A stretch of DNA of 54,743 bases, counting the filler, from Basidiobolus ranarum (lineage: Eukaryota): NCBI GenBank assembly GCA_040143965.1. It is 5 parts of 5 records of this genome, joined end to end, with 100 filler letters (N's around TTAATTAATTAA, not from the genome) between each part and the next. Parts side by side here need not be neighbours in the genome. Positions count along the whole stretch, not along the records: positions 43,889 to 54,743 come from JASJQH010000660.1; 4 more parts are not named here. The stretch is one strand, 5' to 3'. Below are positions 1-54,743 of this stretch, one piece after another. Each line of letters begins with the position of its first letter. Position 1 is the stretch's first letter. The translations under genes were made by a program, and so were the position numbers. The notes under the pieces are model-generated. The model had not been told where the DNA came from and ran no database searches. It was given only the letters and a program-made list of their open reading frames with translations.

Positions 1-546
1 TGCATGTTGAACATTAAGCTTAGAGGCGACATGTTCTCTTTGATTTATACTCAAAGAAATGAGATATTTTAGTGAGGAGCTTTTCGGCTGAAAATTCGAG
101 GAAATCTTTGCCAACATTACTGAATTTGATTTGGGGCCTCCTTTTGTTATTAAAATATTTATTTTATATCTTATAATATAACTTTCATATTCTTTTGATC
201 GTTTTCCCAATTCCTCACATCCCAGAATGCGCTCTTTTTTGTTAATGTTGAGTATTTTTGTAATATGGGACTGAAATCAGAGTATTGTATGATTTGCTTT
301 ATCTAGGAAGTACACAACTGCAAACCCTCGACTGAAGGGCTGAAAGAGAATTTCTTCTTACTGGCAATATTTAGGGTATTGAAAGTGCTTGGTCTCATTG
401 GCGACGGATTCCTTGAAAATAATGAGCTTCATCGACTACTGCCTGCTGCAAATGTCTATGTACATTTACATCGAAACTATGTTGAACCAGCATAGAAGTA
501 ACTTCATTTACTCAAAACCCTCCGTAGAATATTTCTTGATAATAGC

Positions 547-1548
547 TCAGAACCAGTCGTTCCCACCAAGATGCCAAACTGCCACTTGTCTCACACCCAA
601 ATCCTCTACTAGCTTTCTTTTGATGTTCATTGATTCTCGATCGTTGCTCACGTACACCATGTCACCAACAGTCTTGATAATTTCACCAGAAGAATGATCA
701 CGTTGTCCACCATGATACCCATTCTGTTCTTTAATTTCTTCGAGAGTTAAATTCTTAGGTTCGTACCTATCCACCGTGGACAGGTATCCGTACGACGGTA
801 AACCAATCACTAAACGGTCATTGTGAAAAATCTTATTCATGTCGATAGTCCACCTTTTCAACCAAGCAAGTGGGCATATTGGCTGCCCACCGCCATAGTG
901 ACACTGATAGTCGTAGACCATAGGGGTAACATAGTCCACTGGAAGACTCACAAAATCCTCATATCTCCATCTCATTGGGGACTGCTTCGACGTCCACGCT
1001 GGGCCGCAGATCGCCAATTTCTTATTAATCTGCTTAAGTCTGGTTCCAAGCATGTAGATAAATTTTTTATAGATGTCGTAATCTTCATCACCCCACTCAC
1101 CATAACTCTCAAAGTCAATATCAATTCCGGTGAGTTGATATTCGGCAACAAAGTTGGTAAGTGTTGTAATGATTTCTGAAGATTTGTTCGTTTCAGCTAA
1201 GGCTCGAATTCCACATGTATGGCCTGCAACGGTGACTAGCTGTTCACTGGAGTATTTCTTCAGTTCTTGCACATTCTTCTCCGAAAAGCCGTTCTGCGTG
1301 TTAAACAGGTCGCTTGGATCCTCATCAACACGCTGAAGTATGCCAGTATCTAATAAATTAAAATATTGAACTCGAAGAACGTTGATCTCATTATTTTTAT
1401 ATGTGTCAGGAGCGTGTTGGCCAGGAGCACCATAATAAATCCATGCGTGTAATTTGGTAGATACTTCATTCGTCTTGATAGTTGTATCCCCTCTCTCACT
1501 ACTTGTTCGGTCCCGAAACAGTTTCAATAGTTTCTTTACTCTGGACAT
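547..1548 (-). CDS. Glycoside hydrolase family 18 (chitinase-like) protein, intronless, no signal peptide
   Basis: 333-aa ORF with catalytic DxDxE motif (LTGIDIDFE), 'VDYVTPMVYDY', 'LVIGLPSYGY' and C-terminal 'VAVWHLGG' typical of GH18 barrels. Paralogue of 6291..7280. Confidence 0.9.
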   Translation of the reverse strand: MSRVKKLLKLFRDRTSSERGDTTIKTNEVSTKLHAWIYYGAPGQHAPDTYKNNEINVLRVQYFNLLDTGILQRVDEDPSDLFNTQNGFSEKNVQELKKYSSEQLVTVAGHTCGIRALAETNKSSEIITTLTNFVAEYQLTGIDIDFESYGEWGDEDYDIYKKFIYMLGTRLKQINKKLAICGPAWTSKQSPMRWRYEDFVSLPVDYVTPMVYDYQCHYGGGQPICPLAWLKRWTIDMNKIFHNDRLVIGLPSYGYLSTVDRYEPKNLTLEEIKEQNGYHGGQRDHSSGEIIKTVGDMVYVSNDRESMNIKRKLVEDLGVRQVAVWHLGGNDWF

Positions 1549-4500
1549 GATTGCAAGTGCTCTACCTGTTGCTCTGTGTTAGATACAAGGTTGCTTTATA
1601 TTGGAAGTAAATATATCAGACCTCAGGCGGAAGGGAAACATTTCAGTCTTTTATGGTTAGATATATAGATTGGATATGGATCGTTTACTATCTATGACAT
1701 TGATTTATACTAATTGAACCAGTGTGATATGCGCCGTAGAAATAAGCTATAATTGGATTTTATATTAGGCTGATGTTCCTCGTAAAGATTCGTTTAGGGT
1801 GGATAAACGGCGGTTACGCCACAAATCCTCTCACTAACTATTACATAGAAATATTCCTAACTTGGATATATGTTAATTAGAATGCTTCTGTTGTCTGTGT
1901 ACTCTAATCTTGGCCCAACTATCCTATCTAGACAAATTTTTGTTTGGTAACTTGAACTAAATGTTGGAATTAAAAAATACCGTTTTAGGAAGCAGGCTGC
2001 TTGTTTCAGATTAGTCATTGATTTTAATGTGTTTTGGTATATCTCTGGGTCGTAGGCCCTAACTTTATAAAGAGAGTCATGGGCACCATCACTGACCTCA
2101 ATAATCTCGTATTGCCTAAAAAGCTTTTACAACCATACCATGGATACAACTTTCGGAAGCAAAATGAATTGATGTTTAGAAAGTTGCATAAACTTATTCT
2201 TGTTATCATAAATACAGCAGCAATAATAAATGAAATTGGTATCCACATCGAGCAATCCCGTGTGCTTCTTACCACCGCAGTGTTATTCTAATTAATGTGC
2301 CATATGTGTTCTATTTTAAGTTGGAGTACCTACATGTATCTATAGCGTAGATAGACATTTTTGTATAATTTTGTAACATACAAGCCTACTGTATCGACCA
2401 TCTCATGGTTAATAACTACTTGAATTGGAAGCTACATGTTCAGAAGGGTCATGAGAGCTCTCTGAACTTGGGATAAAATAACCATATCTTTGGCACAATT
2501 TTCTCATCGTGAATCCCAGAAATAATGATACTTTGCATAATAAATTACCGTGAGCATTTGCAAAGTAATTGCCCTGATTAAATTAACAAAGATTGTTTCA
2601 ACCCAAACTGTTAAGTAGGAAAACCTTAAATCTACAAAAAAAACCCTAATTATGTTAAGATTAACCCTGGACATGATTCAAAGGATTCTAAGCTTAACTT
2701 TAGTCAGCAAGCTATCACTAAAAAGACTTTTGCTAATCATTGAAATACAGCATTAAGCAAAAATTAACTTGTAGTTTAACTCTCTCAATATTTAGTTGCG
2801 TTAACAATCAATTCCCGTAAATGAACATTAATATGTAAGTTTAATGAAGTTCCAACATCTCTGTATTTAACATAGCATTGTTTAATTAACATAGCCTAAG
2901 CATCTATATAGCTATATATACCTCAGTATTTCGATATTCCATATTTCACTAAGACTATTACAATTCTCGAGACGGATTTACTCAGAAGTTTGAAGATACA
3001 TAAGTTTTGAGAGCTGGTCCTGGAAGCTCCAAACTTTGCACACATGTTCCTGGGACCTTCTTTGACACACTCTACCTGTTTGTTTGCTTACCGCTTGACA
3101 AAACTATAATTGGCAACTTTTTTCTCAATACATCAGAACCACCAGTGTGTGACTACCACCGATTCTTCTAGTTCTCCAAACAAACTCCCAAAATACTTCA
3201 TCTCATTAAACATAGCACACTGTCGATCATATCGCAAATAATGGATTCTGACATTTCGGTGATAAACCCATCACAAGCTGTGAAGGTAGGCACCGATTTT
3301 GAGCTAATAAATCCTCTATAATACTTTAAAACCCCTGTCTGATTACTGTTTAAGATATTCCGGAAACTTTCAGCACTATAGCCTTTGATGTTTCTTGGCT
3401 GCTTCTTTAGAGTTTAGTGTGCGAGCTTCTGTGTTAATTCTTATAATAGGTCAAAGATAGATTTCAGTTTTGAAAATCATCTGAATTTGCAAGAGGAACC
3501 TTTCCACAATTAAAGCCATTATTTTCTGTATAGTTGCAAAAAAATATGTAATGAGCTATTCATGGATGCAAGACTGCTCTTTATGCAGTTTCTTAAACTT
3601 AAACTTTAATAAAGGAAATTATATACATGTTTAAGAGCCATTACTGGTCAAGTAAATATTATGAAGGACTTGATATATTATTCTGGTAAAATCAACTACA
3701 TATATCTTAGCAGGGTGCATTTGAAAAAGCATCTCTGACAGCCTGAGGTATGGCATTCAACATGTTATATATACTGACTCATGCTTAAATGTATTGAATT
3801 CAGACACAATTATTCATTACACTCTCTATCATGACAAGCACCAAAGAATTCTGTGAAGTTAATATTGTTAGCTTTAATATTACTTGTTAATATTGACTTT
3901 AACCAGATGGATAAATTGTTTAAATTCTTAAATTTCCACTTTAATCATGGATTATAGAAACAAAAAGGACTTTTGATTCCTATCCCATATGTTGCACAGG
4001 CATAATCATTCGTTTACTTATCCCAAACTCCTATATTCATGTAGAGTATCTAACTACCAGAAGTGTAGGCAACATTGAATACTTGTCTTGCATTATATCG
4101 CATTTTCATCTAGTAAGAAATGAGCACATCAATGGTACACTTTGTATTATATAGAGGGTCCAAAAGTAGTTACTGGCAAATATAAAATTCAGATAAAAAG
4201 AGCTCAAAATTGATTTACTGACAATATCAAACATTGACTCATCTGCGGGTTGGATATAGGATTGAACCATCCAGTAAATACCGATATAATATACATTAAA
4301 ACATAGGATTTGCTCTTTCATATATGGAAATGGAACATTGAAGCATCAATACCAATGACGGCAATGTATGTTTAGCACTGCACTTGATTATCATGCAACA
4401 TCTCACCTAAAATAAGAACGCACCCTATGCACTTCCTTTAACGTCTTACAAGTGATATTTCTGGGTATCGTAGATACAACAACTGAATATAGGTAACATG

Positions 4501-6290
4501 GTACTCGTTCAATGATAAGCAGATCCTTTGTGACAGCATCATCCTAAAGAACTATCCAGCATATTCTCTAGAACCATTATGAATAAAAATAGACGAAAGA
4601 ACTTTCTTTATATGTGTGCCATTTGACCCCAATTTTCTCGAGCCTGGCAGCTTATAGATATCAAATGTATTTCCCACTAGTTGAATAGTATTGTCATTCT
4701 GACCGAGTATTTCTTTTATTTGAAAGGGCAATATGTATCCATGATACTTCTCACGACACACTTCTCCGGTAGAGTAATGAAGTAACTTATTTTTGGAACA
4801 CTTGGCAATAACCTACATTTAAAATTAAAGCCATATTATAGCATAAATGACATGCCTAGAGATATCTTCAGTTTATAGTTGTCCTCAGAGGCCATACCAG
4901 TTTGAGAAGATTTTAGCGATCTTCTTGCAATTGGTGGGGATGTGCTAAGTTTAGTAACTAGTACACCAACTAACATCATATATCCAGAGCGCTTGCTCAA
5001 AACCAATTTAGACCATTCTCTACATACAGGCACCATTTGGAATGTATTGAATAGTAATGGATAGCTTAAAGCCACATCCTATCCGTTACAATTATGGAAT
5101 GACAAATCAACTGTTATGATTATTACGTATGCTATGCGTCAGGATAAAATATTAACCTTAATGTCGATATTTAGTCATAGTTACTGCTCTTTTTATCACT
5201 GCAATGTACAGTACCGGGAGATCATAAAGCTCCAAAGGTTATGAAATCGCGTCGGACAATCCAGAAACTAACATCTCTTTTATCTAATAGTCAATCGATA
5301 TGAAGCATACGTGGTCATCTGCACTATGTTTCAAATAACCAGCCACAGTTACACAAATAACACACGTGGATGAAACATTGATGCGTTTGTTATCCATCGA
5401 GGCATTAGGTGTTTGTGGATGTAACTAACACATATCCTGAGTAATTCTTGAGTAAGCATTCCATTACTTCCTGTATTGTTGGATATCTTACCTCGTGTGA
5501 ATTTCCGTATATTTCTAGTAGTACTTTTCACTATCTAATTTCCGATGCTAATCAATACGAAAAACAGACCAGAAATTCTTAGCACTAGTAGCGCATCAAT
5601 GCACGTATAAAACTAGAATTAAATATCTTTGGGATGTTCTAGGTGCTTCAGAAATGGTTAGATCCGTCCACCATTGTCTCTATACATGTCACCGTGCTCC
5701 AACATGGTGCAATTTGTAGAACAAACGGGCCTGGCCTTGAGAACTTATTATAGTAGGATAAGCCTAAGATGCAGGTCGCAGTATAGGCTATAGAACTGAG
5801 GCATCTTAGCGAAGGATAAAGCTGCAGAATCTGTATCAACGTTCTTTTGAATGATCCATCTCCTGTTTATAGTGCAGCTAGTGATTAGAGAAGTGACAAG
5901 GCAGCCAACGACTAAAGGAATAGATTTCTGACCTCCGGTTTGTATCAACAGATGGACATTGAGCGCGTTCGAAAACGGTCTATACAGAAAGTTGGTGGTG
6001 AACAATCATGAGACGGGGAATAGGAGCGTGTAGATAAAAGGCCCTGGCATAGCTAAAGCTGTTAATAGAATTGGCCAATAAAATCCGCTTCTAGCTTAAT
6101 TTGGTACGAATTTACTAAGAGCATTCTTTAATTGGGCAAAAATATAGAGATCATTCCTTTAGACTGAATAACAACCCAAAAATTCAAGGAATATCTCTCA
6201 TCCAATCGTAACGCGTTGAGCATGGCATTAAAGCCTGTGCTAATGTGGGATTTACATAAATAACCGAAATGAAGTGGGTACTAAGTAATC

Positions 6291-7280
6291 ATGTTTGGAC
6301 TCTCAACAATCTCCGAGGCTTGGCCTCTTCCAGCTTTCAATTGGACATTAAATGCTATGCCATTAGTAGGTACAACTCCTACGAAACTCCAAGCGTGGAT
6401 TTACTACGGTGCGCCTGCACAAGAAGCTTCAAAAACCTACAAGAACAATGCAATCGATGTGCTGCGGGTCCAGTATTTCAACCTACTGGATAATGGAACT
6501 CTACGGCGTATTGATGAAGATCCCAAAAATCTATTTGACACGCAAAATGCTTTCTCGGAGAAGAATGTCAAGGAAATAAAGCATTACTCTAGTGAGCAGT
6601 TGGTGACCGTCTCGGGTCACATAAATGGGATGAGAGCAACTAATTATACTGAATTGGTTGGCGCACTTGTGAGTTTTGTAAAGGAGCACGAGCTGACTGG
6701 TATTGACATTGACTTTGAAAACTACAACAAGTGGACAGATAAAGACTACAAAGGCTACAAAGAATTCATATCCAATCTTGGGACGGAGCTCAAACAAGCT
6801 GACAAAAAATTAGCCATCTGCGGACCAATGTGGACGTCTGAAGAGTCGCCATTCAAGTGGCAGTACGCGGATTTCGTGGATCTGCCTGTCAACTATGTCA
6901 CCCCCATGGTATATGACTATCAATGGGATTATGGTGGTGGCTGGCCAATTTGCCCCCTTTCTTGGTTGAAGAAATGGGGCTTGATGATGCGCAATATTTT
7001 CAGCGATGAGCGACTAGTTATTGGGATACCGTCGTATGCCTATTCTGCGACCAGAGGCAAATTCAATATCAAGAATTTAACTCTGAAGCAGGTCAAGAAT
7101 CAGGGCGGTTATGCTGGAGCAAAACGGGATCCATCTTCGGCTGAAATGGTCAAATATGTTGGTAACAAGGTTTATGTTAGTAATGACAAACACTCCATGA
7201 ATGCCAAACGACAGGTGCTGGAGAGTGTAGGAATTAAACAAATATCTGTTTGGCATCTTGGTGGCAATGCCTGGTTCTAG
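6291..7280 (+). CDS. Glycoside hydrolase family 18 (chitinase-like) protein, intronless; probable original start at 6269 with frameshifted signal peptide
   Basis: 329-aa ORF with LTGIDIDFE, YVTPMVYDY, LVIGIPSYAY and ISVWHLGG. Colinear with 547..1548 along its whole length. Confidence 0.9.
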   Translation: MFGLSTISEAWPLPAFNWTLNAMPLVGTTPTKLQAWIYYGAPAQEASKTYKNNAIDVLRVQYFNLLDNGTLRRIDEDPKNLFDTQNAFSEKNVKEIKHYSSEQLVTVSGHINGMRATNYTELVGALVSFVKEHELTGIDIDFENYNKWTDKDYKGYKEFISNLGTELKQADKKLAICGPMWTSEESPFKWQYADFVDLPVNYVTPMVYDYQWDYGGGWPICPLSWLKKWGLMMRNIFSDERLVIGIPSYAYSATRGKFNIKNLTLKQVKNQGGYAGAKRDPSSAEMVKYVGNKVYVSNDKHSMNAKRQVLESVGIKQISVWHLGGNAWF

Positions 7281-10200
7281 AGGTTCAATTTGGAGCTTCC
7301 AGAGATGCTCACTTTGCATTCTTTGGTACGTTTGAATAGCTTTTGATATCCTCGATCTTCGCTGACAATATTTGCAATAAATTTCTTCCCTTGATATGTT
7401 CCCATTTATTTTTACTTCTGGGGAAAAAAACTACTTCACACTTATGTCAAGTGGTAGTCATACGGTGGCATGCAATTTGGTTTTGTTAGTTGACCATGAA
7501 TTTAACCAGACCTTACGATATTAAGGATACGTCATATTCCAAAGCTCCAATATAGCACAGAAAGTTCAGACATTTGAGTTTGTACTGATATGACGGTTCG
7601 ATATATTGATAATGCTCCGTATTTGGTGGATTATCAAAAATCTTCAAATTACCATAGTTGAGCTTGAAATCGTCTAAATCTAGGAGTGGCTCTTTTGGCA
7701 CTAAAGTGATCTACTGACACAGTCACTGAGCTTGTTTACCGAGTATTCTTGGATTTTCAGTGTTTAAATAACTCTCCGTAATAATAACATACTGCCTAAT
7801 AGATGGAGTCAAGCAGTGCCAACCGTATTGCCACATCTATAGAAATGGAATTCAATAATATATATGCTGAAGAGAAGCGCGAATGTGAAATATGGTAGGA
7901 TATATGGAACCAAGAGCCCAAAATGAGTGACCCAACACTGGTGCATGATCAAATATCTAATATTCCTTGGATGGCTTGTGTGGTAATCAATAGATAGCAT
8001 GACAGAAGTACTTCAGTATCATACATGATGTAAATCTGATGGCACAGACTTGAATAGTGTGTGCCAAGGTGAATACTGGCATGATCCCACCTCAAATGAG
8101 CAAGGTCAGAAATACATTGCTTGATAATCAAGTTACAGAAATATTAGAGTTAAGCACTGAAATTTTCTAATATCATGGTTATCATATTTATTATTTATCT
8201 ATGAATATTTCACATGTTCAATGCAAAACATAACTTTGGTCTTACCTCAGAAGTAATTTCTATTCAAAAATAAATTAAGTGAAAATTGTGTATTTCTTCA
8301 AAAAATCCTAAATACCGCCAATGAGTCCACAATCTCTGCTTGATGTTATTTAGAGACCGTTATGAATGGTGGCGCCTTGTACGGCTATAGTTAAGCATGT
8401 GATTATTGCTGGAATGAGATATTCTTATATATGGTGCCGGAGTCAACAAACTTATACCTCCAAAGATATACCTAAATCCATATGTAGAATTTGGAAATAC
8501 AGCCGATAATGAATAATTTTAGTGTATAAAACCTGTTGCGCTTATTTAGGCTCTGATTAAGCAAATATTCTGCGAAATGAGCATATAAATAGGTGTGCTT
8601 ACATGAGAATTTGAATAAAATATCGGATGAAACATAGAGCATGATTCAACACGTGTAGTCTTCCAAATACCACCAGTGCTATCACTGCTCAATTGTTAAG
8701 TAATACAGTAACCACTGCATATCTAACACCCAAGTAAATCCATTCCAATCAACTTGAGGTTCGGCATCATCTCGTATTTACTCGGATTTCAAATGCTCAG
8801 GTGGTTATCTCCCAAACAGCTTCTCATCCTTTACCTCTTTCGAGTGTAAGCAAGTATTTCAACAGAAAGCAGTCTTACGGATCTAGTTCTCGAAAGAGGG
8901 CTACGAATAATGAATGTTTACTAACTAACGGATTCACCATTGAAGGGTAAATCTTCAGGCGCGGGATCCAAACTCTAAATCCATTGCATCCTTGGATTCC
9001 CATGCTAGTAATGTAATTGAGAAGACAGTGGTGGTGGAATATCTGCTGATGATGATCGCTCGGACATTTGATGTTTCGCATGGGTAAGCACAGGACAACC
9101 AATGATCAAATTGCTGACCAGCCCCATATCAACACCAACTGCCACAACGAATCACGGTAAGCCTGTGGGCATGAGATCTCTTTGGAAGCTTCCTTTGTGA
9201 ATGGCTCTAAGTATCAGATGTATTGTGTCATTCAAGATGAGATGATCGGACGAAGCTTTGGTAGGAAATGCTTTACCTGTCAGGGAATTCATCGGCAAAT
9301 ACGTGCGAATGGGAATCCTGATCTGTTTCACTACCGCTGTTGTTTTGATGGATTAATATATGCATGTGGGGCGGTAGTACCGATTGCAGTGTAGTTGACT
9401 GCCGTGAATGGTTGCAGCTGGAACATGCTAGTGTAGGCATCATCCGCGATCTATTTTTGATATTAGAGTTTTCTGGGGTCCAGCAGAGCCCATCAATTGA
9501 TGCCATGGCAAAGGGACGAATGCTTTCCGCGCATGAGAGCATCACTTGGTAATATGTTGCGTCAGCAGCCGGGATGGAATAGGTGGTGAACTTGGTGATA
9601 ATGGAAGAGCCTGAGCTGTTTGTCCTGCATTGACTTCATGAAACAAGGGCTGCCAACCGAGAAGCAAAGGGCTCTGTAACACATTGCTTATCTATTGTTC
9701 TATTCCAGGGGTATTCTGTCAACAAGCATGAATGTTGGTCACATACGTGTACACAGCGCTACTAGCCAAATATATTTAGCATTGTTAACGTCAGTGACCA
9801 TACATACATTTGGTCTGATCACTGTCCACAAATATATCCATCATTTTTAGTGGTTTGGCAAGGTGATATTTTGTCATATCTGATGCATGCTTGTAAATTT
9901 AGCGGCAAAAGTCAACTATGTGATCCTGGTAGTGATTATTTGCTGTTTGTAAGCCTTCGTAAATGTTGGCTACTATTTTCCTACCTAGGCTATTAATACA
10001 ACTGGCGATGGCTTTTCTTCCAAAGAATGTTTCTATACTCGTATGGGACTTAGCCAAGATGTAAACGTTCTATCACCACAAAAGACAAACGCTAAGCATT
10101 CATCACATGTTTGTCGATAGAGTGTGTATCTCTAATCAACAGTGACAGTAAGCAGATCGGATTATTTGAAGTTCACAAATCACAATGAAGCAGCGCATCC

Positions 10201-10476
10201 TCTGATTATGCTAGTCATAGAGATGCTCGAATAAACAGTAAACTTCCCCACACACTCTTGGCACTCATTTGTCAAATTCTGACTAAAGATTTCCATGACA
10301 AACGCAATGAGGTAACGAGGCCTCTCGTTCAATGATTGGATGCAAAGTCATCTCCCTCTATGGGGATATACTAATAAACCTTAAGCAAACAAATCCTATA
10401 AAGCACCAGCAGAGCTCTTTATACAAACACCAACCACCTCGTTGATACAACTTGTGCTTTAAAATCAATCATCAAA

Positions 10477-10746
10477 ATGCATCCTTTTGCACCAGCGATT
10501 TTACTGGCAGTGTGCGCTACTCTTTCTCATGCCCAAGTATCGACACCCCAGCTAAACTCAACCGAAACTGTGGAGCCAACTCAGAGTACTTCTTCCGAAA
10601 CGCTTTCAAATTTGGAGACTTTCCCCACAATCATCGATTCCTTCCCTCCCACCATCACTTCCACAGTATCAGAACCAAGTCCTCCTGTAACCGATACCGC
10701 AGTCGTACCTAACAGTGGAAAAATTGCTAAACATCTGAAATTTTGA
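10477..10746 (+). CDS. Secreted Ser/Thr/Pro-rich protein, 5' part only, fused to a repeat at about 10709
   Basis: Signal peptide MHPFAPAILLAVCATLSHA followed by an S/T/P-rich stretch. The last 11 codons (NSGKIAKHLKF) come from the repeat shared with 53531-53701. Confidence 0.6.
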   Translation: MHPFAPAILLAVCATLSHAQVSTPQLNSTETVEPTQSTSSETLSNLETFPTIIDSFPPTITSTVSEPSPPVTDTAVVPNSGKIAKHLKF

Positions 10747-10879
10747 ATAGCACTGACACTTGGCAAATAGCTGACTCTTGTTACCATTCACAATGAGAAT
10801 AAGCTCTTGGATTTTGGCAAATTTCCGTAAAGAATTCAGCCAATATATCCCCAACTTGCAGTCAACAAATGTCCTGCCA
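10709..10879 (-). mobile_element. CACTA-family repeat fragment at contig end
   Basis: Near-identical (2 differences seen) to 53531-53701. Homologous to 44914-44951 joined to 45956-46090. Confidence 0.85.
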
Positions 10880-10979
10880 NNNNNNNNNNNNNNNNNNNNN
10901 NNNNNNNNNNNNNNNNNNNNNNNTTAATTAATTAANNNNNNNNNNNNNNNNNNNNNNNNNNNNNNNNNNNNNNNNNNNN
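10880..10979. other. Artificial contig linker
   Basis: 100-nt N run containing TTAATTAATTAA (stops in all six frames). Confidence 0.98.
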
Positions 10980-11383
10980 CTTAATGACGAACTACTCATA
11001 GGTTTCTTACGTCATTTACGTCCATTCCTCTTGTACACTTCTCTGACAGTACTATGCTCCTTGCACTGAACATTAAAAAAATGTACGTTGCTTCTTTCAA
11101 ATTCAGGAGATAAAAGATACAATCTTACTATGAGCTCTCCTCCAACCAATAATTTATGGCTGTTTTCCAAGTGTACAAAGCCTTGACTTCGAATTTTTCC
11201 AGTTGTGTACACTTCTCGGATCTTGATCTCTTTGAACTTTCCTATTAACATTCAAACTCTGCGATCTTAAAGATAACAAGTTGGGACTCAGTCTAGACTG
11301 AAATCTCGTACAATCATCAAAGAAAGCGAAGATGTTAAAGTTACCAATAACTTACTTCGTGCGAAAGGTACTTGAACTAACAT
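10980..11383 (-). CDS. Possible 5' end of a multi-exon gene of unknown product, cut by the contig end
   Basis: ATG at 11383 (MLVQVPFAR) followed by a GTAAGT donor, with further GTAAG donors near 11130 and 11010. No recognisable domain. Confidence 0.3.
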
Positions 11384-11832
11384 CCTTCACCGATTTATAA
11401 TATTTGGGTACCAAATGGAAGTGTTCATAAAATTTCAAGTGTAACAGAGAATCACAATGTCTTTTTTAACTCTAAAAAGCTACAAGAATAGAATACTTGT
11501 TCACTATTCGCTTCTCACCAAAAATGTTAAATGGATACTTAATTGATTTGCTGGGAAGTATAATTCCAAATTTCCTGCAATATTATATCATGTCTTCCTA
11601 AATCTATTACCGAAGATTCAAACAAATGATACATACTTTATGTCTGTACCTTTCACATTGGATGAAAATACGAACGATAACACACAACGGTCAACATAGC
11701 TATTCTTGAGTTTTATTTTGAACAAATCACTATTTTGAATCATCTCAAAACAATCTATGAATGTGTTTTAGGATACCTAATCAAATTATGTTGTTGACTA
11801 GGATGATGCACAAGGATCATTCTCATGAGTGA

Positions 11833-14800
11833 TTATGGTCTGACTGACTTTAACCATTTGTCGGCATTCTCAAATTGAATAAACCTTGAAGTATCCAAAG
11901 ATTTCTCGGAATGCAAGGTTTTAACAGCAGCAAAAATCTAAAGTTATAAGTTAAAACAAGACACCCTAAAACAGAACCAAAAAAAGCCAATACCTGATTC
12001 CAAAAACCAAATGCACGATCTAATTCTGATTTTAAATCTAAACATGAACTAAATGTTTCGTTCAATGATATAAATATACTCGCAGCACTGTCGCCCTTTG
12101 ATTGAACTGTTCTCTCCAAAAAGCTCTTGGTGACGATACTCAATGCGGTGTTAGTGTCATGTAGAAAGGGAAGACTATTTCGAAATGAGAGAGGAATTAG
12201 TAGAGAAATCAAGTGTTTTGTTCTGTCGATTTCTTCTTACCTAAATGCAATATCCAAGTAATCTTTGCGATCCTTAGTACACTTGTTTGTTAAGAGGAGG
12301 TTCAAAGTGCTCATCTCGACCAGATTTCTCAGACTTTTAGTCAAGGTTTTGACAAATCCGTTAGTGACTAAGAGATCTCGGTTCAAACTACCAGCCCATG
12401 GTTGACTCTTGGCTTGAATCTTTAGCAAGCTAATCACCCTGCATATAAGTGAAATATTTTTCTTCTCTTCCTCTGTCCCAACATTGGAACTTCCAAAATA
12501 TGTCTTACTGTAGGCTTCACCGCGTAAAATATCGGCGCGAATCAATTCTAAAGCCAGATAAAGCTCTTCGGAGTTGCGGTTTCCTCCTTGCTTCAGTCCA
12601 TCCAAATAAGCCCGGCCATACTTGGTTAAGGTACGATTGGATTCAATAAATCTGCGTTTCCGATGAGTCAGTCAATCAGAGTGGCTATGAGACAAGAAAT
12701 TAACCGACACACATACCTACGCCTCTCTAGTAAATTGAGTAGGATACTAAGGATAATTTGATCTTTGGTCTCCAGGATCTAACGAATATATATATAGTGA
12801 GAAGGATTCATAAGCAACTAATAAGTCAAACCATGCTAGTTTTTAAAACTCTCTTACTAAGTTGGGGTTGTGGGCCTCTTGGAAACGATGTAAAGAGGTT
12901 AAAGCGAGACCAAAATCTGGGCTGGCCTGGGTTGATTTATCAACAAACTAATGTTAGATACTGTACTAGATAGTCGTAGCATAACCTACATCGGGTTCAA
13001 CTTACATCGGGATTCTTTTGCTCTTGTTGAATTATGTTTTGAGGAATCAACCATTCGTTGGTCTTCATAGCATCTTGATGATTCATGGGGTGCTCAACGT
13101 TAGGTTCAAACCAAAAGATAGAAACCTAGTCGAGACGTATCGGAAAGTCAACGTGAATTAATAGACATTTCTGTGTACAAATATTCATCATTCATTTGCC
13201 TTACCACTTTACGAGAATGATAGAATTGATGAAGAGGACCAACTAGAAGATTAAGGCTTTGCACCCGTATCTCGAGAAGTTTAGTCAGGAACTTGTGGTA
13301 CTCTATAGTCTCACCGTTACAAAGAGGTGGAAGCTCAATTAGCACGCCTGATTCCAGATTATTTATAACCTGGAGTATACTCCTATGTTAGAAATATGCA
13401 ACTGTTGAAATGTCTTATAGCAACATACTTGGGGATTGATCAGACACTGAGTGAGGTAATAATAAACTTCGTCGGGAAGACGGTAACCGATAAATTCGTG
13501 GATATCGGTAGGCGCATTCTCGGCGTTTAGAGGCTCTACATGATTATCTTGATTGAGAATTGGGTGATATTTTATGGCACAGCGAATGCGGCAATAATGG
13601 TCAACGTATTTAGTTTTGATAACCTAAAATAACCCCAATACTTAGAATCACTCCCTTGTATTCATCATATACACTCAATGATAAAACAAATACCTCGGCG
13701 TGATCAGCAAACCCTTGAACTGCATTAAAGCCAGTTTTGTACTGTTTGATCATATCAATAACCCCCTTGAAAGTGAAAGACATCATATCACTCTGAAGTG
13801 GTGGGAAAGTACTGCTATACTCGAAGCCAGCGAGAATACAAATGTCCAAGAACTGCTCGTCGTTGACTTGCAGATCTTGAAGGATTGATTTTTTACTAAC
13901 CCAGGTATAATTTCCTTTCTTTTAAAGGAGACAGCGTTAAGCTTCATCTTTGAAAACTCAATGATTTTTAGACGAGTTTAAAATTTACCTCAAGGTCCAT
14001 ACCAATGATTACTTTGTCTACGTCGTACATGAGTAATTCTGAACTTCCGTAGATTGCATGAATATATTCTTTGCTATGCTTCTCAAGGTAAACCAACTGA
14101 TTCATGATACTATACAATTAGCTTTGCTTCACGAGTTAATTTCTGATTCTACTTACTTGAGCCCAAGCTGAATACGGCGCTCTAATAAACTCAATATCGT
14201 GTGAATGCAATACTTCAAAGACTACGCTTAACAAATCTGGCTGGTAGGTGGAACCTGAGCTAATCCAACCACTCATGGCTTGATCTATCTTTCCCTTCTC
14301 ATAAGCATCCCACGCATTAGCACGCTTCTGTGGCCGGAAGTCTTCACTCGAAAAGGGTTTATCTTTACGGATTAAAGCTAATCCATTAAATACAAAAAAT
14401 GGTTGGATATTGTGAGATCTATTTTAACCCAGGAATAAACGTTTAGAATACAAGGTGATATACATGTGTTGGAAAGGTAAATAATCAATATATTGTACAT
14501 GATGTAAGAATTGATGTTGACCTACCTAAATAATTCCAGATCTCGCTCAATGGCAGCTTTCAAACCAAATGGTACACCACCCATTGCCGCAGGAGCTGCT
14601 TCGCGTACAGTAGACTGTAGCAATTTGCGTAACCAATAGGTTCCATCAATACCCAAACGAATATCCTTTAATAGTACCAATGAGGAATGTTGCAGAAGAC
14701 GACGCTCCGCGGTGAAGACTAAGAGGAATTTTCGAAACAAGCGTTTATTAGTATACATGTGGAAGCAGATTATCAAAATAACAAGGATAGTGACGGTATG

Positions 14801-14977
14801 TGCAGGTTAATAAAGTTAGCCAAGAGAGCTAATAGATAGAGTAATATTATGATTCTATATGTGCTAAGAATGGAGGGGGTATGTTATGTACATTCCTACA
14901 CTATCGATGCAGACATGACCACCTCTTATTATATAAATGTGAATGAATTACTTACTATCAAAATGTCGAACAGGCAT
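11833..14977 (-). CDS. MKT1: Mkt1-like post-transcriptional regulator (XPG/PIN-like nuclease fold), multi-exon
   Basis: Exon 1 MPVRHFD|gtaagt. Later exons read 'LKDIRLGIDGTYWLRKLL...AAMGGVPFGL', 'DICILAGFEYSSTFPPL', 'WAGSLNRDLL' and 'LPFLHDTNTALSIVTKSFL'. Last exon ends ENADKWLKSVRP*. Confidence 0.8.
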
Positions 14978-15967
14978 AATAAATACTGTCTTGACTAAAG
15001 ATAAATCTTTAGCTTATGAAGACTTCGAAAAAATAAGGAATGCAATAGTAATGCTCTAAGAAGAGGCAAAATTGTAGTGTGAAAAGGATTGAATACAATT
15101 ACTGCGTAAGCTTTCTTTACAATTCCTATTCGAAATTTTTGGTTGAATAAATGACAGCAAAATACTGATGTGATTCAGGGGAGAGGGGAACACATGGAAA
15201 TTATTAGCATGAGTGATATCTAACGGCTGTTACCAAATGAGATTACCCAATCAATTAGTAACCTATAGCATTAAAGTTGATTGACTTTGATTTGACTCTA
15301 ATTGTTGTCTTTTTCCAAGTATGTAGCCTGTACTAGCCAATAAATCCAACACCTAATCTACACATAGATAAAATATTACTACTGGTGTGGTATAAATAAA
15401 CGTTGTGCTTTGATCTTTTTTCTGTATTATTGTCGCTCGGGATACCAGTGAACTACAATATATATTCAACTATGGCATATCTCATCTTAGTTTTATTAGT
15501 GAAAAGAATAAGGATCATGATTAGAGAAAATATCATAGAAAAATTCTAGGGAAACCATTTGTGGGTGGATTTAAGATCGGGAAGCCCTTGGAAAGGTCTG
15601 GAATTTTTTAGAAATTTTCAATAGTCTTCGTTGACGTATCCTCACGCAATCGTAATCTACTCCCTTTTTCTGTTTCGTTTGAGTGACGATCAATCATGAA
15701 GGAAGCAGTTAACCGATTTACTGATTATACCCTGTTTTGTTCCAATGTGTATACGAAGTTATTGATCGATTGTGGTTGCCAATAATCGATGAGATTTGTA
15801 GAATTGCCCTTGTTAAACAGACGAAGATTCTATCTTTTTAGACAGGGGTATCACATCCTCCGCAGGCTCGAGGGTCATCCGCTCCCGATGAGTATTAAGC
15901 AAGCAAACTCATTCCCGCAAGATTTATCGTCTTTTGTGTACCTTTTCCCACTTTTGAATATTACAAT

Positions 15968-16659
<692 letters not shown>

Positions 16660-18098
16660 ATCTTCACCTTACAAATCTACTTAGTTCATCTTACCGTCAC
16701 CTTATTCTTTCTTTAACCTCTCCCCCTCATCAATTTGTTCAAATTTATGAATAGATTTTTTTCGTAAGAATATCTCCTTTCCAATCGTATGATTATATTT
16801 ATTATTCGTTTGAACAGTATTGAAAGAAACAGCTCAAAATGTAAAACTTAAATAGCGAGTCAAGTCAACAAGAAGTAATATATGTAACTATGATAAGAGC
16901 ACGTATTATTGTTGTTGATAGATGAAGTTGGCTATCCCAGATAAGGAAAAGGAATATTCCTTCCCGGAAAATTACTGCGCATTGATTCGTGGCAAGAACA
17001 ACCATATTAGCTCTGAATGTCAAGTGCTTCTTGACTCTTTAGTACAACGTTGCAATGTAATCTAGAATCATAATCTTGAAAATGGGCAGCTCCAAAACTA
17101 GACAATGGTTGCTTTTAATATTGTGGATTTCCAAAACGGGCTCTTGATGTCAAAGAATCCCAAACAGCAGCTTGTCTTCAGATGATCACAGTATTAGTCA
17201 TTTTGAGCATGTTACATGACGAGTCTCATGTTTAAGATCTTGAAGACTTTGAGCAGTTGTATATATTAGTGACTACGAGTGAAATGGATTAGAGATCGTT
17301 ACTTCAAATCCTACTAACAATCAGAAATAATCATGTGGATGTGATTCTGATCAGGGAAGCGATTTGATCCACGTTTGTGCTTCAACATTCTCAATCCATT
17401 TTATATCACACAAGGTAATGTTTGGCACCATTTTGCATGAACTGCAAGGAGAATATTGACTATCCACAAGATGCAATGCTAGTTACTAGTAGCCATTCCA
17501 GTAACACCTTTGGAAACCTCCTAAAATGAAACGACTAGCCCTGCATTACTTACCGTTGATGTGTTTGAGATAAGACTGAATCCACTTGTGCTTTGGTTGA
17601 TCAATCCAAGAGCGCCCTTTAAATAACTTCTTACCACTTTCTCAGCACAGACACATGTACATATTTTGGCGGATTCCAGTGGACTGCGCTTTCTATCTTA
17701 TATTGGATGCCTGATGTTCTGTATGAAAGCGGCAATTAAAGTCACCGCTACATTTTAGTAAGTTGTTTACTAGCTTGATACAATCATACATGCATCCCTG
17801 ACTTAATCCGCGCCACCCTACCTATATCTAGGTTGAGGTCTGAGTGCGGTAAGCGGTAGAGTAAGGTTGATAAGCATGCCTGACTTCTTTATAAATTATA
17901 TAAGCTTTGCTATTATCAATGTGAAGCGCTAACTCTTTACCTACTCTTATACTTCCTGTAGCCATTCTTATAAGTTGGCTGATTTCGCTATTTATTTCAT
18001 TTGCGTCGACGCTTATTTAACAGCTCTTATAGCAATTTTTCTCACAAGTTTATAACATTGCGCTTTTTTATATAACCAATAGAATCATATTTTTAATA

Positions 18099-18632
18099 AT
18101 GTACGGGTCAACGTTCTTTCTAGTTCTCTCCTTGCTTGGTTTGATTCCAGGAATGCTAAGTCAACTTGTAACTCCCAGTGTTAGCAGCATTAATCCACTA
18201 GTGACCACGAGACCATCATGTAGTGCATCTAATGTCATGGAACTATGTATTCATACCAATACCGAAAAGCAAGCTGGCTGTGTGACTTTCCCAGATCCTC
18301 GTCTCTGTCAGTGCCAATATCAACACGCAGTAGTTACGTGTTATGATCTTTGCAAAGGCGATATAGGGTCTACTGGAAGTCGTCCTCGAGCAGAAGGGGA
18401 TATAGTGACCTTATGTCAGGGTTATAACACCTCACAGATATTCCCCTCTCAACAATCCAACCCATTAGCACCGTCTTCCGCTATCCCTTCCTCTCCTTCG
18501 AAAGCCACTGGTGGACCCGGAGTCTCTGGTGTGTCCAATACTGCAACATCTGTATCACTTTGGACAACTGAATATTGTGTGGATTTGATAGCTATGCTGA
18601 CTCTATTCACATCATTTGTTTATCTTATATAG
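18099..18632 (+). CDS. Secreted Cys-rich, Ser/Pro-rich, probably GPI-anchored cell-surface protein
   Basis: N-terminal signal peptide, 8-Cys domain (CSAS..C..C..CQC..CYDLC..C), S/P-rich linker and hydrophobic C-terminal tail. Confidence 0.8.
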   Translation: MYGSTFFLVLSLLGLIPGMLSQLVTPSVSSINPLVTTRPSCSASNVMELCIHTNTEKQAGCVTFPDPRLCQCQYQHAVVTCYDLCKGDIGSTGSRPRAEGDIVTLCQGYNTSQIFPSQQSNPLAPSSAIPSSPSKATGGPGVSGVSNTATSVSLWTTEYCVDLIAMLTLFTSFVYLI

Positions 18633-19041
18633 TCTACATATCATCAACCATCGATATTGCGGAGTTATTGCTATTTTCGTTTCTATTCTTTGATGCAATT
18701 AACATCGGGCAAGTCACTAGATCGGTTTACAACTCATTGCCACTCTTAAATTAAATATTGTTGTATCGGTCATCGCGGCACAACTCTAGTAATAGCACTG
18801 GTTTGATTTAATAAAATAAACATCTCATCTAGACTAATGAATGATGTTTACAAAGTGGCTGAATATTAATTATCGTCAAGTATGTCGAATGGGATTTTCA
18901 ATCAATAGAATTAATACAATATATTTTTGATGCTTATATTAGTAATGGTTTAATTGCCATAGAAAGTTGTAGTCATCTTAAATAAAAAGGTGCAAGTAAC
19001 ATTTTTTATCACAATTTTTCTAACCATTCTTCTCACCTTCC

Positions 19042-19536
19042 ATGTCGTTACCCATATACGGAATTGATAAAGAGATAGCTCGAAAGATAGCTGCTAAATA
19101 CGACCCCGAGCTTGAGCGTCAAGCTCGGGTTTGGATCGAGACGGTTCTTGGTGAGCCAATGCCTTATGAGGATTTCTTTGATTCCTTACATGATGGGATT
19201 GTTTTGTGCAAGTTAGTAGATAAAGTACTCCCCGGCCAAGGAAAATATAATACTTCGAAGTTAGCTTTTAAGCAGATGGAGAATATAAACAAGTTTCTAA
19301 TTGCTGCCTCAAAACTTGGTTGTCCGTCAGGTGATTTATTCCAAACAATTGACTTATTTGAAAAGAAAAACCCAGGTCAAGTTGTAGATGGGATATTTTC
19401 CTTCGCCAGGTACGCCGTTAGAAATGGGTTGGATGCACCCTTGCTTGGCCCGAAAGTTGCTGATAAACAAAAGGTACGTTCCTTAAAATTATTTTCTTTC
19501 AAATCTTTCGCTTACCTGTATCCACTTTTACAGTAA
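19042..19536 (+). CDS. Calponin-homology domain protein (transgelin/Scp1-like)
   Basis: 'YGIDKEI..KIAAKYD', 'LHDGIVLCKL', 'FKQMENINKFL' and 'LFQTIDLFEKKN'. Probable 60-nt intron at 19474-19533. Confidence 0.9.
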   Translation: MSLPIYGIDKEIARKIAAKYDPELERQARVWIETVLGEPMPYEDFFDSLHDGIVLCKLVDKVLPGQGKYNTSKLAFKQMENINKFLIAASKLGCPSGDLFQTIDLFEKKNPGQVVDGIFSFARYAVRNGLDAPLLGPKVADKQKVRSLKLFSFKSFAYLYPLLQ

Positions 19537-21856
19537 AGGTACTAGCCACTCAAAGTTGGTCACTAGCCTAGAGAGTGAGGAATACAATCTTAGTAGAATA
19601 CCTACCTAAAACTTCACTTTCAATAGTATTCATACTTTCTCGGTTTTATGTTGACAATATACTTGACATGTTGAACAATATATTTTCCTGTATTTTATCT
19701 CGATATTTTAGACAATGTCCTCTTCCTCTTGGAATTTTGATTTTGCTTCGTATTTACTTATATCTATATGCCCATATTTAATATACATTCCTATATGGCC
19801 GTTATGGATAATACATGTTGGATTCATCAAGAGAGTACTGTTCATATTCAATACATCGAGATTCCGGATGCACTACGAATCTTCTATATTGCTAACAGTA
19901 GATTATGTTGCGTAACTTGAATACAATTCAATCGCTTATATCAACAAAGAGCAGGAACCAACAATGATGGATTCGGTATTAATTAAGATTGATTTGAGCT
20001 TAAATAGTGTATGAAAAGTGGAATGATTGATGGCATGGCAACAATGTCTAAACGACACGAGTTTTCGAATAAATGAAGTGTTTCATTGTAAATGGATGGT
20101 AACTTTACCTGACTCTTCCAAACCTCTGTACAATTACTGTTTCAAAGTAGAACCGTGATATTGAGTTTCAAGCGAATGACTTTAATAGATACCAATCCTT
20201 CATTTGCATACATCCCTATTTCCATAGGACCAACTAGAATAACATGGTGAGTGAATATTTGTCTAGTACGAACACAGTTATGGTAGACTTCGTCCCAATG
20301 GCTTTCAAGTTTGGTAAAACATCCACGAATGGATAGGCCTAAAAGAGCTAGAGGGCCTATACTGATAATGAACAGGGATGAATCTGGAAAACAATGACCG
20401 ACAAAGCCAAATTAGTGAATCGAGTTCCAGTTATAACCCCAGCTATGTAATCCACATTGCCTACTCGAGGTACTGAAGGTGATGTTAAGAATTGTGTTTA
20501 TTTACTACGTCATTTGGTCTAAGAATATCGAGCGAAAACTGAATTCAAAGCTACGCCAATCGAATAGTCACTTTATGTAGATTACGTTTTTGAGTCTATT
20601 AGGAGAGGGCTAACTTCACTGTAGACAGTGGTGAAGAGAAGAAACCCCATAAAACTCTGACAATTAGGTTTAGGCTCTGGTTATTAATGGAATTTGACTT
20701 TCCATTTGTATAGTTACACTGCATTGACGAATGCTAACATGTGCACCGCAGTCAATCCAACAAACGGGAACTAGGAGACTACTGTCAGAATTTCCGTACT
20801 GAGGATAGCTCTGATACCAAATTCAACAACGCCTAAAAGCACTTGTAGAAACAGGATAGTCAGTCATCACTCGCTTATTGAAGTAACACTTAGTCCTCAT
20901 TCCTCTCGCATTTTGTCGATCTTTCCATTCATCGATGACGTAGATGAGCCACGCGTAACATTCCCAATTTGAATAATAACCAGTTGTCATTGGTTTCGAT
21001 ACAGATCGCTTGGCACAAACGATACCATTTTTATAAACTATAAGCTACTTGTGACCATTTATCTTTATTCGTTAACAAATGAAGACTAAACTGGTATTGC
21101 GAATAAGTGACGCGTTGATCGAATATGTGATGGAAGCATCCATAGTCCAAACACTTACAAAAACTTAAGTAATCCGATATCTCCGGATTTATAATTAAGG
21201 TAGATGCTCAAATTTAGATTCATCCAGCTTTAGTGGCGCGATTAAGCGTCATTCCTTAACAAACATAGACAATAGTGGTCTTCTTGTTCCATGATAAAGC
21301 CGATAGTTGGCAGGCAACGAAGTAGAACATGTAAAGAATTCTTTCATATATCCATTTTAGCCATAGTCCATCCTTTTTTCACAGCAAATTACATCGACCT
21401 TTCTAGTTCATATCTGCTCGTTTTTAAAGACAAATGGATTTTAATTGATGTTGAGTATGGATGAATGGTGATCGTAAAGATATGGATTGCTTTATTATCT
21501 GGTTGACATGAGAAGAGTGATACAGGTTATATACATTATAGTTCGCAGATCTTGAATCTTTAATATGATGAGGCCAAAGTTCTAAAATAAAGTGGACAAG
21601 TAGATACACAGGGAAGCCGGCAAGGTCAGCAGTCATCTAAACGTTCGGCAAGCATGAGTCTCAACAGTATGTAACGATAGCGAAGAGCCAAGGCTTGGTG
21701 GTATTGCAGTTCGTCAGGTTGATTATCTCTAACAGAAGTCATATTCTGGCTGTAACTGAGTGGAACTACTGGAGACATGTCTATCACGTTATGACTTATA
21801 GCAGGCAGATGATTAGTGAGTCCTTCTATGAATGAATCTCTAGAGAATAATTGAAT

Positions 21857-21956
21857 NNNNNNNNNNNNNNNNNNNNNNNNNNNNNNNNNNNNNNNNNNNN
21901 TTAATTAATTAANNNNNNNNNNNNNNNNNNNNNNNNNNNNNNNNNNNNNNNNNNNN
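21857..21956. other. Artificial contig linker
   Basis: N run with TTAATTAATTAA. Confidence 0.98.
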
Positions 21957-22264
21957 ATCTAAACTACATACCCCCGCCACCCCCCCGGCCTCCCCCCCCA
22001 GCACCACCCCGCCCACCTATGCCACCAGTCTCACCTCCGACACCCCCACCGAACCAACCACGACCACCGCCGCGACCTCCACCACGACCACCACCGAAAC
22101 CACCGCGGGCACCACCACGGGAACCGCCACGACCACCACGAGATTCTATAAGGTAAACAATATATATCAATGATATGTTTGAATGAGAAAGTAAAAAACT
22201 TCCACTGGAATTCTTTTCAAGAATAATATTCAATAATAAAAAAAGATCACCCACCAAAAGCCAT
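21957..22264 (-). CDS. RGG/GAR-domain nucleolar protein 5' end (fibrillarin/Nop1-like, possibly Gar1), truncated by contig end
   Basis: ATG at 22264: MAF|intron|ESRGGRGGSRGGARGGFGGGRGG. The rest of the gene is missing. Confidence 0.65.
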
Positions 22265-22901
22265 TATATTATCTCAAGTTTGAAGAGAAAAGTGTAAAGG
22301 GATCTATAAAGAAGAAAAGGAACCAAAGGACTTGTTATCACAAGAAACAATTCTCTTTTGTTGTAAAAAAGGAGATAGTGAAGGGGTAGCTCACTATAGT
22401 GTAAGAAAAACCGAGTTGAAAAAAAATCTCTTCATAAACTTGGTACTTTACTAGGCGAAAAAAAAAATCCTATGGTGAAAAATTACTACTCGCTAAGAAA
22501 AAAAATCCCTTAAAGCAAAAAAAAGAAAAAAAGAATAATTCAAAAACTAGGAAAAGATTGGGAATATTGGAAAATTAACTAGTCATTCAATTCATTTGAT
22601 TATCATAACCTTTGGTCAGTGATTTTTCTCGGAACCAATGAATTTCGCGTTAAAGATTGTGCTATCCAATAATACACTTGGTAGTAAGTTTCGATTAACT
22701 GTTTATTTTTCGGGATAACTTGGATAACTTGAATATAACAAAACCAAATGCGAATGAAGGTGTATGGTTGAAGGCTGAAACACTCGAGTTACAAAGGAGG
22801 ATGGGGACCAAAGCAAACAGAACAAACTTCACATGAATGGTCAACGTGTTTCATTCTAAAAAATGTAGATATCGTTGTATATTTGCTTCCTGTATAGTCT
22901 T

Positions 22902-24675
22902 TTATTGTTGTTGGCTAGAGGGTGCATCCTCGGCAGGGTTAGGTTGACCAGGTACTGGTGGTCCTTGGGTAACCAGCTGCCAGACAGTCAGTTTCATGTC
23001 TTGGACTTGTTTGGCTTGCTCCTCTTGGATCATCTTAAGTTGCTCCTTTGCGGCTTCTTGCATAGCACCATGTTCTTGGGAGAAGGTTTGGTGGAGTTGC
23101 TTACGTTGCTCTTCTAAGTACCATACGGGGCCTTGTTCGTGCTAGAAACACAAGGAAAGTGAACATCAGTTTTAGTGTCGTCATTGAGAATATCATCAGA
23201 AGATTTCATACTTGACCACCGCCACCTAGCAGACTAGCAAGACCTTTCTTCTTGTTTTGATTTTGCTCGACCCATTGAAGGCGAATTTGTTCCTTCATTT
23301 GTTTTTCCCATTCAGAAAATTCTTCAGGAATATCCTTACCATAGTAGTTCTGACAAACTGGACGGACATCAGGAATGTCCATAAGCACCAAACCTAGTAT
23401 CAAATGTTAATTAATGTGATTGTTTAGGTGATGGTGAGAGGTAGTGTTGGTGCTTACTCTCAAGGAATGGAATCATAGACAAGAGATAATCGTCTTCAGA
23501 TTCTCCCTTCCAGGGTTTGACAGCAACAGCATTCTCGGGTTGAAGAGAGTAGGCCTTGGGGTTGGAATCCATGATGATCACCTTGGAAGGATCACGATTT
23601 AATCGACTAATATCCTGTAGTAAAAAGACTGTGAATATTGAAATGTCCCGAAAAAGGCGTGTATGATTGCTCTCAATGTACCTTCACATAGTCACCGTCA
23701 ATGTAACGAGTGGCTTCACGGTAAAGTCTATACATAATATATTGATAAGGATCGAGTTTGTCGAGGATAGGCATGGCGTTCTATTGAAGCGTGTTAGGTG
23801 AAAGAATGAGTGATGCGTGAATCAGAACACCACATACCATGGAGTTTTGTGAGGTGAAAACGATAATTTCATAGAACTGAGATAAATAAGCTAAGAAGTA
23901 ATCGACACCAGGACGCTTAGCAACTCTCCATCCATGTTCCATCTAATAGACAAGTGTGAGTTCAATGAATGGATGCCTCAACCTCAATATAATGTTACAG
24001 GTGGTGGTTCTACTTACATCCCAAGTGGAATGGATAAGCGTCTCGTCCAAATTGATAACTAAAGTATATGGACGTTGATAAGGGGCAGGAAGAGGGTCGG
24101 GTAGGAGTTGCTCCCAAGCAGGTTCACTGAAATACTTCAGTTCAAATTGTAAGTTATAAATGCAAGATAAAGACCTTCAATTGAGGTACAAACCTGAACG
24201 GTGGAATTAACACGCTCCTCAGCACGTCTCTTATACCCATCTAACAAAGACTCTCCAAGTTTCTATAAAAAGAAAGACTTAGTGGCTATTTCAAAGTAAC
24301 AGGAGAGATAACAAACAAACCTGATTCTCATCCTCTTGTTCATAAGGTCTGCCTATATAGTGTAGCAAAAAGATCATTATTGCCTGACCAATTTGCAAGT
24401 GACGTTAAATTAAAAAACCAACCAAGATAGCCGAAAACTCCACCACTGAAAGTCAAAACACCAGCGGCAATGCCTAGTCCAATGGACCAACCTTTCTCGG
24501 AGCCCTTGGGTTTGGAGGGCTTTTTGGACTTTAGGTTTTTGCTAGTTGGGTTGCCAACTTTTTGTTCCAGAATCTCCTGTGCAATGCTATTTCCGCCTTT
24601 AGGCGCTTGGGTAGTGTATTTGGCAGCAGCCAAACGGGTGCGTGATATTACTGAAGGGAATCTTCTCAGGAACAT
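22902..24675 (-). CDS. TIM50: Mitochondrial import inner membrane translocase subunit Tim50, multi-exon
   Basis: Presequence [15 protein letters not shown], one TM helix, then the NIF/FCP1-like domain '[29 protein letters not shown]', '[27 protein letters not shown]', 'YRLYREAT', '[12 protein letters not shown]'. Confidence 0.93.
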
Positions 24676-25139
24676 TGTGATAATAATACACCTGAATAAT
24701 GTACCTGAAGAGTAGTTAAAACGTTCCTCGACACCGAAAGTTAAAATTTGCGATTCTGATGGTAGAAATTTTATGGCTGATTTTGGAAAAGTGTCCAGAT
24801 CGGAAAGTAAATTTTTTATTACAATGGGATGACTTCGAATCTCCCCAGAATGTTTGGAAGACAAATTATGTGGAAAAGTGACTAGAGATATTATAGACGC
24901 ATTTACGGTGTTGCCTTTATTGATTCATTTTGGTGAATGTGAGGCGACATTTTGTTTATAATAATTTTATGATACGATGCGAAATGAAAAAATGAATGAT
25001 TCGTAACCACCAAGTCAAAAGTGGGACTGGAAGCAGTATCTATCTTGAGAAACATATTTTGAATGGAATGAGTGGCATAGGCATATGGTTAGTAGGTGTT
25101 GGTTGGTGACATGGGTTACGATAGATAGGGCTAAATGCT

Positions 25140-25919
25140 CTATGAAGTCTTTCCCTTTCTAACGTAGAATTCATAGGCAAGGGCATGGACCTCAGGAGGG
25201 AAGGGCGAGGGAATTTCCACCTTTCCAGGTTTGGAGATGGGAGTTCTCAAGAAGATTGTAGAGCAAGTATTGTAGTTGACTTCCAAATAATCGGGAAGGA
25301 ACATCCATGGCTGTTGATAATCTTTGGGGGTGAAGGTAAGTTCTTTTCCAACTGGACCAGAAAGAGTGCAAACAGCTTGTGGGTCAATGCGGATGACATC
25401 TCCGTCTTTGACTCTGTGAGAGGGATAAGGTAACTAGAGGGGTAAATTATTGTTGATTAGTTGACCGAGTTAAATAACAAGACTGTGTAACTTCGCAATT
25501 AAACATACCTTTTTCTCATTAACAAAAACGTTCCCGTGAATAATAGCTTGTCTAGCTTGGTTAATACTAGAGCAGAAGTGACTTCTGAAAATGATGAAAT
25601 CCAAACGACGTTCCATTTCCGCAAATGTCAAGGAAGCGACGGAAGGATGAGGAACACGATCGTCTCCACCCAACTTGGTATTGGCGGTAGGGAGATTGGG
25701 CTTGAACATTGTCTTCCATTGGCGTTCATTGATTACATATTGTCCATGGTAACCACGAGTGTCTTTTTTGGCCTGCCAACGTTGCTGGAAGAGAGTCTTG
25801 TTGGACATGTCCTTGGGTTTTACACCTCTTTGAACCAGGTTGTACAAGTTGTACTTGTTCCAGGACATTCTAACCAAGCCTCTGGCTGCACTGAACAAAG
25901 CCTTTCTCTTCTTTACCAT
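25140..25919 (-). CDS. NAM9: Mitochondrial ribosomal protein uS4m (Nam9-like), 1 intron
   Basis: 'VRMSWNKYNLYNL', 'TLFQQRWQAK..TRGYHG', S4 motif 'ERRLDFIIFRSHF..SINQARQAIIHGNVFVN' and exon 2 'PWMFLPDYLEVNY..C...FLRTP...EIPSPFP'. Confidence 0.9.
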
Positions 25920-26394
25920 CTTGATACTATTATGTTCCTGGAAGTAGTCAAGTAAAAGATAAAGACACAAATTTTCATTCACAAAGAAATCATATACATC
26001 AGTGACACCCCTCTGCCCAGCAATGACAGCGTCCGAAGAGAATTTTTTCGCTTTGATCAGTACCAAATTGTAAATGCTTAATATATCTCATCTTACCAAA
26101 ATACTCGTTTAAATCCATTAATATTGACTAAATTTCGGAATAATTTTGTAATTTCCATTTCGCGTATATACCACTCATATACGATTAAGAGTTAGCTTGT
26201 ACAGTAAGGGGGTATTCAATTTTATTACTGTTGATTCATTTGGTAGCCATACTAACAATAATACAAGTAAGGAAAGCAAAGAAATGCTGGTTCATGTAAA
26301 GAGAATAGTGATTGAATATGTTAGAAGAAATAGTAGCTGTAAAGTCGCACTGAATGTCATGATTGAATATCGTAAATACAAGGAATATTTGACT

Positions 26395-27192
26395 TTAAAT
26401 AGCTTGTTTGCTTTCGAAAAAGTTCTTCACGTAGTAGATTTGAAATGCGCACATGGCGACTAATACTCCGGATTGAAATACGTACCACCATTTAACCCTG
26501 GAATTGGTGCTTTCAGCAGCTAGAGGAAAGGATAGCAATATTCAGGTTAACATCTACATCTATATACGTAAGAGTATTATGAATTGCTACTGACTATTGC
26601 GATGATCTACTTCACGAAGAACCACATATTCTTGTTGATCCCTAATATAGTTGACCCCCTCAGTTAATTTAGCTACTTCCACCTCAATTAGGGTTAATTC
26701 ACCTGTCACAGGATAATATTAGTACAGGTCAGTTTCGAAAATACGCTAATAACATTTACCATCATTATTCTCCTTCTCTGGCAAAGGTTGTTCTCTCTCG
26801 AGTCCATGGATATTCCATAAGACTATATTCTCAACCATATTGGAGTCTTCATTCTGGAAACAGTATACGTGTTTTCCAGGTGTAGCTACCTCAATATTAA
26901 CTTGGCCACTAGGCCTATCCTTAAGGTTCTGAAGTACTCTGCCTTGTGGATCCGTCAACTGAATTGAATTAGAAAGAGAAACTTCTGCATTTGTGAAAGT
27001 GGACCTAAATACCTGGAAGTCGACTGCAAAGTGTCCAGCGCCACCAACTTCGAAAGATATGGTTATTTTATCATCTTTTTTTAGCTCTTCAAAGAAGCAT
27101 TCTGCTGATTTTGGTTGCACGTAGATACTGAATCCTGTAACCGTGGCCAGGAAGTATAGGATACTTAATAAAGTGAGGTGAATAAATTTCAT
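26395..27192 (-). CDS. EMP24: p24/Emp24 family GOLD-domain cargo receptor, multi-exon
   Basis: Signal peptide, 'ECFFEEL', 'YVYCF'-like GOLD domain, 'VVREVDHRN|AESTNSRVKWWYVFQ', TM helix and C-terminal 'FFESKQAI*'. Confidence 0.88.
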
Positions 27193-27548
27193 CAACCTTT
27201 TGCGAATAGAAGAACAAGAAACCAAGTGATTTTTATGAGTTTATATTCACTTAGTATTATACTGAGCAATAGATAAAGAAGGGTGGGCGGAAGGTTTACT
27301 TTGTGTGGTTAATGTTAGTAGGGAACTCCCGAATATGAAAGATGCAATGAGGTCAAGGAGTACATGGCGTTTGTATTAATATCGAGGTAAGCCCGACGTA
27401 ATGGTGATGGAAAAATACTGTTGGTTATAAATGTATGCTAAGCCACAAATGATTGGATTATTTTCCCATGAAAAGATGATTTAATGATTTGGACAAAGGA
27501 ATATAATTTATAGATAGTGTCAGCTGCTTCACTGGAGTGAAATCAGGA

Positions 27549-29428
27549 TTATTGAGTTTGTACAAACCAATAATTACTTTTACCACTTCGAAGTACAATC
27601 AGTTTATCTTCCATCAATGAAGATCTCGCTAGTTTTAGTTTGGGATCCTTGACACGCTCACCATTGATATACAATCCACCAGCCTTAATTAGCCTTGTTG
27701 CTTCAGCTATCCAAGTGTCCCAAATTTGACTAGTTTAGTAAATGAAAAGAAGTAGAATGATAGATATGAATTCCTTACATTTGGAGCTACAGGCGCCACT
27801 AGCCACTGCTACTTGAGTAATATCGTTTTCGACAACCAAGGAAGCTTCCAGCTGTTTCAGGCGTTTATCGTTGCTAAAGGCGTCAATGATATCGTCAGCA
27901 CGTATAGATTTCAAGTCATTTCGGAACAGAATCTGAGTGGCAATTTGAGCTCTCTTTAAACCCTCTACTATTTGTTACAAAACAATATCAGACTTGTTAG
28001 TCCAAAGAGCACTTAAAACACGATAAAAACTACACAGGTACCTCCATGAACAAGCTCTGTCACTTCATCGGCTAGCTTTGTTTGACCAAGGTGGGCTTCA
28101 GGTGATTTCTGAAAAATAGAGGTTAAATCATAGTGGAGAGTTCATAACACCAATACGAACAGCTTACCTTATGTTCATGAACAATCTCTTCGATTTCTTG
28201 AGTATTCAAGAAGGTAAATACATTCAGTAACCTTTCTACTTCAGAGTCTGGTGTTTTCATAAAGAACTGAGATAAAAGGTGAGTAGTCTATTATTATACG
28301 TATATCTCTTCTAGAGTCGAACCTGGTAAAAATCAAACAATGATGTCATGTTCTCGTTTAACCAGACAGCATTTCCTGCCGATTTGCCAAACTTTTCTCC
28401 AGTTGAAGTGGTTATTAGAGGCAAGGTGATACCGTAGACATGAGGATCATTGTCGGTAGATTCAAGAGTGCCCAAGGTTTCGTAGTTGTGTCGTTTCTGA
28501 ATGAGATCAATACCCGCGGTGATGTTTCCCCATTGATCTGATCCTCCGAGCTATTAATTGTTTAGAATGGGAAATAGCTGAGAATTTTGTTTAAAGGCTC
28601 ACCTGAATGCTGCAACCGTGTTGTTTGTACAAATGCCAGAAATCGTTTGCTTGAAGCAATTGGTATGAGAACTCTGTAAAGCTGATACCGTGAGAACTGT
28701 CCATTCGTGCCTTAACACTTTCTCGGGCCAACATTGCACTAACTCTAGCGAATTTACCAACGTTAGCTAGGAAATCGATAGCTGTCATTTTCCCAAACCA
28801 GTCAAAATTGTTCAAGATTTGAATATCTTTGATCTTGTCTACACTATCCGAAGTGCCAGTCCTTCTATTAACATATTGCTGTCCTCTATCGAAGAACTTT
28901 TCCAATTGTGCTTTAATCGATGCCACATTATTCCATAAAACTTCGTTATCCAAGGCAGTTCTTTCAGTATTACGTCCACTTGGATCCCCAATAGCTCCCG
29001 TAGCACCACCAATCTAGTTTCAAGTGAAAATTAGAACAGATAGAAATATAGTTGGTAGAGTTCTAACATACCAAAGCTATCGCCTGGTGACCTCTAGCTT
29101 GGAAGTGCAACAGACCCATTAGTGCACACAAATTTCCAATGTGTAAACTCTTTGCTGTTGGGTCAACTCCGCAATAAATAGTGGTAGGTGTATCCACATG
29201 GTTTAAAAGTTTAGGACTTTACCAAGAATATATTAGTTAGGAGGTAGAGTTACTCAGTTTCAAAATATCTAACCTAGTTAACGAAGCCACCAATCCACGA
29301 GTTTGTAGTTCTTTCACCACGTTACTTTTACCCGAAGTTATCTCTGTGGAGTATCTTCGTATCCAACTGTTAACTGTTGGTTTTAGCCCTTTGGCTAAAC
29401 CAGTGAAGGAACTTTTTATTAAGGTCAT
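27549..29428 (-). CDS. MSY1: Mitochondrial tyrosyl-tRNA synthetase, multi-exon
   Basis: '[16 protein letters not shown]' (HIGH), '[17 protein letters not shown]', '[16 protein letters not shown]', '[12 protein letters not shown]', '[14 protein letters not shown]' and an S4-like C-terminus ending [14 protein letters not shown]. Confidence 0.93.
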
Positions 29429-29796
29429 GGTAGCCTAACTTATCACCGTTCAACAAATTCTTCAAATTATTACCTTTCCTAAGGATCACGTGAATCAGAA
29501 AGGAATTGAATTTTTTTGGTGGCGGTCAAATCTCCTTAAAATAGGATGGATACAAAATACTCAAGTAGCATTTAACCAAGATAGTCCCAAATACTATGGC
29601 ATCTTTGAGTCAATAGACTTTATTTTTGTAAATGACTGAAACCTCTTTGTCTCTTATAAATGACCAACTCCGTCTCGTTCATTGGTAATAGGAAACGATG
29701 CTAATCAAGCGTGAAAAAAAGGATTCTTAAAAATACAGGAATTTTCATAAAAAGTAAGAGGGGAAGGAAATACATGTAGTAAAGGTGCGATAACCA

Positions 29797-30156
29797 CTAT
29801 GTATGATGAATATCCTTAACATTGGCGTGGCTTAGTTGCTCTAATTTACGTTTACCTACTCTAAGTAGATACTCAATAGTGGTGAAATCACGCTTAGCAA
29901 GCTCATGCTTTCGAAACTCCATCCTTACGTAGTGTTGGAAATGAGGGCGGTTTTCCTACAAGTAGAGTAAATGAAGTGAGCATGAAATAAATACAGAGCA
30001 AGTATATGTGTCACTTACTTGAGGTTTACTTTTTGTAGCACGAAAACACTCACGATAAAAATTGACTACATCTTGCTGTAAGCCAGAGCGTTTAACTGGT
30101 GGCTGGTGTTGAGCAGAGGCAGCAGAAATTGTGGAGTGAAGGCGCTTGAGGAACAT
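29797..30156 (-). CDS. SDH6: LYR-motif succinate dehydrogenase assembly factor 1 (Sdh6/SDHAF1), 1 intron
   Basis: 'SGLQQDVVNFYRECFRA..KPQ|ENRPHFQHYVRMEFRK...RDFTTIEYLLRVGKRKLEQL'. Confidence 0.85.
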
Positions 30157-30570
30157 GATAATGAGAGGAAAGAGATTGTCATTCAGTTTAACTTATTCGG
30201 TTTACTTCCCAGTTTGATAGAATTTTTTTGGTTAATTGCCGAAATTCATTGATCGGATAAATCACTACCATTATAGGCATTTGGTTTTATAAAGTGAATG
30301 GAAACATGTAATCAAGCCATTACAGTGGAAACACCTCTACACACCATATGTTGTGCTTGAACATAAAGACGTTGTTGTGGCTCGTGTGTATCTTTCACAG
30401 GTTTAGAATCTCACTGACTGAATCAGAAATCACTGCCACTAACCATCTTCAAATGAAAAAAAAACTGGGTTCCCGGGGATCGGGTAAATAATTAGTTCTA
30501 ATAAATATAGTCCAATATTAAATTAGATATCTAGCTCTTTTACTCTAGCTTACCTCTACAACCCTTCAAA

Positions 30571-31170
30571 ATGTCTCACGATATGGAAAGAGTCAAAAAC
30601 TTGTTGAGAGTGATTCCCGACTTCCCTAAGGAAGGAATTCAATTCCAAGACATTTTCCCTGTCTTCCAAGATCCTTTGGCCGTTGAAGCCGTCATCTCCA
30701 ACTTTGTTCAACACATCTTAGCTAATAACGCCAAGAATGTTGACGTAGTTGTTGGTAAGTTCAAGTCGAGTTTTCACAAGTTCTTAAGGATATTAAATTG
30801 AACCTTTATATTGTAACTAGGTCTTGATGCCCGTGGTTTCCTCTTCGGTCCCATGATCGCTCTTCGTCTTGGTGCTAGCTTCGTTCCAGTTCGTAAGGCT
30901 GGTAAATTACCTGGTGAAAACATCAAGGCTATTTACGAGAAGGAATACGGTACCGATGAGTTTGAGATGTCTGTTGGTGCTATCAAGTCCGGGGATAACG
31001 TCGTTATTGTTGATGATTTGATCGCCACTGGAGGAAGTGCTTTTGCTGCTGGTGAGTTGGTTACCAAGAGCGGTGGTAACATCCTTGAATATCTTTTCAT
31101 GATCGAATTAGAGGAGTTGAACGGTGCTAAAGCCTTGAACGCTCCAGTTTACTCTTTACTCAAATTCTAA
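30571..31170 (+). CDS. APT1: Adenine phosphoribosyltransferase, 1 intron (30755-30820)
   Basis: 'IPDFPKEGIQFQDI', 'VVG|LDARGFLFG', 'FVPVRKAGKLPG', 'YEKEYG' and PRPP motif 'VVIVDDLIATGGS'. Confidence 0.95.
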
Positions 31171-31630
31171 GCGTTTGGTAATTGCCGGCTATAAATTCCA
31201 ATAAAGTAATGAAGATAGATAGATTTTCCATATTATTACTAAATCCAGAGTTATGAGTGAATGAATTTAGTGTGTGTGTGACTCTTTGTTTTGTTACACA
31301 CCAAAACAATCCAATCATTTTTACAAACCGCAAATATTCCCAAGACCCAGGCAGAGAGAACTGCTGTTTCCGTCTCCAAATTAATTCGTTAGTGTACTTC
31401 TAACTCTACGAATCAACTGTAACATTTAATTTTATCGTAACAATTCCATCGTTATCAAAAATGCATCCATTAGTAAGATCAGTGAAAATTGTATGAATTG
31501 TTATCTCACTTTTTATTATTCAAAGTCAAATCGATGATAAAATGATGAGATATCTATTAACTAAGTGACAATTCTATACAAGGAGAGAACGGGATGGGAG
31601 AAAGTCATGAATAAATATTGTATGAATGAT

Positions 31631-32827
31631 TTACTTGTAGAGGTTACGGAAAGCGGAGGTGACAGTTCTTTGGAGCTTACGATGACGGGAGGAGATATCA
31701 TCGTTGGAAGCGGTGGAAGCATTAATATCCAACCATTCCATGGCTTCAGAGAGGGCATTCTCGACATTTTCCTTATCACCACGCTTCATCTTCATAGCAA
31801 CGTTCATATCGGAAAGAGAGCTTTCGGTTTGGTAAATGTAGGATTCGAATTCTTGCTTGGCTTGGACACGAGCCTCAGACTTCTTATCCTCATCCTTGAA
31901 CTTCTCGGCATCCTTGACCATGCGCTCAATATCGGCAGCACTCAAACGGCCAGAGCTGTTGGAGATGGTAATGTTAGCCTTGCGACCGGAGGTCTTCTCT
32001 TCAGCGGTAACCTTGAGGATACCATCGGCGTTAAGGTCGAAGGTACATTCAAGTTCGGGAGTACCACGAGGAGCAGGGGGGAGACCACCGAGTTGGAAGT
32101 TACCGAGGAGGTTGTTATCCTTGGTCATAGGACGTTCACCTTCGTAAATAGGGAATTCAACGGTAGTTTGGTTATCGTGGGTGGTAGTGAAGGTCTTCTT
32201 CTTGATGGTAGGGATGGGAGTGTTACGGGGAACAACAACGGCCATGACACCACCTTCCATCTCAACACCGAGGGAGAGAGGGACAACATCGAGGAGGAGA
32301 AGATCTTGGGTCTTCTCGGAACCAGCGGTGTTGGTCAAAACGGCAGCTTGAACAGCGGCACCATAGGCAACAGCCTCATCAGGATTGATGGACTTGTTCA
32401 ATTCCTTACCGTCGAAGAATTCTTGGAGAAGAGATTGGATTTTGGGGATACGGGTGGATCCACCAACAAGGACGATCTCATCAACTTCACTCTTGGCGAA
32501 CTTGGAATCCTTGAGGACCTTCTTAACAGGCTCGATGGTGTTATCGAAGAGAGCGTTGTTCAACTCTTCGAACTTAGCACGAGTGATGTTAGCTTGATAA
32601 TCGATACCTTGGTAGAGGGAATCAATTTCAATGGTAGTTTGAGTCAAGGAAGACAAGGTTCTCTTGGCACGCTCACAAGCAGTTCTCAATCTACGGACGG
32701 CACGAGCATCATCGGAGATGTCTTGCTTGTGCTTACGCTTGAAATCTTGCTTGAAATGTTCAAGAAGAACGTGATCGAAATCTTCACCACCAAGATGAGT
32801 ATCACCAGCAGTGGCCTTGACAGCGAA
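31631..32827 (-). CDS. SSB1: Ribosome-associated Hsp70 (Ssb type), 3' part; 5' end lost at contig end
   Basis: '[12 protein letters not shown]', '[17 protein letters not shown]' and '[33 protein letters not shown]'. The C-terminus lacks EEVD, as in Ssb. Confidence 0.9.
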
Positions 32828-32927
32828 NNNNNNNNNNNNNNNNNNNNNNNNNNNNNNNNNNNNNNNNNNNNTTAATTAATTAANNNNNNNNNNNNNNNNN
32901 NNNNNNNNNNNNNNNNNNNNNNNNNNN
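32828..32927. other. Artificial contig linker
   Basis: N run with TTAATTAATTAA. Confidence 0.98.
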
Positions 32928-33238
32928 CATCCATCGGAGGTGGCATCAGAGGTGTGTTGGTGCATCCACAATAAATATTGGGTGCTTTACAAGGGTGATT
33001 TACAATGGTGGCCACGTATCAAATATTCAGAAAAAAGCCAGGAAATCTGCGGTGATTCATTCGCTTAGTGATAATAATTTTCTCCGAGTTTTTTTTACCC
33101 TTGAATAGTTGGAGATTTTATTCATGGGATACCGATGGATTTAGATAAAACTCGACCAAGCAACCTATAATTTCTCACAGTTCTTAATTGTTCCCTAGTT
33201 CCCCTTTGGTTCCTTATACTTGTTCCTTTCAGTCCACT

Positions 33239-33658
33239 ATGTCCGTCAAATTATTCGTTGGTTCTTTATCCTGGGGTACTGATAACGAGTCTCTTCGTCA
33301 GAGATTCGAGGAGTTCGGTCAAGTCGAAGATGCCGTTGTCATCCGTGACCGTGAAACCGGTCGCAGCCGTGGTTTCGGTTTCGTCACCTACTCCAACCCT
33401 GAAGAGGCTGATGCCGCTATCGCAGGTTTGAACGAGCAAGAATTTGACGGCCGCACCATCAAGGTTGATCGCGCTTCCCAGCGTGACAACAGCAGTGGTG
33501 GTTTCCGTCCCCGTGGCCGTGGTGGTTTCCGTGGCTCCTTCGGTGGAGGTTATGGTGGTAACAACAACCGTGATGGTCCCCGTGACTACAACGGTGATAA
33601 CCAACGTGAAGGTCAACGTGAAAGCTACGGCCGTAGCGACTACAACGACCGTTATTAA
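33239..33658 (+). CDS. Glycine-rich RNA-binding protein (single RRM, CIRBP/GRP-like)
   Basis: MSVKLFVGSLSW (RNP2), RSRGFGFVTY (RNP1) and an RGG/Gly/Asn-rich tail. Confidence 0.92.
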   Translation: MSVKLFVGSLSWGTDNESLRQRFEEFGQVEDAVVIRDRETGRSRGFGFVTYSNPEEADAAIAGLNEQEFDGRTIKVDRASQRDNSSGGFRPRGRGGFRGSFGGGYGGNNNRDGPRDYNGDNQREGQRESYGRSDYNDRY

Positions 33659-34061
33659 GTTGCCGCTCTACTCCCGTAGTGAAACATCGTAGTTATGTTT
33701 ATTCACTCTCGTCCGAACCTTATATTTCTTCCGTATTTCATTATTATCTTTGCAGCCAACTTTCGCACCCTCTGTATATGTCACCAATCTTATGTTAAGG
33801 TTATTTCATTTCATTTGCATTTGTAATCCCTGTGTTGATTTTAAAAGTCCCGATTATGTTTATCGTTCCGTATGTCATGTGTGTATGCATAGTATCGATT
33901 TTGCTTATACTCTAATTCAATATTTATGATGTAAATTCCGCCTGGACTGTACCAATAAATACCTGATGCCTACCAGATAATACTACATACTTGCCTCTTA
34001 GTTTGAGTTGAACCTTTATTTCAATCAAGAGTAAGATCAATTGATTGCCTCAACTAACGCG

Positions 34062-37000
34062 CTACCAGATTGTACATTTTTTAGGGGGGTTCATTGGTGA
34101 TCCTAAGGGGCATTTAAAGGCTTCAGCAAACTGCTTATTGTTCCGTAGCACACCGTTCACTCGGTGGTTATCTGGCGAGTGAGTATCTATTCGAAGCTAT
34201 TAAAAGTGTTAATAATATATTGACTCAAGTATATCTATACTCCTAGTTACTTTGTGAAGCGATGCGGTATCCTGAATATTGCTACACCACATTCTACCAA
34301 AGGAAATGAAGAACAACTGCTCAGCAGTCATATTCTCTAACCCTGGAAGTTTCGGATTGTTCAACCTATATTTCTTGGGATCTGTGGTGGAGCGTTTCCA
34401 CGCATTGTAGGCTTCGATCACACTGAATGTTATGTTTAGTATACTTCAATAGCATGCTCATATTATGTGTATTTATGTGTATTTATATATTACCCAGCAT
34501 TGTCTGTAAAAGAATGAAACAAATTATTAACATTATCTGATGAAAATGTAACCGAGTGATTGAGGTAGTTACCAGCAATGTTTTCCCCTAGCGTAAGTTT
34601 CGGGTTGATTGGTAGGCTTTGCCCGTTCACTCTGACCTTGAGTTTGGAATACTGAGTGATCAAGCATTCCGTTTTCTTATTGAATGCCTTAATCGTGCTA
34701 TTATCCCACCACTGGTAATCAAAGATTGTTAAGGGGGGAATTTGAATGCAAATCAATGGAGTCTACCACACATACCTGTCGCTGTTTACCAAATTTATCA
34801 AACAAACTACCTTTGTTATCAAACCCATGCTAAAGTGAAACCCATATTAGTTTTGCCTAGAAATATGGCGATAAATGGTTGGTACTGGGGTTAGCACTTA
34901 CTGTAAGTTCATGGCCAACAATTGTTCCGATTGCACCATAGTTAAGATAATCCGGCCTATTAGCGTTATACATTGGTTTCTGCAAAATACCTACAAAGCA
35001 TTACTTTCAATTCTTCGTTGAAACAAACGAGTATTAACTACCAGCTGGGAACTCAATTTCGTTTCTACGATGGTTCTATATCATATCAAGTGGTTAATAT
35101 CTGAATTACAAGTTCATTTCAATGAGCTCGGCTTCTTACGTAAAAAGCATTCACGGTAATTGGTGACTCTTTCCATTCCTCTCGATTAACGGGTTTACCG
35201 ATTCTATCAAAATGCTTCTCAAAGGTCCAGATCCGAAAACGAATGGCATTGCCAAAATAATCGTGGGGATCCACCTCAAGATGTTCGTAGTGTTTTTCCA
35301 AAGACTCAGGTGACATGGTATCTGGGGAGTGAAGGGAGTATCCGATCTTTTGTACTAGGTTGTCGATCTAGTATCACCTGGAATATTAGGTTGATTTGAG
35401 GGAATTAATAAAACTCGTAAAACGAACCTTTTCACTAGCTTGCCTCTTTCCATCACTGTTAAGCCACTCAATGTTAGGTAACCGTTCTTTGAAAGTTCTT
35501 TTGATGTCAGAAATCATCCTATTTGCTAGTTGTTGGCTATTACCTGTGACAGGAAATGGAAGTTTAAGTGTCCATCGAATTTGGAGCGTACAGAAGGTGT
35601 AAAATACCTCCAAAATGCTCCAACACAAAATATCTCCCCAAAATCGGGCCCATAGCCTCGTCTGCCAAGGAAACACACATCTCTGTTCTTGACTCCGTAC
35701 CTTCAGATCCGGAAACCTTCCCTTGAATCAGAGAAAATAGTTTTCGGTAATGATCAGGTAAAAAGCTAATATTTCTAGTAATGATTCTCCAAATCAGAAA
35801 CCCTTGTACAGCTTGGGGACTGGATTTTGCCAAGACATCTACAGACAAATCATGCAAGAACTTCGGAAATTTAACTACCAAGACTGTTGACTCACTGATA
35901 GTGGCATTGGTGTGAATCGGTGCTGTCGTAATTGTCTCAAAAAACAGCTTCCAGTTTATATTCGGAGAGAGCTGGGATAGTGACTCAATGTTGAAAGGAT
36001 TATACGTTACAGACGGATTGGACATTTGCTCCCTTCAAAAATAACCAGTTAGGGTTAGGACGAACGGCAATTAATTATACTTGATACTCACTTGTTCGCC
36101 ATGTGTTTAGATAGTAGTTTTTCGAATTTAATGATGTCGCTCGCCATCTTAGCTATGTTGACTCCTGCGAAGATGTCCGAGTCATGTCCCAAGGCTTTCA
36201 GATCTTTGGATAGCTGTGAAAGTATAGCCATCATAGCAATTTGGTAAACCTGGAGTACCTGAGGTTCGGAATAATACTCCAAACTAGGTAGTCCAAGATG
36301 AGGCTGCATAAGATAAATTGCATTCTCTAGAGGACTCTTTGAATCTGCCTCTACATCCACTCCAAACAGGTGCCATATTCCTTGCTGACTTATTCTTGCT
36401 AAAGCAACGGTAAGTTTTTCAAGATCTATCTTTTTATCAGCTGGAGAAACTGGGAATTCAGTGACCACCAATTTAAGTAAAGGTGTCAAGGGTTTTACTC
36501 CATATTCCTCTATCTTCTTGTCATCTAGACAAGCGCTATAAAATCTACGGGCTTTAGCATATATTTGGCGATCAACTTCAGTGGATGTTGCTAAAACTTT
36601 CGGCTCATTTTCGAGTATTTCCAAAAGTGCAAGCTAAATTGTTTTAGGTAAGATGACCAGACCGAGAATCAAAATAAAGTGACTACTAACTCGATTAAAA
36701 GCATCGACTAATCCAAATACGCTGATAGTGTTGATGCCAGATGTAAGAGCATAGCGTTTCTGCCATCCTCCACCTAATACACAAGGTTAGGACACATCAT
36801 TGCTAGGGTGTATGTGTTTGGAATCCTTACAGCTGTATTTGTAGAAATCATCGCAAGGCTGATAAGATTGATCCAAGTCTTGCAAAATGGCTGAGGCCTC
36901 TTCTTCCAAGCTATCCGAGTCAAATTTTGGTGTCTGCTCCGTGTTAATTCCAATTTATCATGTGGCAGAAGTTAGTAAAATTCCACTAAACCTCATTGTC

Positions 37001-37108
37001 GTCTATCTCCGGAGTAGCAGCTACAACCAATGTCCATAACAATACTACGATAAATATAACAATATTCAATGTATGTCTCCTAAATGGTGACTTAGGGTAT
37101 GTTAACAT
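34062..37108 (-). CDS. M13 family zinc metallopeptidase (neprilysin/ECE-like), multi-exon
   Basis: N-terminal hydrophobic segment ([30 protein letters not shown]), 'PCDDFYKY', 'TVNAFY', '[17 protein letters not shown]' (HExxH), 'TLGENIA', '[13 protein letters not shown]' and 'AEAFKCP..SPMNP..KCTIW*'. The start codon is inferred. Confidence 0.9.
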
Positions 37109-38094
37109 GGCTCTTTAACTTGAGTGGTAGAAAAGAGATTAATATATGATCAAGGTATTCTGTGGGGATTCCGTGGGGATTATATATAATCAATATGATA
37201 CAATGCTGCTTATTTCCGAGAAACGTTTGATACAGAATTCTATCCGAATGCTGGAAAATACCCGGCGTTTGTTTAGAGGTTTTCATATTAACCGATCGAG
37301 TCTGAACCATCTAAAAGTATATATAGCATTCATTCACCAAATAAATTAATCCCCACTCAACCAATAGTTCAAACAACCAGTACAACAGCCCGTGAAAAAG
37401 TAATTGTGCTGGGTTCTGAGAATCAAAGTTGGAGCATTGAGAAGCAGCATGTTAACACGGCTTGCTGGATCTAAGGAGCGATCCAGTAGCACAATATAAC
37501 TCACACTTGTTCCCTTTACCAACTTGGATTGATTTCTCCCAAATACTAATCCAAGTTTAAAATAGTACGACGTGTTAATAGTATGCAAGCTTAACCCAAA
37601 GTATGTATGTTGAAAGGTGATTGAGTCTTCTTTTGTAATTGCCATTATTGGTACAATTCTTAATTCAGGTCAGAACCTTGTGATGAGGGGTTAATCTAGT
37701 GACCCTCTTTCTATTCCAATAAATGGGTTCTTATATCAAATTGGCGTTAATAATATCCAATATATTTTCATATATTTTATTCTTGGAACCCAGGTAGTGT
37801 CTTGGATGATTTCAATTCCAAATCCAACAAAACTCTTATATTCGAGTCGAAGTTTCTTTTACCTCGAATATCCGATTGCTATCCTTAAATTTGCTTATAT
37901 CTTTTTTCTTTGCTTCCACGCTATACTCCTTTATTCACCGAGTAGCACTGATAACAAACTTTAAAAGCTTAACTTGTTCTAAGGTAAGACTTTACATTGA
38001 ACTGGCACTTTCCTCCTCCCCAACAGCTTAAACAAATTCTTATTTCCCATTACTTGGCGATTTCCCCACCAAATCAATTTTTAGTCATCTCGTC

Positions 38095-39407
38095 ATGGGT
38101 TGTTGTGTTAGTCAAGAGGATCTTGATGGTCGTCGCAAAAATAACGAGATTGAGAGTCAGTTAAAGAAGGACAAGGTATCCCAAAGAAATGAAATCAAGA
38201 TGCTTTTACTTGGTACGTTGCACTGCTCTATGAGTTCTTCTATTGTTTTTTAACGCTTGTCAATAGGTGCTGGTGAATCCGGAAAAAGCACCGTATTAAA
38301 ACAAATGAAGCTAATTCATGAAGGAGGTTACAGTGTAGATGAGCGTGAATCTTTCAAGGAAATCATCTTTTCTAATACTGTACAATCAATGCGAGTGATT
38401 CTGGAAGCCATGGAAAACATGAAACTAACTCTGGCCGATGAGAAAAACGCCATGTATGTTGATGTTATTCTAGAGCTTCCTCATCAAATGGAGAGCGATA
38501 CTTTATCACCAGATGTTGCTACGGCAGTCAAAGCTCTATGGGCTGACCAAGGAGTTCAGGATTGTTTTTGCCGTTCGAGGGAATACCAACTTAATGATTC
38601 TGCAAAATAGTAAGACTACTCTGGGAAATTCTTATTCACTATTGAGTATTTAGTAACATTTTCAAATCGTATTATTTAGCTACTTTGACTCTATAGAACG
38701 AATTGCTCATCCAGACTACATCCCAACTGATCAAGATGTCCTGCGATCCCGCGTAAAAACTACCGGTATTACCGAGACTACTTTTCATGTCAGCGATCTA
38801 ACATACCGTATGCTGGATGTTGGTGGACAACGTTCAGAGCGCAAGAAGTGGATACATTGCTTTGAGAATGTGACAGTCATTGTATTCATGGTGGCGATCA
38901 GTGAATATGATCAAACTTTGATTGAGGACGAGAGTGTGGTATGAAGTTACTTTCATGATCTTTATCTAGAACTTTCTTGGCTAAACTATATTCCTACAGA
39001 ACCGAATGCAAGAAGCCCTAACTTTATTCGACTCGATCTGTAATTCTCGCTGGTTTGTCAAGACCTCGATTATCCTGTTTCTAAACAAAATCGACCTCTT
39101 CAGAGACAAACTCATTGCCTCACCCATGCAGCGTTATTTCCCAGACTACACAGGTGCCGTATTCTATTGTACATATGTATATTCCCTCCCCAACATACAC
39201 TAAACGTTATGCTTTACAGGTGGTGAAGATTATGACCTTGCTTGCAAATACATTGAACATCGATTTGTTGCTCTCAACCATTCTGACACCAAGCATGTGT
39301 ATACACACCTTACTTGTGCCACTGATACCCAGCAGATCAAGTTTGTCATGGCCGCAGTGAACGATATCATCATTCAAACCAATCTTCGAGACTGTGGGCT
39401 TTTGTAG
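38095..39407 (+). CDS. GPA1: Heterotrimeric G-protein alpha subunit (group I, Gi-like), 4 introns
   Basis: MGCC myristoylation/palmitoylation start, '[12 protein letters not shown]', 'RVKTTGI', '[17 protein letters not shown]', 'FLNKID', 'TCATDT' and C-terminal 'LRDCGLL'. Confidence 0.95.
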
Positions 39408-40765
39408 AAACCATCTATTTCACATTTATTACCGTAATGGAACACATTCATTTGTGTCCAAGATAATTGAGGTCTGGAAACATCTTGTTTTTGCCCTTCT
39501 TATTTCTTGATTATAGAGAGAAGTGAAAGATTGTCAAATATCTCCATTTTAAATCCCTTCCGCCACTTCTTGAATTTCTCTCAGTTACTTTATCTGCAGC
39601 AATTCCCTCCGTCCTTTTACTTTATCTTTTATCGCACTTCAGTTTTGTCCTCTTTAATATCCCATCTTTACAAAGCATACTAATGTAGTCACCAACTTTT
39701 GCTAAGCAAAACCTCTATTGATAAATTACTGTTGAGAATGATTTACCTAAAACCAACTATCTGTCTTTGTTTAGACAGATACCGAAGTACATGTCCATTT
39801 CGACTTTGTTGCAGTGTCGTGTTAGGACATTTTTCAATCACGAGAATCGCATATATCTAAAAGAACGGTGATTGGCGTTTGGATCCAAATTTCCCTTATG
39901 TAGGTTGACCTAGCATACACTAAGCTTGAGGCTTTCGCTTCAATACAACAGAGTTATTGTGGCGGTAAATGGATGAATTTTCTACTCCGAAACTTTGTTC
40001 TTAAATTCTCGATTGGGTATAGTATAGGAATTATATTCTCCCATTAGCACCATTTATAATCTATTGCATTTGCTTGTTGCACGATAGCTGATTTTTGCCA
40101 ACAATTAATCGATTACTGATAATGTTTGATCGCATATTCGATCATTGATTGATCATCGTTACTCGTGGACCTAGAAATTAGTCGAGCTATTATTCTCTAT
40201 GTCTCAAACCTTATCTGTCTTCCTATCCAATCATCTAGAAAGAATGCATCCCTAGTTGTGTGTTTTTTGAATCACAGCATACAGCATATAGCTCTAAACG
40301 GCAACTCCAAATCGAGCAATGATGGAACAAAAGGAACCGGGTAAAAAAAAGTTGAAACCATGAACAACGCAACTCCCAACACTAAACACTCAATGCATAG
40401 ACTCGTGTAAGCAAGGGACAATATACTCACAAAAGTCTATTCAAATCTAATCTTGAACTGAATCTGTATAACCATCAGCCTCTGGGATGTTGTTGTCAAT
40501 GTTAGAAAAGGATTTGGTTGATTCGTTCGTTTAATCATGTTGTAACCTGTATTGGGTGGTGCTGATTTTACTCAGCATCCGAGACTCAGGAATAAGTAAT
40601 TTCGTGTGTCAATTTGAAGTGTTCTATAAAGACGTGACCCAAAAGAAAGACTAAACCTGATTAATAGGTTGGTGAGAATATTTCATCGACTCGTCCAATT
40701 TCTGTCGACGATTATGCATATAAAAGCTCTCTTTGAATCTATCCTAAGCTTATCAACTTACTATC

Positions 40766-42103
40766 ATGAGTCCCAGCACCCAGGAAAGACAGCCTACAAG
40801 GAATCCTCTGATTTTCGCATGGAGGTTTATTTGCCGGATCAACATGACAATTTGGATCTTTGTTGCCATGGCCGTTGGCATCTTGGTAGGATGGTTAGCC
40901 CCTTCTTTTGCCAAAGAGCTCAAACCTGTCGCAAATATATTCATTACGATGATTAAATGTCTGATCGTCCCTTTGATTTTCGCCACTCTTTCAGTGGGTA
41001 TTGCTGGTCATGGTGATGATTTGAAGAGAATTGGTAGATTGGCTCTCAAATCCATCGTTTACTTCGAAGTTGTGACTACAATTGCTTTGGCTATTGGTCT
41101 CATCACCGTTAATGTACTGCGCCCTGGTGATGGAGTGGACCTCAAGGGGGCATCAACAGCTGAGGGTATAAAGTATGCCAACACTTCGATTACTGTTCAA
41201 GGCGTATTGGATCATATAATCACTGAGAGTTTCTTCAAGTCTGCCTCTGACAATACGGTTTTACAGATTGTCTTCTGCTCCATCATGTTTTCGCTTGGTA
41301 TGGTCAAAGCAACATCAACCGAATCCAGAGTAGTCATGCTCAAATGGCTCCAGAGTCTATCAGACATCATGTTCGCTGTCACTGGTTTAGTAATGAACTT
41401 TGCTCCCATCGGTATTGGAGCTTCCATGGCTTACACCGTTGGTAGCAGTGGTATTTCAGTCTTGGTCAATCTCGGAAAGTTAGTAGGTTCCCTGTATCTA
41501 GCCTTAATCATCTTCGTTCTCTTGGTGTTTGTTCCAGTTATGCTTCTCTGTCGCTTGCCAATTCGTGGATTCCTCCGCGCAGTTGGTCAGCCTGCTTTGG
41601 TAGCTTTCTCCACTGCTTCTTCTGAGGCAGCCCTTCCTAAGGCTATGGAAAATATGGAGGCCTTTGGTGTTCCAAAGAAGATTGTTGCTTTCGTGATGCC
41701 TACAGGATATTCATTCAATCTCGATGGATCTACTCTCTACCTGGCTATGGCATCTATCTTTGCCGCACAAGCTGGCGGTATCAGTATGCCCGTAGGTCAA
41801 CAGCTTTTGATGATGTTAACATTAATGCTGACATCGAAGGGTGTTGCCGCTGTTCCTCGTGCATCGCTTGTGATTCTTGCCGGAGCACTCAAATCCTTTG
41901 AATTACCTTTAGAGTCGGTTGCAGTTATTTTGGGTGTTGATGCACTTATGGACATGGGTCGTACCACTGTTAACTTGGTAGGCAATTGCTTAGCCACTGC
42001 AGTTATGGCCAAGTGGGAAGGCGAGTTTAGACAAGACCATATTCCTCACAACACAGATGAAGAGAAGAATGTTGAAAGCACCTATGAAAGCAAATCTCAC
42101 TAG
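40766..42103 (+). CDS. Dicarboxylate/amino acid:cation symporter (DAACS/SDF family, GltP/GltT-like), intronless
   Basis: 445-aa multi-TM ORF with 'AFSTASSEAALP', 'FVMPTGYSFNLDGSTLY', 'LMLTSKGVAAVPRASLV' and 'DMGRTTVNLVGN'. Confidence 0.93.
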   Translation: MSPSTQERQPTRNPLIFAWRFICRINMTIWIFVAMAVGILVGWLAPSFAKELKPVANIFITMIKCLIVPLIFATLSVGIAGHGDDLKRIGRLALKSIVYFEVVTTIALAIGLITVNVLRPGDGVDLKGASTAEGIKYANTSITVQGVLDHIITESFFKSASDNTVLQIVFCSIMFSLGMVKATSTESRVVMLKWLQSLSDIMFAVTGLVMNFAPIGIGASMAYTVGSSGISVLVNLGKLVGSLYLALIIFVLLVFVPVMLLCRLPIRGFLRAVGQPALVAFSTASSEAALPKAMENMEAFGVPKKIVAFVMPTGYSFNLDGSTLYLAMASIFAAQAGGISMPVGQQLLMMLTLMLTSKGVAAVPRASLVILAGALKSFELPLESVAVILGVDALMDMGRTTVNLVGNCLATAVMAKWEGEFRQDHIPHNTDEEKNVESTYESKSH

Positions 42104-43132
42104 ATTGATTCTTAGTATACTTTGTAAGAAAACCCTACCAACACATCTAATATGCGCATCCATAACAGTAACATCTATATTTAATGCCGCTACATAATAA
42201 TATCATTGTGATATACAAATCTTTTAAATAAATATGAACTCCAAATGAACGCTTGAGCTGATCAAATACCGGTTGAACTAGCGAAATGGTTCACGTTGTA
42301 AGTACAAGTGAAAAAATCACACACACCAACGTCATTCTGTAATGAAAGTATTCACACCCCACCATAAACTCCAAACAAGTATGCAAAGTAACCCAGAGTT
42401 CTGGACAGTTTTCTCGTTAGTATTAAACCAGTAAGTTCATATGCATGCTCATGAGACTTGATTGAGATACTTATCGCCTAATAAAGTAACTTTCGTGCTA
42501 GCTAATACAGGTTTATCTTTGAAATTCTTGGGCTATTCAATCCCATTGTAAACCATGTAAAAAGATACTGTGTGCTCTGCTTGAGTATCAATAATAATGA
42601 ATGGAGCAACCAATTACTAAATTGTATCACACTACTTCTAACATGATTCGTAGTTGTGGAGCCGAAAACTTGGCTAGTATTTGGCTCTAAATTAAATCCG
42701 TGAAACCACAAAAACTATATACGCGTATAGATGTAGGATATAGGTGCGGGTACATGCATTACCATTTAGTAAAACCATCCACCTTCTCACTTATCCTCAT
42801 ATAGTAGTGATGCGTTGTGATAGTTTGAGAGGTTCTGAGGTTCAAATAAATCGATCCGAACTAGCTTTATTTCTGAACTATATTCTGTATGATTTTTGGG
42901 ATTAATCTCACTTGGAACATTGCATTCTAGATCCAACCCGATAAATCTAATGTGATTGGATTGGATTGGATTGAGTTCTTCAATGTAATCATTTAAACAC
43001 CAATCGTATTGAGCTTAATTTAATCAATTTGCTGTTGTAATAATGTAAAAAGTTCAACTTCTTTAGGTAAAAAATTCTACGTGACGAAGAGTTTTAACTA
43101 CAACCCTTCTATTATTATTAATCTTTGTAAAG

Positions 43133-43788
43133 ATGGAAGATGCAGGAGTATATCTACAAGAATTCATTTCAAGTATGTTTTCATCTCATCATAAATAAAC
43201 TAAAACAATAATAAACTTTGTGTTTTACTCGTTCTAAAGTTATTTTTTTCTTCCAATTTATAAGGCCTTGATAATTTACCGTCCGAGGTACAACATCTCA
43301 TGACTGAACTGGAAAAAAAGGATGCACAATATCAAGGTTTTAATTTGCCAGTTTAGTTAACTATATTTAACTATATGCTAACACTTCTTGCATCTTGTGA
43401 TAGATCTTCGTCGCCAGATCCAACAACGCGATCGCTCTGTCCAAGGGTTCATTAAAACTCATGGTTACCAAGTATCGAACCCCCAAGAAAAGCCCCTGAT
43501 CAACAAAATCCAACGGGATTTTACTAGAGCTCAAGAAGTGGCTGATGAGAAGATTCACATTGCTGAGAGGGCACTTGAGCTGGTAGAGCCCCATATATAT
43601 ATCATTTGAAAAAACCCTTTCTGCTTGCTAATTTTTTATAGATCAGTCGACATATACGACGTTTAGAATTAGACATGCATCAGCCACTTGATATCAACAG
43701 TACACCTCGACTACTAACCCGTGGCAAGCCCAAACCACTAATAGTTCAAATTGACGATGGTACATTTGAGTTGAACATATCTGAGATT
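43133..43788 (+). CDS. ING-family chromatin subunit (Yng2-like), 5' part, truncated by contig end
   Basis: MEDAGVYLQEFIS|SLDNLPSEVQHLMTEL..KD..., 'ADEKIHIAERALEL|ISRHIRRLE' (ING N-terminal domain). The PHD finger is not in the window. Confidence 0.85.
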
Positions 43789-43888
43789 NNNNNNNNNNNN
43801 NNNNNNNNNNNNNNNNNNNNNNNNNNNNNNNNTTAATTAATTAANNNNNNNNNNNNNNNNNNNNNNNNNNNNNNNNNNNNNNNNNNNN
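43789..43888. other. Artificial contig linker
   Basis: N run with TTAATTAATTAA. Confidence 0.98.
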
Positions 43889-44170
43889 AGAGGCATGCAC
43901 CATTTGTAAGATATGAGAAGACTATGGCTGATTTGGCATATGTTGGGGAAGAATGCAGAAGGCTAGGATGTGTCACTGCTAACAAGAGGCCCAGAGGAGA
44001 GATACTCACAGAGAGGCAAAAGCTCTATAATGACATTTTTTCCCATTTTAGAGCAAGTGTAGAACATAGCTTTGGTTTCCTAAAGTGATATAGCATTGTA
44101 GCAGGAAAGTATTGAGGAAAATCATTTTGTGGGCCTCAATCAAAGTTATGCAATGTAGTCAAAATCTAGA
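43889..44170 (+). mobile_element. PIF/Harbinger-ISL2EU (IS5-like, DDE_Tnp_4) transposase C-terminal remnant
   Basis: Manual translation from 43891: ...MADLAYVGE...KRPRGEILTERQKLYNDIFSHFRASVEHSFGFLK*YSI. This matches the family pattern 'D.xY...LT..Q..YN...S..R..VEH.FG.LK'. Confidence 0.8.
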
Positions 44171-44948
44171 TTAATTCTCAATTCATTCACACTCAAAGAT
44201 ATCCATAGAGAGCTCTAGACTGAAGACACCATGAATAAAGCATTCATCATCTTTTGAATGTGCAATAATGTCTAAAAGTACTTTTCTTAAATATATCATA
44301 TAAGTAAAGTAAACTGTTTCCAAAATGGAAAATAACATTGTGGCAGATAGTGCCCAATCATGCCAATTTGTGCTGGCACAATTTTTAGCTGGCCTGATCT
44401 GGCTCAATAAAATGGAAGAAGTTTAATGAGAATCAAAAAATCCAAGAACCTTGTTTTATATAGTTTCTACATATTCACACACTAGATAGATTAGACATAA
44501 CTCAACAACTGCAATATGCTTTACCAGCAAACTTTTTCAACTTTATTTTCTTGTCTATATTCGTTATGTCTATCTTTGTACACCTAGCTATTTTATATAT
44601 CACATATAAGTAAGTTAAGATTACTTAGTAAAATACCACTTGACTGCAAATTGGAACATATATTATATATATAGGTTATTAATGTTAGAATTAGCAATTC
44701 CATATTGGAATTTTCAAACTTGTGAAAATTGCCCCAAAGATGGCTCATTCTACTTGCCCAGATATTCTCAACACAATCCCATTGTTAGTTTCCTGTAGTT
44801 CCACTAAAATATATAAATGCTTCATTTCTGGCCAATAAATAAGTATCTAACAAAGCTATTCAGAACTTCGCTTTTCTAAAGTTCCTCCAAGTAGCCTATA
44901 TTTTCTCAATAAAACTATGGGTGGAGAAATTGCTAAACATCTGAAATT

Positions 44949-45185
44949 TTGGACAATCCTACCACTAGTCCATTAGTTTCTATTCATAGACTAGCTGCCA
45001 AGGAAGAACTGGAATATATACATCAAAAACACATACTTGTAAATACATTGCCAAAGTTATTAACCACCAATATTATTTGCAGATGGCATGGGTTTAAAGT
45101 TGGAGATATAATCACAGTTGAGCATCACAATGGTAATCTATCAACAATAGTTACTATGGTAAACATGTTTTACTTACCAAGGTAA
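44949..45185 (+). pseudogene. RNA polymerase RPB5 C-terminal domain-like remnant, intronless, highly divergent
   Basis: DNPTTSPLVSIHRLAAKEE...NTLPKLLTTNIICRWHGFKVGDIITVE matches the residues and spacing of the RPB5/RpoH consensus N.T.H.LVP.H....KEE...LP.I...DP..R..G.K.G.(V/I)(V/I).I.R. The upstream part has stops and a frameshift. Confidence 0.75.
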
Positions 45186-45230
45186 GCTTTTAGATCAACC
45201 TTTTTTAACATCACCAATTGACATAATATT

Positions 45231-45398
45231 ATGTTACGGGATTTTATTGTGCCCCTAAACTGCATACAATGCAATATGTCAATAGGATCTGTACAAATAG
45301 AAATAACTACAATTAAATATATTAGTTTACAAAATTTGCATTGTGCCTCTAAAATAATGTTAATAGGATTTATACAAAAGATAAACAGTCAGAATTAA
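45231..45398 (+). pseudogene. RNA polymerase RPB10/RpoN-like small ORF (55 aa), degenerate
   Basis: Manual translation MLRDFIVPLNCIQCNMSIGSV...ISLQNLHCASKIMLIGF... resembles the RPB10 pattern IIP.RC..C...IG ... GL.RYCC..ML. The distal CC pair is reduced to one Cys. Confidence 0.5.
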
Positions 45399-45441
45399 CT
45401 CCTATTATAACAGTTGGTATGGCAACAAATTATTATTACCC

Positions 45442-45505
45442 AAGAATGTTACAGTGACAAACTCTAATTACATAAGAATGTTACAGTGACAATCTCTAAT
45501 TACAG
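45442..45505. repeat. Tandem repeat, 2 x 32 bp
   Basis: aagaatgttacagtgacaa(a/t)ctctaattaca(t/g) occurs twice. Confidence 0.9.
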
Positions 45506-45530
45506 AAAGATATTACTTTATACAAATTAC

Positions 45531-45668
45531 TAAACAAGGTTGATCTTAGATGCCTAAAGACCTCTTTACAAATCTATAAAATAAACAAGGTTGATCTTAG
45601 ATCCTATAGACCTCTTTACAAATCTATAAAATAAACTAGGTTCATCTTAAATGACTATTGACCTCTTT
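45531..45668. repeat. Tandem repeat, about 2.7 x 50-51 bp
   Basis: taaacaaggttgatcttagat...gacctctttacaaatctataaaa units start at 45531, 45582 and 45632. Confidence 0.9.
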
Positions 45669-47780
45669 GCTTTATTAACCAAAGGGAATATGTATTAGGT
45701 ATTAGATAATATTTAATCAATGGAACAACTCCTTCTGATTTTGCAACTAGTGTGTAAATCTCATTGGATATTATATCCAAATGGTCAACTAGTACCATGT
45801 TGCAAGTAGCAATGTAAATAGTTTCTTTTGAAAGTTTGGTGTCAGAAAAAGATCTTACATAAAATTTTTCTACTTGAGATGTTGGCTTGTCTTCAAGAGC
45901 AGATTCTTCTGGAAAAGTATTTTTGGAAACTTGTTTGCCAAAAGATTGATATTCTGAATAGCACTGAAACTTGGCAAATAGCTGACTCTTGTTACCATTC
46001 ATAATGAGAATAAGGTCTTTGATTTTGGAAATTTTTGTAAAGAATTCAGCCAAAATATCCCCAACTTCCAGTCAACAAATTTCCTGCCACAAGTAGATGT
46101 GTCATTGCTTGAATAGATTACCCCATGCCCATAATGCTAACACTATATATCTTGATCTAACTCACTAAGAAGTCTGTCTTGCAACTTTCCTAGAAATACT
46201 ATCATATTATCACACAAATAAATTGGTTCAAATTAAAGGAGGGGTTTGTTGCTGTTGTTGCTCTCACACAATGTATAGACCTATGAGCACATTGAAAAGA
46301 GCCCCATGTTGAAAGGATACTAGAGTCTGGAGTCTCCTGAACCCATCACATTACATCTAAAACCGGTTTTGCTGTAACATTGTTAATCAGATTAGCAACA
46401 GTAGTACTGACAACTTTGCATGGAGAATCATTTCACCCCCAGTGTACTGCATTGGGAACTCCCAGAATGTATAGCAAGGGCCTATAATCTCTAAGCTTTG
46501 TGAAACATGCAGCAGGGAGTGTATTGAGTATTGGCATATATTGAGTCTATCATTTTTGAACCTATTTCAAAGTTCTTCATTTGAAACTACATAATCTCTG
46601 CACAGTTGCTGTATTTGCCTGCAATCTGCCAATGTGTGTTGAAGCTGGAAAGATATAATGACAATATCCACAAACAACTTCCAATGTTGCCAATAATTAT
46701 CAAGCAGAAATCTTTTGAAGATTCTGCTTGAATATATACCGATCCAATTTTTCCAGTCTTTGTGTTTAAAGAAATACCTAGATGAGTGGATACTGATGGG
46801 AGTCCTGGCAAAATATGATGGTATCTTGACATTTTCAAACATTTTCCAAATTGATTCAAACTTTGATCCTATCTTGAATGGCTCATTCATATTGAATTTT
46901 GCACTAAATAGCTGAGTTAGTAGTATTGAAATGTTGTGGAATAGTAAGTGCATAGTGCCTAAAGGGAAGCTCTGGCTCCAGCTTATCCCCTTTAGCAATA
47001 TAATCACAGGCTTACGGCTAATATCAAGTTTGATGTTAGACTGACTATTTGGTGAATTGATATCAGTGATCATGTTGAAATCTGACCAGGCTCTTGATGG
47101 TAAAATCATGGAGTTTAGTGTTATATTTGGATAGTAGTAATGTGTGTGCCTGCTAGTGTAAACTCCATTGATTTGACAAAATCTACCGCAATATAGTACA
47201 TTGTGCCCACAAAAACCTCAAAGTTTACTGCTGGCAGGAGTCTCACCAATAAATACAATGATATTAGCTTTAATAAAATATTCACCCATCTGAACCCCAT
47301 TAGATAACAATTCAAATTCTGCAATCATAGGCTGCAAGAAGCTATCTATAAGCACTGGTGATTTAGGTCCAGAAATGATGGATATTATCAAAATATTCTG
47401 ACTCTTATTCCATACAGAAGGAGGAAAATTTAAGTTAATCAAGATTATTGGCCAGCTAGCCATTCCAATGTTGTATTTATTTTGTGAGAAACCATTCAGA
47501 TCCAATGCAAATGCATGATTATAGATGTTCTCAAAGAAACCTTCACTTTTCAGATTCTGGTAGTGCTATTTTTAAGGTATATTAGTTTTAGCATTGGCAT
47601 TTTGGTGAGTACTTCTGTATTGAATCAATTATCTATATTTGGGTCATTTCATCAAAACCTTAGGATAGGGAATCAACAGTATGTAAGATAAATATGAAAA
47701 ATATTTATCTGATTCAGCAATTACCAATTGTGTGCAAACAGTTCCTGACTTCCGGTTTTTCAGATCACCAGTGAAAGCCA

Positions 47781-48036
47781 TGTTAAATTAGGTAAATAGC
47801 AACTTATTATTTAGTGGTTAGTTTATTCATATTCTGATCATTTAGCACTCAATACTGTCATTGAAAAATATGTGCTGATTGCCCTAATTGATAGAAATGG
47901 CAAGTAGATCACTTTAGCAAATTTCACTATTTTCCCAAAACCTCTTTAAATCACCTCAAATTTTCACCTATGCTTAACAGGCATGTTTGCTATGATCTAA
48001 GCATGTCCAATAGTCCTATTTCATAGTAAACTATAA
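47781..48036 (+). repeat. Copia 5' LTR, 3'-truncated
   Basis: Direct repeat of 51730 to about 51985 starting TGTT, roughly 80% identical by eye. Similarity ends near 48036, where sequence runs directly into mid-gag. Confidence 0.85.
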
Positions 48037-49043
48037 TCAAGATCAGTGCCATAAATAATGGAATATGTTGGTACTAGGCTTTTGAATGTGGAATTAAGGA
48101 GACCTAATTCTCAGCAAAATAATGCAGAACAGGCATTTTTTGGAGCTGTAAAATATCTAACAGGCTTCAGTAATGGTGCCCCTAATAGTAAATCAATCAT
48201 CTGCAAGTACTGCAAGAAAGCAGGTTATACTATCAAAGATTGCAGAAAAAAGATTTTTGCCAAAAAGCTAAAATTGGACAAAGCAAATCAAGTACACACT
48301 GATAGGGATCATCTATTTCTGTCAACCCTATCACTAACCACTAAAGAAGACTTAGAAACATGGTACATTGATTCAGGAGCTTCCCAGTATATGTCAAACA
48401 GGAAAGATTGGTTTTCCAGCTTAAAACCAATCCAAACAAGGAAAGTCTACTTAGGTGATGACTGTGCACTAGATGCAGTTGGCAATGGCTCAGTTGTACT
48501 CAATTTAGACCAAAATTCAGCTATAATATCTGCAAATTTGGGTGATGTACTCAATGTACCAAATATAGCCAAGAATCTACTCTCAGTAGGCCTAGCAACA
48601 ATTCAAGGATTTAATTTTGTGTTCACTCAGGCTGGATGCACTTTCACAGATCAAAATAATACCTGATTTAGCTACTAGGAACTAAACTCAAAACTTTTAC
48701 AAGTTTGAAATCAACAAGTTACACGATGAGAATGCAAGCTTGGCCAATACCAGTAGATAAGCTGCCAAATGTGGCATAGAAGATTAAGCCACATTGGGGA
48801 ACAGAAACTGAACCAAATGATCCAATAGCAGCTTGTTTCAGGCTTTGAAATTGGAAATATCACTAAATTAGATCTGTGTGAAGGTTGCATATATTGAAAA
48901 CATCATAGATAGCCATTTTCAAGCTCTAGGGAGATCAAATCCACTCAGAAATTTGCCCTGACTCATTCTGATCTATGTGGGCCCATGGTACATATCTCAC
49001 TAGGTGGGAAAAGGTAATGTATGCCCTCTATTGATGACATAAC

Positions 49044-49325
49044 TGGTGAAAGTCTGGTGACTTGTGATACAAGTAGTTATTCCTAAAGGGGAAAACATGG
49101 AGTATGGTGACTATATCTGAACACATAGTCAAAGGCCAATCAGTTGCTGGTATAGCTGAAATACCAAAGTACCATATATTGACAGACAGGGTTAAGGTAC
49201 CTTGGCATTATAGGCATAGCATACAAGCACTGGTAGCTGAGTGGTCAGAGCACCTTGCTAGAGTGAAGGATGTCACAGGTTCAAATCCTGGCTAGACCAA
49301 TATTTCTCCCTAAATGATTTCAACA
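49044..49325. mobile_element. 282-bp solo-LTR-like insertion within the Copia integrase
   Basis: Interrupts integrase between 'IDD' and 'KYT*VFFLKSKSE'. Ends are TGGTGAAA...TTTCAACA (7/8 inverted match, TG..CA). Flanks ataac/ttaag are a possible decayed TSD. Confidence 0.7.
49227..49299 (+). tRNA. tRNA-like sequence/pseudogene (73 nt; anticodon position reads AGA but variable loop is short)
   Basis: A-box TAGCTGAGTGG and B-box GGTTCAAATCC. Acceptor gcactgg/ctagacc (5/7 pairs), D stem gct/agc, anticodon stem cctt/aagg with 7-nt loop ctagagt, T stem cagg/cctg. Confidence 0.75.
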
Positions 49326-51729
49326 TTAAGAAAATATACTTGAGTATTCTTTCTCAAATCAAAATCTGAAGCCTTAGCTACATTCAAGCACTATGAAGCA
49401 ATGGTAGAGAAAGAATCAGCACCAAAAGTAAGGGTACTAAGGAGTGATAATGGTGAAGAATACTGTTCTAAAGACTGTACTAGTTTTTGTTCTCAGCATG
49501 GAATTAAGCAACAAACTACTGTACCTCGTACTCAACAGCAAAATGGAGTTGCAAAAAATGTTCACAGAACCATAGTGGAGATGGCAAGATCATGTAGCAT
49601 GATCAAAAGTTAGACTACCAATAATGAGCTGAATCTGTCTCCACTGCATTTTATAACAAGAACAGATGCTCAGCAAAATTGCTACAAAACTCTACTCCAT
49701 TTGAAGCCCTATATGGATCAAAATCAAGTGTGGATCATCTCAGGATCTTTGGTTGCATAGCATATTGCCTTATTCCAACTCAAAAATGCTCTAAATTGGA
49801 GCCCAGAAGCAGAAATAGCATACTGTTTGGTTACTGTGATGGATCTAAAGCCTACAGACTGTCTGATACCAAAGATCAGAAGTTGTTCAAGTGCATGGAT
49901 GTGCTTTTTGATGGAAAAGCAATTCTTCCACCTCAAATCACAGTTCTTGATCCAGAAAGCAATATCAGCACTATTCAGGAAGTGTCTGAAAAAATTCCAG
50001 CTGTATCTGAGTCCTATTTAACCAAAATTCCAGTCCTAATTAAAACAAATGATGATTCAGGACCCAGATGATCATCCAGAAGGAGTAATAAGCCAGGAAA
50101 CTGGTGGAACACTTCCAACAGTGATGTATATGCTTATGCAGCATTTTGTGACAAGCCACAGACTCTAGATCAAGCTATGAAGTGTCCAGAATCAAAATTA
50201 TGGGGAAAAGCAATGTCAGATGAGTTTTCTTCACTTCTGGACAATAAACCGTGGGTTTTAAGTCCTCTACTATCAGGGAGAGAGCCAATAGGTTACCAAT
50301 GGGTCTACAAAGTCCAAAACTAGGCTGATGAAACCTCAGAAAGATACAAAACAACAGTAGTTCAAAAGGCTATTCCCAGACTCCAGGGGTTGATTCTAAT
50401 GAAACTTTTGCTCCTGTAGCTAAGTTTAGCTCCATTAGAGCAATCCTGGCACTCTTGGCCATTCATAACCTAGATTTACATTGAATCAATGTAAAACAAC
50501 CTTTTTGAATGAAACTTTAGAAGAAGAGATATATATGGAGCAACCAGATTGATTTGTTGACCCAAAACATCCTGATATGGTCTGTAAACTTATAAAATTG
50601 CAATATGGGCTCAAGCAAGAACCAATTGTATGGTACAACAAGGAATATACCTATTTCAAATCACTAGAATTCCAAAAATGCACAGCAGATCCCAGTATTT
50701 ACATCAAAACAACTGGAAATAGGATCCTTATCTTTGCCCTATATGGGGATGACTTAATCATAGCCACAAATGATCTAGAAGCACTTAATTAGACAAAAAG
50801 TAACTTATAAACTAATCTCAGATGACTGATATGGGTGAATTAAGTTATTTTCTTGGAATTCAAATCAAGAGAGAGAAACCCTATCAGAAAATCATGCTGA
50901 GGTGGTCTAGATACTTCCTAGACATCCCAAAGTGCCTAAACATGGAGAATAGCAAGCCTGTATCAACACCAATGGATATCAATGTGAAATTAATCCTAAT
51001 TTCATCCAATTTGGCCCTAATGACTTAAATCAAAGCCAGGAGTTACCTTATCAAAGCATGGTGGGCAGTTTAATGAATACAATGGTTTGAACATATCCAG
51101 ACATTGCAGTGGCAGTGGGAAATATAAACTAATATCTCAAATTTCAGGATCTGAGCACAAAATTGCAGTAAAATTAATATTCAGGTATTTGAGAGGAACT
51201 ATAGGTCTAGTTCTGGAATACTTTGCAACTCCTGGTGCACAAGACTTCAAAGTCTACAGTGATGCAGACTGGGGAAGAAACCTTGATGATAGAAGATCAA
51301 CAACTGGATACACTTCTCTCTATGGTAATTGAGCCATAACTTGGAATAGTAAGAAGCACCACCATAGCACTTTTCAATACAGAAGCAGCACATATGGCTG
51401 CCCCTGCTACTACACAAGAAGCTATGTGGTTAAGAAAGCTATTGACAGACTTAGGATACATGCAAAAATGTGCTATTACTGTATTTGAAGATAATCAAAG
51501 TTGCATTTCATTAACTAAAACCCTACATTTCATGTTAGAAAAAGCACATAGATATTATGAATCATTTTGTTAGAGAAGCAATGGAGAATGATATAATTGA
51601 GCTTGTCAATTGCTCTACTAAAGAAATGATTGCTGATATCTTAACCAAACCTTTAGCTAAAGTACAATTTGAACTATAAAGATATAAGTTAGGTTTGGGA
51701 GAAATACAAAATAGTTAGTTAAGTGGGAA

Positions 51730-52079
51730 TGTTGAAATTAGGTAAATAGCAACTTATTATTTAGTAGTTAGTTTATTTGTATTTCAATCATTTGGCACTC
51801 AATTCTGTAATTAAGAAATGTGTTTTTTTGCTCTAATTGATAGAACTATCAATGCAATGACTTTTACCAATTTTCACTATTTTCTCAGCACTTCTCTAAA
51901 TCATCTCAATAATCACCCATGCTTGACAGGCATGTTTGTTATGATCTAACCACATCCAATGATTCCATTAGATAGTAATCTATAAATAGAAGGTATTCAA
52001 TTCAATAAAACATAAGTGTCAAATTCACAAATCCATATCTTGTCCAAAACACTTCCAGGTCCCCTAAACACTTTTATCA
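51730..52079 (+). repeat. Copia 3' LTR (350 bp)
   Basis: Preceded by purine tract aagtgggaa (51721-51729). Runs TGTTG...TATCA and contains TATAAATA (51981) and AATAAA (52004). Confidence 0.85.
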
Positions 52080-53158
52080 AGCTAAACAACCATTTGGACA
52101 TTAATGTAATTTAATACTGAAGGATTATCAGTCATGCAATTGACAAGTGTTTTCCACTTTTATCAGGCTGGTGGTAAGCAACACTTGCTAATCAAATGTG
52201 GCAAAAGTGTAAGAAAACCAATAAGCACTGGTTGCCAAGATTTGCTTGAACTCTTCACTCCTCAATAGTTAGAGCGGCTTCACCTACTATAAGTGTTATA
52301 AGTGGACTATTGCTTGCTAATAACAAAGAGTCTGCAAGAAAGCTGCTGTCTTCTTCTTCAACTTCTGATATGTTATCATCAGTACTGGTATAACCAAGGT
52401 CAACATCTAGCAGCATGTCTGCAAAATTGTCTGGACTTAATGGTTTGACCAAGGTTGCATTTATACCTACATCAATCTGGTGATATAACTGTGGTAACTC
52501 CATGGTATCTTGACTTTTGGCAGCATCACCATAAATTTGAGGCCAAGAACAGCCAGTGGACTCATTGGGCAAAGCTAAAGTCAATCTTGAGCACCTATTA
52601 ATGTTAACATTCACTAGGCTTTTTGCAGCTGGTGGCTTTCTACAGTGACCATGCTTTTGATTATTTTTTTTATGAAGCCTGTGGCTTTCATAGCACAAGA
52701 ATTTGTGAGAATAATAGCCAGGCTTCTTTAAACATTTGTGCTGCAGCATCACAAGGATATTGTAGAAAGAAGAACACCTTCTATGGAAGGGTGGTATTTT
52801 AGCATAGCCTATCAATACTATGAGCTTATTCTGACACAGTGAGATGGTGTCACAGATGAGCCATCAGGGGATTTACAAGATTTTTTGGTAATGGATGGCA
52901 ATTTTGGTTTATTATAAGCTGTTTCTAAGCAATTTCATTACGCCATGTTTACCATCTGAAAATTGCAACACCATTCAGAAAGCATGCAAATTCCAAGTCC
53001 AAATTGGCTTCCAAGACAAAGCCTGCAGGTATGAAAGGAAAAAAATCAGCAAGAACAGAGGACTTCATTGATGGGCAGACTAGCAATTCACTATCCACTT
53101 TGTAACCTAACAAAAATAAAATCGATTAGATCCACATTGGATCCACCCTCCAAAAGAG

Positions 53159-53247
53159 TAAAACCATCAGAGAACCATCACAATATCAGTAGCTTGCATT
53201 CTGCCAGTGATTTTGATGGTGTGACAATGGTTTCTTGATGGTATTTA
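53159..53247. repeat. Imperfect inverted repeat built from ACCATC motifs, likely CACTA subterminal region
   Basis: taaaaccatcagagaaccatcacaatatca versus the reverse complement of 53214-53247 (taaataccatcaagaaaccattgtcacaccatca). Confidence 0.6.
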
Positions 53248-53423
53248 ACAGTATTCATACATGTTAAAATATTGATTCTCAAATTGGCATGCATTATTCA
53301 ATATCAGGCATTTTATGCAAATATACAATTTTTGAAGGACAAATTACCGGGTTTACTGTGGTAGGAATTCAATTTAATATGCATGCCTTTATTTAGATAT
53401 TTTAGGCTTTGTATTTGAGCCTT

Positions 53424-54743
53424 AATGAGAATCAAAAAATACAAGAATCATGTTGTGTTTAGTCTCTACATATGTACATACTGGACTGATTAGACATAAC
53501 TCAACAACATCAATATGCTTTACCAGCAAACTAACGGTGGAAAAATTGCTAAACATCTGAAGTTTTGAATAGCACTGACACTTGGCAAATAGCTGACTCT
53601 TGTTACCATTCACAATGAGAATAAGCTCTTGGATTTTGGCAAATTTCCGTAAAGAATTCAGCCAATATATCCCCAACTTGCAGTCAACAAATGTCCTGCC
53701 ACAAGTAGAGGTGTCATTGCTGGAATTGATGACCCTATGGCTAAAACAATAATACTGTGTATCTTGATCTATCTCACCTAGAAGTCTGTCTTACAGCTTT
53801 CCTAAAAGTACCATCAAGTTATCACACAAGCAAATTAGTCTGGATATAGAGGAACTTACTCTGAGTCCATGCATTGGGCTTTGTTGCGGTTATTGTGCTC
53901 AAACAATGCAAAAACCCATGAGCACATTGCAAAGAGCCCTTTGTTGGCAGGTTAATATACTCTGGAGTCTCCTTAACCCATCACATTACATCCATCACTG
54001 ATTTAGCTGATACATTATTAATCAGATTAGCATACAGTAATACTGATAATTTCACACGGAGCATCATGTCACCACAGGTGCACTCCATTGGGAACTCCCA
54101 GAATGCATAGCAAGGGCCTGTAATCTCTAAGCATTGTGAAAGAAGCCGCAGGGAATTTATTGAATACCAGCATAGATTCAGTCTATCTTCTTCAAACCTG
54201 TAAGAAAGTTTTTCATATCCAATTACAAAATCTTTGCACAGTCACTGTATCTGGCTGAGATCTGCCAATGTGAGTTGATGCCGTAAGAATATATTAACAA
54301 TATCCACAAACAACTCCCTATGTTGCCAATATATATCAGGCCAGAATCTTTTCCAAATTCCACTTAAATATATACAAATCTAATACTTCCAGTCTTTGCA
54401 TGTGAATAAATGCCAAGATGAGTGGATATTGATGGGAGTCCTGGCAAAATATGATGGTATCTTTATGTTTTCAAATATTTTCTCAATTGATTCAAACTTT
54501 GATCCTATCTTGAATGGCTCATTCATATTGAATTTTCCACTATATAGCTGAGTAAGTGGTATTTGAATGTTGTTGAATAGTAAGTGCATAGTGCCTAAAG
54601 GGAAGCTCTGAGTCCAGCTGATCCCCTTTAGCAATATAATCTTAGGCTTATGGCTAATACTAAGTTTGATGTTAGACTGACTATTTGGTGAATTGATAGG
54701 AGTGACCAGGTTGAAATCTGACCAGGCTCTTGATGGTTAAATC
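53424..54743 (-). mobile_element. Second CACTA copy (internally deleted derivative), running off the window end
   Basis: Colinear with 44425-44533, 44914-44951 and 45956-47107. Includes the ORF fragment 'LKGISWTQSFPLGTMHLLFNN' (54380..54634). Confidence 0.9.

Follow-up and report, generated by a model that had tools for sequence, protein, structure and literature searches.

A truncated RPB5 gene remnant of probable viral type, nested in a Tnp2-type transposon copy of Basidiobolus ranarum

The analyses presented here suggested that positions 44937 to 45185 (plus strand) of the window, the 54,743-nucleotide stretch of Basidiobolus ranarum DNA that we analyzed, carried a dead relic of an RPB5-type gene that had lost its 5' part, so that only the C-terminal RpoH-like domain would be left. 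The remnant did not appear to come from the fungus's own RPB5 gene; instead, its source would be a divergent, short-form RPB5 group. Most likely, a copy of a Tnp2 (CMC/EnSpm, "CACTA"-type) transposon captured a short piece of endogenised viral DNA or received it by insertion, and the transposon copy and the viral snippet would then have been silenced and mutated together, with loss of CpG. We considered this account as a whole, a dead viral-type RPB5 remnant that was nested in a Tnp2 transposon copy, silenced, and mutated, to be the best explanation of the locus and a probable one.

The RPB5 frame was 82 codons long from stop to stop. It followed a stop codon at 44934 to 44936 and contained no ATG/Met before residue 74, and a search of the window ORFs with a hidden Markov model (HMM) of its relatives found no N-terminal RPB5 homology upstream of the fragment. 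In Pfam, RNA_pol_Rpb5_C aligned ORF residues 12 to 68 with profile positions 7 to 64 of 73 (E=1.6e-4), but the score of 21.8 bits fell below the gathering score of 23.5; taken alone, such a match would be suggestive, and marginal for a 54.7-kb window. A phmmer search of 1,835,955,588 representative proteins returned 32 matches at E<=1e-3, the best with an E value of 8.9e-11 and 43% identity. The alignments were RPB5-like for 31 of the 32, and the match spanned the whole domain; the other, P0016, was a 1118-aa repeat protein and was dropped. The top 10 matches all contained PF01191 at E<1e-4 (9 of the 10 exceeded its gathering score), and none of them contained the canonical N-terminal domain PF03871. 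As for the preliminary description of this DNA, the RPB5-like ORF that it had reported was present with the frame and C-terminal pattern quoted there.

When an HMM of 33 relatives was run against the window ORFs, the RPB5 ORF scored 86.9 bits and the second-best ORF scored 7.2, although this test was partly circular. A profile of the relatives matched solved RPB5 at E=2.9e-33, and when the 33-row alignment was used to search a protein word index, only four proteins were retrieved, three of which were known already. The AlphaFold2 (AF2) model of the fragment, which leaned on the alignment of RPB5 relatives, had a pLDDT of 88.5. Its predicted RpoH-like alpha/beta fold was matched in the PDB by RPB5/RpoH chains in all of the top 48 positions, with TM (query) values of 0.60 to 0.76, and in the BFVD by 25 entries at E<=1e-3, nearly all of which were named NCLDV RPB5. 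Judged from these sequence and model comparisons, we regarded the ORF as a genuine RPB5 C-terminal domain.

The fragment was AT-rich and decayed, as had been proposed. The GC content of the ORF was 0.33 and its CpG observed/expected ratio was 0.00, compared to 0.74 in the part of the window that held host genes, and the ratios recorded for the nested, decayed DNA were 0.00 to 0.04. The truncated, CpG-depleted fragment shared the window with host genes, as would be expected of an endogenous element embedded in a host chromosome. Compared to canonical RPB5, the fragment lacked the N-terminal domain and the start codon, and four of the five nearly invariant family columns were altered (D to N, I to V, R to H, and R to T). 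The changes in conserved residues included D45N, R63H, and R70T. A functional RPB5 would have a start codon, an N-terminal part, and the conserved D and R residues, which were lacking here, and the fragment probably has no function today.

The preliminary description had placed the RPB5 piece beside a CACTA transposase. A transposase remnant was indeed found at 46567 to 47565 (minus strand) as two ORFs in one frame with a single stop between them, and the upstream ORF (47218 to 47565) matched PF02992, Transposase_21, at E=3.1e-12 and 46.6 bits, above the cut-off of 28.6. In PMC5751038, PF02992 appears among the CMC domains. The RPB5 piece was in fact inside the repeat, a nesting that had not been foreseen. 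Specifically, the Tnp2/EnSpm-type repeat body of copy 1 (45952 to 47107, minus strand) was shared with 53563 to 54743 at 82.6% identity, and two further pieces of the repeat were located to its left: a 111-bp unit (44423 to 44533) shared with 53422 to 53532 at 86.5% identity, and a 40-bp piece (44912 to 44951) shared with 53528 to 53567 at 90% and, from 44921 on, with 10715 to 10745 at 97%. Copy 2 (53422 to 54743, minus strand) lacked both of the extra segments found in copy 1 and ran off the window. A fragment of a third copy (10715 to 10879), which was cut by a masked N block, had the same "empty" junction.

The extra segments of copy 1 were 383 bp and 1,005 bp long. The 383-bp segment (44534 to 44916; GC 0.294) was absent from copy 2 and was bounded by a perfect 5-bp direct repeat, AAACT (44529 to 44533 and 44912 to 44916). 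The 1,005-bp segment (44952 to 45956), which contained the RPB5 fragment, was absent from both of the other copies and was flanked by an imperfect 5-bp direct repeat, TTTTG (44947 to 44951) and TTCTG (45952 to 45956). Its left junction read from the repeat into GACAATCC..., and its right junction read from ...GATATTCTG into AATAGC. The segment lay within the shared part of the transposon copy, about 35 bp in from its edge, and RPB5 homology began no more than 15 bp from the left junction. Its composition (GC, 0.299; TpA/ApT, 1.01; (CpA+TpG)/(ApC+GpT), 1.17) fell outside that of every 1-kb window (45 in all) slid along the flanking transposons. Because the segment was nested in one transposon copy and was absent from its two sister copies, it seemed most likely that the viral snippet was acquired by that copy.

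Other mobile elements were found in the vicinity. A Copia-type LTR retrotransposon (47780 to 51985, plus strand), nested in or next to the repeat, had LTRs that were 80% identical (47780 to 48036 and 51729 to 51985) and contained Pol_BBD (E=1.1e-22) and SH3_retrovirus (E=2.8e-22) domains. A PIF/Harbinger-type DDE transposase fragment (43837 to 44088, plus strand) was cut by a masked N block and matched DDE_Tnp_4 at E=2.8e-5 and 24.3 bits (cut-off 24.8). A search of the window for terminal inverted repeats found no inverted partner of the left-end sequences of the transposon; copy 1 was interrupted by the LTR element and copy 2 ran off the window.

The order of events could also have been the reverse. 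The long copy would then be ancestral, with RPB5 already captured in the style of Pack-CACTA elements, and copies 2 and 3 would be internal deletions produced by abortive gap repair. We considered this quite possible, if somewhat short of probable; compared to our best explanation, only the succession of events would change, and the source of RPB5 would be viral-type in both. Five-base-pair direct repeats are the usual scar of microhomology deletions, and both missing segments were bounded by such repeats, a pattern that deletion from the sister copies would explain no less well than insertion. In addition, a 138-codon minus-strand ORF of unknown nature (45655 to 46071) crossed the right junction and stayed open for 98 codons into the segment, and our own estimate from base composition put the probability of such an open stretch at about 4e-4 in random 31% GC DNA. 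However, an ancestral long copy did not account well for a segment that was unlike every 1-kb window of the transposon bodies, or for RPB5 homology that started at the junction, as would be expected of an acquired block. Furthermore, three copies were visible in the window and no termini were identified.

Capture by Pack-CACTA elements has been documented in plants (PMC6379663). As in the Pack-CACTA and EnSpm transduplications described in PMC6379663 and PMC8903248, a foreign gene fragment was located here between parts of a Tnp2-type element, and the remnants of Transposase_21 and DDE_Tnp_4 adjoined it. In contrast to the elements in those reports, neither CACTA termini nor a 3-bp target duplication could be recognised in the window, the mobilisation of the segment was only putative, and the captured DNA would have come from a virus and not from the host.

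A more elaborate version of capture, which we hold to be tentative and on balance rather unlikely, would treat the whole 1,005-bp segment as a giant-virus snippet that contained two convergent gene ends and was transduplicated by an EnSpm-type transposon. The two ends, separated by a spacer rich in repeats, would be the RPB5 C terminus on the plus strand and the 98-codon C terminus of unknown nature on the minus strand. Tandem repeats (two of 32 nt and three of about 50 nt) were present at 45425 to 45668, and their units were inverted copies of 45183 to 45207. The 138-codon ORF had no Pfam family at E<0.05, no PDB match, and no relatives in the word index; the 98-codon part had no relative among viral contigs and no PDB match; and a single-sequence AF2 model of the ORF was unusable (pLDDT 35). 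If this version were true, DNA transposons of fungi would move pieces of endogenised giant viruses around and scatter them through the genome, in a Pack-CACTA-like process that acts on viral rather than host genes, and apparent counts of viral "integrations" could be inflated or scattered.

The case for a viral-type source of the fragment, which is part of our preferred explanation, started from its distance to cellular RPB5. In phmmer, the ORF scored 12.5 to 19.4 bits against solved archaeal, human/animal, plant, and Schizosaccharomyces pombe RPB5/RpoH, and budding-yeast RPB5 was absent from the PDB list even at E<=10. Against the divergent group it scored 35 to 57 bits; P0001, a moss copy, and a viral-contig copy scored 57.3, 45.0, and 38.2 bits, respectively, and five archaeal RpoH proteins scored 3.6 to 11.9. 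Canonical RPB5 and archaeal RpoH (PF01191, with an N-terminal PF03871 in eukaryotes) shared the domain and the predicted fold of the fragment, but the structural alignments had 17 to 26% identity. On these scores, the ORF was too divergent to be a canonical retrocopy, which agreed with the earlier proposal that it was too divergent to have been retrocopied from the host. Relative to the solved archaeal, animal, plant, and fungal proteins that we compared, it would not be a copy of a canonical cellular RPB5.

Two features characterized the divergent short-form group: a CRW motif, and a short loop ahead of the last YxR. The window ORF had this loop and the RW motif in common with the RPB5 of the viral contig L001 (see below) and with the moss rows, and it differed in both from the rows of the archaea and the microsporidian. 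Members of the group occurred on contigs resembling giant viruses, among the NCLDV-like insertions of the moss Physcomitrium, and on many contigs from metagenomes. We built a tree from 39 of the 51 assembled rows, a set without canonical fungal or named NCLDV sequences. Its outgroup was L007 to L009, three of five archaeal rpoH loci found via P0159 in genome contigs, and 12 near-duplicates were dropped (P0034, P0035, P0036, P0158, P0160, P0161, P0162, P0163, P0164, P0165, and the rpoH of L010 and L011). The window row was placed inside a 32-row group with support of 82/83, together with L001 and the moss copies and to the exclusion of archaea and the microsporidian. Bit scores pointed to this group as well, by a margin of 20 to 40 bits. 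Within that group, the tree was unresolved, and no starred clade contained the window row.

One member of the group was on L001, a densely packed, virus-labelled IMG/VR contig of 51.7 kb, where the neighbors of the short-form RPB5 were an mRNA-cap methyltransferase protein, a DEAD/ResIII helicase, an ATP-dependent ligase, and a lysozyme. The five nearest relatives of the window ORF (P0001 to P0005) came from contigs of metagenomes or read assemblies that had no label and offered no usable context, and thus the viral label rested on the L001 group, the moss copies, and the literature. Searches for contig context found none in viral contigs for A4, A6, P0001, or P0003; for A6, the metagenome contigs yielded only P0002's own 1,083-bp contig and the genome contigs yielded nothing. 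A GVMAG contig, L017, carried a canonical-type RPB5 with both the N and C domains, which scored just 26.4 bits against the window ORF and was dropped as an aid to placement. Four IMG/VR loci (L002 to L005), in which only residues 3 to 32 matched, were judged to be seed artefacts; the L003 match was intergenic, on a phage-like contig that encoded large tail-type proteins.

In the case of the moss, two Physcomitrium proteins (P0006 and P0033) matched the window ORF at E=6.9e-7 and 39% identity, and they scored only 39 bits against Arabidopsis RPB5. Maumus et al. reported 17 copies of NCLDV-like RPB5 in Physcomitrium (Physcomitrella) patens (PMC4083422), and the two proteins are probably among the copies counted in that report. 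Like the window ORF, the moss copies had a short loop and a W where canonical RPB5 has Y; unlike it, they had CKW and a ...NEVYYR ending and formed their own starred clade, which did not include the window row.

The preliminary description also noted that endogenous giant-virus DNA is known in some early-diverging fungi, and for Basidiobolus this had already been published. In line with a Basidiobolus host, a symporter gene in the window was 86% identical to that of B. meristosporus and 68% identical to that of B. ranarum. Gong, Zhang, and Han (2020; PMC7017919) reported that B. meristosporus and B. heterosporus harbor endogenous NCLDV ("fundsalphavirus") genes, with RPB5 among them. According to that account, fundsalphavirus elements are known from early-diverging fungi and share six genes, one of which is RPB5; pseudogenised copies are described, as are transposon sequences nearby, and the NCLDV-like sequences of moss fall inside the fungal endogenous group. 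The window fragment thus shared a host genus and a gene with the elements described there, and it likewise matched the moss copies. It differed from them in that it was a single domain of about 250 bp, without a viral neighbor, nested in a DNA transposon.

It was also conceivable that the fragment is a divergent cellular RPB5 paralogue, from the fungus or another eukaryote, that was captured by the transposon with no virus in its history. One of the 32 matches was a cellular microsporidian RPB5 (P0026; 36.8 bits), most of the relatives were unlabelled, and the named isolate-type NCLDV RPB5 in the BFVD had only 13 to 26% identity to the fragment (Foldseek, rows at E<=1e-3), which was no closer than cellular RPB5. 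We considered this origin unlikely because the ORF scored 12.5 to 19.4 bits with solved cellular RPB5/RpoH against 38 to 57 bits with the short-form group, because one gene of that group was on the virus-labelled, densely packed contig L001, and because an NCLDV RPB5 was reported from the same host genus in PMC7017919. A viral source remained the reading that we infer.

Because fossils of large DNA viruses have already been published for Basidiobolus, this locus changes little on its own. It does indicate that very short, CpG-eroded viral fragments can be recognised by an exhaustive protein search where the score with a curated profile is slightly too low. Should these junctions be found at other places in the genome, transposons would be spreading viral fragments, which matters for the counting and dating of giant-virus integrations in fungi.

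The preliminary description had gone further and proposed a viral transcription module in which RPB5 and RPB10 were adjacent, a reading that we found very improbable. The ORF called RPB10-like (45222 to 45398, plus strand; 58 codons stop to stop, 55 from the first Met, with a start of ...IVPLNCIQCNMSIG) was present on the same strand as the RPB5 fragment, and the spacing of about 45 nt from the RPB5 stop was correct, but its homology to RPB10 did not hold up. The ORF matched no Pfam family at E<=10, including RNA_pol_N, and no PDB sequence at E<=10, and it had no usable match in the ESM-Atlas; an HMM of four archaeal RpoN proteins gave it 2.1 bits and rank 41 of the 1440 window ORFs scored. 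Although it shared with RPB10/RpoN (PF01194) a small size and an [IV]P..C..C start, its CxxC was followed by a single later Cys, and the CC pair present in five of five fetched RpoN proteins was missing. The motif [ILVM][ILV]P[ILV].C..C.{3}[ILV]G occurred once in the window compared to 0.003 expected per simulated window, an expectation that was biased in favor of the module because the pattern was written after the ORF had been seen.

The context of this ORF did not favor a module either. It sat between inverted and tandem repeat units, and on L001 the gene downstream of RPB5 encoded the ligase rather than RPB10. Thus, at the level of detectable sequence homology, the adjacent pair was largely refuted, and the RPB10-like ORF would most likely be a chance frame. 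Of the 10 proteins of L001, the RPB5 was the one with a match in the window (none of the 9 others had one), no viral families were found in other ORFs near the fragment, and a single viral-type gene fragment was detected in the window, compared to the several hallmark genes that together would mark an endogenous NCLDV element.

Finally, the idea that the RPB5 resemblance arose by chance in AT-rich junk DNA could draw on the Pfam score below its threshold and on spurious summed TAL-effector matches in the PDB, in which no single stretch passed, but the search statistics (the library-wide E value and the RPB5-like, domain-wide alignments of nearly all the phmmer matches) excluded it for practical purposes. 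The PDB phmmer list consisted largely of such rows: 29 of the 45 were TAL-effector-type chains and 2 were BurrH. They were rejected as summed repeat artefacts because there were 0 passing stretches and the per-repeat scores were at most 6.8 bits in the alignments shown. Two ribosomal S4 rows, with E values of about 0.5, were rejected as well.

The ORF at 44937-45185 (+), which spanned 82 codons from stop to stop (translation TSEILDNPTTSPLVSIHRLAAKEELEYIHQKHILVNTLPKLLTTNIICRWHGFKVGDIITVEHHNGNLSTIVTMVNMFYLPR), showed a genuine resemblance to RPB5, and its frame read as the preliminary description had reported. Among 1,835,955,588 representative proteins, phmmer found 32 matches at E ≤ 1e-3, the best with E = 8.9e-11 and 43% identity, and 31 of the 32 aligned with the ORF across the whole domain. 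One of the 32, a 1118-aa repeat protein (P0016), was set aside. In the proposed check against the Pfam profile RNA_pol_Rpb5_C, the ORF matched profile positions 7 to 64 of 73 with E = 1.6e-4 and 21.8 bits, slightly below the gathering score of 23.5, and this score taken alone would be marginal given a 54.7-kb window. PF01191 was found at E < 1e-4 in all 10 of the top relatives, nine of which exceeded the Pfam cut-off. A profile built from the relatives matched solved RPB5 chains (E = 2.9e-33) as well as the RPB5 homologue of ASFV (E = 2.5e-14). In a partly circular comparison, an HMM of 33 relatives gave the ORF 86.9 bits versus 7.2 bits for the runner-up among 1765 window ORFs.

An AlphaFold2 model of the ORF, which leaned on a 34-row alignment of RPB5 relatives, had a mean pLDDT of 88.5. 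The best 48 structure matches of this model in the PDB were all RPB5/RpoH chains, and nearly all of the 25 matches at E ≤ 1e-3 in BFVD were named NCLDV RPB5 proteins. RPB5_C clusters in the ESM Atlas were matched at 0.88-0.89, which is under the Atlas's own reliability line. A PDB match between residues 37-77 and TAL effectors was rejected as a repeat artefact; summed apparent E-values went down to 8.6e-20, yet each repeat contributed at most 6.8 bits in the alignments shown and no stretch passed. Such summed matches serve as a cautionary example.

Solved RPB5/RpoH proteins from archaea, animals, plants, and S. pombe all scored only 12.5-19.4 bits against the ORF, and budding-yeast RPB5 gave no match even at E ≤ 10 in the search of solved structures' sequences. 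Five archaeal RpoH proteins scored 3.6-11.9 bits; the best relatives scored 57.3 (P0001), 53.1, 51.0, 46.2, and 45.0 bits. The relatives were mostly 140-200 residues long, and the canonical N-terminal domain PF03871 was found in none of the top 10. In the relatives and the window ORF alike, W replaced the canonical Y (CRW, RRW, or CKW) and the loop before the terminal YxR was about 5 residues shorter. Both features were missing from the archaeal rows and from P0026, a microsporidian RPAB1 and the only cellular eukaryote among the hits compared. In an ML tree of 39 rows and 81 columns, with an archaeal outgroup and 12 near-duplicate rows left out, the window row fell within a 32-row group (support 82/83), inside which the branching around it was not resolved. 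The archaea and the microsporidian fell outside the group, as did three metagenome proteins of canonical appearance. By these sequence comparisons, the window ORF is not of the canonical cellular type.

The viral nature of the relatives was shown in part, and in part we infer it. The subgroup containing P0007, P0009, P0010, and P0014 had a member on the 51.7-kb IMG/VR viral contig L001. The RPB5 gene of this contig lay in a dense array with genes for a 662-aa protein with an mRNA-cap guanine-N7 methyltransferase domain, an 852-aa DEAD/ResIII helicase, an ATP-dependent DNA ligase, and a lysozyme, a gene content that is that of a large cytoplasmic DNA virus. Two other relatives, P0006 and P0033, were Physcomitrium patens proteins that scored 39 bits against Arabidopsis NRPB5 and were thus far from plant RPB5. 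They probably belong to the 17 copies of NCLDV-like RPB5 that Maumus et al. (PMC4083422) list with the viral genes of this moss. One relative was annotated in a bacterial MAG, probably a mis-binned contig because bacteria are not known to have RPB5. Three results weighed against a viral origin of the relatives. The five closest sat on unlabelled contigs; named NCLDV RPB5 proteins in BFVD were no more alike to the window ORF (13-26% identity in rows at E ≤ 1e-3) than cellular ones (17-26%); and the RPB5 of L017, a giant-virus MAG contig, was of the canonical type and scored just 26.4 bits. On L017, the RPB2 gene at 12429-17666 (-) was broken by an intein (Intein_splicing, E = 5.3e-15). On L001, the lysozyme gene at 5876-6868 (+) was of phage type with a peptidoglycan-binding domain; the helicase gene lay on one side of it and an ORF lacking any Pfam family on the other, with the genes for the capping enzyme and RPB5 close by.

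The sequence at 44937-45185 is a gene fragment. A stop at 44934-44936 lay directly upstream, no Met preceded residue 74, and an HMM scan of window ORFs found no match to the family's N-terminal part in the upstream frames. Invariant P39 was retained, as was one of five nearly invariant family columns (H17); the other four were changed (D45 to N, I61 to V, R63 to H, and R70 to T). The CpG observed/expected ratio was 0.00 in the ORF, 0.04 in its 1-kb surroundings, and 0.02-0.13 in neighbouring transposons versus 0.74 where the window carries host genes. The codons of the D-to-N (AAT after C) and R-to-H (CAT) changes are such as CpG-to-CpA decay would give. The ORF is a genuine RPB5 fragment, probably dead and probably of NCLDV type, nested in an EnSpm-type transposon of a Basidiobolus genome.

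The setting of the fragment is a transposon graveyard, with a PIF/Harbinger-type DDE fragment (43837-44088), a Tnp2/Transposase_21 remnant with an in-frame stop (46567-47565, -), a Copia-type LTR retrotransposon with LTRs 80% identical (47780-51985), and copy 2 of the Tnp2-type repeat (53422-54743). Stretches 44423-44533, 44912-44951, and 45952-47107 of copy 1 were collinear and uninterrupted in copy 2, and 44921-44951 and 45947-46089 were uninterrupted in a third fragment (10715-10879). Because these flanking parts run contiguously in the other copies, two segments were limited to copy 1 among the three compared: 44952-45956 (1,005 bp, containing both ORFs of the preliminary description) and 44534-44916 (383 bp). 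Direct repeats of 5 bp bounded both (TTTTG/TTCTG and AAACT/AAACT, respectively).

Two explanations of the 1,005-bp segment survive. Its insertion or capture into copy 1 is favored by RPB5 homology that begins at most 15 bp from the left junction and by a composition beyond the values in any of 45 sliding 1-kb windows taken across the three flanking transposon bodies (GC, 0.299 versus 0.334-0.393; TpA/ApT, 1.01 versus 0.65-0.91; (CpA+TpG)/(ApC+GpT), 1.17 versus 1.44-1.85). Possible transposon capture of viral DNA is the sole mildly new angle here. Loss of the segment by deletion from the sister copies is favored by the 5-bp direct repeats, a scar that microhomology deletions usually leave, and by a 138-codon ORF (45655-46071, -) that crosses from the shared part into the segment and stays open there for 98 codons. 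This ORF had no recognisable relatives in Pfam, PDB, protein, and viral-contig searches. Under both explanations, the RPB5 piece lies within the Tnp2-type repeat and not just next to it; a transposase remnant was indeed nearby, as had been described.

The second ORF, at 45222-45398 (+), is very unlikely to be RPB10. The frame was present about 45 nt past the RPB5 ORF (58 codons, 55 from the first Met; it contains IVPLNCIQCNMSIG), but it had no Pfam or PDB match at E ≤ 10 and no usable ESM Atlas match. Against an HMM built from four of five archaeal RpoN genes (five genomes), it scored 2.1 bits and ranked 41 of 1440 scored window ORFs. It had the CxxC and lacked the CC pair found in 5/5 archaeal RpoN. 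A motif fitted post hoc to its start was expected 0.003 times per simulated window. A 25-nt arm (45183-45207) and three tandem inverted copies of this arm (45531-45668) enclose the ORF, a layout more suggestive of repeats than of a gene. Tandem repeats at 45425-45668 (32 nt, two copies; about 50 nt, three copies) had a unit, TAAACAAGGTTGATCT..., that was the inverted complement of this arm just past the RPB5 stop, a foldback- or MITE-like arrangement. The proposed viral transcription module was not borne out: with its RPB10 half unsupported, RPB5 alone of 10 L001 proteins matched the window by tblastn (E = 4e-10; next best, E = 0.45).

The fragment adds another case to a phenomenon already published. 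Gong, Zhang & Han (PMC7017919) describe NCLDV-like 'fundsalphavirus' elements endogenised in 14 fungi, B. meristosporus and B. heterosporus among them, with RPB5 among six shared genes, stops and frameshifts, and retrotransposon sequences close by; moss NCLDV-like sequences fall within the same group. This picture agrees with the window RPB5 locus.

Ordinary eukaryotic genes were also present in the window. Four N blocks, each made of two 44-N runs around 12 bases, lay at 10880-10979, 21857-21956, 32828-32927, and 43789-43888, every ~10,970 bases, and look like masking, not biology; one block each interrupted the Harbinger-type ORF ~1 kb upstream of the RPB5/RPB10 locus, an HSP70-like ORF, and the third repeat copy. 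A Ser/Thr/Pro-rich ORF at 10402-10746 (+), with a signal-peptide-like hydrophobic stretch after its Met, ran directly into that third copy, and its end (...GKIAKHLKF) was repeat sequence. Paralogous ORFs at 547-1578 (-) and 6285-7280 (+) lay ~5 kb apart in divergent orientation; the first, the only one scanned against profiles, matched GH18 chitinase (E = 2.4e-11), and the second was similar by eye. An intronless sodium:dicarboxylate symporter gene (40766-42103, +; 445 aa) shared 86% identity with a protein of Basidiobolus meristosporus and 57-68% with paralogues in B. ranarum, which places the window in a Basidiobolus genome. Its nearest non-Basidiobolus relatives were bacterial (~64% identity, many labelled Gemmatimonadota), and it looks like a gene taken up from bacteria and expanded in Basidiobolus.
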